Source: Cyanophora paradoxa CCMP329 | Lineage: Eukaryota > Plantae > Glaucophyta | Assembly (NCBI GenBank): GCA_004431415.1 | Contig: QPMI01000603.1 | Location: 124,001-188,000, forward strand | Direction of reading: 5' to 3' | DNA: 64,000 nucleotides | Shown here: in pieces, positions 1 through 64,000 of the stretch | Numbering within the stretch: the first letter of the stretch is position 1 | How the letters are laid out: each line of letters starts with the position of its first letter | The notes under the pieces: generated by a model | Seen by the model: only the letters and a program-made list of their open reading frames with translations | Told to the model about the DNA's origin: nothing | Databases searched by the model: none | Translations under genes and position numbers: made by a program

Positions 1-1120
1 TACAGCTGCAGCCGCCGCGGCCGTCGAGAAGCTTGATTCAGACGCGCCCGACACCGGCGCCGCCCCGATTCTCTCCAAATTCACGCCCCCAGCCGCACGA
101 ATGGGTCGGAGGCGAAGCAACAGTTTTGGCCAAGTAGAGAGCCTGATATCAATCGATATTAACAGCAGAATTCGAAACATCGTCAGCATCAATGACTCCA
201 TGGACAGATTCCAGCCGGCCCAGCGGTCGTTGTCTCCTGAGCGCAGCGCAAGCGCCAACGGTCGCCCGCCCCCGCCTCATAGCAACACCCCGATACCCGC
301 GTCGACGTCGACGTCGGCGCTCCCCCCCGTCGTCAGCGCCGGCCCCAGCAGCCGCTACGCGTACAGCATTGCAGGCGCCACACTCGCCGCCCCGCGGCCG
401 CCCCTGCCGACGCGCGCAGTGCAGATCATCAACCTCTCGAGCTCGAGCTCGGGCTCGGGCTCGGGCTCAACCGCGGGCGCCGGCGCCAGTGGCCCGCAGA
501 AGCCTGTTGCGGAAACGGGCAGCCCGCGACCGCCCCGCGAGAAAGCCGATGGCGCAGACACCGAGGCCGTCATCCATCTGTGAATGAGTCGCAGCCCTGA
601 GATCAGTTCAAATCTAGAGCACAGTTAACGTTGCGTGTACTTGCAAATTAGACATTGATCATGAATTCGAACATGATTCGAGTACTACGGTATATGTAGG
701 CCTAGGTAGGTCCGCGCCCTTCTTTTCCCGGCCGGGGCCCTGGAATAAATATGCCCACAATGTGGAGATCGATCTAAATTCGAAAGCCACATTCAGTTCG
801 ACACAAATTCTAATTACGTATATACATACAATGCATTCCAGCACTACGGCAGAATTTCCAGGGACGGTCTCGTTCATGATCATCGATAGCCCCGCGCCCC
901 GCGCTCCCCGTACCCCCCCTCCCCCTTCCCCCTCCTCTCTCCCCTTCCACTCCGGCGGCTCCGTCGATCCCTGGGCTTCGATGCATGCAGTAAATCTAGA
1001 CTGGCCCCAAGGACGCTCCTGCTGCCGCGCACGCTGGCCATGGGGGGATCGCTCGCGATCGCACATGCTCGTTTCTCGAGCGCTGGCAGCTCGAGCGCGA
1101 CCGGTATCGGGCGTCCCAAT

Positions 1121-3213
1121 CTAAGCGGAGGCAGAGGCGTCGGGGGCCGCCGCGCCCTCTTCGGGGGCGGGGCCGGCGCCGGCGCCTGCGCCGGGCCCCG
1201 GGGATGCGGCGCCGGCGTCGGCGCCGGCTCCGGGGGCCGGGGGTAGAGGCCGCGGAGGAGGTCGTACGCCTCCTCGTCGACGCGGCGCACGTACGCCGCC
1301 GCCTGCTCCCGCTCGTAGCGCGCCCGCCCCTGCGCCCCCCCCCCGGCTCGAGCTCGAGCTCGCGCCCCAGCTCCACCGGGCGGGGCGCACCGCGGGCCAT
1401 GCGACGAGGCTCGCGATCTCCTCCTCGCTCGGGGCCGGCGCCGCCAGCGCCGCTGCCGGCCACGGGTCGGCGAGGGCGCACGGGGCGCGGGGCGGGGCGG
1501 GAGGGGCGCGGGGCGGGGCACCGGTGACGCCGGGGACGTGGGCGGCGCCGGCGACGAGGAGGGCGCGGCGGCGCGGGGCGGGGAGGCGCGGGTGGCGGCG
1601 GGCGCTCCACGCGAGCACCGCGTCCCGCTCCGCCGTCAGCACCCCGTAGAAGATCTCGTTCAGCAGGCCTGGCCCACGCCCCCGGCCTCGGCCCCCGCGG
1701 CGAACGAAGGGATGGGGGGGGGGGGGGGGGGGGCACAGCGAAGTAAGCGTACCCGGGAGGCGCTCGCCGGCGAGGGCGCGGGCGTAGAGGTCGTCGAGGC
1801 GCTCCTCGGAGGCGGCGAGGGCGATGGAGGCGGCGGGGTACGCGTAGGCGAGGGAGGGCAGCAGGGCGAAGAAGAGCACGGCGCCGGCCGCGTAGGCCAG
1901 GCTGAAGCGCGCCACCGCCCACCTGCCGGGGCGCGCGCGTAAGAGAGAGGAGTGGACGAGCGGGGCGCGGGGCGCGGGGCGGGGTGCGGACCCGACGCCG
2001 ACGAGGGCGCAGAGGAGGACGAGGGGCGGCGCGGCCGCCTGCTGCGCCACCTCTGCCGCGCGCGGTCGGATCACGCGGGCGGGCGGGGGCGAGGGCGGGG
2101 CGGGGCGGGGCGGGGCGGGCCGGCCATGCGCTCGTCGGTGACGAGGCAGGAGCGGTCGGCGAGGATGATCGGCACGCCCCGCCCCGCCGCCTCCGCCGCC
2201 GCCGCCACGAACTCGTTCCCTGCCCCGCGCCCGAGTCGGCCGGGCGGGCGGAGGGTCGGAGGGGCGGAGGCCTAGGGACGGGGCGGGTGCAGCGGGGCGG
2301 ACCGGTGTCGGCGCCGAACTTCTTGGCGCCGGCGGAGAGCTGGACGGCCATGTAGGCGCGGAGGAGGCCCTTGAGGCCGTCGCGGAGGAACATGCGGTAG
2401 ACGTCGCCCAGGCCGACGCTCTGGACGAGCCGGTCCCGCTCCGCCACGGGCCCCCGGCTCGCCTGCAGCAGCACCGGCACCCGCCACCCGCACAGCTCCA
2501 GCAGCACCTGCTTGTAGGGCCCGCCTGAGGGGGAGCGGCCCGGCGGGGCGGGGCGGGGCGGGGCGGGGCGGGGCGGACGGCGTCGGGCTCGAGGGTGCGG
2601 ATGATCTCCCGGACCTCCTCCGCGCAGCCCGGGTCCACGTGGTTCGCACCGTACTGCGCCCCGGGCCCCGCCCCGCGCTCAGAGGCGGGCCGGGACCGAG
2701 CCGCGAGCCGCCGCGCGCCGGCCGCGGGCAGCGGGGGCGGGCGGCGCACGATGAAGATGTCCACGCCGTCGACCCGCACGCAACGGAGCGCCCCGATCGC
2801 CGAGAGCCGCCCCAGCGAGGCCGGGATCGCCCCCTTGTTCTCCTCCCCGGCGCCGCCGGCGTCGGCGCCACCCGCGGCCGCTTCCGTCGGCGACGCGCTC
2901 GCGGTGGGCGGCGGGCGGTCCGCGCCGATCCGGCGTCGCCGCCAGCTCTCGTACGCGGCGGCGGGAGCCAGGCGTCGCCCGACGAACTGCGTCCGCTCCA
3001 GCGCCGGTGGCGCGGCGCTCGCTCGCTTTGCTTGGCGCGTCCGCGCCGCCGCCGCCGTCCAGCCCCGCCGCTGGACGCTCCCTATGACGGCGTCATTGAC
3101 GATCCTGCGCACGCCGTCGCTCAGGCCTCGCGCTGGGCCACAAAAGCCGGCGGGCGTCGTGCTTCGCACCTGGGTGAGGGCCGCACCGCCGGCGGCGCAG
3201 AGACGAACGCCAT
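1121..3213 (-). CDS. TraB/PrgY/GumN-family (TRABD-like) protein, multi-exon, with probable plastid transit peptide
   Basis: Spliced reading from ATG 3213 (MAFVSAPPAVRPSPR...) gives the TraB motifs VDIFI..GANHVDPGCAEEVREIIRTLEPDAV-LLELC and LTAERDAVLA...LLVAGAAHVPGV. The C-terminal stop at 1121 assumes a 1-nt indel near 1240; otherwise the frame runs to 880. Confidence 0.8.
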
Positions 3214-3334
3214 AGCGGGTGAAGCCGAACGTCGACTTCCGGGCGGCGCGGAAGTTTGCGATAAAGTCGCGTACCCCGCCCCCACTTCGCTCACTCGGCT
3301 GCAGCTGCAGCTGGGCCGCCGAGAATCGGCTGTC
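3214..3334. promoter_or_regulatory. Putative bidirectional promoter (121 bp between divergent ATGs)
   Basis: ATG 3213 (-) and ATG 3335 (+) are head-to-head. Promoter activity is inferred from spacing only. Confidence 0.5.
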
Positions 3335-5470
3335 ATGACGCACAGCGCGGTCATTGTCGGCTCGGGCGTCTTCGGCCTGAGCTCCGCGCTCGAGTTCCGA
3401 CGACGCGGGTGCGCGATGCACGTAAGGACGCGTACGCGCCGGGAAGGCAATTGCCGGCCACACGTCGGCACAGCGTTGGCGCGCGTCGGCACAGCGCAGG
3501 CATGTGCCTCTAACGCGTACATGCGGCGGACGGCAGGTACGATGTCACGGTCCTGGAGCTGGCGCCGCGGATCCCGAACCTGTGCGGGGCCTCGTGCGAC
3601 CACAGCCGCATCGTGCGATACGACTACACCACCGGCGAGGACCTCTACGTCCGCTTCATGCAGGTTCGAGCGCCCCCGGTTCTTCCGCGGCCGCGGCCGC
3701 GGCCGGCCTCTAGATCTCCGGATCCGACTCAAACGCCCGCAGAAAGCCTTCGGGATTTGGGAGGAGTGGAACCGGAAGAGCGGGCGGCCGCTCTTCACAA
3801 AGGCGGGCCTGCTCCTGCTGAGCAGCGACCCGCGGTTCGCGAGGGACCCGGGGGCGGCGCACCCGACGTTCGAGCTGGACTGCTTCCAGGAGATGCGCGC
3901 GCGGGGCATCCCCGTCGTGCCCCTCGCCGGCCTCTCCGACTTCGAGAAGCACCGCTGGCGCGCCCCAATCCGGATCCGCGCCCCCGCCCGGCCCGACGCC
4001 CTCCCGCCCCCGCAGGTTCCCCCTCGTCAACCACGCGGCGCTGCCGCACGGGTACCTGAACCCCAACTCGGGCTGGGGCCACGCCAAGGCAGGCCGCGCC
4101 CCCCTCCCCGGCCCGCCCAGCCCTTCCGTCCTTCGAATTCGCCCCTCACGCCGGTGCAGGAGACCGTGGAGTTCCTGGCGAAGGAGGCGGAGGCGGCCGG
4201 CGTGCGGCTGCTCGCGGGGAGGCGCGTCGTCTCGTACTGCGGGGCCGCCTCTGAGGGCGGGCGGGCCTCGGTGGCCTGCGCCGACGGGGCGACCTTCGAG
4301 GCGGACGTCGTGCTGCTCGCGGCGGGGGCCTACACCCCCACCCTCCTCCCCGAGCTCCGCGGCTGGCTCAAGGCGCGCCCCTCCCCCCTCCCCCCCTCCC
4401 TCGCGCCCCTCCGTCCCTGTGACTGACCGGCGGGTCGCGCGCGCGCATGCACAGGCGACGGCGCACCCGGTGATCTACTTCGACCTGGCGGGGCGGGGCG
4501 ACCTCGAGCGCTGGCGCCCGCCCCTCCTCCCCGTCTGCACCCTCGACACCCAGCGCACCGGCTACTACTGCTTCCCCGCCCAGGAGGTCGAGGTCCGCTG
4601 CACCCCCCTCCCCTCCTCCCCAACCGTCATCGCTGACGAGCCGCGTACCCTTCTCCCTCGCCAGGGGGGCCGCTACTTCAAGCTGGCGCTGCACGCGGGG
4701 GGCCTCGAGGTGGAGAGCCCCGAGGAGCTCTACGCGGCGGACATCGCAGCGCAGGCCGCCGCCCCGCCCGCCTTCGCCCGCGCCCCGCCCCCCTCCCCGG
4801 GCCTCCGCGCCCGCGAGGCCGCTCTCGACGCCGCCGAGGCCAAGTTCCGGTAGCCCCCCCTTCTTCCACCCCCCTCCCTTGAGGCCGCGAGGCGACCCCC
4901 GGTGCAGGGAATTCCTGCGGGGGCACCTGCCGGAGGCGGCGGAGCTGCCGGCGGCGTACCGGCGCATGTGCCACTACGCCGACGCCCCCGACGGCGACTT
5001 CCTCATCGGCCCGCCCCCCCGACCTCACCTCACTTAATCTGATCTGACCCGATCTGATCGCCTCGGGCGCAGACGGGGTGCCGGGGGCGCGGGGCGTCTT
5101 CGTCGCCTCGGGGGACTCGGGCCACGCCTTCAAGTTCGCCCCCGTCCTCGGCCAGGTCGTCGGTTCATCCCCCGCCGCCCCCCGGCCTTGAAGCTTGGAG
5201 CTTGGACCGCCGCCGCCGCCTTCCTCCCTTTATTCCTTCCCCCCTGCTTCCCCGGCTTGGCGCTTGGACCGCCCGCGGCCGGCGTCTTCTCGTTGCTTGC
5301 CTTGACGCCGCCGCCCCTTTGCAGCGGACATCGTGGAGGGCGTGGACGAGGCGGACGGGTGGGGCCGGGAGGCGGCGCGCCGCTTCCGCTGGCGCGTCGT
5401 CCCCGACGGGCCCCGCCGCACCGAGGGCTCCCGCATGCTCACCGGCGAGGCCGGGCGGCCCCGCGCCTAG
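3335..5470 (+). CDS. FAD-dependent amine oxidase, sarcosine/pipecolate/fructosyl-amine oxidase family, 10 exons
   Basis: Rossmann motif VIVGSGVFGLSSA, GASCDHSRIVRYDY, FEADVVLLAAGAYT, MCHYADAPDGDFLID and GDSGHAFKFAPVLG. Nine short introns restore one frame ending at TAG 5470. Confidence 0.88.
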
Positions 5471-5583
5471 CGCCCCCGCCGCCCCCTTCCCATTCACTTT
5501 CCTCCCCTCCCCTCCTTTGTACAGATTCAACCCGCCCAGATCGAGCTGCTGCGTTCGGTTCGGTTCGATTTGGGGGCGGGCCG

Positions 5584-8163
5584 CTAGCTGCCGGCATCCC
5601 CGCCTTCCGACACGTCATCGTAGGCGTCGGGTTGTTCAGGGTCGGGCTCGGGGCCCGGCGGGGCCTCGAGAGGGGCCTGGGCGTCGGCCTCGAGGGCCGC
5701 GGGGCGGGCCGGGCGGAGGCTGCGCGGGGGCGGGAGGTCCAGGCCGGCGTGGCGGCGGAGGAGGAGGCGGGCACGGGCGGCCGCGTCGGCCCGCACGCGG
5801 TCGATCGCCCCCGCCTCCGCCCGCGCCCGCGCCAGCGCCGCCTCCACCGCCTCCCGCGGCGGCCGCGCCGGGCGCGCCGGGCGCCCTGGGGACGGCTGCG
5901 CGGGCGAGGGGTCCTGGGGGTGGCTCGGGAGGGCGAAGGGCGGCCGCGGGGGCCGGCGGGGGCGTGGAGGGGCGGAGGCTCGGGGCCGGCGCAGGCGCGT
6001 ACGCCACAGCAAGGCTCGCGGCCCGGGCGGAGGCCGCGGCGCTGGGGCGCGGCGCCGAGGCGGAGGGGCGCGTGGCGGGCGAGGGGCGGGCGGGGCGGAG
6101 GGGCGGGCGGCGGGGCCGGGACGGGGCCGGGACCCGGGCGGGCGGCGGAGGTGGAGCGGGCGCGGGGCGGCGGTCGGTGGGGGCGGAGCCGGCGCGGCGG
6201 GAGGCGGCGGGGCTGGCGCCGCGCGGGGCAGGGGCGGCGGGGGAGCCTCGCGCCGGAGCCGGCCCCGAGCCGGGGCCAGGGAGGGGCCGGGGCCGGGGCG
6301 GCGGGGCGCTACGGGGCCCTCGAGGGCGCGACGGGCGCGCGCGAGCTCCGCGTCGACCTTCGCCGCCTGCGCTGCGTCGGCCACGCGCGGCGCAGGGCAG
6401 GGCCGGACGCGGGAGTACGGGCGCGCACGACGGACTCGAGGCCGGCGGCGAGGCGGGCGGCCTCGCCGCCGCCCCGCGCGAGCCGCCGCTGCAGCTCCGA
6501 CCACGCAACCTCGCCTCGCTCCCCCGGCGGAACACCCCCCGCCGCCGCCGCCGCCGCCGGTGCGGCGTGCGAGGACGGAGACTGGCCCCCCGCGTCGACC
6601 CTCGCCGGCCGCGAGACGGGAGCCGCGGCCTCCGCTGCCGGCGCGGCGGGCGGGCCCCCTCCGGCGGCCTGCTCCGGCCTGCAGAAGCCAGTCAGACGGG
6701 ACGGGCCGGGGCCGGACGGGCAGGAGAGGCGCGGACGGGGGCTCCGTGGGGCCCGGGGCGGCGGCGGCCTCGGCCTGCTTGCGCTTGAGCTCCATCACGC
6801 TCGCCTGCGGCCGCCCCCGCCGCCGGCTCGCCCCGGGGTCCGAGGCGTAGCCGGGGCGGGGCGCGGAGCGGGGCGCACCATCCACCGCCAGAAGAGGTCC
6901 CTATGCGCCCCCCCGATCCGCTCCCGCTGCGCCCCGTCAGCGTCGCCGCGCCGGGTGGGGGCGGGGCGGTCGGGCGGCCGGCGCGCCTCCTCGCGGCTGG
7001 AGGGGTCGCCCGACTTGAGCGGCCGCGGCGGGGCGTACGGCCCGCTGAGGCTGAGGGCGAGGCCCTGCGCCGCGACCGGCTGAGCAGGCGCGGCGCCCGA
7101 CGGGGTGGGGCGGGGGCGGGGCGGGCCCGCTGAAGGGTGGAGGCGGCGCGGAGGGTCATGTCGAGCTGGTGCTGCAGCCGCACGGCCGCGTGCACCCGGC
7201 CCCGCCTCTGCCGCACCCTCAGCGAGCGCGCGCCCAGGCCACCGGCGGGGCGGGCGGGCCTCAGGGAGGGCGTCAACGTCATCGCTGTCGAAGGGCCCCC
7301 GCCGGCGCCCCGCGGCCGGCGCCGGCGCCGCGGGGGCCGCCAGCACGCGCTCCATCTCCCCCAGCGCCCGCTCCGCCGCCGCCGCCGCCGCCTCCGCTGT
7401 CTCCGGCACATCCCACGGGGCCCGCCCGCCCCGCGACCCCTCCCCGCTCGTCTCCCCTGCCGGCCCGGCCTCAACGGGGCGCAGGGGCCCGGGGGGCGGG
7501 GCCGGGCGGGGCGCACGTCGGCGGGCCAGTCGGCCTCGGCGTACCGCTCGAAGAGGCGCGCGCGCGAGACGGTGAAGCCCAGGGCGATCAGCAGCTCCCT
7601 GCCGCCCGCGCTCGGGCCGCGCCGCGCGCCGGGCCGGGCGGGCGGGCGAGGCACCTGCTGTGGAGGGCGCCGACGCGCATTGCGAAGAACTCGGGCACCG
7701 AGAAGCCCCACTTCCTGAACTGCTTCTGCACGTGCTCGGCCGCCGCCTCTGCGGCCCCCGCGTTCACATGCGCACAGCCAGAGCGTGGCGGGAGCGCCCG
7801 GCGCGGGCCGGCGGGAGGAAACGCGCACCCTCGGGCCGACCGCTGCGCTCCACGATGGCCCACGCCGCCTTCGCGCGCTCCGCGCCATCTTTGGGGAAGC
7901 CGCCGGCCTCGACGTGCGCGTACGCGTGGAGCGCTCGCAGCAGCCTCGGGACCTGCGATTGCCGGCGTTGATCGGTTCAGAGGGCGTCAGCCAACGGTTC
8001 GCAGGCGGCGCGCTCGCGCGCTCACGACGTCCGGCTGGTTGAACTTCGCGCGTCGAAGGGTCTCAGCGGAGAGGCCGGCGATGCCCAACCGAGCCAGCAG
8101 CGCGCACACGAAGTCTAGCGCCGCCTTCAGCTCCTCCGTCTGCGCGCCCGGCGCGGCGCTCAT
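5584..8163 (-). CDS. TEDC1: Tubulin epsilon and delta complex protein 1-like (centriole protein), multi-exon
   Basis: Motifs LSAETLRRAKFNQPD, KQFRKWGF, GGRELLIALGF and LFWRWM resemble, from memory, the conserved TEDC1/C14orf80 blocks. ATG 8163, stop 5584. Confidence 0.75.
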
Positions 8164-8352
8164 CGCCCTTGCGAACGAAGTGGGGAGGGGGGCAAGTTCG
8201 GGGCGGGTTCAACTTCTTGGCTGAGCGACCGCGAAAGCACAGCTACATCTTCGAAACGCCTACAGCTTCAAGGTAGCTAGGGCATCGTTACTCTGCGATC
8301 GTGCGTTTGAAAGGGAGGACCGCGCCGGCGGGAATTCGAAGAGAATCGCGGG
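8164..8352. promoter_or_regulatory. Putative bidirectional promoter (189 bp between divergent ATGs)
   Basis: ATG 8163 (-) and ATG 8353 (+) are head-to-head. Confidence 0.5.
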
Positions 8353-10988
8353 ATGTCGAACCCGCAGCAGCCGTATGCGTATGGCGGCGGCATCGGCGTA
8401 GGTTACGGGAACGCCGGCATGGCCGCCGACACCGCCTACATGCAGATGGCACAACAGCGCCAGATGCAACTCCACGCGATGCAGCAACAGCAGCAACAAC
8501 AGCAGATGATGCAGGCAGGACAGCAGGCAGTCCAGGCCCAGCAAGCAGCGGCGATGGCGGCCCGGTCGTATCCCGTGGCCCAGGCGGCACAGCAGGGGCA
8601 GCTTCAAGCCGCTCAGCAGGTTCAGATGGCGCAAAGAGCACCTCAGGCGTATCCCGCTGTGCCGACGGGCCAAGCCTACGCTGCCGGCGCTCCGCCCGCC
8701 TCTCGCGCGGTACGCACCGCCCCGCTTGGTTAGCTGTCGCTTTCTGCGGCTTTCTGGGGCTCACGTGTCCTCTCGGCAACCCCGCACAGTCCCCGACGAC
8801 GGCGGCCACTCCTGCGCCGCAGAACGTGGTGAAGCAGCGGAAGGCGCCGCGCCTCCCCGAGCGGAACGGGATCGCCCCCGAGTCCGCCGACGATATCGTG
8901 AACGCGCCGAGGCGATCACGGTGCGCTCGCTCTCTCGCCGCTCGCGCGGGCGGCGGCGGCGGCCCGGCGCGCCGAAGCGGCGGCGGGGCGGGGCAGGCGG
9001 GCAGCGGAGTTCTCGGTGTCGAAGCTGATGGCGATGGTGCCGGAGGCGCGGATGCTGCACGCGCTCGTGGACTTCGAGAAGAAGCTCGACGCCGTCATCC
9101 AGCGCAAGCGCGGCGACATCTTCGAGGCCACAAAGCGGCCCAAGCGGGTCCGCCCCGCCCGCTTCCTTTTGCCCGGCGCCCCGCCCGTCCAACCCGCCCG
9201 CGCAGCTGGAGAAGAAGCTGAGGATCTTCATTTCTAACACCCACCACAACCAGAAGGACGACACGGCGCCCCTGCCCGGCCCCTCGGTCCGCGCCGCCCC
9301 CTGCGCCCTCGCTGCAGCGCGCCCTCGAGCCGGGCCGGGCCGGTGCGGCAGGACCCTCCGCCGGAGGAGCCGAGCTGGACTCTGTTCGTGCGGGGCTTCC
9401 TGATGGACCGGCCGCTGCCCGAGGTGTGCGGCGGGCGCGGGGCCGGCGTGCGGGCGTGCGGGCGTGCGGGCGGCGGGCCGGGGCCGACGGGGGCGGGTGG
9501 CGGGGCAGGACAAGCGGGACCGGAAGGCAGCGGCGAACGACCCGTCGCGGCGGCCGGTGGCGCTGCGGTTCACGCAGCTCGTCTCGCGCGTCGTCATCGA
9601 GCTCGACAAGGAGCTCTTCGGCCCCGACGCCCTCGTCGTGGTCCGCCCCGCCCGCCCGCCCGCCCGTCCGCGCGCCTCTTAGTCCGGCCGCAGTGGACGC
9701 CGCCCGCGGCGGCGCCGCAGCTCGGCGGGGGCGCGGCGCCGTCGCCGGCGCCGGGGCAGCAGCAGCCGGCGGCGGCGGCGGCCGACGGGTTCGAGGTGAA
9801 GCGGAAGGGGGACCGGGAGACGGTGGCGCGGATCAGCATCACGCTGGCGCACTCGCCGGCCCGCTTCAAGATCGCGGCCCCGCTGGGCCCCGCCATCGGC
9901 GTGCACACCGAGTCCCGCGTCGGCGTCCTCCTCGCCCTCTGGCAGTACATCCGCGTGCGCCCCGCCCCGCTCCGCCCCACCCCGGCTCCGGGGCCCGCCC
10001 CTCGCTCCCCGGCGCCGACGCCGGGGCCCGGGCAGGCGAACGGGCTGCTGGACACGGAGGACCGGACCCTCGTCAAGTGTGACGAGACGCTCCGGAAGGC
10101 GCGCCCGCTTCGCCCCGCTCCCAACGCTCCCGCCCCGCCCCGCCCCGCCCCGCCCCGGCGACCGACGGCCGCCGCCGCGCGCGCGCAGTGCTTCGGGGTG
10201 CCTACGCTGCACCTGTACCGGCTGGGGCAGGCGATCGGGGCCTTCCTGCTGCCGGCGGACCCGATCGTGCTCACGTACCCCATCAAGCTGCAGGGCACCG
10301 AGCACGCCTCGGAGGAGGTCTACGAGGCGGACGTCGACGTGGACGACCCCGGGCAGGCGGAGATGGCGCGGCTGGCGGAGGAGCCGCTGCCCTACGAGGC
10401 GGAGGCGGGGCAGCTGGAGGAGGAGGTGGCGGGGGCGCTGCAGCGGGTGCGGCACCACAAGCACAAGCGGGACTTCATGCTCGCCTTCTTCTCCGACCCC
10501 GTCAACTTCGTCTCCGACCTCGTCGTCTCCCAGCACAACGACACCCTCGTCCGCACCCGCCCCGCCCGCCCCGCCAGCCCCGCCCCCGCCCGCCTTTCTG
10601 AGCTGGACGGGGCGGCAGGCTATGTCGGGGGACACGAGCAAGGAGGAGATGCGCCGCACCCGCTTCTACGAGGGCGACTGGGTGCCCCAGGCCGTGCGCT
10701 CGGCCCTCGCCGCCCGCCCAGCTCCGCCTGGCCCGTCTTGAGCTCACCCCGCCGCAGGTCAAGCGCTACCTCGCCGACGCCTCCGCAATGGCCGCCGCCG
10801 CCGCTGCCTCCGCCTCCGCTTCCGCTTCCGCCTCCGCCGCCCCCGCTGCCCCCTCCAGCGGTTCTGCCCCCGCCCCCGCCCCCACCACCCCCTCTTCCGC
10901 GTCCGGCGCCGGTCCCGAGGCGGCTGGGGCACCCGCGGCGCCCGCCGCCCCCGCCGAGGCCCCCGCCGCCCCCGCGCCCAGCTCGTAG
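8353..10988 (+). CDS. SMARCD: SWI/SNF complex subunit SMARCD/BAF60/Swp73 homolog (SWIB/MDM2 domain), 11 exons
   Basis: Q-rich N-terminus, VPEARMLHALVDFEKKLDAVIQRKR, KLRIFISNT, DGFEVKRKGD, SWIB segment VLLALWQYIR-ANGLLDTEDRTLVKCDETLRK, KRDFMLAFFSDPVNF and EEMRRTRFY..DWV. Stop TAG at 10988. Confidence 0.93.
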
Positions 10989-11649
10989 GCCTGCACCTTC
11001 CTGAATACCTGAGCTCTCTCTGCAAACAGGGATGATCATGATCATGATCGGTTGGCACTGTCGAGGTATGAGGCAAGCCCCCGAGGGCGTGTCGGTATAT
11101 TCAATCATGATCAGGAATTCGAATCGATAGAACAGGGGCTAGCGCTAGCGCTAGGAGGATACAGAGCTACGAGCGCTAGGAGGATACAAAGATACAAAGG
11201 GGGTCTGAGTGACAGTGCCACCGGTACCGTGGCACGGTGGCTGGCGCTATCGGGGGACTCGGGAGGCGGAAGGCGGATTGAAGGGCTACGCGTACGTGTA
11301 CTGAGGATTATGAATGCGCAGGGGTAAGGTATGCAAGGGACCATCGTGAGCGTCGGGTAAAAAGGAAGGGTAGGAACTTGTGTGGGGAGCAAGAGGGCTG
11401 TAAGTGTGCTAATCTCAGAGTCTAGCGGCCGTCGACGTCGGACTAGCTATACGAGTGAGAGAGGTGGGGTGGGATGGGAGGAGACCGTTGGACTAGCCAT
11501 TGCCGCTGTCGCCAGCGCCAGCGTCGTTGCAATATTAATAAGTACTGGGGGCGGGTGGGGAGGGCGAAGGCGGCGGCTGCATGTAGCAGCACATCACTCG
11601 TGCGCCCTACGCGAATTCGAAGCGCCGATCGCGAACAATGTCGAATCGC

Positions 11650-14600
11650 TTATGCATCGTTGAAGTCGAGGGCGACCTCCTCGACGCTGGTCCGGATCGC
11701 CTGTACGAACAGCTGCCGCCGCTCCTCCTCGCCCCCCACGGCAGGCGACGGCACCCCCGGGATCTGCACCTGCTCCGATCTTTAGCTATAGCCAGCGCAC
11801 GCTGGAGCAATATTAATGGCGGATCGGACCTCGTCGAAGCAGGTGCGGAAGGCGAGGCCCCACTCCTTGTCAGACCAGGGCACCAGGATGGTCTCCTTGC
11901 GTTTGCGGCCGGCATCCGTGGCTGTGTATGTCTTAGGGGTGATGTTGAGCTTACTGCCGGGAAAGACGAGATTTCAGAGTCAGCTCCGCGATCCGGGATG
12001 CAAATTAAAACCATTGCGGCTTCAGCAAACCGTTCCAGTTTTCCGCTTGCGGGAGCAGAGGCTCGGCCTATCAATATCGCACAAAATAACTCATGATCAG
12101 CAGTGTGCACATTCAGCGTTTGAAGCCAGCAGAAGATTAAAATCAAAGCACCGATGCAGCGTGCAAACTGCGACGGGTCCACAGCGCCCTTCCGGAACGC
12201 ATCGAAGAGCCAACGCTCCACCAAAGCACGATCCTGACGAGCCCAATTAGGCTGGGCTACAGGGGGTTCACCCCAGCACGGAGGAGGGGCCCGAGGGAGA
12301 GGGGGGGGGGGGGGGGGGGGGGGGTTTGAGCCGCTGAGCGCCGATATTAATCACCTCTTCGTATTGATGCCAGTCGCTATGGAATCGCAGCTGCGAGCGA
12401 AATGTGACAAATCAGAAACAAAGAAGAATGTCACTGAGAGAGAGATTTGCATGGTCACGTTGGAAATGAGGGTCTCGGCCGTCCAAGCCTGGCCTGTGCG
12501 CCGGCGAGATGCATATGAGCGTGCACGGGTGCCAGCTTCAGAATGCCACTCGCACCGCCGACGAGAGCAGCCCAGTCGTCAGCACCGAGCATCCCAATGG
12601 CATCCAGTGCGTCTTTCGCGCCGGCGGCTGCCTCAGGACCCTTCCTGCCTGCATCCGGCCTCGTAAAGACCCCCTGGAATCCCTCCTGTGCGAGCTGAGA
12701 GTCAAAACAAAGATGCAAAAATTTAAAAAATCAAAAAAGTTCTTGACGCCGACGTGCCCGCATTGCCTCCAGAAGTGGCCAACGGCAGCCAACGCACTGC
12801 CACTGTGCTGCAAGCCGAACCAGGTCCCGCTTGTTCGCTTCAGTGAGCTGCAGGTGCAGTGGTGACCACGAGCTACAGTTAAGTGACATGTACATTGATA
12901 TCCAAGGCGCACTTCTTCTCCTTTGAACATGGGGCACCCCTGAAGGTACGGATCCATTGGCACGGGTGCGTCGGACGAAACCTGTTGGCCACATTGACAA
13001 CGACCCACAACGCAGATGCATTAATACACACTAATCATGACAATGCTAGTTGCAATTGACAGCAAATAATTATATAACACATTATAATATTTAAGTTTAT
13101 CCGTACCGGCTCGTTGAGGATTCGTATCATCGAGGCGTGGACTTGCTGTGGTGATGGACACGTACGACGTAATTATAATTAGAAATAATTATAAGTTACA
13201 AGCGGTGGGAACAGAAAGCGAGCACTCACAGGGTGGAGGAAAGGCTCCCAGAGCACCAATGCCTCTTCTAGAGAGCTGCAATTTCCCGGCTGTGCGCGTA
13301 TGGTCAAAATAATGGGGAAAGCAAATTCAAGAAGTTAAGTTCGCACCTCCCTTCCCGCCAGCATCGGCAGCATGGGAACGAACAAGACGGGAATGGCTTC
13401 CGTGCCGTCGAGGTCCAGAAGCCGCTCGAGCAGCGCTTAGAATGCGTCAGTACAAACTTGATCATCGTATGCATATACACACCTCGGCCAATGACAGAAC
13501 CGATGAACCGGTACTTAGACAGCACTCCTGTGTCTGCAAGCTGCGTCTGCGTTGGCAACTGCAGCCTGCTGCTCCGACGTGCAAGTTCGCTGTCCCCGTG
13601 CCGTTGCCTCCATCTGCGGTTGCAGCTGCGTGCGCTCCACCCGACTACGCTTCACATTTTGTGGTGCATTGACGTCGCTGTGGCTGATGCTCTCGTCCTC
13701 AGAGTCAAGGAAGATCACGCACTTGCTGGGCCGTTGCAGCGAGGCAGGCGCAGCTGTAGCCGGCGGTAGCACGCCTTTTGCGCCATGCATAGGCTCCTCC
13801 ACTAGCCTTGTCTGCAACAGCTCTTCGAAGAACTGCTCGACCATGCATATGGCCATGAGTACCGGTGTCACCGGTTCGAAAATTCGCACGGACGCTAGCT
13901 ATGGGGCGCGCACCAACGCGAAGAACTCACGAGAGGGCCCTTTGCGATCCCTCGCCCAATCCATCGAAATCTTGAGAGGAATGTTTGGCTGACGCAGCCG
14001 ATCAACAATATTCTGTTCTAGGCAGGACTGAAAAGCGGATTCGACAACAGCGCCACGATCGATCTGCAAGGTTTGACCATGAGCTCAAGCATGCATTAAT
14101 TGGTCTCAGTTCAACAAAGACTCGAATTACGTATTGATGCTCACTTTGATAACGATGGGTTTTGCTGTTTTGAAGCTCGATGCTCGGAGCTGCGCATGCG
14201 TTAATGCCAGTGAATATTAGCCTCGAGCGAACAAAGCCTTGAAGTTAATGCCAGTGAATATTCTTTAGCTATATATAGCCAAAGTGAACTACACTAACCT
14301 GTTTCGCGATTGCGCAGACCAGACGGCAACTACTCAGGCGTTCAGTATATGCACACCAGTCGACACAATCGAGATCTGGGAATCCAGGGAACTCACGAAG
14401 TCTCACGAAGTGTGCGAATCTTGGCGCTGGTCTCATACTTGTCGGCCAACCGCTGTGTGCACACGGTAGCCGTGGCCGGCAATGTGGATCCGGACGGCCC
14501 CGCAAGTGTCCGCTTCTCCTTCTCCAGATCTGACGTGGACTGGCCGGGCATGGGGCCCGGCATCCCTGGGTACATGCCCTGCATCATGGCCATCTGCTGC

Positions 14601-14728
14601 TGCTGCGCCTGCATGTGCTGCGCCTGCGCCTGCTGCTGCTGCATCGCGTACGCTGTTTTAGGAGGTTTTATACGTCCCAGTAGACCTTAGCAACCTTCCC
14701 GTAGCGTACCAGCAGCAGGCGAGCAGGC
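11650..14728 (-). pseudogene. Multi-exon gene of unknown function, 5' end cut off by the gypsy LTR, probably decaying
   Basis: A series of GT-AG-bounded exons: AYAMQQQQ...TSDLEKEKR; ALLERLLDLDGTEAIPVLFVPMLPMLAGRE (~13435-13347); PGNCSSLEEALVLWEPFLHP; QVHASMIRILNEP; VSSDAPVPMDPYLQGCPMFKGEE; EGFQGVF...; and a last exon VQIPG...VALDFNDA-stop. There is an in-frame TGA at 12840-12842. Introns are more AT-rich than in the neighbouring genes. Not every exon junction could be resolved. Confidence 0.45.
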
Positions 14729-14951
14729 TGTCACGTTGCAAGAGAAAGCTGCTAATCACAGACTACTGTGTACCCTAGGACACGGCTACCGGAAAGTATC
14801 AAGCTAGAGTCAGAAAAAGTAGCTAGGGTCGCATCTTCGTACAGGGGTACAGTGACTCAGGAAATCGCGAGAAACCGCGGGTCAAGTCACGGTACTACTG
14901 CGAACGAAGTGCAAACGAAGCACTAACGGCTAGGAAACCCTATCGGCAACA
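14729..14951 (-). repeat. Probable 3' LTR of the gypsy element (223 bp)
   Basis: The minus strand reads TGTTGCC...CGTGACA (TG..CA), preceded by purine-rich GAGGACCTGGAGAGC downstream of the integrase stop. The partner LTR is not visible. Confidence 0.6.
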
Positions 14952-15159
14952 GCTCTCCAGGTCCTCACAGACGCTTCCACGCGGCTGGATCAGAAGAGAT
15001 GTAGAGCTGCGCATTTGGTTGAGGGCAAACCAGGCAGCGGTGATCAGCCGCTGACCCAGCGCCAAGAGAGAATTCCCGAAACTCGCAAGCCACATCCCAG
15101 TGAAGGGCACGTCATCGACAACGGAAGTGAATCCGGTAAACCGCAGTACGGGCCGTGAT

Positions 15160-16720
15160 TCAAGACTCGTCATCCGTCGTGTCATCATCGGAAAGTGAAT
15201 CGGGATCAACGGCAGGTGGCGGAGGCACGGGGACCTCATGATCGGGCGGCACAGGCACGGGGGCCTTGCGAGGGCGACCGGCTTTGCGGGGAGCGAGAAC
15301 ATTGGCAGGACGCTCGTGAAAAGCGATCATGAGATCAACGTGCATGAGAACCTCGCGCGAGCGATACACCAGTGAAGTGTCATCGCCTCGGACAGTGTAC
15401 AAAAGACCGTGAGAGTGAACCTCAGTGACAGTGTAAGGGCCAGTCCAACCATTGCGAGGCCCAGTGCGCTTGACGTTACTGGTCTTCGCGCTGATAATCC
15501 AGCACAACACTTTGTCACCAGGCTTGAAAACACGATGCGGCTCACGGCCAGTGCCATAGCGAAGCAACTTCTTGTTGTAAAGTTTGCGGTGTTCTCGGAC
15601 GGCAGAGATTTGGTCGCGGGCGGCTCGAGCGACCGACAAAGCGTAATCGTAGAGAGAAACGGGATCTTCGTGAGGTTCGCGCAGGGTGAGGTCGAGACGA
15701 AGATCGCCAGGCAACATCAATTCTCGTCCAAAGTGCAGAGCGGCGGGTGAAAAACCAGTGGCAGCGTGAATCGTGGTCCGGAGAGCGAAGAGCACGCGAT
15801 AATGATAGAAAGGCCAATGGGAATTGTCCTCCCCGTTCTCATCGCAAAGAGCATACACCAAGCGCTTGTAAATGCCACCAAGCCGCTCAGCACCGCCGTT
15901 CGTGGACTGGTGGGACGTGGGAGCGTAAATCAACCGAGTACCCTGGCGAGTCCAGAATTTGCCCCAGAGACTAGTAGGCGTGAAGACCTTGGCGTTATCC
16001 GTGAGATACCGCTTGCAAGGGCCGTGATTCGCGTACACAGTTTGTGCAGCCCACTCACAGGCACGACCATCAGCCTCCGTCAGCATCAAAATCTCAGGGT
16101 ACTTGGTAAAAGCGTCGACGTCAATGTGCACAAGTGTGAAACGGTGAAGTCGACCGTTCTCAGAGGGCGCCATAGGGAAGTGATCGGCTTGACGCAAGTC
16201 GCCAGGATGCTCAGACTCGATCACAGTGAATTGTGACTTCGGCTTCTTGTGAGCCTTGGCAAACTGACAGTGTCGGCACGTCTTCACGTAGCGATGGACA
16301 GCAGTCGTCATGCCGGCCACCAAAACCGTGAGGCGATGCGCCGAGCAACAATGGGGGCACCACGGTGAGCCCAGTCATCGTGGTAAGCGTGAACAATCTT
16401 CTCCCGCCACTCTGGGGTACAACGATCTGAGGCCGCATAGTGGGGAGCAAGGGCAACCGCAGTACGGTATCTTGCTCATCGATCGTGTACTGAGTAGCTT
16501 CACGAGCGAAGCGATCGCGTGCAGACTTGCAGAGAATGCAGCTCCCAAGCACCTCCGGGTCACGTTCACCAGCAGTGTAGTGGGAGTGACAGCGCGCCAG
16601 GTTCTCCTTCTCGCGAAGAAGTGCGAACACCATCTGGCAAAGAGGGTCACGAGCCTGAGCCATGATGACCGCGGTCCCATCGGAAACAAGTTCACGGATC
16701 GTCGGTGGCGGAGGAACGTC
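15160..16720 (-). CDS. Gypsy integrase domain of pol
   Basis: HHCC finger (HDDWAH...CRHC, with a frameshift near 16390), DDE core (QADHF, LTDNAKVF, NGGAERL), GPY motif WTGPYTV and C-terminal RKAGRPRK. Confidence 0.92.
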
Positions 16721-18139
16721 AACGAGGGGGCGGGGGCCCTCGCTCCAGGTGTCCATGACAACGGTGCCACGCGGCAAGCGAACGTGTGTCGGCTCATTCT
16801 GGGCGCCTTCACCTTCGTCCAGCGGGGCGATAGCGCTGCTAGAAGTGGGATCAGGTCGCGGACGACCGAGGTCACGTTCTTGCTGCAGGAAGTGCATGTA
16901 CTCTTCCTCGTCAGCAACGTCGAGATGCGACGGGGGCGCAATGGCATATCGAGACTGCCGTGAATTCTTGCCCTTGGGAGGCTTCACCCGCGGTACGGGG
17001 CATGCCTTGGCGTTCAGCGCCTTGCGGGATTGTCGCCGTCTGCGCCGCTCCTCCGGGGTTCGGTTCCGAACAGAGGGCAGGGGTACGAGCGCGTCGATCT
17101 CAGACGGGGTACGGCCCATCTCTGCCAGTTGGCGTCGCCGTTCGAGCGTCGTCGCCGTCCTTTCCCGCGAGGCTTCGTGCAGATCTCGGGCCGCACGCGA
17201 ACGTCTGTCGCGATCACTGGCGAGGCGGTCAGCGTAGTCCTTTTCAAGCCGTCGCTGGTATTGGCGCGGGACACTCCAAGCCGTGCTCCGTCTTGAGTTC
17301 GACGTTCCGTCGGACGCCGAGGACTGCGAAGATTGGCCGTCATCCGTGAGGGCCCGGCGTCGTGCCCGTTCCACAGAGTCGCGTAGCGTGCGGTCAGCTG
17401 CTTGACGATCGAAGCCTCGCAAAGATGGACGGGGTAGCGACGGCTCGCTCTCCTCGTCTGTACCCCCTCCCCCTCCTTTCGGTGACTGAGACCGAGGCCT
17501 CCGGGCCGAGCTCTCCCGTCCTCGAGCTTGAAGCCCGTCAGCGGAGCTCTCCTGTCCTCGAACTTGAAGTCGGCGGCGGCGACCCTCGGCCGGTAGCCAG
17601 GCCGCGCCGTCGAGTGTATGCTCGAGGTTCGTCACCCCGCGGCGTCGCCGTGCAGGAGGGGCCGTCGCGCCCGCCTCGTCTGCCGCTGCGGCCGGTGCAG
17701 GCGTGTCAACTTCCATGGGTACGACGTCGGGGGCAGAGAGGGCGCCGTTCTCGTGGAGCCGTTCCAGCGTGATCTGGGACTCCACGTCTTCCAGGCCGCC
17801 GTTCTCGACGATGTCACGCACTCGCTGAGTGTCGGGCGTCAACGACCTTGGACGTCGCCGTGAAGTCTGAGGGTCGTCGCGGTCTCGGCGCGGTGGCGCC
17901 GGGGCAAGGTGCTCGGGTCGCGTGGTGGCGCGGCGTCTATCCCCAGTAGGGATCCACGCCGGCCCGTCCAGAGTATGTTGCAGGGCCGAGGAGGTGCGGT
18001 GGATGGCGACGCGGTAGAGTTCGCGTGGATCGTCGTAGTCTCCCGCATCGGGCACACCGAACCCGTGAGCGCCGTCTGGTATCGAAGTCGTGATGTCAGT
18101 GCCGTCAGCGCCGCCAGGCTTGTACACTGCGTGCGTCTC

Positions 18140-19509
18140 CGCAAGGCGAGAGCAGCAGTCCGCAACGACGTTCGACCGCCCGTTGCGGTACTCGATAGTG
18201 TAGTTGTAGTGGTTGAGGGCGATGGCCGCGCGCCCAAGCGTCTTGTTGTTCGCCAGCTCCTGTGTCTTCAACCATTGCAACGCCGAATGATCCGTGCGGA
18301 TCGTGAACGGGTGGCCGCAGACGAAGTAGTGGTGCCAGACCTTAACCGCCAGAGTACCGCAATGCATTCGCCCTCCGTTGGTGATTGGTACTTGCGCTCC
18401 ATGTTTGTCAGAGTACGACTGATGAATGCGATCGGGCGCTCGCGGCCGTCCTTGTCCTCCTGCATGAGCACCGCTCCCATGGCCCGTTTGCTCCAGTCCG
18501 TGTAAATGATGAACGGCTTCGTGAAGTCGGGCAGCATCAGCACAATGTCCTCGCACATCGCCTTCTTGAGGTCGTCCAACGCAGCGAGAGCCTCGTCATT
18601 CCACACCAAGTTGAGCCGGTCGGCTCGTAGTGCGTCCGTGAGGAGGTCTCGCAGGGAAAGTTCCCGTCGCGCGTAACTCTGTACGAAGCGCCGGTAGAAG
18701 CCTGTGAGGCCGAGGAAACTGCGGAGTTGCTCGACAGTCTGGAGTTCGTTCGCCGTGATCTTGGAGATGATCTCAACCTTCTTGGGGTCCATGCGAATGC
18801 CGTCGCTGCTGACACGGAATCCGAGCAGCTCGACTTCCCGCACCATGAAACGACATTTGCTGGGCTTGAGTTTGAGGTTACCGCGGTCGATCGCAGCGAA
18901 GAAGGCCTCCAGGTCGAGAAGGTGTTGTTTGACGTTCGGCGAGTGGACCGTGAGGTCATCGACGTACGCCACGACGCAGGTGGACAAAAGGTTGCCCAAA
19001 ATTGACGTCACGGCTCGACAGAACGCCGCTGGGCCGTTCGTGATACCAAAAGGGGTCACTTTCCACCTGTACATTCCCCAGGGGACGATGAATGTCGTCA
19101 GGTCACGTGACTCCTCGTCGAGTTCCAACTGCCAGAAACCCGACGTTGCGTCGCCAGTCGAGAACGTGGACGCACCCTGTAGGCGCTCCAATTGGTCCTC
19201 AATGCGTGGCAACGGGAAGACATCACGTTCCGTGAGGGAATTGAGCTTCCTGTAGTCGACGCAGAATCGCATCGTGCCATCCTTCTTCGGTGCCAGCACC
19301 ACGGGGCTGCCGAAACCAGCTTGCGAAGGCTCGATGAGACCGTCGCGTAGCAGCTTCTCGATTTCCGCCTTCGCAGCCTTCTCCGCAGGCGGAGAGAGCC
19401 GGCGAGGGACGGTGTACAGCGGGAGGTGCTTGGCGGGGACGCCGGGCAGAAGTCGGATGCTGTGCTTGTACTTCAGGAGCTCGCGTGGATTGATGTTCTG
19501 GGTGAAGCA
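18140..19509 (-). CDS. Gypsy reverse transcriptase and RNase H domains of pol
   Basis: SPVVLAPKKDGTMRFCVDYRKLN, TPFGITNGP, YVDD, LRSFLGLTGFYRRFV, IYTDWSKRAMGAVL, FTIRTDHSAL and NVVADCCSR. One frameshift near 18360. Confidence 0.95.
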
Positions 19510-20014
19510 TTTACGCCTCGCTTCATTCGGAATCAGAGAAGCCTAGCTAGCCTAACTTGCCTACGACTATTCTAAAGGGATGCACGGTATAGCGCATCGG
19601 GAGTGGCCCTGAAGGTACGGCAGCTGGATGCTGCTTTCCCGAGACCTAACGTGGGGATAACACGTCGGCGACCGACCAGGGCGGGTCGCCTTATGCTCTT
19701 TCGGCCGCTTCCTTCCGGAGGCGGGTGAAAGCTTACCCCTGCTCCGGACCGGAGCGGCGGTAAGGCTGAGTAATCCCGTACCCGTGCGGCGGGTACCGGA
19801 TTCTCGTGGCCGAGGCGGAGGTTTTGGCGTACCCCTGAGCAGGGTACGCGTTCAGCTCGAGCCACGCCTGACGGGGCCTGGCGGGGCGAATGCTGTACCC
19901 CGGCGCGGGGTACGCGATTCTACCCGGGCCGGTAAGCGGTCCCGGGTACCGCCGCCGAGGCGCGGGGTGGCGATTGTGCGTGAAAACATCGCACGAGTGC
20001 TGTACCCCTACCAA
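19510..20014 (-). repeat. Split direct repeat B2 (~505 bp)
   Basis: Near-identical to 20432-20935. Confidence 0.95.
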
Positions 20015-20116
20015 GATTGCCAGAGTATTCTACGGATACTCGTAGCGCGTTGGAAAAGGATAGAGCCGTCGCATCCACAAACAGCCGATTGTGAAAACGC
20101 GGGGAGGAGGGCGGGA

Positions 20117-20431
20117 GCGATTTCGCTTCGCCGCTGGGTGCCTGGTCAAGCTGGCAACCAAGGACGAAGTTATGCCGAAGGGCAGCCGAAGGAATGGCCG
20201 TACCCCGGCCTTCGTTCGCCTCAGGGCGCGACCGAATCAAATTCTGAGTTCTCCCCGGAGTCGGTGCAGAACTCGAATTCTGCTATACCGTGCTCGAGGC
20301 CCGGACCCGTCGCTTAGGCCGGTCCGGTCGCTCGGTCCTTCTAGCTAAGGTAGGCAGTTGGCGCTCTGGCTTCTCTTCTATTCATTCCGTCGGCGCAAAA
20401 CTCGGTTTACGCTTAATTGCGCAAACCCCGA
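20117..20431 (-). repeat. Split direct repeat A2 (315 bp)
   Basis: Near-identical to 29709-30023 and, inverted, to 35296-35610. Confidence 0.95.
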
Positions 20432-20935
20432 TTTACGCCTCGCTTCATTTGGAATCAGAGAAGCCTAGCTAGCCTAACTTGCCTACGACTATTCTAAAGG
20501 GATGCACGGTATAGCGCATCGGGAGTGGCCCTGAAGGTACGGCAGCTGGATGCTGCTTTCCCGAGACCTAACGTGGGGATAACACGTCGGCGACCGACCA
20601 GGGCGGGTCGCCTTATGCTCTTTCGGCCGCTTCCTTCCGGAGGCGGGTGAAAGCTTACCCCTGCTCCGGACCGGAGCGGCGGTAAGGCTGAGTAATCCCG
20701 TACCCGTGCGGCGGGTACCGGATTCTCGTGGCCGAGGCGGAGGTTTTGGCGTACCCCTGAGCAGGGTACGCGTTCAGCTCGAGCCACGCCTGACGGGGCC
20801 TGGCGGGGCGAATGCTGTACCCCGGCGCGGGGTACGCGATTCTACCCGGGCCGGTAAGCGGTCCCGGGTACCGCCGCCGAGGCGCGGGGTGGCGATTGTG
20901 CGTGAAAACATCGCACGAGTGCTGTACCCTACCAA
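20432..20935 (-). repeat. Split direct repeat B1 (~504 bp)
   Basis: Near-identical to 19510-20014. It abuts A2, recreating the joined element ends (+ strand ACCCCGA|TTTACG). Confidence 0.95.
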
Positions 20936-21118
20936 ACAAGAGTCAGGTCACAGCCAGTTGAAAGAGCGTCGGGAAGGTCTCTGAGGGTGCCGCGCAGACC
21001 AAGCGGGTTCGAAGAGACAAAATTGTATTATAAAGAGTCAGGGCTACAATGGTGTCACACTCCTAGTGAACATTATGTAGGGCCGGCCGCGGGTGAGAGA
21101 GGCGCCGGCGGCGCCGGC

Positions 21119-22087
21119 TCAAAAGCCGAGGTCGGCCAGGTCGGAGGACAGATGAAAGAGGTAGTCCTCAATATATCCTTGGGGCACGGAAGAGTACAGT
21201 GCCCAGCGGCCATGCCGTCGGATCCAAGTGGCCGGGAGGCCCCGGCGGGCCGCGGCCGTCGCGCCACCGCGGCGCAAGCTGTGGCCCGAGAAGTCGGTCG
21301 GGTCGTAGCCGATGGCCTCCGCGGCCTCTTTCACGAGGCGGCGGACGAAACCAACGGTGATGGCCGCGGCGGGATCGGAGAGGCGGGGGAAGAGGGGGGT
21401 CCCGGGCGCCGCCTGCACCGCCGTGCTCGCGACGTACGCGCACAGCAGGCGGACGGGGCACGAGGCGGGGCATTTGCCCGGGTGAGGTAAACCACCGCGC
21501 CGTGGGCGGTCCTGTCGGTTTTGGAGCGCCGGATGTGGAGGGCGATGCGGGGGAAGGGAGGAGTGAGAATTCGAGGTCGTCGACCCGCAGCGCCACCAGC
21601 TCCGCTCCCCGGAGGAAGCCCGCGATGCCGGTCGCGAGGACGGTGGCGTCGCGGAGGCGCCGGGGAGGGGCGCGTGACAGGAACGATGGGGTGGTCAACC
21701 ACGCGCGCAGGTCGCCGGGCAAGAAGGCGCGGCGTTGCGCTACGGGGCGGCCCAGGCGGGCCTGCATGCCTCTCCATGCGGTCGAGTACATGAACGAGCG
21801 GGGTCTGGTGGGGTCGACGAGGCCGCGAAGTTTGAGTTCGCGCCACACGTGGGCGGCGAGGCCTTTAACGGTGCTCGCCGCGAGGTCTTTTCCGGAATGG
21901 CGGCGTCGCTGGGTGGCCGCGTCGGCCAGGAAGAGGAGGATGGACCGTTCTGCGTCCGGCGCGAGGCCGTGGCACTCGACGAACTCGAAGTAGCGGCGGG
22001 CCGCCCGCCGTTGGCCCGCTGACGTGCCGGGGGCGAAGGCCGCCCCCTGCCAGGCCGCGAGCTCCGCCTCCGCGGGCGCCGGGGTTA
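21119..22087 (-). CDS. Tyrosine recombinase of the YR retrotransposon
   Basis: Catalytic set FLRGAEL (R), RRSKTDR (K), SGHSLRRGG (HxxR), HGRW and PQGYI (Y). Indel frameshifts near 21560 and 21420. No ATG ahead of the N-terminal domain. Confidence 0.9.
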
Positions 22088-25000
22088 CTGCCAGAAGGTC
22101 AGTTCCAGGGGCCAGCGGGAGGAGCCGAGGCCGATGCGCCCAGAGTAGAAGATGTGGGACGGGAGGCTAGAAAGCGGGAAAGAGGTGACGGCGGCGGGGC
22201 GGGGGGGGAGGCGAAGCTCCCCGAGGGCCACCGACCAGGTGGTGCTGGGCTGGGAGGGGAGCAGGAGGCCCAGAGGGCCGGACGCTGGGAAGCGTCGGAG
22301 GGAAGCGATCAGGGCCGCGCGCAGCCGGGAGTCGACCGTAAGGACGGTCGGGGCGCTCGCGCGGACGCTGCCAAGCCACGGATCGTCCTCGAAGGCGACG
22401 TGGTGGTGCTCGGCAAGCGGGGCGTCTAGGTGCGTGCGGCACCGCGAGAGGAGGGCCCGATGCAGCGACGGGGCGCGAGCGCCGTCGCGGGAACCGCGGT
22501 CGGCGAAGACGTTGGCCGCGCCGGGCAAATGGCGGGCGGAGATCGAGACGCCGAGAGCCGCGCAGCGGTGCCAGAGGCGAGCGCTCAGGTCAAAGAGGCG
22601 GGCCGAACCGCCGCCCCGAGCGACTGCCGCGACGGCGGAGCGGTTGTCGCAGCGGATGAGAACGTGCGCACCCACCGGAAGGGCGGGGAAGAGCTCGTCC
22701 GCGGCGGCCACGATCGCGCGAAGCTCGCGTTCGTTGCTGCTGGTCTCGCCGCGCCGCATGGGGCCCTCGCTCGCGCGGAGTTCGGGGGGGAAGGTGCCGA
22801 AGACGGACCACGCGGGGCGTTGGCGGACGGCCGTGGGTCGGCGGACTCGAGCTGATCGAGGAAGGCGGCGTAGCCGTAGCCGGAGGCGTCCGTGAACAGC
22901 CGGAAGAAGGTCCGAGGCGTCCAGATGGGGTGCGCCGGGCGCTCCGGGCGTTGGAGGGCCGCTTGGAGCCAGCGGAGGCAGTCGAGTGCTGGGCCTTCGA
23001 TGGTGACGGCCGACTGATTGAAGGGGTCGGCGAGGGCGTCCGAGGTCGACATGAGGCCGAAAAGTGGCCGAGTCATGAGACGAACGGCCGGGAACGCCAT
23101 GCGCAGCGCGATGAGTGAGCCCGCCAGCTTTTGCAGATCGCGAGCCGACGCCGTGAGGCCGCGGGGGCCGGGCGCCCGGTCGAGGACGCCGGCGAGGCGG
23201 GCGAGCGTTTTTGCGACCTTCTTCGGGGTCACCGCGAAAACGCCGCGGTCGGGACGGACGTCGATCTCGATGCCGAGGTACTCGGTGCACTGGGTCGGTG
23301 TGAAGTCGGACTTTTCCGAGAACGTAATGCCTAGCTCGGGCGCGCAAGCACGTAGGTGCTGGGAGACGAGCTCCGCGATTTCGCGCGACGGGCAGATGAA
23401 CAGGCCGTCGTCGATGTACGTGCAGAGCTTCACGCCAGCGCTGCCCAGTACTTGGCAAAGGCGCGCGTGACCTTCGTGAAGGCGAAGCAGGCGATGTTCA
23501 CGCCGAAGCAAAGGGCCTGGTAAATGTAGAGTTTGCCGCGCCAACGGAACGCCAGGAGGCGCTGGGTGTCCTTGTTCAGGGCGATGTGATAGTAGCCTTT
23601 TTTAAGGTCGAACTTCACGAGCCAGCAGCCGGGGGTGAGGTAGGACGCAACCTCGTCCAGTGTTTGGTACCGGAACGTCGGCAAGCGGATGAACGGGTTC
23701 ACGGGGGTGGCGTCGAGGCACAGGCGGAACTTGTCTGGGCCGGCCTTGTCGACCACCAAGAGCGAAGACTCGTTAACGACGAGCTGTTTGTCTTCCTCGG
23801 TGGCAAGGCGGGTGACGCCGAGGCGCAGCATCGCCGCGACCTCGCTGTCCACGAAGGCTTCGTGTTCTGGGGTCCGGTGGCACGAGGGGCGTGGGCCCTC
23901 GGCGCGCGTGCGGGGAATGTCTGCTAACGACGCTGCCGGCGTGCCGTCGGCGTGCTGGAGTGGGAGGCGCAAGCCTTTGCGCAGGATGAGGCCCACCCAC
24001 GAGGGGACCGTCGTGTCAGCCCGCCGGAAGTAAGCCCGCCAGGCATGCGCGTAATGCTGGAGTTGCCCCGCCCGAAACTTCTGTGCGGCCGCCGCGAAAT
24101 CGTACGGGCCGGGGTCCCCGTGTGCAGCTACGAGTGCTCGCAATTTTGCGAATGGGTCGCGCACAAAGACACGCGGTGTACTCGAGGGTACAGACAGCGG
24201 TACAGGCGGCGGACGCGACTGGTCACAGTCTACTGGAAGGGTCGTGGCGGGGGGAACGGCTGGCACGGGGGGCCCCTTGCGGTCGGCGGCAGCCGCCGGA
24301 GGGGGTGTCGCCGCAAACACCCGCGCCAGGAGTGGAAGCGGCTCAGCCGTCGGCCGGCGGCTGCGGCTTGCGCCGGGGGGGCCGCTGGACGGCGCCGCCG
24401 CGGCCTCCGCCCCGCTGACGGTGGTGGGGTTGGGGCTGGGCCGGCTGGGCAGTCCCGTACTGCCGCCGGGCCTGCTTCCAGGCGCGCCCGCGCTGCTGGC
24501 CGCGGTGGGTTGGCCCGCCGGAGCCGGGGTCCTCGACGTCACCGTCGTCGTCGTAGGAGAAGGTCGCGACGCCGCCGTAGGAGTGGGCTGACCGAGGGTC
24601 GGTCCGGGCGGAGGAGCAGGTGGGGCGGACGGACCGGCCTGCGAGGCCTGGGAGAAGAGCGCCGCATGGGAGAGTGTGGGGCGAGTGGGGGCCTTGTCCG
24701 GGCGGGGCTGCGGAAGCTCCGTGCGAGCGAGCGGTGGCATCATGAAGAAGGAGCTCCGCTTGCGGCTCGTCCGGCCGTAGGACGACAGTAGCTCCCGTGG
24801 CTCCGTCCACGCGCTCACGCTGTCTTGCAGCCGCTTGAGGAGACGCTTGAAGAGCGGGTCGTCCTCGAGGCAGGCCTGGAGCACCGCCGACGTCTGGGCG
24901 ATGTCCCGAAGCTTCTTGTAGACCGGGCGGGTGAGGGCGTTCCAGTCCGTCAGGAGTTGGCCGAGGGGCCGGTCGGGCCGCCGGGTAGGCGGTTGATGAC

Positions 25001-28000
25001 GTCGCCGACCTGGTCGAACGCCGCGATGGCCTGGCGGAGTTCCGAGTTGCCCATGTCGCGCAGCACCAGGCCGTGGGAGAAGCGCGCCAGATCGCGCATG
25101 CAGGCGATGCCGTACTTGGCAAGAGCCGTGGTGATGCGCTCGTCGGGGAAGGGTCGCTGCTGACTGTCGCCGGGGAAGACGGCGTTGTCGAAGCACGACT
25201 CGATTTCCTTGATACGGGCGGCCAAGTCCGGGACGCGGGCGGAGTTGTCGACCGCCGTGGAGGGAATGTTGAGCTTGGCGAAGGCCGTCTCGCGCAGCGT
25301 GAGCTCGGGGAGGCCCTCGTAGACGAGGGGGGGCTCGGCCGGTGGCGCGGCCTTCTCTGCCGCCGTCGCCTTGGCCTGGGCGGTGGCGCCCTTCGCCTTG
25401 TCGTCGCCGCGCGCCTTCTTGGGGGCCGGAGCCTCTGCAAAAAGGCATGTCGGCCGGGCTGTGGCCGACCGCGGAAAACAATCAGCGCGGACCGAGGGGA
25501 GCCTTCTCCTTGGCGTGGCCGCGCGTCGCCTTGCCGCTGTACACTGGGCAGCGGATTCTGCACGATCCCGGGTCAGTGTGACGGAGGGAGGGTTTGGGCT
25601 GCGGCGGCCACGAGTCCGTACCGGACTCGGAGGGAGCGTCGACGTGGGGACTGGCGTCCTGCGGCGTCGAGGTGTCGTCCGAGTCCCAGTCGCCGGCCCA
25701 GTCGTCCTCGCCGGCGGGTTCGTCGCCGGGGGCGTCGGATTCCGCCTCGTCCTCCATCTCTGCGTCGCTGGGGACGAACGGTCGGGCGCGGGTGGAGGAT
25801 GAGGTCGGGGCTGCTCTGTCGGCGCTGCGGCGGCGGGCGGGGCGAGCTTCTGCGCGGCCTGGGTGGCCCCGCGGCTGCCGGAGCGGGCGGCGGGGACCCC
25901 ACGGGGGCCGGCGGCGAGTGGCGCGGCGGTGTGGGGAGCGGCCTGCCGGGGCGGGAGCTGCGGGCCGGCGGGCGGCATCCGGAAGCCGGGGTCGGCGGGG
26001 CCGAACCAGTCGGTCTGCGGGCCCCCGAAGCCCGGGAACATGCCGGCGCCGTGGTTGGCGGTGCCGGAGGAGGGCCAGGGAGCCGCGAAATGCGGGGGCG
26101 CCTGGACGACCCAGCCCGCTGGCGTGACCGTGGAAGCGGCCGAGTAGCGGGGCTGCTGCTGGTGCTGCAGGAACGGGGACGGAACTCCCGCGGGCCAGAA
26201 CGGGGGAGGCGGGCCGCCGCCGGCCATGCTGGCGAGGCCGGCTTGCAGCATGGACGCCGCGAGCGCCTGCGGGTTGGCCGGCGGAACGGGCGGCAGGTCG
26301 GAGACCGCGGGGCCGGGTTCGGCGTGGGAAGGTCGCGGGTCTCGGCGAACTGCAGGGCCTTGTCGCGGTCGGCTGCGGTGAAGTGGGCCGGGTCAGAAAG
26401 TCGGGCCAGGCGAATCTCAAGGGGGTCGCCTAGGCGGGGGTGAGCCGCCGGGGAGGCCAGCGGGCGCGTGGACGGACCGGTCTTGGCCTTGCGGCTCTTG
26501 GCGGGTTTGGGTGGCGGGGCCTGTGCTTCCGCCTCCTCGGCGGGTGAAGGCGGGGCGTCTGACTCGCCGCCTTCGTCGGCTGAGTCTGCGGGCGCCGGGG
26601 GGGCCTTCGGGGCCGAGGCCGCGGTCGCCTTGGTCCGCTTAGGCGGGCGGGTCGACCGCGAGGCGCGCGGGCGGTCGACGTCGTCGTCCGCGTCCGCGTC
26701 GGCGGTGTCGGTGTTCCGGCCGCAGCCGCCGGCTTGGCAGGCGCGGGGCGGCGCGGAGGAGCGAGGCCGGTGGGCGGGGCTGCCCCTGCGCGGCGGGGTG
26801 GGCGGCGGTAGAAAATGAGCGGGGGTGGGTAGCGCACCGGCGCGCTTCTGGGCCGGAGGGGGTGCCGAGGGGGCCGCGGCCGCTCCATGTGCCACCTTCG
26901 GAGCCCGTGCTCGCTGCCCGCGAAAAAAGAAGCATCGGCAGCGAGCGTGGGCGAGGCGAGAGGGGGTAATGTGTGCGCGGACCGACTTGGGGTCCGCTGG
27001 GGGTGCGCTGGCGGTGGCGGCGGTGGCAGCGTCGGCGTCGCCCGAGGCCGCGGCGCCGCGGCGTTTTCGCGCGGCCTCCGCCGCCTTCAAGATGTGGGGG
27101 AAGTACAGGCTGACGGCCTTGTGGGCCGGCTGGTCCCAGTCGCGCAGCACCGCGGAGGCGTCCCAGTGGGCCGGGTGGAAGCCGCAAGCGCGAGAGAAGT
27201 CGGCGAACGAGAACTGCGAAGCGGGCGACCGCTGAGTGCGCTGGCGTGCAGCGAGCGCGCGGCGGGCGGACTTTTCCGAAGGGGACGGTGCCGACTGTCA
27301 GGCCGCCCGGAAGAGATGCCGGCCACTCGCGTTTTGGAGAGACGCGGGCCGGACCGGGGGCCAGGCCGAAGGCGGCGACGATGTCGTTGCGCAGGATCTT
27401 GCGGTGATCGCGGGAGAGCGCCTTGCTTTTCTCGATGAAGGTGACAAGCAAGGGCCGGAGCCAGCCGTGGGCGTCGGCTACCGCCGTCTTGGAGTACTTG
27501 GGGACTGACTCGGGGGACCAGGCGTAGAGCTGAGTGAGCGCACCGAGCGCCGTCACTTTTTCCCAGGGTTCGAGGGCCGCCCAGTCACTGTGGAGGGTGA
27601 GGGGCGCGGCACGGTGAGCGAGGAGTGGCGTACCGGCACGGAATGTCGTCGTAGTAAATCGGGAACCCTCGCGGGAGGCCGACAGGGATGGTGCCGTACT
27701 TGTAGCCGTAGAACTCCGTGACCTCGAGGCAGGTGGCGCCGAAGGTAGCCAGGAGTACGGCGGCCGACTCGCCGAAGCGGAGTACCGCCTCGTTGAACAG
27801 CTCCCGCGGAACCGAGTCGCGCACCTCCGAGTAGTCGCTGGCGATCGCGGTTAACGCGTGACGTCGAGAGGCGGGGCATGCGGACATGTAGCCAGGGCTG
27901 GTGGGGTCGGAAGAACACGGGGCGACGGCGTAGAAACTAGCCTCGTCGACCGCGAAAGCGATGATCGGGACGAGAGAAGTGACCAGCATGGTTGACGCGT

Positions 28001-28218
28001 CCGCCGGGCGAGACTGTCAGGCCGTCGGTTAATAAGCGAGCGGGGGGTCATGCAGGCGTGACGGGGGCGGCCCACCATGAGACCGCCGTCGAGCGTGCCG
28101 CTGGAGAGGAACGGGGGGAAGATCCCGCCGTCGTCGCGCAGTCGCCGCAGAAGAGGAGGCGATGCGGTTCGGGCGCGTGGCGCCAGTAGTCGATGATCAT
28201 GGAGGCGGACACGCTCAT
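22085..28218 (-). CDS. Spliced ORF1/gag-RT-RNaseH-(degenerate MTase) polyprotein, about 1,900 aa, 8 predicted exons
   Basis: RT motifs KFRLCLD, KFDLKKGYYHI, QALCFG, TYIDD and EYLG. RNaseH motifs LFTDASGYG, NERELRA, IRCDN and HLPGAANVFADRGSR. Upstream ORF fragments join through GT-AG introns (first 28075-28014, last 25492-25435). Several homopolymer indels. Confidence 0.8.
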
Positions 28219-28384
28219 CGCCTTGCTGCCGCTGCCGGCGTCCTTATCTGCGCGGGGCCGTGTCAGCCGGTGTGTTGCGGCTGCGGCGTGGCGGGGGAGG
28301 GGCGGGGAGGCTAGATAGAGGAGCGCGGTGCGGCGCGCGTCGACTCTCGCGGGGTCTGCCGTCGGAGCCGACGGGGAACGCCGC

Positions 28385-29030
28385 TGCCTCGCCGGTGCGC
28401 GCGCCGGGCTCCGCCGGGGCACCGCGCGGGAGAGGACGGAGCACGTAACTGTGACTCAACGTCCCGCGGGGCTCGCCGGCGTGCCGGGCGCGAGCTTCTC
28501 CGCCTTCTCGCCAGTGCGCGCGCCGGGCTCTGCCGGGGCACTGCGCGAGGTGGGACGGAGCACGCGGCCCGTGCATCTACGTCCCGCGGGGCCCGCCGGC
28601 GCGCCGGTGGGTCGCGCCGCCTTCCTGTCGATGTACGCGCCGGCTCCGCCGGGACATCACACAGGGAAAAAAGGAGGGGAGCGGAGCACGCGGGCGTGCC
28701 TGGACGCTCTGCGGGGTTCGCCGGCGCGCCGGCCGCGAGCCTCTCCGCCTTCTCGCCAGTGCACGCGCCGGTCTCCGCCGGGGCACTGCGCGAGGTGGGA
28801 CGGAGCACGCGACCCGTGCCTCGACGTCCCGCGGGAGACCCCGGCGCGCCGGTGGGTCTCGCCGCCTTCCTGTCGATGTACGCGCCGGGCTCCGCCGGGA
28901 CATCGCACAGGGGAAGAAAGCGGAGCACGCAGTCGTGCCTCGACGCTCTGCGGGGCTCGCCGGCGCGCCGGCCGCGAGCCGCTCCGCCTTCCTGCCGGTG
29001 TGCGCGCCGGGCTCTGCCGGGACACCGCGC
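28385..29030 (-). repeat. GC-rich tandem repeats in the leader of YR element copy 1
   Basis: About five to six related ~120-bp units, each with CGCGCCGGGCTCYGCCGGG and CGGAGCACG. Confidence 0.85.
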
Positions 29031-29708
29031 AAGGTATGATGATGGCGGCCGCCGAGGTCCTGGAGCGCCACCGTTTTTGGCTCTCTCGCTCGGTGGCCGC
29101 CGTCATCTGCGCCGCGCCGCCGGCATGTCAGGCAGGGCATGGCGGCGCGGGTGTGGTCGGGGCGGCTTCGAGGCGGAGTTCGTCGCGCCCGTCATCGCCG
29201 CGTCGACCCAGCCGTCGCGAGGCCATGCGCGAGATGCGTAAGTGTGCGTCGCGACGGAATCGAGAAGGGGAAAACAAAGAAAAGGAAGGGCTGTCGGGCT
29301 CAGACACTTAAACGAGCGAGACTCTTCTGAGATAGTGCTCGGGCTAGGGTTCTAAGTGCACGGCCGCGGTTGGCGGCACGGCCCCGAGATAGCCGGTCGA
29401 AGATCTTCTAACCGACGGGCGGCCGGGCCGAGAACGAGCGTACCGGGCTTTAGGAAGCCCCAGTTGTAAGAGTCCAAGAGCGACTGAGAGGATCCGTCGG
29501 ACTGCCAGGGCATCATCCAGGAAGACTGAACGCCGTCAGGCCACGGATCGAGCAAGGTTCGCTGGATCGCGCCCGCCGCAGGGGATTTGGAGAAGAAGCG
29601 CTGAGCTAGCTTGCTCCACTGCAGGCTGGCGTGGCCGGTCGGCGGAATCGCCGATTCGGGTGCGTTCGGCTGCGTCATGCTGAACGCAGGTGGTATGAAC
29701 TGGCTGTG

Positions 29709-30023
29709 GCGATTTCGCTTCGCCGCTGGGTGCCTGGTCAAGCTGGCAACCAAGGACGAAGTTATGCCGAAGGGCAGCCGAAGGAATGGCCGCACCCCGG
29801 CCTTCGTTCGCCTCAGGGCGCGACCGAATCAAATTCTGAGTTCTCCCCGGAGTCGGTGCAGAACTCGAATTCTGCTATACCGTGCTCGAGGCCCGGACCC
29901 GTCGCTTAGGCCGGTCCGGTCGCTCGGTCCTTCTAGCTAAGGTAGGCAGTTGGCGCTCTGGCTTCTCTTCTATTCATTCCGTCGGCGCAAAACTCGGTTT
30001 ACGCTTAATTGCGCAAACCCCGA
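29709..30023 (-). repeat. Split direct repeat A1 (5' end of copy 1)
   Basis: Matches A2; I noticed one substitution (CGCACC vs CGTACC). Confidence 0.95.
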
Positions 30024-33000
30024 GTGCTGGCGTTGCGTGAGAAGGTTCTGGAGTTGAGTGCGATCCTCGGGAAGGGCGTCGGGGTTCGACTCCGATGGTT
30101 TCAACAGGGCGTCCACCATCGCCTTGATGGTCTCGGGCGATGGCTTTGTAGGAGGCGCAGTGTCACTCGACGGGGGCTCCATTCGAGCGTCGGCATTGAC
30201 GGACGCGATGGGCACCGTGGGGCCGACTGCGGGGCCAACCAGCATCGGCTCGGAGTCGAAGCGGGCGAAGTGAGGCTCGAAGAAGCTGGCCAGCTCCATG
30301 AGCTCCTTGTCGTTGAAGTGATCGCCGGTTCGAGCAGTGTAAGGGGTGACGACACGTGCGACGTACGACATGAGACGCTCGCTGGCCTCGTGGGATAGCG
30401 GGATGTCGGCAGCAGCATCGACGGAGCCAACATGCGCCGCCTCGCCCTCCTTGCAGTTGGGTTCGGGCGGTCGTCGGTGGTAGACCTCCGGGTAGAGGCG
30501 TCGGGCTCGGGAGATGTAGCGCCGTGGTTGCGAGCGTCGGGGTACGACAACAGGCTTGAAGTTCTCATAGATTTGCGCGGCTACGGAAGAGATCGGGAAT
30601 GTCAGTTGTTGTTGAGGTGTCCAGGAGCTGTAACACCCCTTGGGGTAGGTCTCGACATTCTCGTGTGGACGGAATTCGGACTCCGGCCAAGTCCCGAATT
30701 CAGTCTCCGCAATCACAGTTCCGGCTCGCAGGCGGACAGGCCGCCTGTGAGGGTTGCAGATCTGCACGAAAAACGTGCCGTGTGCTGGGTTGCGGTGAAT
30801 TTGGTATGGCACCAAGAATTCGACTTCGTCGGCTCCGTCGAAGCCGTCGTCGTCGAGGAGGAGTGGTGGCGGAGTGAGGAGGACTTCCGGTGCGCCGAGA
30901 GTCGTGTTCGAAGTCGTTTGTGGCATGTAACATCGAACGAGCGATTCACCCGGCCGTACAGTGATGTCCTTCGCCAATCGGACCAGAACGCCGCCGTCGT
31001 GCTGGCCCGCAGCCGAAAAGGGACGTGGAATCGTTCGCCATCCGAGGAGTCAGGCGACGTGATCGTCATTCCCCAATTTGCTGGGTCGAGCACGATGTGA
31101 GCGTTGAGCGCCACCAGCGTTGTGAGGCCGAGTAGCATTGGAGTGTTGCCCATGAGACCAGGCGCGACGACGAGGACCTTCCGCGGAATTGTGACCGGAC
31201 CAACCTTAATTGCAATGAATGCGATGCGCGCATAGGCAGTCATGTCCGTTCCAAAGCCGGTGAGGTGCACGCGCGGAGCGTTGCTGTAGCGAAGGCCTGG
31301 CAGTTTGTCGGCGATACTGCCGTCGAGTACGTCCGCAGCGGCTCCTGTATCCACCAATGCCTTGGTGAGGAGGTATTGAAGGACTTGTCGTCGGTGATCG
31401 ATAGCGGCGATGTGCAAGTTGACGCAGATTCGGCCGTCGTTGATGCGCTCTCTGAGCGTGCGGTTCGTGTCCGTCATTCGCGCAATGGGGTGTGGTACTG
31501 ACGGGCCGCCGTCGCCGAAGAGGGGAACGTCAAGGGGGTCCTCGACGTCGTCAAATCCCAACATGCGTGCCGCGCAGACGCGAAGCGAGGCGAGGTAGCT
31601 CTGCTCATACGGTGTGCACGGTGTCGAACCGGAGATGACGCTGGCTGGCGGGAGCGGTGCCGTCCGCTTGAGGCGAGGTCGCTTCCGCGTGGTTGTCCGC
31701 CTGTGCACGTTCATGAGGACGTCCGTCGCGGCGAATGGGCGTGCCCTGCAGGGAGCTGCCGACAGACGCAGCGGGGGCCGGTGATTGCGCATTGTGGCTG
31801 AAAAGTATCCGACGCCAAGGATGGGCTTGCAGTCGGCGTTTGCGAGCTTGATGAGGTGGCGGTTGCTGGGCCAGCCATAGTGAATCTCGTTGATCGCGTC
31901 AACTTCGGTCCCCGCTGCGCCATCCCGTCGTTCAGCCGGCCGGTAGCCAGGCTCTCCGGGGGATCGGAACGGGATGGCTTCGCGGTGGCGCGAGAGAGAC
32001 GCCCGGAGATATTTGACGAGTTGGGGCCAAGCGTGGCGGAGGCGCGTGTCGCGTTGGAGTACGTGCCGCTCGTAGAAACGTGTCCGTTGAGCGTCATGAC
32101 TACGGAAGTCATTGTGGAGGACCACGTCCCACGCCGCGAGGCCGATTGAATTGAGGATGAAGGCCGCCCGAGTGAACAAGGCGCGAGTGAAAGCGAGGTC
32201 GGCTGACAGGCCCTGAGAGGTTGTGAAATCCCACCGAAAGTTCTCGATCTCGTGGAGCGTCTCCAGGATTGCGTGGGCGTTGAGTTGGTGAGACCGCTGA
32301 AGCGGCGACCAGTCGTACAAGTGATAACTGGCAGCGAATTCAGGGTCCTCGAAGGCACGGTGTCGCGCGGACGTGATCCGCTCGTAGTCCGGTCCCCGTC
32401 CAGAGTAGAGGAGCCAGCAGCCCATCGTGAGATCCGTCGACGTCCTGGGATTAGTGAGGTCGTTGTATGCGATCGTGTACGTGTGCTGCCGTGTGAGCGG
32501 TCCAAGGAGGCCGTGGGGGGCGAACGCGGACGACTGCACGCGCGAGGCTAGGCTCGGCGTCCCGGCCGACGGGGTCTCCGATGGAGCTACGGACTCGGCG
32601 GTGGAGCCACCACTGTCCGAGCTGGAGTCGTCGCCGTCAGAGGTTCCCGTCGTCTCGGTCCCCGTAGGACTACGACGCGGAGGCCTGTTACTGCCAGATG
32701 GCTTGAAGACAACACCCTGGATGTGACCGAAGCGTGCCAGTCCCGTCGGCTCGTTGGTGCGCAGATCCTTGAAGTCGGTCGACCAGACGACGAAGGGTCG
32801 GACAAAGGGCTTGCGCGCAATCCCAGGGTTCCGACGAATGTACTCGTCCGTGCCCACGAGCTTGATCTTGCCGTCGAGGCGCGGGTCCAAATGTACGCGC
32901 GCGACTCCTCTGCCTTCGTCGTAGTGATGTAGTTCATGATGTTAGTGAAGCGCGTGCGGCCTTCGTACGGGTCGACAGGCGCGCCGTGGGGGCCGTGACC

Positions 33001-35295
33001 AATGTAAATGTGGGGGATCTGACGAAGGAGGCTGTCGTTGTCCGGATCGCCCAGGGAGTGACGCAGGGGGAGGACGTCGACGATCTGTACCGCCCGGTAG
33101 GCTTCGCGGCTAGTGAACGTGATGGGCCGCCTCGTCGCCGCGTCGACGGTGGCGTGATTGTAAACGAATTGTTCCAACCAACCGTGGAGTAGCGCCCGCG
33201 CCTGCGGTTCGCGACTGAAGATGGCGGCGCCGAATTCATTGTAGAATGGATCGAATGTGAAGTTGCCATATTCGGCGTGACGGAATTGCTCGTGTATGTC
33301 GGCGTATCGCTGTTCGAAATCCATAATAGCGTTGCGCACTGCGCTCGCGTTGACGTCATAGACACTGGGACGATGCGGGTGTGACGGATCGTTCGTGGGA
33401 TCGAAGTCAGCGCCCCGGACTTGGGCGTTGAGTGCGTTGATGACTCCATCCGGGAGTCGGAATGCTACGGGCCAGCAGTGGTTTCGATCCATGTCGACAT
33501 CTTCGCGAGCCGCCGGGGGTGTCTCGTGCTTGATCTGGACCGCCAACCAGTCGTTGGTTGCCTTGTGCAGTAGGGATTCGAAGGCTGTGATTAAATGTGC
33601 CGGGTCGACGCGTTCGCAGTCAGGGTACTCGACCTCGTACCATTTGTCGAGTTTGGCACTGCGCGCCACTTCGCCTGAAGCCGTGAAGCGGAAGTGCAGC
33701 TCATCCTCGTGGCTACGAACGTAGTCGATGATGATGTTCCCGAGTTCCCCCGGTAGGGCTCGAGGAAGAACGACAAGGCACCGTGCAGCTTGACTGCCGC
33801 CGCCAGGTACGCTGCGATTCCGTACACCCAAGTGTGTACCGAAAGCGGGAACCCAGGACCTGGTGGACGACGGGGGGCGTTGCAGGCGCGGTGCCCGTGG
33901 GCCCGCGACGACGCAGAGACACGACGACGCCCCCAGGGCCAGTGTAGTCATTGACGGACACCGGGAAGTACTTGGGTCGGGGCCGCACGGGTGCGGCCCC
34001 GCCGCCTCGTTTGGGGGTTTCCTCGTGCCCGCGATGATCTGCTGCCAGGTGTTCCGGTTGTTCGCGTCGAAGATAGTGATGTGCGAGCGGTTCTGGATCG
34101 CGTTGGGGCACCGCGGCTGGGTCCGGCCGGTGCAACGTGCGTGAATCGGACGATTCGAGGGCCGCACAGGTCAGCATTGGCCGGCGTAAGAGTCATGGGC
34201 GGCGCGTTGAGGTCGTCGGGCATGGCAATCTCGTAGAAGCATCGTTCGACATCTTGACGTGAAGCGGAGTCACGGAGGTGCGCGTGGTTGTCCTCGTCGT
34301 AGATGCAGTCGAAGTAGTCGGCATACTTGTTGGCCGGGTGGAACTCGTCGGCGGCCGTGATCAGGAACGATCGGAAGGGCAGGCCCGCGCGGTTGTGCTG
34401 GCTGAGTTCGCCATGGCCGGGAGCACCGGCGCGGTACGGGTAGGTGCCGGGGCCGACGCCGTAGCGTAGGACACGACTGAGTGCTCGCGAGAAGTTCGAC
34501 CAGCGTACGTGCATCTTCATGAGGAATGGGCGCATGTACGGGACGCGCCGGAGAAATGCCTCGAGACCAGAGTCGCCGAGTAGCACGTATGGCATGTGGA
34601 CCTCACCTAGGACGTGCATGTACTTCTTTGTCGTGGTGGCGGGATGAACTGGGGGTGGGTCCCGAGTCGGGATTCCCTCCAGCTCTTCGACCGGCGGCGG
34701 CTCCGGGAGCTCCTCCGGTCTGTGCCCGTCCTCCACAGTGAGCTCCTCGGTCAGATCAGCCGTCTGTCCGAACGGGGCGGGGCCTCCGAGGATGTGAGCC
34801 GCGACGGCGAAGATGTGGGGCGCGTGTCGCCCATGTTCCTGGATCGTTTTGCAGTACGCTGTGGCCAGGAAATCCGTGTTCGTGAAGAGAAGCGGTGTCA
34901 TGAAGATGTGATAGGAGGTATCCCGTCCCGGATCAGTATCCAGAGGTAGGAAGTCACCTCCAGCTCGCGTCTCCTCGGGGCTGTATGTGCGCATGCCGTA
35001 CGGGAGTGGGGGGCGAGGATTGTGGAGACGGATTGGGTACCAATCGTTGATCGTTTGGGCGAATAATTCCCCGTTGATGTGATTTTTGCGCCGTCCAAAA
35101 CCCGCGTAGAACGTGTCGCGCTCGTTCTCCGTCGAATCAGGTCGCGGTTCCCGTCGGACCATCACGCCGCTCAGATCCGGCCACACTCCGTGCTGGTAGC
35201 CAGCGCCGTCGACGACCGTGAAGCCCTTCGCCCATTCCTCGTTGAGGAAGGCCCAGAAATAGACGTCAGGAATGTCAGCGTTCTCCGAGAGTAGC
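30024..35295 (-). CDS. Upstream part of the gypsy polyprotein: long unassigned region, aspartic protease, post-protease linker
   Basis: Overlapping minus-strand ORFs 33948-35369, 32587-34167, 30713-32890 and 29970-30977 are linked by frameshifts. Protease motifs ALVDTGAAADVL and MLLGL. Confidence 0.75.
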
Positions 35296-36289
35296 TCGGG
35301 GTTTGCGCAATTAAGCGTAAACCGAGTTTTGCGCCGACGGAATGAATAGAAGAGAAGCCAGAGCGCCAACTGCCTACCTTAGCTAGAAGGACCGAGCGAC
35401 CGGACCGGCCTAAGCGACGGGTCCGGGCCTCGAGCACGGTATAGCAGAATTCGAGTTCTGCACCGACTCCGGGGAGAACTCAGAATTTGATTCGGTCGCG
35501 CCCTGAGGCGAACGAAGGCCGGGGTACGGCCATTCCTTCGGCTGCCCTTCGGCATAACTTCGTCCTTGGTTGCCAGCTTGACCAGGCACCCAGCGGCGAA
35601 GCGAAATCGCCACAGCCAGTTCATACCACCTGCGTTCAGCATGACGCAGCCGAACGCACCCGAATCGGCGATTCCGCCGACCGGCCACGCCAGCCTGCAG
35701 TGGAGCAAGCTAGCTCAGCGCTTCTTCTCCAAATCCCCTGCGGCGGGCGCGATCCAGCGAACCTTGCTCGATCCGTGGCCTGACGGCGTTCAGTCTTCCT
35801 GGATGATGCCCTGGCAGTCCGACGGATCCTCTCAGTCGCTCTTGGACTCTTACAACTGGGGCTTCCTAAAGCCCGGTACGCTCGTTCTCGGCCCGGCCGC
35901 CCGTCGGTTAGAAGATCTTCGACCGGCTATCTCGGGCCGTGCCGCCAACCGCGGCCGTGCACTTAGAACCCTAGCCCGAGCACTATCTCAGAAGAGTCTC
36001 GCTCGTTTAAGTGTCTGAGCCCGACAGCCCTTCCTTTTCTTTGTTTTCCCCTTCTCGATTCCGTCGCGACGCACACTTACGCATCTCGCGCATGGCCTCG
36101 CGACGGCTGGGTCGACGCGGCGATGACGGGCGCGACGAACTCCGCCTCGAAGCCGCCCCGACCACACCCGCGCCGCCATGCCCTGCCTGACATGCCGGCG
36201 GCGCGGCGCAGATGACGGCGGCCACCGAGCGAGAGAGCCAAAAACGGTGGCGCTCCAGGACCTCGGCGGCCGCCATCATCATACCTTGC

Positions 36290-36935
36290 GCGGTGTCCCG
36301 GCAGAGCCCGGCGCGCACACCGGCAGGAAGGCGGAGCGGCTCGCGGCCGGCGCGCCGGCGAGCCCCGCAGAGCGTCGAGGCACGACTGCGTGCTCCGCTT
36401 TCTTCCCCTGTGCGATGTCCCGGCGGAGCCCGGCGCGTACATCGACAGGAAGGCGGCGAGACCCACCGGCGCGCCGGGGTCTCCCGCGGGACGTCGAGGC
36501 ACGGGTCGCGTGCTCCGTCCCACCTCGCGCAGTGCCCCGGCGGAGACCGGCGCGTGCACTGGCGAGAAGGCGGAGAGGCTCGCGGCCGGCGCGCCGGCGA
36601 ACCCCGCAGAGCGTCCAGGCACGCCCACGTGCTCCGCTCCCCTCCTTTTTTCCCTGTGTGATGTCCCGGCGGAGCCCGGCGCGTACATCGACAGGAAGGC
36701 GGCGCGACCCACCGGCGCGCCGGCGGGCCCCGCGGGACGTAGATGCACGGGCCGCGTGCTCCGTCCCACCTCGCGCAGTGCCCCGGCAGAGCCCGGCGCG
36801 CGCACTGGCGAGAAGGCGGAGAAGCTCGCGCCCGGCACGCCGGCGAGCCCCGCGGGACGTTGAGTCACAGTTACGTGCTCCGTCCTCTCCCGCGCGGTGC
36901 CCCGGCGGAGCCCGGCGCGCGCACCGGCGAGGCAG
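36290..36935 (+). repeat. Leader tandem repeats of YR element copy 2
   Basis: Reverse complement of 28385-29030. Confidence 0.85.
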
Positions 36936-37100
36936 CGGCGTTCCCCGTCGGCTCCGACGGCAGACCCCGCGAGAGTCGACGCGCGCCGCACCGCGCTCCT
37001 CTATCTAGCCTCCCCGCCCCTCCCCCGCCACGCCGCAGCCGCAACACACCGGCTGACACGGCCCCGCGCAGATAAGGACGCCGGCAGCGGCAGCAAGGCG

Positions 37101-40100
37101 ATGAGCGTGTCCGCCTCCATGATCATCGACTACTGGCGCCACGCGCCCGAACCGCATCGCCTCCTCTTCTGCGGCGACTGCGCGACGACGGCGGGGATCT
37201 TCCCCCCGTTCCTCTCCAGCGGCACGCTCGACGGCGGTCTCATGGTGGGCCGCCCCCGTCACGCCTGCATGACCCCCCGCTCGCTTATTAACCGACGGCC
37301 TGACAGTCTCGCCCGGCGGACGCGTCAACCATGCTGGTCACTTCTCTCGTCCCGATCATCGCTTTCGCGGTCGACGAGGCTAGTTTCTACGCCGTCGCCC
37401 CGTGTTCTTCCGACCCCACCAGCCCTGGCTACATGTCCGCATGCCCCGCCTCTCGACGTCACGCGTTAACCGCGATCGCCAGCGACTACTCGGAGGTGCG
37501 CGACTCGGTTCCGCGGGAGCTGTTCAACGAGGCGGTACTCCGCTTCGGCGAGTCGGCCGCCGTACTCCTGGCTACCTTCGGCGCCACCTGCCTCGAGGTC
37601 ACGGAGTTCTACGGCTACAAGTACGGCACCATCCCTGTCGGCCTCCCGCGAGGGTTCCCGATTTACTACGACGACATTCCGTGCCGGTACGCCACTCCTC
37701 GCTCACCGTGCCGCGCCCCTCACCCTCCACAGTGACTGGGCGGCCCTCGAACCCTGGGAAAAAGTGACGGCGCTCGGTGCGCTCACTCAGCTCTACGCCT
37801 GGTCCCCGAGTCAGTCCCCAAGTACTCCAAGACGGCGGTAGCCGACGCCCACGGCTGGCTCCGGCCCTTGCTTGTCACCTTCATCGAGAAAAGCAAGGCG
37901 CTCTCCCGCGATCACCGCAAGATCCTGCGCAACGACATCGTCGCCGCCTTCGGCCTGGCCCCCGGTCCGGCCCGCGTCTCTCCAAAACGCGAGTGGCCGG
38001 CATCTCTTCCGGGCGGCCTGACAGTCGGCACCGTCCCCTTCGGAAAAGTCCGCCCGCCGCGCGCTCGCTGCACGCCAGCGCACTCAGCGGTCGCCCGCTT
38101 CGCAGTTCTCGTTCGCCGACTTCTCTCGCGCTTGCGGCTTCCACCCGGCCCACTGGGACGCCTCCGCGGTGCTGCGCGACTGGACCAGCCGGCCCACAAG
38201 GCCGTCAGCCTGTACTTCCCCACATCTTGAAGGCGGCGGAGGCCGCGCGAAAACGCCGCGGCGCCGCGGCCTCGGGCGACGCCGACGCTGCCACCGCCGC
38301 CACCGCCAGCGCACCCCAGCGGACCCCAAGTCGGTCCGCGCACACATTACCCCCTCTCGCCTCGCCCACGCTCGCTGCCGATGCTTCTTTTTTCGCGGGC
38401 AGCGAGCACGGGCTCCGAAGGTGGCACATGGAGCGGCCGCGGCCCCTCGGCACCCCCTCCGGCCCAGAAGCGCGCCGGTGCGCTACCCACCCCCGCTCAT
38501 TTTTTACCGCCGCCCACCCCGCCGCGCAGGGGCAGCCCCGCCCACCGGCCTCGCTCCTCCGCGCCGCCCCGCGCCTGCCAAGCCGGCGGCTGCGGCCGGG
38601 AACACCGACACCGCCGACGCGGACGCGGACGACGACGTCGACCGCCCGCGCGCCTCGCGGTCGACCCGCCCGCCTAAGCGGACCAAGGCGACCGAGGCCT
38701 CGGCCCCGAAGGCCCCCCCGGCGCCCGCAGACTCAGCCGACGAAGGCGGCGAGTCAGACGCCCCGCCTTCACCCGCCGAGGAGGCGGAAGCACAGGCCCC
38801 GCCACCCAAACCCGCCAAGAGCCGCAAGGCCAAGACCGGTCCGTCCACGCGCCCGCTGGCCTCCCCGGCGGCTCACCCCCGCCTAGGCGACCCCCTTGAG
38901 ATTCGCCTGGCCCGACTTTCTGACCCGGCCCACTTCACCGCAGCCGACCGCGACAAGGCCCTGCAGTTCGCCGAGACCCGCGACCTTCCCACGCCGAACC
39001 CGGCCCCCGCGGTCTCCGACCTGCCGCCCGTTCCGCCGGCCAACCCGCAGGCGCTCGCGGCGTCCATGCTGCAAGCCGGCCTCGCCAGCATGGCCGGCGG
39101 CGGCCCGCCTCCCCCGTTCTGGCCCGCGGGAGTTCCGTCCCCGTTCCTGCAGCACCAGCAGCAGCCCCGCTACTCGGCCGCTTCCACGGTCACGCCAGCG
39201 GGCTGGGTCGTCCAGGCGCCCCCGCATTTCGCGGCTCCCTGGCCCTCCTCCGGCACCGCCAACCACGGCGCCGGCATGTTCCCGGGCTTCGGGGCCCGCA
39301 GACCGACTGGTTCGGCCCCGCCGACCCCGGCTTCCGGATGCCGCCCGCCGGCCCGCAGCTCCCGCCCCGGCAGGCCGCTCCCCACACCGCCGCGCCACTC
39401 GCCGCCGGCCCCCGTGGGGTCCCCGCCGCCCGCTTCGGCAGCCGCGGGCCACCCAGGCCGCGCAGAAGCTCGCCCCGCCCGCCGCCGCAGCGCCGACAGA
39501 GCAGCCCCCGACCTCATCCTCCACCCGCGCCCGACCGTTCGTCCCCAGCGACGCGGAGATGGAGGACGAGGCGGAATCCGACGCCCCCGGCGACGAACCC
39601 GCCGGCGAGGACGACTGGGCCGGCGACTGGGACTCGGACGACACCTCGACGCCGCAGGACGCCAGTCCCCACGTCGACGCTCCCTCCGAGTCCGGTACGG
39701 ACTCGTGGCCGCCGCAGCCCAAACCCTCCCTCCGTCACACTGACCCGGGATCGTGCAGAATCCGCTGCCCCAGTGTACAGCGGCAAGGCGACGCGCGGCC
39801 ACGCCAAGGAGAAGGCTCCCCTCGGTCCGCGCTGATTGTTTTCCGCGGTCGGCCACAGCCCGGCCGACATGCCTTTTTGCAGAGGCTCCGGCCCCCAAGA
39901 AGGCGCGCGGCGACGACAAGGCGAAGGGCGCCACCGCCCAGGCCAAGGCGACGGCGGCAGAGAAGGCCGCGCCACCGGCCGAGCCCCCCCTCGTCTACGA
40001 GGGCCTCCCCGAGCTCACGCTGCGCGAGACGGCCTTCGCCAAGCTCAACATTCCCTCCACGGCGGTCGACAACTCCGCCCGCGTCACGGACTTGGCCGCC

Positions 40101-41448
40101 CGTATCAAGGAAATCGAGTCGTGCTTCGACAACGCCGTCTTCCCCGGCGACAGTCAGCAGCGACCCTTCCCCGACGAGCGCATCACCACGGCTCTTGCCA
40201 AGTACGGCATCGCCTGCATGCGCGATCTGGCGCGCTTCTCCCACGGCCTGGTGCTGCGCGACATGGGCAACTCGGAACTCCGCCAGGCCATCGCGGCGTT
40301 CGACCAGGTCGGCGACGTCATCAACCGCCTACCCGGCGGCCCGACCGGCCCCCTCGGCCAACTCCTGACGGACTGGAACGCCCTCACCCGCCCGGTCTAC
40401 AAGAAGCTTCGGGACATCGCCCAGACGTCGGCGGTGCTCCAGGCCTGCCTCGAGGACGACCCGCTCTTCAAGCGTCTCCTCAAGCGGCTGCAAGACAGCG
40501 TGAGCGCGTGGACGGAGCCACGGGAGCTACTGTCGTCCTACGGCCGGACGAGCCGCAAGCGGAGCTCCTTCTTCATGATGCCACCGCTCGCTCGCACGGA
40601 GCTTCCGCAGCCCCGCCCGGACAAGGCCCCCACTCGCCCCACACTCTCCCATGCGGCGCTCTTCTCCCAGGCCTCGCAGGCCGGTCCGTCCGCCCCACCT
40701 GCTCCTCCGCCCGGACCGACCCTCGGTCAGCCCACTCCTACGGCGGCGTCGCGACCTTCTCCTACGACGACGACGGTGACGTCGAGGACCCCGGCTCCGG
40801 CGGGCCAACCCACCGCGGCCAGCAGCGCGGGCGCGCCTGGAAGCAGGCCCGGCGGCAGTACGGGACTGCCCAGCCGGCCCAGCCCCAACCCCACCACCGT
40901 CAGCGGGGCGGAGGCCGCGGCGGCGCCGTCCAGCGGCCCCCCCGGCGCAAGCCGCAGCCGCCGGCCGACGGCTGAGCCGCTTCCACTCCTGGCGCGGGTG
41001 TTTGCGGCGACACCCCCTCCGGCGGCTGCCGCCGACCGCAAGGGGCCCCCCGTGCCAGCCGTTCCCCCGCCACGACCCTTCCAGTAGACTGTGACCAGTC
41101 GCGTCCGCCGCCTGTACCGCTGTCTGTACCCTCGAGTACACCGCGTGTCTTTGTGCGCGACCCATTCGCAAAATTGCGAGCACTCGTAGCTGCACACGGG
41201 GACCCCGGCCCGTACGATTTCGCGGCGGCCGCACAGAAGTTTCGGGCGGGGCAACTCCAGCATTACGCGCATGCCTGGCGGGCTTACTTCCGGCGGGCTG
41301 ACACGACGGTCCCCTCGTGGGTGGGCCTCATCCTGCGCAAAGGCTTGCGCCTCCCACTCCAGCACGCCGACGGCACGCCGGCAGCGTCGTTAGCAGACAT
41401 TCCCCGCACGCGCGCCGAGGGCCCACGCCCCTCGTGCCACCGGACCCC
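37101..41448 (+). pseudogene. Spliced ORF1/gag of copy 2, cut before the RT core
   Basis: ATG 37101. Predicted introns 37245-37306, 37687-37732, 38048-38105, 38334-38402, 38478-38529, 39695-39758 and 39825-39882. Confidence 0.75.
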
Positions 41449-42085
41449 CACTGGTAGCCACGAAGTGTTGTTACCCCGGGGTAACGACTTCGAGTTTACA
41501 CCTTTTGGGCCGATTTTACCCCCTTGTTGTTACCCCCTCTAGGAAAACCTCGCCGTGGAGCGCTGAGAGCGCGTAGATGTGCTATGTTTTGCATATCTAG
41601 ATAGAATCCGTTACGAGCCGATGGCCTGCTTGCGTCCCTGGCGAGATCCCGTGGCGTGCTTCGAGCGCCCCTGAGCGCGGCTCCCGGGCTGCGCGCGGGC
41701 TGCGCAGACACGCCCAAACGTCACAGTAGATCATTACAACACAAAGCATGCGCACATATGCTAGCGACGGTCGCTGCAACGAGCGCAGCCGCAACTAGTG
41801 CCGCCGGCGACGCCGCGCGCCGGGCCGGTTGAAGGCTTCGATCTAGCTGTGCGGTGCACGTAGATGTGCAGGAAACGCGCTGGGGGTCGCCGGCCGGCCG
41901 ATCGCTGACGCCTTGAAAGTCGTACCGTACCCCCCCGGGCGCGCCACGCCGCCACCGGGCGGTCACCCGGCCACCGGGGCCGCCACCCGGCGGCCACCGT
42001 CGCAGCGGCCACCGTCGCAGCGTGGGCGCAACAGCTGACATCGCTCCAAGGCTCGGGTGCGCCGTCGGGGCTCTAGCTGCGCGGG

Positions 42086-43871
42086 CCTAACGTGCTTCAG
42101 ACAGGATCGTAAGACGCTGGAAGGTCTCGTGGATGGTCGGCGTCCTCGCCTGCGCACGATGATGAGGTCCGTCCACTGCACCCGCCCGCTCGGCAGCCAG
42201 CGACCAACCGCGACCTCGTCCGACGCTCGCAGCTCACGCGCAGCATCGCCTATATCAACAGCTTACGCGGGGCGCACTGGGTGGTTCCGCCGCGTTGACT
42301 GGCTTGGTGGCCGCTGCGCCCCTGGTGCTGGTCGCTCCCGGTGCGCATCCTGGCTGAACCCCCGCGCCAGCTGCGCTCTTATGCAAGGCTAACTCTGTTG
42401 CGCACCGCTTGCATGCTGTGCAGGGTGCCCTGCTGCGTTCGGTCGCTGACGGTGGTGGTGGCAAGGACTTGGGATCACGCTCGGACCCTTTGCCCGCGCT
42501 CAGTGGACACGTTGGATTGTGCTCTGATGTGCTTCGATGTAATTCGCATCGGCTTTATTCATCTCCAGTGCCGCGGGGCGTGCTGGGCGCGCAGGGCGCC
42601 TATGCGAGAGTGGTACTGCAGTGGCACCTACCACTGAGACGGGGGCAACGGGAAAACGCGTGGATTGATTGCACATGGCTATCTCGATGACTCACTATCC
42701 AAGGGAGACGCGGAGAGCGACGGAGAGGAGCAACATCTGGCCCAGAAGAAGGGACCCGGTACGGTGGCGTGCTCGGTCAAAAACGCGCGATCCGAAGCGC
42801 CACACAATGCACACGCAATGTCTGCATGCAGATAGCATCAGAGCTGGGCTCAGGAAAGGAGGCAAAAGGTCGCGCCCGCGGGCCGCACCACGGCGACTCC
42901 TGAGGGGCTGTGATTCCAACCGAGAGTGCACGGCCGAGAAGCGGCGCATCGTGTCCTGCGAGTGGCACGCATCACAACTGGCTAAGCGCTGGCTGCTGGT
43001 CGCTGGCTGCCGAGCGGGAGGGTGCAGTGGACGGACCTCATCATCGTGCGCAGGCGAGGACGCCGACCATCCACGAGACCTTCCAGCATCTTACGATCCT
43101 GTATGAAGCACGTTAGGTCACACAAGACAGTCCGCTGAGGACCGACTGCACCTGCGCCCGCCCTGCTACACGCGGCCAGGGCGTCGCGGCCACGCAACCG
43201 CGCGACCAGCCCTGATGCTTGTGTGAGCCCCTTCGCAGCAGGGCAGTGAGACGGTGGCGTGAGGCGCGGCGGAGAGGCAATGCGCGGCGGTACCTTCCAG
43301 CTGACCACAGACAGCCCCGAGCGGCCCGCTCCTTCTTAGCTACGTCACGCCTAAAGCACTAAGATCGCGATGGAGCAGCTCCGCCATGGCAGAATTGCGG
43401 TCGATGCGTGCTGCCCGAAAAAGGGCGCTCCTGGGCGCTTCCGGCGGTCAGATCGCTTCTCACCGATAGCTGCGCACTTCGAGCCAGTCGGAGCGGTGCT
43501 CAGATGCAAGCAGGATGGCCTAAAGTTCAGGATATCTTGTACCCCCAGCCAGTACACCCCCCTCTCTCGGAAACGGCGCGCGGAAACAGGATCGAGTCTG
43601 CAGCTGTTTGACAATTATAATTGCAAGAGCGCGGAGCCAGTGGAACCTTACTTGTCCGCCATCAAGAGGGATGCTAAGGGAATACCAAGGTTGCTCACGT
43701 GCACCAAAATCTGCCCTACACGTACAGTAGCTCAGGCCTGGCTCTCAAGCTTAAGGCTGCATGTGTGCAGGGGTCCCGTGTGCCTAAGTAAGCTTTCTAT
43801 ATGGCCAGATTCATGACTGCAAAGCCCTAGGCAGAGAGCTAGGCATTGTTTCCTTCGGTTCCCAGCCAAGC
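42086..43871. repeat. Truncated inverted arm (42086-42206) + 790-bp spacer (42207-42996) + ~870-bp arm (42997-43871)
   Basis: 42086-42206 is the reverse complement of 42997-43117. The block recurs at ~61880-63672. Confidence 0.9.
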
Positions 43872-43888
43872 ATGACTTTGCTGGAACT

Positions 43889-45450
43889 GAAGGAAACAAT
43901 GCCTAGCTCTCTGCCTAGGGCTTTGCAGTCATGATTCTGGGCATATAAAAAGCTTACTTAGGTACACAGGACCCCTTCGGTCTTGAGAGCCAGGCCTGAG
44001 CTGCTGTAGGGCTGATTTTGGCGTGATCGCGTTAGCTGGTAAGTGGCCTTGCTGGAGCTCCTCCAGCAACGTTTCTGGAATCAGTGCCGCTGCATGCTTA
44101 GTGAACATGCACACAAGCTCAAGGCACTTTTCAAAGACGTAAATGTGGGAACACATATGATACCAGGCCTTGTTTTGCTCCTTTACGTGACACTGAAGGC
44201 ACCACGTCACTCATGCACTGAGTCAAGAATTCTGCCTGACAGAAGCGCTGAGCCACTGGATCCTAACTTGACCCTCATCATGAGGACTAATCAGGGAATG
44301 CAAGAGCTGAACTGCAGCCCCAGCTGAGAAGTACCTGCAAAGATATGGCTCTTTTTCCAGCAAGCTGGGCTGCGAACAGAAGGAAACAATGCCTAGCTCT
44401 CTGCCTAGGGCTTTGCAGTCATGATTCTGGGCATATAAAAAGCTTACTTAGGTACACAGGACCCCTTCGGTCTTGAGAGCCAGGCCTGAGCTGCTGTAGG
44501 GCTGATTTTGGCGTGATCGCGTTAGCTGGTAAGTGGCCTTGCTGGAGCTCCTCCAGCAACGTTTCTGGAATCGGTGCCGCTGCATGCTTAGTGAACATGC
44601 ACACAAGCTCAAGGCACTTTTCAAAGACGTAAATGTGGGAACACATATGATACCAGGCCTTGTTTTGCTCCTTTACGTGACACTGAAGGCACCACGTCAC
44701 TCATGCACCGAGTCAAGAATTCTGCCTGACAGAAGCGCTCAGCGGCTGAGCCACTGGATCCTAACTTGACCTTCATCATGAGGACTAATCAGGGAATGCA
44801 AGAGCTGAACTGCAGCCCCAGCTGAGAAGTACCTGCAAAGATATGGCTCTTTTTCCAGCAAGCTGGGCTGCGAACAGCAGGAAACAATGCCTAGCTCTCT
44901 GCCTAGGGCTTTGCAGTCATGATTCTGGGCATATAAAAAGCTTACTTAGGTACACAGGACCCCTTCGGTCTTGAGAGCCAGGCCTGAGCTGCTGTAGGGC
45001 TGATTTTGGCGTGATCGCGTTAGCTGGTAAGTGGCCTTGCTGGAGCTCCTCCAGCAACGTTTCTGGAATCAGTGCCGCTGCATGCTTAGTGAACATGCAC
45101 ACAAGCTCAAGGCACTTTTCAAAGACGTAAATGTGGGAACACATATGATACCAGGCCTTGTTTTGCTCCTTTACGTGACACTGAAGGCACCACGTCACTC
45201 ATGCACCGAGTCAAGAATTCTGCCTGACAGAAGCGCTGAGCCACTGGATCCTAACTTGACCCTCATCATGAGGACTAATCAGGGAATGCAAGAGCTGAAC
45301 TGCAGCCCCAGCTGAGAAGTACCTGCAAAGATATGGCTCTTTTTCCAGCAAGCTGGGCTGCGAACAGAAGGAAACAATGCCTAGCTCTCTGCCTAGGGCT
45401 TTGCAGTCATGATTCTGGGCATATAAAAAGCTTACTTAGGTACACAGGAC
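43889..45450 (+). repeat. 490/498-bp tandem satellite, left block (3 units plus a partial)
   Basis: Units start at about 43889, 44379, 44877 and 45367 (GAAGGAAACAATGCCTAGC...). Confidence 0.97.
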
Positions 45451-45483
45451 TATATCTGCACTTTTGGAGTATTGCAATACTTG

Positions 45484-45822
45484 GTCGACAGAATCAGTCG
45501 ATCGACAGAATCAGTCGATCGACTGATTCTGCGCCAGAATCGGTCGACCGATTCTGTCGAATTTTATCGACTGACTCTGCGACAGAATCGGTCGACAAAA
45601 TCAGTCGATCGACCAACTCTGTCGATCGACTGATTCTGCGCCAGAATCGGTCGACCGATTCTGTCGAATTTTATCGACTGACTCTGCGACAGAATCGGTC
45701 GACAAAATCAGTCGATCGACCAACTCTGTCGATCGACTGATTCTGCGCCAGAATCGGTCGACCGATTCTGTCGAATTTTATCGACAGACTCTGCGACAGA
45801 ATCGGTCGACAAAATCTGTCGA
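45484..45822. repeat. Left subterminal palindromic repeat array
   Basis: TCGAC(A/T/C)GA(A/T)TC-type motifs in alternating orientation with a ~108-bp higher-order period. Confidence 0.92.
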
Positions 45823-46350
45823 TACTTGATATATTAATATATATTGATATATCGCCAGGTTTGTCGATAAATTGATTAATATTCTTCATATTAAGATTAT
45901 TGATTTGTATATTATCTTGTATAAATATTGAGCCAGTACTAGTGGAGGATCTCCGGGGATCCAGCTGCAGGTCGCATGCACAGGCCTAGGTCAGCTACAC
46001 TATATATATATAGGCCCTGACGGCCCATGACTAGCTATAGGCGGGCCAGAACACATGTACATCTGGCATTGGCTTTTTGCATCTATATAAATTAGTTGAT
46101 CTGCAGGCCACCTATTTTCACATATCGTGCGGGCCGCCTAATTCATGATCTGCATGCACACACCTATGCATACATGCTGTCACATCGCAAATATGATCCC
46201 TACTCTGGCCTAGGCTGCCGCCTAGCCCTGCCTAGTCCTGCAAATATAAACCCTACCCTGGCCCCGGATGCAGCCGCACGCACTCCAGCCCGACGCCGTC
46301 CGCTCGCGCGCGGCTTCAATTAGTCGTTCGTCCCTAGTTGCTAGGCAACA

Positions 46351-49300
46351 AAGGGCGAGTCAGAAGCTGGAGGATAACGGGTGAAGCGATGCGGCCCGCA
46401 CCAGGTCGTTCTGCACCTCGCCGCCCTCGCTGCGCCATGCGCATCGCGGTGAGCGAGAGCTTAAATCGAATGGAAAGAGGAAAAGGCCGGCAAGCAGGCG
46501 GCTATGCACCTCGGCGAGGAGAGGAGGCAGAAGATCAGCTTGCGATCGCTCCGCGTCCGCTGATGGCGAGAGCGACGCGCTCGCTGCGCTTGGAGAGTCA
46601 ATCGAAAGAAAAGAAGCATCCGCGCCGGCGAACGACCGCACCTCGGCCCGAGCGGCCGAAAGCATGATCTCCGAGGCGCCCGGCAGCCCGCGACCGCGAC
46701 CGCGAGGGCGAGGGCGAGGGCGAAGAGCTCGCTGCGCTCGGATCGAAAGAGAAGAAATATGCGCGACAGCAAACGACCGCACCTGCGCCCGAGCGGCCGC
46801 AAGCATGAACTCCGAGGCCGATCCAGCAGCCACGGGCCACACGTCCGGAAAGCGGCACGCACTGCGCTGCGCACGCCGCCGGCGTTACAACAAGATCAAA
46901 GGGCGAGCAGTGGAGACAAGAGCGAGCACCTGGCCTGCGGAAGAAGGCGCCGGGCGAACTGGGCGGTGGTGTTCTGCTCGCGGGGACCAGTCACGCCCGC
47001 TCCCTGGCCCGCCAGCGAAATGAGGGATTGAATCAAAGGAGAGGAAACGAAAAGCACCTTGCTTCGCCTCCGCAGCCGCCGCCTACGTTCCGCGCGTGCC
47101 TGTCAGCGGCAGAACGCCCACTGGCGACAGCCGCGGGAGGAATGGACAAAAAAGGCAACAAGGAGGTCGACAGCGATGCGTTCGCGAGCGTTCGCGGCCG
47201 CAACCGGGCGCCAGCCACCCTGAAGCAGCGCTCTGCGTTTGAAATCAGGCGGGCGACAGGCGGCGAGAGGCGCCAGAGGATGCAAGAGAGGACCTTCGAG
47301 CATCGTTCGCGCTGGAAGCCGACGAAGTTCGCTGCGGCGGCAGCAAGTCCGTTCGACCTGGTTTGAAAAGCGGAATCAGAGACGCGGGCAGCGCTGCGAG
47401 ACCCCGGAGGAGCCAACGAACCGAGCCGCTGTGAGAGTGAAGCGCGTCCGCGCGGCAGCCTTCAGTCGAGGCTGCAGCTGCTGGCAGCAAGGCACATGAA
47501 GGCGCTTCAAGGCAGCAAGTTTGGGGTACACGACTGTTGGGAAAAGCCTTGTGAGGCCCACAGCGGCAGGGCCGCCGCGGCAGCCGCGCCGTAGTATAGC
47601 TTTTCGAAGCCGCCTGAAGCGATTGCCAACGGCTCGACCTGGCCCTCGGTCCGGAGCGCCTCCCGCTGCGGCACCTTCGCGCGTGCTCGCAGCACGCAGC
47701 GCGAGGCAGCTACAAGCACGTGAGCTTGTAACCATGGGTCCAGCTCCCCCCGTAGCGTCGTCCCTGCGCCGCGCCGATCCACAGCTAGATCGACCAGGCC
47801 CGCAACCCCGCGCTGGGTGACTTCGCCGTGCTGGCCGGGTTCTTTGCGTGCCTTTCAGCTCACTTACATCCGCAGTATCTCTACCAGACAGCCCCGCGGT
47901 CGATTTGGAGGGTTGAGGTGCACGCCGGCCGGCGGAGCTCTCTCACATGTTTCGGTTCATAGCGCGTCCCTCTAAGATGCTCACGCAGTGCCTCTGACTC
48001 TGGACTGGCCGGGCGCTGCGTGAGCGCGCGGACCGACGCAACCTCCCGATCGGCGGTCGCCTCGGGTGCGCCTGCCAAGCACAGCATTTGGCCAGCGACG
48101 CGCGAGCGCGTAGCTGACGAGGCCCAGATCGCCAGGATGGGTGAGCCGCCTCGGATCGTCGCAGTTTGGGAGACATTCTTCTACACTGCCTGGGTGAGCC
48201 GGCTGGGCCCGTTCGCGTCGCTGACGGGACGCGTACGCGTCGCTGACGGGGCGCGCCGGTAACACAGGATACCGGAAAACGCCGCGTGAAGCCCATGGGC
48301 TGGGGTGCGGCGGTTGGCGACGCCGCTCGCGGGGCGGGGCGGATCCGGAGGCGCGGCAGGCGGCCGCGTGAATTCCAGGATAGGGCGGAGGCGCTTCCTG
48401 CGGCGCTGCAGCTCGCGGAGGCGGGCGGGCGGCCGGAGGCGCGGCGCGTGGCGGCGCGGCTCGCCGGGCGGGCAGAGGCGCGGCGGGGCGGCCGCACGGC
48501 TCGTCAGGCGGGCCGGGGGCGCGGCGGGTGGCGTCGGCGGCTCGCCGGGCCGGGCGGAGGCGCGGCGGGCGGCCGCGAGGCTCCGCTGGGCGGGGCGGAG
48601 GCGCGGCGGGCGGCGGCGAGGCTCGCCAGGTGGGCCGGGGGCGCGGCGGGCGGCGGCGCGGCTCGCGGAGCGGGATGGATCCTCGCGGGCGGCGGCGAGG
48701 CTCGCCGGGCGGGGCAGACGCTCGGCGGGCGGCCGCGCGCCTCGCGGGCCGGGGCGGAGGCGCGGCGGGCGGCGGCGCGCCTCGCTGGGCGGGGCGGAGG
48801 CGCGGCGGGCGGCGGCGGCGGCTCGCGGGGCGGGATGGAGGCGCAGCAAGCGGCGTCGGCGGCTCGCCGGGCGGGGCGGAGGCGCGGCAGGCGGCGGAGG
48901 CAGCTCGCCGGGCCGGGCGGAGGCGCAGGGGCGGCCGCGAGGCTCCGCTGGGCGGGGCGGAGGCGCGGCGGGCGGCGGAGGCGGCTCGCGGGGCGGGACG
49001 GAGGCGCGGCGGGCGGCGGCGGCGGCTCGCGGACCGGGGCAGACGCTCGGCGGGCGGCCGCGCGGCTCGCCAGGCGGGCCGGGGGCGCGGCGGGCGGCGG
49101 CGCGGCTCGCCGGGCGGGCCGGGGCGCGGCGGGCGGCGGCGCGGCTCGCCGGGCGAGACTGTGGCGCGGCGGGCGGCGGCGAGGCTCGCCAGGTGGGCCG
49201 GGGGCGCGGCGGGCGGCGGCGCGGCTCGCGAGGCGTGACGGAGGCGCGGCAGGAGGCGGAGGCAGCTCGCCGGGCCAGGCGGAGGCGCGGCGGGCGGCCG

Positions 49301-49600
49301 CGAGGCTCCGCTGGGCGGGGCGGAGGCGCGGCGGGCGGCCGCAAGGCTCGGCTGGGCGGGGCGGAGGCGCGGCGGGCGGCGGCGGTGGCTCGCGGGGCGG
49401 GACCGAGGCGCGGCAGGCGGCGGAGGCAGCTCGCCAGGCGGGCCGGGGCGCGGCGGGCGCGGCGCGGTTCGCCGGGCGGGGCAGAGGCGCGGCGGGCGGC
49501 CGCACGGCTCGCAAGGCGGGCCGGGGGCGCGGCCGGTGGCGTCGGCGGCTCGCCGGGCGGGGCGGAGGCGCGGCTCTCCGGGCGGGGCAGAGGTGCGGCG
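46351..49600 (+). repeat. Left internal inverted arm (~3.3 kb), including GC-rich minisatellite ~48400-49600
   Basis: Reverse complement of ~50930-54398. Mirror ORFs appear in the track, e.g. 47376-47735(-) and 52983-53342(+). Confidence 0.93.
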
Positions 49601-49617
49601 GGCGGGCACTAGGCTCT

Positions 49618-50867
49618 CAGTGCTGGATTTGATTTTGAGGTCGGCGCAGGCCGCAAGCTAGCTCGTAGCGTGCCGTGCATTATTTTGCAGGGCAAGTCGC
49701 CATTATTTTTGGCGGGCATTTTGAGGCCTTCCCGCGCGCCAGGAAATGCGAATAGAAGCCCGGCAGCCGGTAATCACGTTGAGGCCCTATCTAACACGCT
49801 ATCAAATGACTCGTATCCGTTGGCATCTGAGCTGGAAAGGCACGGGCGGACTGGGAATCGGCTCTCAAAATTGATCTCGGGAGAAACCCTATAAGGGAGT
49901 CGTTCTTCCCCGCCGCAATGCCCGGGAGCCCTGAGCTTCTCGTCAAATACTCTACAGGTACACAGTGGGGCGCTGATATCATCTCCGGGTGCTTACATGT
50001 GCCAGGAACCCAGTATTCTTTTAATGGCAGCTAGAGACTCATGATCATGATCATGTGCAAAGAAGTGCGAAGTCGCCGCGCTGAGCATATGAGAACGGAC
50101 GAGCTGACGAGAACTTCAGATTCGGATTCCCCACCCTCGAAATGGGCGGGGTGCAAATGTGGAGTCAGTCGCGGACCCAGATGACGGAGCGGCGTCAGGT
50201 CAAGCGAGCTCTCCGAGATTGTCAACTTGCCCCGAAGAGGCCTCGAGGACAGAAATCACCAAGGATAGCATCTTATCTGACAAGTTACATCCGGGCGATG
50301 AGACGCTTTCGGGGGTTCTTGACAGTGCTGGATTTGATTTTGAGGTCGGCGCAGGCCGCAAGCTAGCTCGTAGCGTGCCGTGCATTATTTTGCAGGGCAA
50401 GTCGCCATTATTCAATGATTTTTGGCGGGCATTTTGAGGCCTTCCCGCGCGCCAGGAAATGCGAATAGAAGCCGGCAGCCGGTAATCACGTTGAGGCCCT
50501 ATCTAACACGCTATCAAATGACTCGTATCCGTTGGCATCTGAGCTGGAAAGGCACGGGCGGACTGGGAATCGGCTCTCAAAATTGATCTCGGGAGAAACC
50601 CTATAAGGGAGTCGTTCTTCCCCGCCGCAATGCCCGGGAGCCCTGAGCTTCTCGTCAAATACTCTACAGATACACAGTGGGGCGCTGATATCATCTCCGG
50701 GTGCTTACATGTGCCAGGAACCCAGTATTCTTTTAATGGCAGCTAGAGACTCATGATCATGATCATGTGCAAAGAAGTGCGAAGTCGCCGCGCTGAGCAT
50801 ATGAGAACGGACGAGCTGACGAGAACTTCAGATTCGGATTCCCCACCCTCGAAATGGGCGGGGTGCA
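49618..50867 (+). repeat. Two ~540-bp direct repeats (49618-50155, 50323-50867) forming the foldback loop
   Basis: Near-identical CAGTGCTGGATTTG...GGGGTGCA copies separated by 167 bp. Confidence 0.92.
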
Positions 50868-50929
50868 TATCCGATGATCTACGCAAGAGTACTACGGTAC
50901 AGAGCGAGCATCTGCAGGCTTCCCCACGA

Positions 50930-53900
50930 GCCTCCGCCGCGCCTCCGCCCCGCCCGGCGGGCCGTGCCGCTGCACGCCGCGCCTCCGCCCTGCCACGCGA
51001 GCCGCGCAGCCGGCCGCCGCGCCTGCGCACCGCCGCCCGCCGCCCCTCTGGCCCTCCCGGCGAGTCGCGCCGCAGCGCGCCGCGCCTCCGGCCGCCCAGC
51101 GAGCCGCGCGCCGCCCGCCCGCCTCCGCCCGGCCCGGCGAGCTGCCTCCGCCGCCTGCCGCGCCTCGGCCCCGCCCGGCGAGCCGCCGACGCCGCCCGCC
51201 GCGCCTCCGCCCCGCCCAGCGGAGCCTCGCGGCCGCCCGCTGCGCCTCCGCCCGGCCCGGCGAGCTGCCTCCGCCGCCTGCCGCGCCTCCGCCCCGCCCG
51301 GCGAGCCGCCGACGCCACCCGCCGCGCCCCCGGCCCGCCTGGCGAGCCGTGCGGCCGCCCGCCACGCCTCCGCCCGCCAGCGAGCTGCGCCGCCACCCGC
51401 CGCGCCTCCGCCCCGGCCCGCGAGGCGCGCGGCCGCCCGCCGAGCGTCTGCCCCGCCCGGCGAGCCTCGCCGCCGCCCGCGAGCATCCATCCGCTCCGCG
51501 AGCCGCGCGGCGACCCGCCGCGCCTCCGCCACGCCCAGCAATCCTCGCGGCCGCCCGCCGCGCCACAGTCTCGCCCGGCGAGCCGCGCCGCCGCCCGCCG
51601 CGCCCCCGGCCCGCCCGGCGAGCCGCGCCGCCGCCCGCCGCGCCCCCGGCCCGCCTGGCGAGCCGCGCGGCCGCCCGCCGAGCGTCTGCCCCGGTCCGCG
51701 AGCCGCCGCCGCCGCCCGCCGCGCCTCCGTCCCGCCCCGCGAGCCGCCTCCGCCGCCCGCCGCGCCTCCGCCCCGCCCAGCGGAGCCTCGCGGCCGCCCG
51801 CTGCGCCTCCGCCCGGCCCGGCGAGCTGCCTCCGCCGCCTGCCGCGCCTCCGCCCCGCCCGGCGAGCCGCCGACGCCGCTTGCTGCGCCTCCATCCCGCC
51901 CGCGAGCCGCCGCCGCCGCCCGCCACGCCTCCGCCCCGCCCAGCGAGGCGCGCCGCCGCCCGCCGCGCCTCCGCCCCGGCCCGCGAGGCGCGCGGCGCCC
52001 GCCGAGCGTCTGCCCCGCCCGGCGAGCCTCGCCGCCGCCCGCGAGGATCCATCCCGCTCCGCGAGCCGCGCCGCCGCCCGCCGCGCCCCGGCCCACCTGG
52101 CGAGCCTCGCCGCCGCCGCCGCGCCTCCGCCCCGCCCAGCGGAGCCTCGCGGCCGCCCGCCGCGCCTCCGCCCGGCCCGGCGAGCCGCCGACGCCACCCG
52201 CCGCGCCCCGGCCGCCTGGCGAGCCGTGCGGCGCCCGCCGCGCCTCTGCCCGCCCGGCGAGCCGCGCCGCCACGCGCCGCGCCTCCGGCCGCCCGCCGCC
52301 TCCGCGAGCTGCAGCGCCGCAGGAAGCGCCTCCGCCCTATCCTGGAATTCACGCGGCCGCCTGCCGCGCCTCCGGATCCGCCCCGCCCCGCGAGCGGCGT
52401 CGCCACCCGCCGCACCCCAGCCCCTGGGCTTCACGCGGCGTCTTCCGGTATCCTGTGTTACCGGCGCGCCCCGTCAGCGACGCGTACGCGTCCCGTCAGC
52501 GACGCGCACGGGCCCAGCCGGCTCACCTAGGCAGTGTAGAAGAATGTCTCCCAAACTGCGACGATCTGAGGCGGCTCACCCATCCTGGCGATCTGGGCCT
52601 CGTCAGCTACGCGCTCGCGCGTCGCTGGCCAAATGCTGTGCTTGGTAGGCGCACCCGAGGCGACCGCCGATCGGGAGGTTGCGTCGGTCCGCGCGCTCAC
52701 GCAGCGCCCGGCCAGTCCAGAGTCAGAGGCACTGCGTGAGCATCTTAGAGGGACGCGCTATGAACCGAAACATGTGAGAGAGCTCCGCCGGCCGGCGTGC
52801 ACCTCAACCCTCCAAATCGACCGCGGGCTGTCTGGTAGAGATACTGCGGATGTAAGTGAGCTGAAAGGCACGCAAAGAACCCGGCCAGCACGGCGAAGTC
52901 ACCCAGCGCGGGGTTGCGGGCCTGGTCGATCTAGCTGTGGATCGGCGCGGCGCAGGGACGACGCTACGGGGGAGCTGGACCCATGGTTACAAGCTCACGT
53001 GCTTGTAGCTGCCTCGCGCTGCGTGCTGCGAGCACGCGCGAAGGTGCCGCAGCGGGAGGCGCTCCGGACCGAGGGCCAGGTCGAGCCGTTGGCAATCGCT
53101 TCAGGCGGCTTCGAAAAGCTATACTACGGCGCGGCTGCCGCGGCGGCCCTGCCGCTGTGGGCCTCACAAGGCTTTTCCCAACAGTCGTGTACCCCAAACT
53201 TGCTGCCTTGAAGCGCCTTCATGTGCCTTGCTGCCAGCAGCTGCAGCCTCGACTGAAGGCTGCCGCGCGGACGCGCTTCACTCTCACAGCGGCTCGGTTC
53301 GTTGGCTCCTCCGGGGTCTCGCAGCGCTGCCCGCGTCTCTGATTCCGCTTTTCAAACCAGGTCGAACGGACTTGCTGCCGCCGCAGCGAACTTCGTCGGC
53401 TTCCAGCGCGAACGATGCTCGAAGGTCCTCTCTTGCATCCTCTGGCGCCTCTCGCCGCCTGTCGCCCGCCTGATTTCAAACGCAGAGCGCTGCTTCAGGG
53501 TGGCTGGCGCCCGGTTGCGGCCGCGAACGCTCGCGAACGCATCGCTGTCGACCTCCTTGTTGCCTTTTTTGTCCATTCCTCCCGCGGCTGTCGCCAGTGG
53601 GCGTTCTGCCGCTGACAGGCACGCGCGGAACGTAGGCGGCGGCTGCGGAGGCGAAGCAAGGTGCTTTTCGTTTCCTCTCCTTTGATTCAATCCCTCATTT
53701 CGCTGGCGGCCAGGGAGCGGGCGTGACTGGTCCCCGCGAGCAGAACACCACCGCCCAGTTCGCCCGGCGCCTTCTTCCGCAGGCCAGGTGCTCGCTCTTG
53801 TCTCCACTGCTCGCCCTTTGATCTTGTTGTAACGCCGGCGGCGTGCGCAGCGCAGCGCGTGCCGCTTTCCGGACGTGTGGCCCGGTGGCTGCTGGGATCG

Positions 53901-54398
53901 GCCTCGGAGTTCATGCTTGCGGCCGCTCGGGCGCAGGTGCGGTCGTTTGCTGTCGCGCATATTTCTTCTCTTTCGATCCGAGCGCAGCGAGCTCTTCGCC
54001 CTCGCCCTCGCCCTCGCGGTCGCGGTCGCGGGCTGCCGGGCGCCTCGGAGATCATGCTTTCGGCCGCTCGGGCCGAGGTGCGGTCGTTCGCCGGCGCGGA
54101 CGCTTCTTTTCTTTCGATTGACTCTCCAAGCGCAGCGAGCGCGTCGCCCTTGCCATCAGCGGTCGCGGTCGTGGGCTGCCGGGCGCCCTAGGAGAGCCGC
54201 TTTCGTGCTCTCCTCTCCCTCTCCTCTCCTCGCCGAGGTGCGCATGCATAGCCGCCTGCGTGCCGGCGTTGCTCTTTCCATTCGATTCGAGCTCTCGCTC
54301 ACCGCGATGCATTGCGCAGCGAGCGCGGCGAGGTGCAGAACGACCTGGTGCGGGCCGCATCGCTTCACCCGTTATCCTCCGGCTTATGACTCGCCCTT
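50930..54398 (-). repeat. Right internal inverted arm, including GC-rich minisatellite ~50930-52310
   Basis: Reverse complement of 46351-49600. Confidence 0.93.
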
Positions 54399-54412
54399 AC
54401 TAGTTAATTACT

Positions 54413-55316
54413 GCTATACAAATGAATTCGCACACACCAAGACAAATGGCTAGGGATATGACTGCAGTGTCCATCTGTGTCAAGTCGAGAGATGAGCCTA
54501 CGGGAACAAGCCTTTCGGACATCGGACCGGGTGGAGCTATTGTACTGGAGAAAGGGGCCTATACCTGCCTAGAAGCACTGCCTACACCTGCCTAGAGAGC
54601 CGAAGCAGAGCAGAGCTACTATAACCCCCCTCAGGACAAGGGCGCCTACAGAGAGGACCGATGTATAAGCGAGGATGAGGTCGAAGCGGCTGAGCCTGAA
54701 CTATAGCCTCAATTTGGCAGGGAAGAAGCGCACTAAGAGAGCAAGGCCGACTAACCCCAGGGAGGGCCGGAAACCGGAGCCCGTGAGAGCCCGGGTGAAA
54801 ACCGGCGGGCGCACAGCATCGCCGGCCGCAGCCGGCGACCTGTGCTCCTCGGCCGAGAGATACCTCCTCCAGCTGGCGCGCGCGCGCGCGGAGTCCGCTG
54901 CGGCGGGGGTTGGGAGGCCCCGGGCCGCCCGAGTGCTCAGAAGCACGTCGCCTCGCCAGGAATCCAAGCATCTGTGCGGCCGCGACGCCCACGGCCGCGA
55001 CGCGGGCGTGCACTCACACGACCGACGATCATCTGCGCGGGCGCAGCGCAGGTCGCCGGCCCCATAGCCGCGGGCGGCCGATCGCTGCCGCAGAGAAGTG
55101 CTTGGGCTGAACGAGAGAGCAGCTGCTGAAGCCGCCGCTGGTGTCCGCTGGAGTAGCTCGCCGAACCGACCCACGGAGCGGATTCCTAACGGACGCGCGG
55201 CTAACCAGCTAGAGGAGGGCTAAAGGCACCGCCGAGGCGATTCGCGGCAGCCGGAGAGGCGCCCAGCGGGCAGGAGCCCGCTACCTACTTTCTCTCCAGG
55301 TCGGGGTACGCGAATG
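54413..55316. mobile_element. 904-bp insert flanked by an 18-bp direct repeat
   Basis: CCTTACTAGTTAATTACT occurs at 54395-54412 and 55317-55334. No TIR, poly-A or convincing ORF seen. Confidence 0.55.
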
Positions 55317-55745
55317 CCTTACTAGTTAATTACTAGTACTACATGTGAATCCCTAGTACCTCTCCCTTCAGCCTGCTCGTGCTAGGCCCCACGCTGCATG
55401 ATTCAGTGTTGATGTGCTGCCTATAGCTAAATTTACAGTCCGCCGGTCTCTAGTTCTAGACTGCAGAGCAACCAGAGGCAGGTGGGCACAAGGCGCGCCC
55501 GGGGCCTGCTGGATTGCTGGAGCCGGGCAGGCGCCTGGCCTGGGCCGAGAGAGTATATATTATATATATATCGATCAGGATTCAGGACCCCAGTATACGT
55601 ACGCGTAGACAGCAGGCGCATGCAGCAGGCGAGGCCTAGGCCTAGGCCAGGCCACAATTATTAAGAATATATATAAAACTGGCTTATTATAATTAAGATA
55701 TGGATCGGCAGATTAGGTTGAAAAATAAAACACAACAGATCTAGA

Positions 55746-56095
55746 TCGACAGACTCTGCGACAGAATCGGTCGACAAAATCAGTCGATCGACAGAATCAG
55801 TCGATCGACTGATTCTGCAACAGAATCGGTCGACCGAATCAGTCGAATTTTATCGACTGATTCTGCGACAGAATCAGTCGACAAAATCAGTCGATCGACA
55901 GAATCAGTCGATCGACTGATTCTGCGCCAGAATCGGTCGACCGAATCAGTCGAATTTTATCGACTGATTCTGCGACAGAATCAGTCGACAAAATCAGTCG
56001 ATCGACAGAATCAGTCGATCGACTGATTCTGCGACAGAATCGGTCGACCGATTCTGTCGAATTTTATCGACTGATTCTGTCGCAGATTCTGTCGA
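55746..56095. repeat. Right subterminal palindromic repeat array
   Basis: Same motif family as 45484-45822. Confidence 0.92.
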
Positions 56096-56127
56096 AGGTA
56101 TTGCAATACTCCAAAAGTGCAGATATA

Positions 56128-59100
56128 CAGGACCCCTTCGGTCTTGAGAGCCAGGCCTGAGCTGCTGTAGGGCTGATTTTGGCGTGATCGCGTTAGCTGG
56201 TAAGTGGCCTTGCTGGAGCTCCTCCAGCAACGTTTCTGGAATCAGTGCCGCTGCATGCTTAGTGAACATGCACACAAGCTCAAGGCACTTTTCAAAGACG
56301 TAAATGTGGGAACACATATGATACCAGGCCTTGTTTTGCTCCTTTACGTGACACTGAAGGCACCACGTCACTCATGCACTGAGTCAAGAATTCTGCCTGA
56401 CAGAAGCGCTGAGCCACTGGATCCTAACTTGACCCTCATCATGAGGACTAATCAGGGAATGCAAGAGCTGAACTGCAGCCCCAGCTGAGAAGTACCTGCA
56501 AAGATATGGCTCTTTTTCCAGCAAGCTGGGCTGCGAACAGAAGGAAACAATGCCTAGCTCTCTGCCTAGGGCTTTGCAGTCATGATTCTGGGCATATAAA
56601 AAGCTTACTTAGGTACACAGGACCCCTTCGGTCTTGAGAGCCAGGCCTGAGCTGCTGTAGGGCTGATTTTGGCGTGATCGCGTTAGCTGGTAAGTGGCCT
56701 TGCTGGAGCTCCTCCAGCAACGTTTCTGGAATCGGTGCCGCTGCATGCTTAGTGAACATGCACACAAGCTCAAGGCACTTTTCAAAGACGTAAATGTGGG
56801 AACACATATGATACCAGGCCTTGTTTTGCTCCTTTACGTGACACTGAAGGCACCACGTCACTCATGCACCGAGTCAAGAATTCTGCCTGACAGAAGCGCT
56901 CAGCGGCTGAGCCACTGGATCCTAACTTGACCTTCATCATGAGGACTAATCAGGGAATGCAAGAGCTGAACTGCAGCCCAGCTGAGAAGTACCTGCAAAG
57001 ATATGGCTCTTTTTCCAGCAAGCTGGGCTGCGAACAGCAGGAAACAATGCCTAGCTCTCTGCCTAGGGCTTTGCAGTCATGATTCTGGGCATATAAAAGC
57101 TTACTTAGGTACACAGGACCCTTCGGTCTTGAGAGCCAGGCCTGAGCTGCTGTAGGGCTGATTTTGGCGTGATCGCGTTAGCTGGTAAGTGGCCTTGCTG
57201 GAGCTCCTCCAGCAACGTTTCTGGAATCAGTGCCGCTGCATGCTTAGTGAACATGCACACAAGCTCAAGGCACTTTTCAAAGACGTAAATGTGGGAACAC
57301 ATATGATACCAGGCCTTGTTTTGCTCCTTTACGTGACACTGAAGGCACCACGTCACTCATGCACCGAGTCAAGAATTCTGCCTGACAGAAGCGCTGAGCC
57401 ACTGGATCCTAACTTGACCCTCATCATGAGGACTAATCAGGGAATGCAAGAGCTGAACTGCAGCCCCAGCTGAGAAGTACCTGCAAAGATATGGCTCTTT
57501 TTCCAGCAAGCTGGGCTGCGAACAGAAGGAAACAATGCCTAGCTCTCTGCCTAGGGCTTTGCAGTCATGATTCTGGGCATATAAAAAGCTTACTTAGGTA
57601 CACAGGACCCCTTCGGTCTTGAGAGCCAGGCCTGAGCTGCTGTAGGGCTGATTTTGGCGTGATCGCGTTAGCTGGTAAGTGGCCTTGCTGGAGCTCCTCC
57701 AGCAACGTTTCTGGAATCAGTGCCGCTGCATGCTTAGTGAACATGCACACAAGCTCAAGGCACTTTTCAAAGACGTAAATGTGGGAACACATATGATACC
57801 AGGCCTTGTTTTGCTCCTTTACGTGACACTGAAGGCACCACGTCACTCATGCACTGAGTCAAGAATTCTGCCTGACAGAAGCGCTGAGCCACTGGATCCT
57901 AACTTGACCCTCATCATGAGGACTAATCAGGGAATGCAAGAGCTGAACTGCAGCCCAGCTGAGAAGTACCTGCAAAGATATGGCTCTTTTTCCAGCAAGC
58001 TGGGCTGCGAACAGAAGGAAACAATGCCTAGCTCTCTGCCTAGGGCTTTGCAGTCATGATTCTGGGCATATAAAAAGCTTACTTAGGTACACAGGACCCC
58101 TTCGGTCTTGAGAGCCAGGCCTGAGCTGCTGTAGGGCTGATTTTGGCGTGATCGCGTTAGCTGGTAAGTGGCCTTGCTGGAGCTCCTCCAGCAACGTTTC
58201 TGGAATCGGTGCCGCTGCATGCTTAGTGAACATGCACACAAGCTCAAGGCACTTTTCAAAGACGTAAATGTGGGAACACATATGATACCAGGCCTTGTTT
58301 TGCTCCTTTACGTGACACTGAAGGCACCACGTCACTCATGCACCGAGTCAAGAATTCTGCCTGACAGAAGCGCTCAGCGGCTGAGCCACTGGATCCTAAC
58401 TTGACCTTCATCATGAGGACTAATCAGGGAATGCAAGAGCTGAACTGCAGCCCCAGCTGAGAAGTACCTGCAAAGATATGGCTCTTTTTCCAGCAAGCTG
58501 GGCTGCGAACAGCAGGAAACAATGCCTAGCTCTCTGCCTAGGGCTTTGCAGTCATGATCTGGGCATATAAAAAGCTTACTTAGGTACACAGGACCCCTTC
58601 GGTCTTGAGAGCCAGGCCTGAGCTGCTGTAGGGCTGATTTTGGCGTGATCGCGTTAGCTGGTAAGTGGCCTTGCTGGAGCTCCTCCAGCAACGTTTCTGG
58701 AATCAGTGCCGCTGCATGCTTAGTGAACATGCACACAAGCTCAAGGCACTTTTCAAAGACGTAAATGTGGGAACACATATGATACCAGGCCTTGTTTTGC
58801 TCCTTTACGTGACACTGAAGGCACACGTCACTCATGCACCGAGTCAAGAATTCTGCCTGACAGAAGCGCTGAGCCACTGGATCCTAACTTGACCCTCATC
58901 ATGAGGACTAATCAGGGAATGCAAGAGCTGAACTGCAGCCCCAGCTGAGAAGTACCTGCAAAGATATGGCTCTTTTTCAAGCAAGCTGGGCTGCGAACAG
59001 AAGGAAACAATGCCTAGCTCTCTGCCTAGGGCTTTGCAGTCATGATTCTGGGCATATAAAAAGCTTACTTAGGTACACAGGACCCCTTCGGTCTTGAGAG

Positions 59101-61107
59101 CCAGGCCTGAGCTGCTGTAGGGCTGATTTTGGCGTGATCGCGTTAGCTGGTAAGTGGCCTTGCTGGAGCTCCTCCAGCAACGTTTCTGGAATCAGTGCCG
59201 CTGCATGCTTAGTGAACATGCACACAAGCTCAAGGCACTTTTCAAAGACGTAAATGTGGGAACACATATGATACCAGGCCTTGTTTTGCTCCTTTACGTG
59301 ACACTGAAGGCACCACGTCACTCATGCACCGAGTCAAGAATTCTGCCTGACAGAAGCGCTGAGCCACTGGATCCTAACTTGACCCTCATCATGAGGACTA
59401 ATCAGGGAATGCAAGAGCTGAACTGCAGCCCCAGCTGAGAAGTACCTGCAAAGATATGGCTCTTTTCCCGCAAGCTGGGCTGCGAACAGAAGGAAACAAT
59501 GCCTAGCTCTCTGCCTAGGGCTTTGCAGTCATGATTCTGGGCATATAAAAAGCTTACTTAGGTACACAGGACCCTTCGGTCTTGAGAGCCAGGCCTGAGC
59601 TGCTGTAGGGCTGATTTTGGCGTGATCGCGTTAGCTGGTAAGTGGCCTTGCTGGAGCTCCTCCAGCAACGTTTCTGGAATCAGTGCCGCTGCATGCTTAG
59701 TGAACATGCACACAAGCTCAAGGCACTTTTCAAAGACGTAAATGTGGAACACATATGATACCAGGCCTTGTTTTGCTCCTTTACGTGACACTGAAGGCAC
59801 CACGTCACTCATGCACCGAGTCAAGAATTCTGCCTGACAGAAGCGCTGAGCCACTGGATCCTAACTTGACCCTCATCATGAGGACTAATCAGGGAATGCA
59901 AGAGCTGAACTGCAGCCCCAGCTGAGAAGTACCTGCAAAGATATGGCTCTTTTTCAAGCAAGCTGGGCTGCGAACAGAAGGAAACAATGCCTAGCTCTCT
60001 GCCTAGGGCTTTGCAGTCATGATTCTGGGCATATAAAAAGCTTACTTAGGTACACAGGACCCCTTCGGTCTTGAGAGCCAGGCCTGAGCTGCTGTAGGGC
60101 TGATTTTGGCGTGATCGCGTTAGCTGGTAAGTGGCCTTGCTGGAGCTCCTCCAGCAACGTTTCTGGAATCAGTGCCGCTGCATGCTTAGTGAACATGCAC
60201 ACAAGCTCAAGGCACTTTTCAAAGACGTAAATGTGGGAACACATATGATACCAGCCTTGTTTTGCTCCTTTACGTGACACTGAAGGCACCACGTCACTCA
60301 TGCACCGAGTCAAGAATTCTGCCTGACAGAAGCGCTGAGCCACTGGATCCTAACTTGACCCTCATCATGAGGACTAATCAGGGAATGCAAGAGCTGAACT
60401 GCAGCCCCAGCTGAGAAGTACCTGCAAAGATATGGCTCTTTTCCCGCAAGCTGGGCTGCGAACAGAAGGAAACAATGCCTAGCTCTCTGCCTAGGGCTTT
60501 GCAGTCATGATTCTGGGCATATAAAAAGCTTACTTAGGTACACAGGACCCCTTCGGTCTTGAGAGCCAGGCCTGAGCTGCTGTAGGGCTGATTTTGGCGT
60601 GATCGCGTTAGCTGGTAAGTGGCCTTGCTGGAGCTCCTCCAGCAACGTTTCTGGAATCGGTGCCGCTGCATGCTTAGTGAACATGCACACAAGCTCAAGG
60701 CACTTTTCAAAGACGTAAATGTGGGAACACATATGATACCAGGCCTTGTTTTGCTCCTTTACGTGACACTGAAGGCACCACGTCACTCATGCACCGAGTC
60801 AAGAATTCTGCCTGACAGAAGCGCTGAGCCACTGGATCCTAACTTGACCTTCATCATGAGGACTAATCAGGGAATGCAAGAGCTGAACTGCAGCCCCAGC
60901 TGAGAAGTACCTGCAAAGATATGGCTCTTTTTCCAGCAAGCTGGGCTGCGAACAGAAGGAAACAATGCCTAGCTCTCTGCCTAGGGCTTTGCAGTCATGA
61001 TTCTGGGCATATAAAAAGCTTACTTAGGTACACAGGACCCCTTCGGTCTTGAGAGCCAGGCCTGAGCTGCTGTAGGGCTGATTTTGGCGTGATCGCTAGC
61101 TGGTAAG
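56128..61107 (+). repeat. 490/498-bp tandem satellite, main block (about 10 units)
   Basis: Unit starts at about 56540, 57037, 57525, 58014, 58511, 59000, 59489, 59977, 60465 and 60955. Confidence 0.97.
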
Positions 61108-61130
61108 CAGTCCTTTTCCAGCCAGCTTAA

Positions 61131-63672
61131 GCTTGGATGGGAACCAAAGGAAACAATGCCTAGCTCTCTGCCTAGGTCTTTGCAGTCATGAATCTGGCCA
61201 TATAGAAAGCTTACTTAGGCACACGGGACCCCTGCACACATGCAGCCTTAAGCTTGAGAGCCAGGCCTGAGCTACTGTACGTGTAGGGCAGATTTTGGTG
61301 CACGTGAGCAACCTTGGTATTCCCTTAGCATCCCTCTTGATGGCGGACAAGTAAGGTTCCACTGGCTCCGCGCTCTTGCAATTATAATTGTCAAACAGCT
61401 GCAGACTCGATCCTGTTTCCGCGCGCCGTTTCCGAGAGAGGGGGTGTACTGGCTGGGGTACAAGATATCCTGAACTTTAGGCCATCCTGCTTGCATCTGA
61501 GCACCGCTCCGACTGGCTCGAAGTGCGCAGCTATCGGTGAGAAGCGATCTGACCGCCGGAAGCGCCCAGGAGCGCCCTTTTTCGGGGCAGCACGCATCGA
61601 CCGCAATTCTGCCATGGCGGAGCTGCTCCATCGCGATCTTAGTGCTTTAGGCGTGACGTAGCTAAGAAGGAGCGGGCCGCTCGGGCTGTCTGTGGTCAGC
61701 TGGAAGGTACCGCCGCGCATTGCCTCTCCGCCGCGCCTCACGCCACCGTCTCACTGCCCTGCTGCGAAGGGCTCACACAAGCATCAGGGCTGGTCGCGCG
61801 GTTGCGTGGCCGCGACGCCCTGGCCGCGTGTAGCAGGGCGGGCGCAGGTGCAGTCGGTCCTCAGCGGACTGTCTTGTGTGACCTAACGTGCTTCATACAG
61901 GATCGTAAGATGCTGGAAGGTCTCGTGGATGGTCGGCGTCCTCGCCTGCGCACGATGATGAGGTCCGTCCACTGCACCCTCCCGCTCGGCAGCCAGCGAC
62001 CAACCGCGACCTCGTCCGACGCTCGCAGCTCACGCGCAGCATCGCCTATATCAACAGCTTACGCGGGGCGCACTGGGTGGTTCCGCCGCGTTGACTGGCT
62101 TGGTGGCCGCTGCGCCCCTGGTGCTGGTCGCTCCCGGTGCGCATCCTGGCTGAACCCCCGCGCCAGCTGCGCTCTTATGCAAGGCTAACTCTGTTGCGCA
62201 CCGCTTGCATGCTGTGCAGGGTGCCCTGCTGCGTTCGGTCGCTGACGGTGGTGGTGGCAAGGACTTGGGATCACGCTCGGACCCTTTGCCCGCGCTCAGT
62301 GGACACGTTGGATTGTGCTCTGATGTGCTTCGATGTAATTCGCATCGGCTTTATTCATCTCCAGTGCCGCGGGGCGTGCTGGGCGCACAGGGCGCCTATG
62401 CGAGAGTGGTACTGCAGTGGCACCTACCACTGAGACGGGGGCAACGGGAAAACGCGTGGATTGATTGCACATGACTATCTCGATGACTCACTATCCAAGG
62501 GAGACGCGGAGAGCGACGGAGAGGAGCAACATCTGGCCCAGAAGAAGGGACCCGGTACGGTGGCGTGCTCGGTCAAAAACGCGCGATCCGAAGCGCCACA
62601 CAATGCACACGCAATGTCTGCATGCAGATAGCATCAGAGCTGGGCTCAGGAAAGGAGGCAAAAGGTCGCGCCCGCGGGCCGCACCACGGCGACTCCTGAG
62701 GGCTGTGATTCCAACCGAGAGTGCACGGCCGAGAAGCGGCGCATCGTGTCCTGCGAGTGGCACGCATCACAACTGGCTAAGCGCTGGCTGCTGGTCGCTG
62801 GCTGCCGAGCGGGAGGGTGCAGTGGACGGACCTCATCATCGTGCGCAGGCGAGGACGCCGACCATCCACGAGACCTTCCAGCATCTTACGATCCTGTATG
62901 AAGCACGTTAGGTCACACAAGACAGTCCGCTGAGGACCGACTGCACCTGCGCCCGCCCTGCTACACGCGGCCAGGGCGTCGCGGCCACGCAACCGCGCGA
63001 CCAGCCCTGATGCTTGTGTGAGCCCTTCGCAGCAGGGCAGTGAGACGGTGGCGTGAGGCGCGGCGGAGAGGCAATGCGCGGCGGTACCTTCCAGCTGACC
63101 ACAGACAGCCCCGAGCGGCCCGCTCCTTCTTAGCTACGTCACGCCTAAAGCACTAAGATCGCGATGGAGCAGCTCCGCCATGGCAGAATTGCGGTCGATG
63201 CGTGCTGCCCCGAAAAAGGGCGCTCCTGGGCGCTTCCGGCGGTCAGATCGCTTCTCACCGATAGCTGCGCACTTCGAGCCAGTCGGAGCGGTGCTCAGAT
63301 GCAAGCAGGATGGCCTAAAGTTCAGGATATCTTGTACCCCCAGCCAGTACACCCCCCTCTCTCGGAAACGGCGCGCGGAAACAGGATCGAGTCTGCAGCT
63401 GTTTGACAATTAATATTATAATTGCAAGAGCGCGGAGCCAGTGGAACCTTACTTGTCCGCCATCAAGAGGGATGCTAAGGGAATACCAAGGTTGCTCACG
63501 TGCACCAAAATCTGCCCTACACGTACAGTAGCTCAGGCCTGGCTCTCAAGCTTAAGGCTGCATGTGTGCAGGGGTCCCGTGTGCCTAAGTAAGCTTTCTA
63601 TATGGCCAGATTCATGACTGCAAAGCCCTAGGCAGAGAGCTAGGCATTGTTTCCTTCGGTTCCCAGCCAAGC
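61131..63672. repeat. ~870-bp inverted arms (61131-62002, 62792-63672) around the 790-bp spacer
   Basis: The arms are reverse complements of each other. The spacer matches 42207-42996. Confidence 0.93.
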
Positions 63673-63689
63673 ATGACTTTGCTGGAACT

Positions 63690-64000
63690 GAAGGAAACAA
63701 TGCCTAGCTCTCTGCCTAGGGCTTTGCAGTCATGATTCTGGGCATATAAAAAGCTTACTTAGGTACACAGGACCCCTTCGGTCTTGAGAGCCAGGCCTGA
63801 GCTGCTGTAGGGCTGATTTTGGCGTGATCGCGTTAGCTGGTAAGTGGCCTTGCTGGAGCTCCTCCAGCAACGTTTCTGGAATCAGTGCCGCTGCATGCTT
63901 AGTGAACATGCACACAAGCTCAAGGCACTTTTCAAAGACGTAAATGTGGGAACACATATGATACCAGGCCTTGTTTTGCTCCTTTACGTGACACTGAAGG
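63690..64000 (+). repeat. Start of another 490-bp satellite block, running off the window
   Basis: Same unit and same junction as at 43889. Confidence 0.95.

Follow-up and report, generated by a model that had tools for sequence, protein, structure and literature searches.

The usual description of a DIRS-order element is a set of overlapping ORFs, and a methyltransferase-like domain after RNase H separates DIRS/PAT from Ngaro. In retroviruses, env mRNA arises when a 5' donor is spliced to an acceptor farther downstream, which allows a 3' gene to be expressed, and the unspliced RNA serves for gag-pol and for replication. The PAT-like/Toc3-type layout of the DIRS order is described in PMC4157794 and PMC3266345. 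In Ty1/copia elements, an intron directly downstream of gag is spliced out to yield an abundant short RNA dedicated to gag, and the unspliced RNA encodes gag-pol (short-gag; Arabidopsis EVD, PMC5580714; BARE, PMC3735527). The literature found on DIRS-order elements did not address the route by which the recombinase is expressed and held no precedent for a protein joining a piece of gag to the recombinase, and no description of DIRS elements of Cyanophora was found in the literature.

A PAT-type element in Cyanophora paradoxa

The 64,000-nucleotide stretch of DNA analysed here (the window), from the glaucophyte Cyanophora paradoxa, holds an element with the following parts.

19509–30023, minus strand: whole PAT-type (DIRS order) tyrosine-recombinase retrotransposon, copy 1, bounded by split direct repeats
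29709–30023, minus strand: terminal repeat A1, 99.7% identical to A2
20431–20935, minus strand: internal repeat B1, 99.6% identical to B2
20117–20431, minus strand: repeat A2, directly after B1
19509–20014, minus strand: repeat B2, following A2
22085–24587, minus strand: pol, comprising linker, reverse transcriptase (RT), RNase H and C-terminal domain, ending in TAA 22087–22085 (Pfam RVT_1 and RT_RNaseH on family models)
21119–22166, minus strand: open frame of the tyrosine recombinase (YR), -1 relative to pol, ending in TGA 21121–21119 (frame reading, conservation and fold)

The repeats stand in the order A1...B1 A2 B2, a split-direct-repeat layout and not one of inverted terminal repeats, and the genes run in a single orientation from an ORF1 in the gag position through RT-RNase H to a Cre-like YR, after which come the internal repeats. 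PAT-like/Toc3-type elements have the same gene order, orientation and repeats, but the window element differs from them in its introns, of which there are at least eight, in a YR that lacks an ATG and in its glaucophyte host. RT and RNase H are of the Ty3/gypsy-like kind by Pfam, with RVT_1 reaching 44 bits in the sister family L001, above the cut-off, and 22–24 bits in models of the window family, and with a weak match to RT_RNaseH. Downstream of RNase H lie about 150 residues conserved with L001, and the C-terminal motif WP(L/F)x-LT-(F/W)W of pol is common to both families. By profile, fold and catalytic residues, a tyrosine recombinase takes the place of a DDE integrase. A second copy, 3'-truncated and 99.6% identical to the first, lies on the plus strand at 35295–41448, and the family is young, multi-copy and intact. 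A metagenome scan for relatives returned fragments at 25–42% identity only. L001, from runs SRR31724264-66, may be either a spliced RNA or an intronless family, and its GC by codon position is that of coding sequence from about 1200 onward.

Two breaks interrupt the YR frame as assembled, near 21548 and near 21479. At exactly these points an independent DNA run (X1) has one extra base, so the breaks are gaps in the assembly rather than decay. The same run fills 1-base gaps in pol behind 23434 and 22834, and a further 1-base gap lies at 25545, beside an ORF1 intron (25558–25621). The apparent frameshifts of the element are thus 1-base assembly gaps, at which the joined frames were translated with X. 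Because run X1 has no indel between 22834 and 21548, the offset between the pol and YR frames is real.

Spliced introns and the end of the gag frame

RNA contigs from three studies (runs X15, X17 and X19) were compared with DNA run X1. Six introns are proven by GT..AG joints that are present in the RNA contigs of the three studies and absent from the DNA run.

26914–26982, minus strand: proven intron, 69 nt, phase 0 (skipped in X15, X17 and X19, not in X1; GT..AG ends)
26786–26837, minus strand: proven intron, 52 nt, phase-1 donor (RNA contigs; GT..AG)
26373–26477, minus strand: proven intron, 105 nt, phase-1 donor, intron 5 of the initial annotation (RNA contigs; GT..AG)
25558–25621, minus strand: proven intron, 64 nt, phase-1 donor, intron 6 of the initial annotation (RNA contigs, re-read)
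25435–25492, minus strand: proven intron, 58 nt, phase-1 donor, intron 7 of the initial annotation (25493 joined to 25434 in three RNA runs)
24588–24634, minus strand: proven intron, 47 nt, phase-1 donor (spliced in all three RNA runs)
24343–24345, minus strand: stop that ends the gag-only product in spliced RNA, after an Arg/Gly-rich tail (joined-frame translation)

The alignment showed the 64-nt intron as a skip of 73 nt with 10 letters in between, an effect of the 1-base gap at 25545. That introns 5, 6 and 7 have phase-1 donors (26477, 25621 and 25492), as initially read, is borne out by the RNA, and the same is true of 26837 and 24634, which had not been listed; five of the six proven introns therefore have phase-1 donors, against 4 of 18 unused exonic CGGT sites in that phase. 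The donors of the element follow CG/GTNCG (the slash marks the splice joint). ORF1 is built from many short exons, and at least eight spliceosomal introns are retained in genomic copies of the element. RNA depth is 20–57 over ORF1 and 0–5 over RT-RNaseH-YR, and in the abundant RNA all of these ORF1 introns are removed, the 47-nt intron included.

Translation of the joined frames shows what this last splice does to the coding sequence. When the 47-nt intron is removed the frame shifts and ORF1 ends at 24345, and when it is kept a single open frame of 1518 codons runs to TAA 22087. In all three RNA runs the abundant spliced RNA thus encodes gag only. The contigs of these runs end at 24172–24181, 160–170 nt past the stop at 24345, with a depth of about zero beyond; since contigs cannot reveal a true 3' end, premature RNA termination is suggested by the contig ends only. 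Contigs retaining the 47-nt intron were absent from the three runs, in which pol is nearly without RNA cover; an RNA of this kind would encode a single gag-pol protein ending at TAA 22087. By analogy with the short-gag system of Ty1/copia, the intron at 24634–24588 may act as a switch between gag and gag-pol, a proposal new to this analysis. The likeness is that the abundant RNA has lost the 47-nt intron and that its contigs end about 170 nt past the new stop. The window element, however, is of another order, is without LTRs, protease and integrase, and differs in that its splice changes the frame within one ORF.

The recombinase frame and its candidate acceptor

The codons of RT-RNaseH start at 22498-3k and the frame ends in TTC TGG CAG TAA, with YR in the -1 frame of pol over a 79-nt overlap. 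The initial annotation described a YR frame closed upstream by TAG and without an ATG until a point inside the domain. Both statements hold: the TAG lies at 22169–22167 (codon starts 22499-3k), and the first in-frame ATG, previously put at about 21792, is at 21791–21789, residue 104 of the AlphaFold model. Conservation of the YR protein begins at about 22064–22052, and that with the sister family begins 87 codons upstream of this ATG. The model (pLDDT 84) matches full-length Cre with a TM of 0.65–0.69 over about 323/327 columns; its helix 1 begins 2 residues after 22088, and four helices precede the first methionine. Cre is the best solved relative both by sequence (E 0.001) and by fold (E 3e-11, TM 0.68), the Pfam match to Phage_integrase is weak (19–22 bits, cut-off 27.1), and the catalytic R, K, H-x-x-R and Y are invariant in the alignment. 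Cre of phage P1 and the window YR share these residues and a two-domain fold over the whole length, but the identity is about 20% and the window enzyme is encoded by a eukaryotic retroelement. On this model, a start at its own ATG would cost YR four helices of the Cre-like N-terminal domain, which points to production of YR from a rarer spliced RNA. A protein search for spliced YR variants found only Augustus models and one Logan ORF, in single-member clusters. A gene model from a third family, P0007, crosses three frames and is uninformative on the pol-YR junction.

In L001, the YR frame likewise has no ATG until residue 78. The spacer between pol and YR is 78 nt long there and has stops in all three frames, so that frameshift and readthrough are excluded in that family.

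The initial annotation further proposed that the YR frame is entered through a phase-1 acceptor at the end of pol, to which a donor of intron 5, 6 or 7 would be spliced, and suggested that such a splice might account for the retention of the introns.

22088–22102, minus strand: candidate 3' splice site CTGACCTTCTGGCAG/, exon start 22087, phase 1 (by sequence; similar to CCGACCCTCGGTCAG/, the proven acceptor at the 47-nt intron)

The site reads as described, with CTGAC at 22102–22098, AG at 22089–22088 and an exon of x+TA, ACC, CCG in the YR frame, which makes it phase 1. When each of the five proven phase-1 donors is joined to 22087 the frame stays open to 21121, and introns 5–7 are therefore not singled out as the donors. 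The frame arithmetic behind an ORF1-YR fusion is right and the ORF1 introns are spliced in RNA, but a joint onto 22087 was not seen in contigs whose depth over RT-RNaseH-YR is 0–5: in all three runs 25493 is joined only to 25434, and 21680–22279 is without RNA cover. Since RT-RNaseH-YR is nearly uncovered, the missing joint carries no weight, and a splice of YR onto 22087 is at present a plausible hypothesis.

The initial annotation also suggested checking whether the CTGAC..CAG signal is conserved in related families, and the outcome is mixed. In L001 a pyrimidine-rich CTGACTGAC..CAG/ site stands immediately ahead of YR, again in phase 1; reading TTGCTTTCCCCCTGACTGACCGCCACCTCACGCAG/GG, it lies 12 codons before the conserved AEL..W..APGTS. 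Together with the missing ATG and the stops in the spacer, this lends the hypothesis indirect support, but the motif is common and close to chance frequency. CTGAC N4-22 CAG occurs 8 times in L001 against 5.1 expected, and a looser acceptor-like motif has about 20 matches in 7.3 kb of element. Moreover, CTGAC in the window encodes the conserved Leu-Thr of pol, so its presence needs no splicing role.

Donors within pol that might reach the same acceptor were rejected. A 73-nt intron (22160–22088) fusing pol to YR has a phase-2 donor. The consensus donors GTCCGCGC at 22366 and GTCCGG at 22283 give introns of 279 nt (0 mod 3) and 196 nt (1 mod 3), where YR needs 2 mod 3. Among the phase-1 donors near the pol end (22671, 22608 and 22494 in the window; 6085, 6103, 6472 and 6520 in L001), none is homologously placed in both families.

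Routes to the recombinase and their meaning

We tentatively propose that this intron-bearing PAT-type retrotransposon controls its protein output by splicing, including an ORF1-YR fusion RNA, a reading that we take seriously while holding it somewhat short of probable. RNA keeping the 47-nt intron would give one gag-pol protein to TAA 22087. In a rarer spliced RNA, an upstream exon with the start codon would be joined through a phase-1 donor to the acceptor CAG/TA at 22088/22087, the candidate donors being 27354 (predicted) and those of the proven introns at 26837, 26477, 25621, 25492 and 24634, and the product would be an N-terminal piece of ORF1 fused in frame to the full recombinase. Donor 24634 could serve both the 47-nt intron and 22087, and so have two alternative acceptors. 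More doubtful is the complete scheme, in which one transcript would have three splice outcomes (gag only, gag-pol, and the fusion of a gag piece with the recombinase), with unspliced RNA as the intron-keeping template; reserved in this way, it would leave all introns in new copies. The logic proposed for YR, reached by long-range splicing, is that of retroviral env, but the proposed splice was not observed in the window element, and its 3' exon, unlike that of env, is without an ATG, so that translation would yield a fusion protein.

The fusion has to be weighed against other ways of making the recombinase. It is unlikely, in our judgement, that YR is translated alone from a full-length or subgenomic RNA, by a near-cognate start or by re-initiation after the pol stop. 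The conserved N-terminus of YR is closely preceded by in-frame CTG codons at 22115 and 22094, TTG or CTG is found in L001, where the gene caller picked TTG at the equivalent place, and the RNA contigs, nearly absent from this region, contain no splice onto 22087. Yet such a start would have to take place at an internal site, over 6 kb into the RNA and preceded by an ORF of more than 1500 codons, and re-initiation would find no AUG before 21791, whose use deletes four helices. An Rfam scan of 19000–30500 gave no match, including no IRES-like family and no frameshift element, which counts against independent translation and also against a programmed -1 frameshift in the 79-nt overlap giving a pol-YR fusion. 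This last route is close to refuted: In both families YR occupies the -1 frame of pol, a frame that in the window is open from 22166, but the stretch 22166–22088 holds no X XXY YYZ heptamer. Two heptamers, at 22208 and 22181, come before the TAG that closes the -1 frame, and in L001 this frame is interrupted beyond the pol stop by TAG 6590 and TGA 6629.

The host annotation offers a short local intron that would fuse pol to YR as an RT-RNaseH-YR polyprotein. Augustus models P0008 and P0003 use 22231–22167 (65 nt) or 22231–22047 (185 nt), both in frame and of sizes typical of a genome with a mean intron of 86 bp, and GTG and (C/A)AG also occur at the homologous places in L001. These models are, however, predictions on an error-prone repeat in a region without RNA cover; their donor GTGGCC is unlike the CG/GTNCG donors of the element, the GT and AG that the two families share are accounted for by codons for Val and Gln/Lys, and removal of either intron would take away WP.x.LT.W, the conserved C-terminus of pol. 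L001 offers no counterpart to the 65-nt version, the YR frame there being closed until 6632, and we consider a local intron distinctly improbable. There is also some chance, though not a large one, that the acceptor-like site is coincidental and that YR is made by another route, such as a separate promoter or transcript, in keeping with the near-chance frequency of the motif and with low-depth RNA contigs that cover only the 3' half of YR (21080–21679). Against coincidence, both families lack the ATG and agree in the phase and position of the site, and a young, intact, multi-copy family must produce YR by some means.

For the question of how DIRS-order elements express their recombinase, the family is a tractable case, being young, multi-copy and intact in a culturable alga, with a recombinase that cannot use its own ATG and keep its full fold, and with a sister family in which stops in all frames exclude frameshift and readthrough. 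The RNA evidence reveals a retrotransposon outside the LTR class in which a splice ends the gag frame, and control of gag versus gag-pol by this splice may follow from it. It also sharpens an open question, as the element has at least eight efficiently spliced introns and yet copying needs unspliced RNA. If true, the complete scheme of three splice outcomes would make this the first tyrosine-recombinase retrotransposon for which an expression strategy based on splicing is described.

Architecture and integrity of the element

The element is a DIRS-order retrotransposon in which a gag-position ORF1 is followed by the reverse transcriptase/RNase H frame (pol) and then by the tyrosine recombinase (YR), the same arrangement as the PAT/Toc3-type layout described within this order (PMC4157794, PMC3266345). 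Copy 2 breaks off short of the RT C-terminus, so the window holds only one YR.

Element copies and repeats (A and B matches by repeat comparison)
19509-30023, minus strand: copy 1, 10.5 kb, bounded by split direct repeats
30023-29709, minus strand: repeat A1, matching A2 at 20431-20117
20935-20431, minus strand: repeat B1, matching B2 at 20014-19509
35295-41448, plus strand: copy 2, 99.6% identical to copy 1

The proteins closest to those of the element are EukProt EP00741 models named tig000..._g....t1. The leader upstream of ORF1 (28380-29130) contains three to five imperfect tandem units with a period of ~120 or 245 nt, 61-88% alike. Arrays of a ~490-bp repeat (43880-45450 and 56121-61107, 97-99% alike) begin ~2.4 kb past the copy 2 end at 41448.

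Both pol and YR show two apparent frameshifts in the window sequence. The two copies show 23 differences, and in 15 of these a single base is gained or lost within a G/C run. The published C. paradoxa assembly was built from PacBio RSII reads (712 contigs, 67.6% GC, mean intron 86 bp; PMC6704402). The independent DNA run X1, whose contig depth of ~480-560 marks the family as multi-copy, carries one extra base behind 21479, 21548, 22834, 23434, 24964, 25545, 25806, 26308 and 26715. These are exactly the frameshift places, so that, compared with X1, the assembly is short of one base in G/C homopolymers at all nine; the breaks thus reflect gaps in the assembly of an intact element family. In this assembly, frameshifts apparent in repeats are not to be taken as decay. 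Since X1 has no indel relative to the window from 22834 to 21548, the pol stop and the YR frame offset are real. At 22207 the majority DNA form has a plus-strand T, not G, which substitutes Thr for Pro in the C-terminal part of pol and agrees with gene model P0001; this is a variant between copies and not a reading-frame error.

A shortened form also exists. This DNA-level deletion joins 21118 to 25903, with 2 letters between the sides, and lacks the whole stretch from mid-ORF1 up to and including the YR stop codon; it has a depth of ~50 in X1 against ~500 for the full form, is weakly present in RNA run X17, and is probably a non-autonomous derivative. In another X17 contig, unrelated upstream sequence gives way to element sequence at precisely 21118, the base right after the YR stop, from which the 3' module seems common to other elements or derivatives.

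A recombinase frame without an upstream ATG

The YR frame lies at -1 relative to pol, which it overlaps by 79 nt up to the pol stop (TAA 22087-22085, minus strand). The initial annotation had described this frame as shut upstream by a TAG and lacking an ATG until inside the domain, and both points hold: the TAG is at 22169-22167 and the first in-frame ATG at 21791. Conservation with a sister family begins at 22064-22052, 87 codons before that ATG. An AlphaFold model of YR (pLDDT 84.3) superposes on full-length Cre over ~323/327 columns with a TM of 0.65-0.69; its helix 1 starts two residues after 22088, and the first Met is residue 104, preceded by four N-terminal-domain helices. By conservation and in the predicted structure, ATG 21791 is internal to the YR protein. 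The acceptor-like site proposed earlier is likewise present, with CTGAC at 22102-22098 and AG at 22089-22088, and an exon whose first base is 22087 would be in phase 1.

Introns and possible routes to the recombinase

Contigs from three RNA-like runs (three studies) and one DNA run were compared over 21080-27079. Six segments were skipped in RNA contigs:

26982-26914, minus strand: intron, 69 nt
26837-26786, minus strand: intron, 52 nt
26477-26373, minus strand: intron, 105 nt
25621-25558, minus strand: intron, 64 nt
25492-25435, minus strand: intron, 58 nt
24634-24588, minus strand: intron, 47 nt

All have GT..AG ends, and the donors read CG/GTNCG save 26837 (GG/GTGCG). The six joints are absent from the DNA run and are therefore true splices, which bears out the three introns predicted earlier with donors 26477, 25621 and 25492 and adds the 47-nt intron.

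A YR message would be produced by splicing a phase-1 ORF1 donor onto the acceptor at 22088/22087. Five proven donors are phase 1 (26837, 26477, 25621, 25492 and 24634), and from each of them a junction with 22087 would leave the frame open as far as the YR stop, as the earlier frame arithmetic required. Phase 1 occurs in only 4 of 18 unused exonic CGGT sites, making the donor bias moderately non-random; it is not universal, as intron 26982 is phase 0 and a predicted intron at 27633 is phase 2. The three donors originally singled out are suitable in phase and frame, with no preference over the others. Among the RNA contigs the sole joint from donor 25493 leads to 25434 and none reaches 22087; RNA cover is zero over 21680-22279. 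As RNA depth is 0-5 over RT-RNase H-YR versus 20-57 over ORF1, and contigs from all three independent studies terminate within 10 nt of one another at 24172-24181, this search had no power; rare isoforms are also dropped from contigs.

A search of 1.8 billion representatives with HMMER returned a protein (P0009, 51% identical) encoded on Logan contigs L001-L003. The pol of L001 is 58-66% identical to that of the window family and shares its end motif (...WPFVLTWW.. in L001, ...WPLELTFWQ in the window). It is followed by a 78-nt spacer with stops in all three frames, and the YR frame does not open before 6632, making both frameshifting and readthrough impossible in L001. The first ATG of this YR is at residue 78 (the gene-caller start is TTG), and a pyrimidine-rich site, CTGACTGAC..CACGCAG/GG at 6647/6648, lies directly upstream, in phase 1 of the YR frame and 12 codons ahead of the conserved N-terminus. 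The check for conservation of the CTGAC..CAG signal that was proposed earlier is therefore positive, with the limits that such motifs occur often (8 in L001 vs 5.1 expected), that L001 may be either DNA or spliced RNA, and that the window CTGAC doubles as codons for a conserved pol Leu-Thr. All eight CTGAC N4-22 CAG matches in L001 1-7807 are on the coding strand and 0 on the other; four fall within the first 1.3 kb, where there is little codon-position GC bias and the long frame is still open.

That same spacer bears on a -1 frameshift from pol into YR, which is nearly excluded, as the 79-nt overlap in the window also yielded no productive slippery heptamer. Host annotation instead bridges pol and YR with predicted introns (22231-22167 or 22231-22047), but these are drawn over a stretch with zero RNA cover, their donor GTGGCC does not match the element's donors, and they would delete the conserved pol C-terminus. 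YR could also be initiated at a non-AUG codon, CTG 22115 or 22094. Splicing onto 22088/22087 is a good, undemonstrated hypothesis, to which we give somewhat less than an even chance.

The 47-nt intron and the gag message

ORF1 and pol frames were read after removal of the proven introns, with X at 1-base gaps. With the 47-nt intron retained, a single frame of 1518 codons runs from at least 26913 to the TAA at 22087. All three RNA runs have it spliced out, which shifts the frame and stops ORF1 at 24345 after an Arg/Gly-rich tail, so the abundant RNA is a gag-only message. Its contigs terminate ~170 nt past the new stop codon, and the spliced gag RNA may terminate prematurely at 24172-24181, although the contigs carry no poly(A) evidence. 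A gag-pol product would require RNA retaining the intron.

We found no published report of a gag/gag-pol strategy set by splicing in any tyrosine-recombinase retrotransposon. Close parallels are the short-gag RNA of Ty1/copia elements, whose production couples splicing with premature termination (PMC5580714), and BARE (PMC3735527). The RNA contigs directly support the spliced, gag-only half of a switch in which the 47-nt intron would decide between gag and gag-pol, and for the other half we infer an intron-retaining gag-pol RNA.

Follow-up and report, generated by a model that had tools for sequence, protein, structure and literature searches.

The window analysed here, a GC-rich stretch of 64,000 nt of the Cyanophora paradoxa CCMP329 genome (contig QPMI01000603.1, positions 124,001 to 188,000), carries two copies of one transposable element, whose features are collected in Table 1. 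Copy 1 is full length, covers about 10.5 kb and has the layout A1 ... ORF1 ... pol ... tyrosine recombinase (YR) ... B1-A2-B2, whereas copy 2 holds the 5' 6.15 kb of the element and is inverted relative to copy 1. The termini of copy 1 are direct repeats and not the inverted terminal repeats that, with an internal complementary region, characterize DIRS1-like elements. Self-BLAST aligned A1 with A2 over 315 nt at 99.7% identity and B1 with B2 over 506 nt at 99.6% identity, A2 being flanked by B on both sides. The split direct repeats A1 ... B1-A2-B2 thus lie in the order expected for the PAT-like and Ngaro groups.

Table 1. Features of the two element copies and of the interrupted Gypsy-like gene (positions in the window)
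Feature	Position	Strand	Counterpart in copy 1	Basis
Copy 1, full length, ~10.5 kb	19509-30024	-		self-BLAST
A repeat, A1	29709-30023			self-BLAST
A repeat, A2	20117-20431			self-BLAST
B repeat, B1	20431-20935			self-BLAST
B repeat, B2	19509-20014			self-BLAST
Copy 2, 5' 6.15 kb of the element	35295-41448	+	30024-23869	similarity ends at 41448
Tandem repeats, 246/119 nt, upstream of ORF1	36283-36931		28391-29035	Tandem Repeats Finder
ORF1 ('gag'-position) gene, 11 exons, 1090 codons	37101-40975	+		piecewise frame count
ORF1 gene in copy 1, ten introns	24343-28218	-		RNA-type joints in X1, X6, X7; none in X12
Intron 1, 62 nt	37245-37306	+	28014-28075	RNA-contig joint
Intron 2, 48 nt	37435-37482	+	27838-27885	RNA-contig joint; not in first-pass annotation
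Intron 3, 46 nt	37687-37732	+	27588-27633	RNA-contig joint
Intron 4, 58 nt	38048-38105	+	27214-27271	RNA-contig joint
Intron 5, 69 nt	38334-38402	+	26914-26982	RNA-contig joint
Intron 6, 52 nt	38478-38529	+	26785-26836	RNA-contig joint
Intron 7, 105 nt	38839-38943	+	26373-26477	RNA-contig joint; not in first-pass annotation
Intron 8, 64 nt	39695-39758	+	25558-25621	RNA-contig joint
Intron 9, 58 nt	39825-39882	+	25435-25492	RNA-contig joint
Intron 10, 47 nt	40684-40730	+	24588-24634	RNA-contig joint; not in first-pass annotation
ORF1 mRNA 3' ends	41131-41145	+	24172-24186	common end of the RNA-type contigs (X1, X6, X7)
pol: conserved N-terminal region, reverse transcriptase, downstream region	22088-24176	-		Pfam and sister-family alignment
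Tyrosine recombinase gene	21122-22166	-		Phage_integrase E=0.002, below cut-off
Gypsy-like pol, upstream half (aspartic protease), interrupted by copy 1	30027-32890	-
Gypsy-like pol, downstream half (RT, RNase H)	16211-19506	-

Copy 2 aligned to copy 1 at 99.6% identity over 6163 columns, with 7 mismatches and 16 one-base gaps. It begins within 1 nt of the terminal nucleotide of copy 1, in the opposite orientation and 5.3 kb away, and on both arms (23869-30024 and 35295-41448) the identity stops no more than 1 nt from the terminal repeat of the element. Since the arms stop at the element's own terminus, this is not an arbitrary duplication border. Copy 1 itself interrupts a Gypsy-like pol ORF: the protease half ends with ...LQNLLTQRQ at 30027, the reverse transcriptase (RT) half resumes with FTQNINPRELL... 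at 19506 on the same strand, and the two halves read on across copy 1 to within 1 nt. This clean split indicates a real insertion of the whole 10.5 kb. Copy 1 at least is therefore a clean transposition insertion, and the claim of the first-pass annotation that the copies represent two separate insertions agrees with both the position of the arm ends and the split ORF. The element is young and probably active.

The coding content assigns the element to the tyrosine-recombinase (DIRS-order) retrotransposons with split direct repeats. Its RT is represented by two RVT_1 pieces (profile positions 58-139, E 3e-5, and 149-205, E 1e-3), each below the Pfam cut-off because the domain is cut in two by an assembly indel at position 23434, and near-identical and related gene models carry PF00078. 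DNA contigs in pol add a C after 23434 and a G after 22834. A tyrosine recombinase occupies the place of a DDE integrase; its motifs are legible in the sequence (GHSLRRGG and the C-terminal tyrosine), its relatives P0018 and P0020 carry PF00589, and the frame breaks in its gene look like further homopolymer errors. Pfam searches gave no match to an integrase or a protease inside the element, nor to the GIY-YIG nuclease of Penelope-like elements, a recombinase being present instead. The interval between RT and recombinase (22088-22834) is conserved among Cyanophora relatives, and no RNase H or methyltransferase-like domain was matched there in Pfam at E<0.1. At the junction of pol and recombinase, the exon boundaries of gene model P0011 imply a 65-nt intron (22167-22231). 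Upstream of the RT domain the pol frame of this family contains no ATG; in two sister families a methionine stands exactly at the pol start, and the region conserved in sister-family pol proteins starts at about 41141-41171 in copy 2.

The splicing of ORF1 was followed in short-read contigs of three RNA-type runs (X1, X6 and X7, from three studies) and one DNA-type run (X12), which were placed on 6000 bases of copy 1, the joints being carried over to copy 2 via the alignment. The RNA label of these runs is the tool's guess, and contig coverage in the RNA-type runs fits RNA only: their contigs are free of introns, share a common end at 24172-24186 and leave a gap over 22581-23980, whereas X12 covers the region evenly throughout. 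Missing introns, shared contig ends and the pol gap are together a pattern that transcripts alone produce. Ten joints were found in their contigs, each reading CT..AC on the + strand of copy 1, that is GT..AG on the coding strand. By contrast, X12 displayed no joint at any of the ten introns, and its two long contigs span nine of the ten unbroken. Ten segments are thus removed from RNA exactly at GT..AG borders and are present in DNA, as spliceosomal introns are. The cut of intron 6 is ambiguous by 1 nt, and GT..AG fits 38478-38529. At the joint of intron 8, 10 letters are reported between the two sides; they open the following exon, where the aligner broke at an assembly indel. A further joint from 24415 to 26708, skipping 2292 bases, lacks canonical splice ends and is anchored by only 21 nt on one flank; it was put down to a contig of other origin that has a short GC-rich word in common with the element.

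From the sequence alone, the first-pass annotation had proposed seven GT-AG introns in this region. All seven are skipped at their exact coordinates by the RNA contigs of the three studies and are contiguous in X12, including the one it considered weakest (38334-38402), which is spliced out like the rest; the number, however, is ten, as three introns had been missed. Two of these (37435-37482 and 38839-38943) have lengths divisible by three and contain no in-frame stop; the third (40684-40730) lies downstream of the range then considered. The introns are 46-105 nt long and seven of the ten are not multiples of three. The donors are uniform (GTCCGC or GTCCGT in 6/10), and the CAG acceptor described earlier is present in 10/10. 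Cyanophora paradoxa genes contain on average 9.2 introns, whose mean length is 86 bp (PMC6704402), so that the ORF1 gene looks like a host gene. We conclude that the ten ORF1 introns are genuine, are spliced from an abundant mRNA and are present in every DNA copy seen. As had been proposed, both copies retain their introns while the mRNA is spliced.

Removal of the ten introns yields a single frame from the ATG at 37101 to the stop at 40973-40975, that is 3273 nt or 1090 codons plus stop, without internal stop. The earlier idea that the fragmented ORFs of this region join into one frame therefore stands as a single spliced gene for a 1090-aa protein, although ten introns, and not seven, have to be taken out. 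This frame counts one-base homopolymer deletions exposed by the short-read contigs. A single base is missing from copy 2 after 37803, 38181, 38217, 38313, 38442, 39290, 39445 and 41063, and from copy 1 at six different positions. At each of these gaps the contigs side with the copy that has the base, which identifies the one-base differences between the copies as assembly deletions in homopolymers and validates the few indels that had been allowed when joining the frame. Exons were searched singly and frames verified piecewise; where a continuous protein was required, public gene models were used as given. GC3 periodicity changes frame at the introns, and an unspliced ORF1 RNA would stop in frame after about 122 codons. 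Could the frame changes be nothing but indel errors in one continuous, intron-less ORF? The assembly does carry many one-base homopolymer deletions, but precisely these ten segments are missing from the RNA-type contigs of three studies and present in the DNA-type contigs, which refutes this reading and leaves it virtually no probability.

The layout of the transcripts points to a gene with its own 3' end. RNA contigs of all three runs stop at 41131-41145 (Table 1), which is the probable poly(A) site of the ORF1 mRNA, directly upstream of the conserved pol region. No RNA contig of the three runs covers pol over 22581-23980. One low-depth RNA contig at 22381-22580 continues into sequence missing from the window and was set aside as coming from another element. 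No unspliced or read-through transcript was seen among the RNA contigs, an assembly product that drops rare forms.

The ORF1 protein consists of a conserved N-terminal region, a Pro/Ala-rich middle, a C-terminal domain predicted at low confidence to be helical, and a basic tail that the alignment shows to be rich in Arg, Gly and Lys. Judged from this composition, the C-terminal domain and tail would suit a Gag-like, nucleic-acid-binding role. Pfam searches with the ten ORF1 exon pieces returned no meaningful match to Gag or any other domain, a PDB sequence search with the N- and C-terminal domains returned nothing, and in the ESM Atlas feature search scores stayed at or below 0.82, within the range of chance, so that the capsid-protein rows are mere leads. 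An AlphaFold model of the C-terminal domain, built from a 5-row alignment, was all-helical with a pLDDT of 43, too poor for a fold search.

Relatives of ORF1 were found in Cyanophora paradoxa itself. Queried with exon 10 by itself, a word-index homology search gave nothing within its length range, and an exhaustive HMMER search of 1.84 billion cluster representatives, likewise with exon 10, returned three meaningful relatives only, all of them EukProt Cyanophora paradoxa models. A second search gathered seven ORF1-family models on four contigs, including two of the three HMMER relatives. Exon-by-exon comparison showed that the exon order and junctions of ORF1 match the gene models P0006, P0007 and P0008 (EukProt EP00741), of which P0008 (tig00021326_g20294) corresponds to copy 1 and P0006 (g20296) to copy 2, which places the window in the 2019 PacBio assembly; the pol gene model adjoining copy 1 is g20293. 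At least six near-identical ORF1 models lie at other loci and, where the neighbours are known, near-identical models adjoin pol models of the family (g20294/g20293 and g23392/g23391). A more distant relative, P0003 on tig00021366, is 30% identical and shares the N-terminal region and the C-terminal domain. Divergent families with 41-77% identity in pol lie on tig00021133, tig00020553, tig00021687 and tig00000057. The presence of the introns in DNA was read directly from the two copies and the DNA contigs, since public gene-model proteins cannot reveal it at other loci. Partly spliced templates should give viable intron-less copies, and none was seen.

How does this element compare with known systems? 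With elements of the DIRS order that carry split direct repeats (PAT-like, Ngaro, kangaroo) it shares the RT and tyrosine recombinase, the A1 ... B1-A2-B2 arrangement, a first ORF in gag position and, as far as detected, the lack of a DDE integrase and a protease, but its first gene is set apart by ten spliceosomal introns and by a separate mRNA 3' end. Retroviruses (for env mRNAs), Drosophila copia (for its gag mRNA) and Ogre elements make spliced subgenomic mRNAs while the unspliced RNA is the genome; the introns of these retroviruses and LTR retrotransposons number one or a few, and their gag is translated from RNA that has not been spliced. The use of unspliced RNA as genome and of spliced RNA as mRNA for some products is thus a common trait, whereas in the Cyanophora element the gag-position protein itself needs ten splices first. 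Penelope-like elements keep introns after retrotransposition, a property described as 'highly unusual among retroelements' (PMC8557442). They resemble the Cyanophora element in this retention, but have a telomerase-like RT, with or without a GIY-YIG nuclease, and usually a single intron, often in the 5' UTR, as opposed to a recombinase-type element with ten introns in the coding region. In our literature searches, neither DIRS-order elements rich in introns nor intron-bearing transposons of Cyanophora were found described; the DIRS and Ngaro papers searched include ones that mention neither intron nor splicing.

Loss of introns is the textbook mark of copying through RNA and the basis of the standard retrotransposition assay, which has been applied to DIRS-1 too. 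In Dictyostelium, a sense intron engineered into DIRS-1 was removed upon retrotransposition (PMC7192593), which makes the retention of ten introns remarkable. We favour, with a probability of roughly 0.7, an intron-bearing retrotransposon with a host-like first gene, whose new copies would arise from a rare, unspliced, full-length read-through transcript. ORF1 is built like a host gene, with ten short GT-AG introns and an apparent poly(A) site of its own before pol; its spliced, abundant and internally ended mRNA encodes the 1090-aa protein, while a rare full-length transcript would read through the internal poly(A) site, avoid splicing at all ten introns and serve as template. The first-pass annotation had likewise proposed an unspliced genomic RNA as template, which would then be handled selectively. 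The spliced mRNA is devoid of pol and of the 3' repeats from which the DIRS model rebuilds the ends, so that copying it could not restore a whole element. This dead end accounts for part of the intron retention, but not for the escape of the read-through RNA from co-transcriptional splicing.

Other routes would spare the introns in different ways. The recombinase might excise or copy a DNA circle and reintegrate it, as in Crypton-like elements, so that the introns would never be exposed to loss and the RT would be dispensable or unused. The recombinase gene with its legible catalytic motifs, the absence of RNA contigs over pol and the lack of an evident pol start codon are in line with such DNA-level spread. 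We nevertheless consider it unlikely: with assembly errors allowed for, the pol frame is unbroken, and it is conserved across several Cyanophora families (41-99% identity), the split direct repeats required by the RNA-based DIRS model are kept at 99.6-99.7% identity, and cut-and-paste alone would not yield many near-identical copies. The near-identical models at other loci, at least six, imply repeated copying with ORF1 aboard, which makes it quite improbable that ORF1 is a host gene captured so recently that its introns are too young to have been lost. The host-like architecture (ten short introns and an apparent own poly(A) site) and the absence of Pfam domains from all ORF1 exons would suit a recent capture, yet the homologues among the 1.84 billion cluster representatives are solely Cyanophora gene models, the near-identical ones adjoin the family's pol where neighbours are known, and an old protein family is evident from the divergence of P0003.

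The template RNA might also be unspliceable for a trivial reason, either as an antisense full-length transcript or because it is made in a splicing-free compartment or state, and this might hold for Cyanophora at large and not for this element alone. Read from the antisense strand, the introns begin with CT and end with AC, so that they would escape recognition. However, no antisense transcript was found among the contigs, which carry no strand information, and the accepted DIRS model uses a sense transcript (PMC7192593); this explanation seems very improbable to us. An intron-bearing retrotransposon copied from rare read-through RNA thus remains our preferred reading. One extension of it is that splicing acts as an expression switch: full splicing and use of the internal poly(A) site would produce Gag, retention of intron 10 with read-through would produce Gag-Pol, and the unspliced read-through RNA would be set aside as template by a dedicated protective route. 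When intron 10 is retained, the exon-10 frame stays open without stop into the RT and would encode such a fusion. This opening is not significant alone, as 19% of shuffles were equally stop-free, and no GC3 coding signal was detected between the ORF1 stop and about 24180. Together with the ATG at the pol starts of the sister families, these observations keep the Gag-Pol fusion hypothetical, and we propose the switch only tentatively.

It is very unusual for a retrotransposon, here one that was probably active recently, to retain ten introns in coding sequence, all of which must be removed to make its first protein. Either its mRNA and template RNA are separated very effectively, or its mode of copying is one that has gone unrecognised. 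The Cyanophora element therefore offers a concrete system to ask how an unspliced RNA evades a spliceosome that efficiently processes the identical sequence, and raises the question of why transposons in an intron-rich genome might require introns for expression. It also bears on annotation, since these loci are listed among the public Cyanophora gene models like any other gene with several exons, which calls for intron-aware transposon detection. The models g20294 and g20296, with the pol model g20293, describe the same loci as copies 1 and 2; g20294 and g20296 are already spliced models and agree with the copies exon by exon, but are unnamed, their transposon origin having gone unrecognised, and place false introns around the assembly frameshifts.

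Upstream of the reverse transcriptase domain, the pol frame of the element has no ATG, and about 115 conserved pol residues precede its first methionine. By contrast, the pol proteins of the sister families start with a methionine at exactly the place where the conserved pol region of the element begins without one. If the 47-nt intron 10 of ORF1 is retained, ORF1 and pol share one frame. A 3790-nt Logan contig of ERR10034898 (L001), at 41-48% identity, is the sole pol relative beyond the EukProt Cyanophora set for which DNA is recorded. Its pol is an unbroken ORF of 978 aa that has a start of its own, and a second ORF comes after it.

At the other end of pol, the exon boundaries of the public gene model P0011 imply a putative 65-nt intron with a pyrimidine-rich acceptor, whose removal would link the pol frame to the recombinase frame, itself devoid of an ATG. 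The RNA contigs do not extend over this putative intron.

In both copies of the element, the PacBio assembly has lost single bases in homopolymers, roughly one every 400-800 bases; at least eight of these deletions in copy 1 and eight in copy 2 were verified against short-read contigs. These deletions disrupt the ORFs and distort the public gene models, generating false introns in P0008 and P0006 (ORF1 of copies 1 and 2, respectively) and in P0012. In the public models, ORF1 also reaches 181 residues into the 246/119-nt tandem repeats located between A1 and the beginning of ORF1; this extension is probably wrong, and the repeats could serve as promoter or enhancer repeats.

Two bases, at positions 24460 and 28127 of copy 1, are different in all three RNA-type runs from those in the two copies of the window and in the DNA-type contig, suggesting that the transcribed copy or copies may be located elsewhere, or that the strains may differ.

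Features of the window outside the ORF1 introns
Feature	Positions	Strand
Putative 65-nt GT..AG intron (exon boundaries of P0011)	22167-22231	minus
ATG-less pol start region, copy 1	24176-23433	minus
ATG-less pol start region, copy 2	41141-41448	
246/119-nt tandem repeats, copy 1	28391-29035	
246/119-nt tandem repeats, copy 2	36283-36931	
Gypsy-like LTR element (gag, aspartic protease, RT, RNase H)	16211-19506 and 30027-35290	minus
1.5-kb direct repeats beyond the copy 2 break	42086-43622 and 61882-63417	
490-bp satellite arrays	43880-45450, 56127-61107, 63558-63984	
Large inverted repeats	47009-47750 / 52968-53709 and others, within 45445-56133	

Copy 1 divides a Gypsy-like LTR element and copy 2 adjoins its 5' side, which indicates that one older element took two insertions of a single family. 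Copy 2 itself ends at 41448, beside a short palindrome (TGTTACCCCGGGGTAACA), and its remainder is absent from the window; the sequence past this point may be a further large element that has inserted into copy 2.

Regions 41449-43900 and 61100-63420 hold the 1.5-kb direct repeats, as well as inverted repeats around satellite arrays. The 490-bp satellite forms arrays of up to 10 units, with 97-98% identity and a GC content below that of the neighbouring sequence. GC-rich minisatellites of 40-41 nt accompany the large inverted repeats within 45445-56133.
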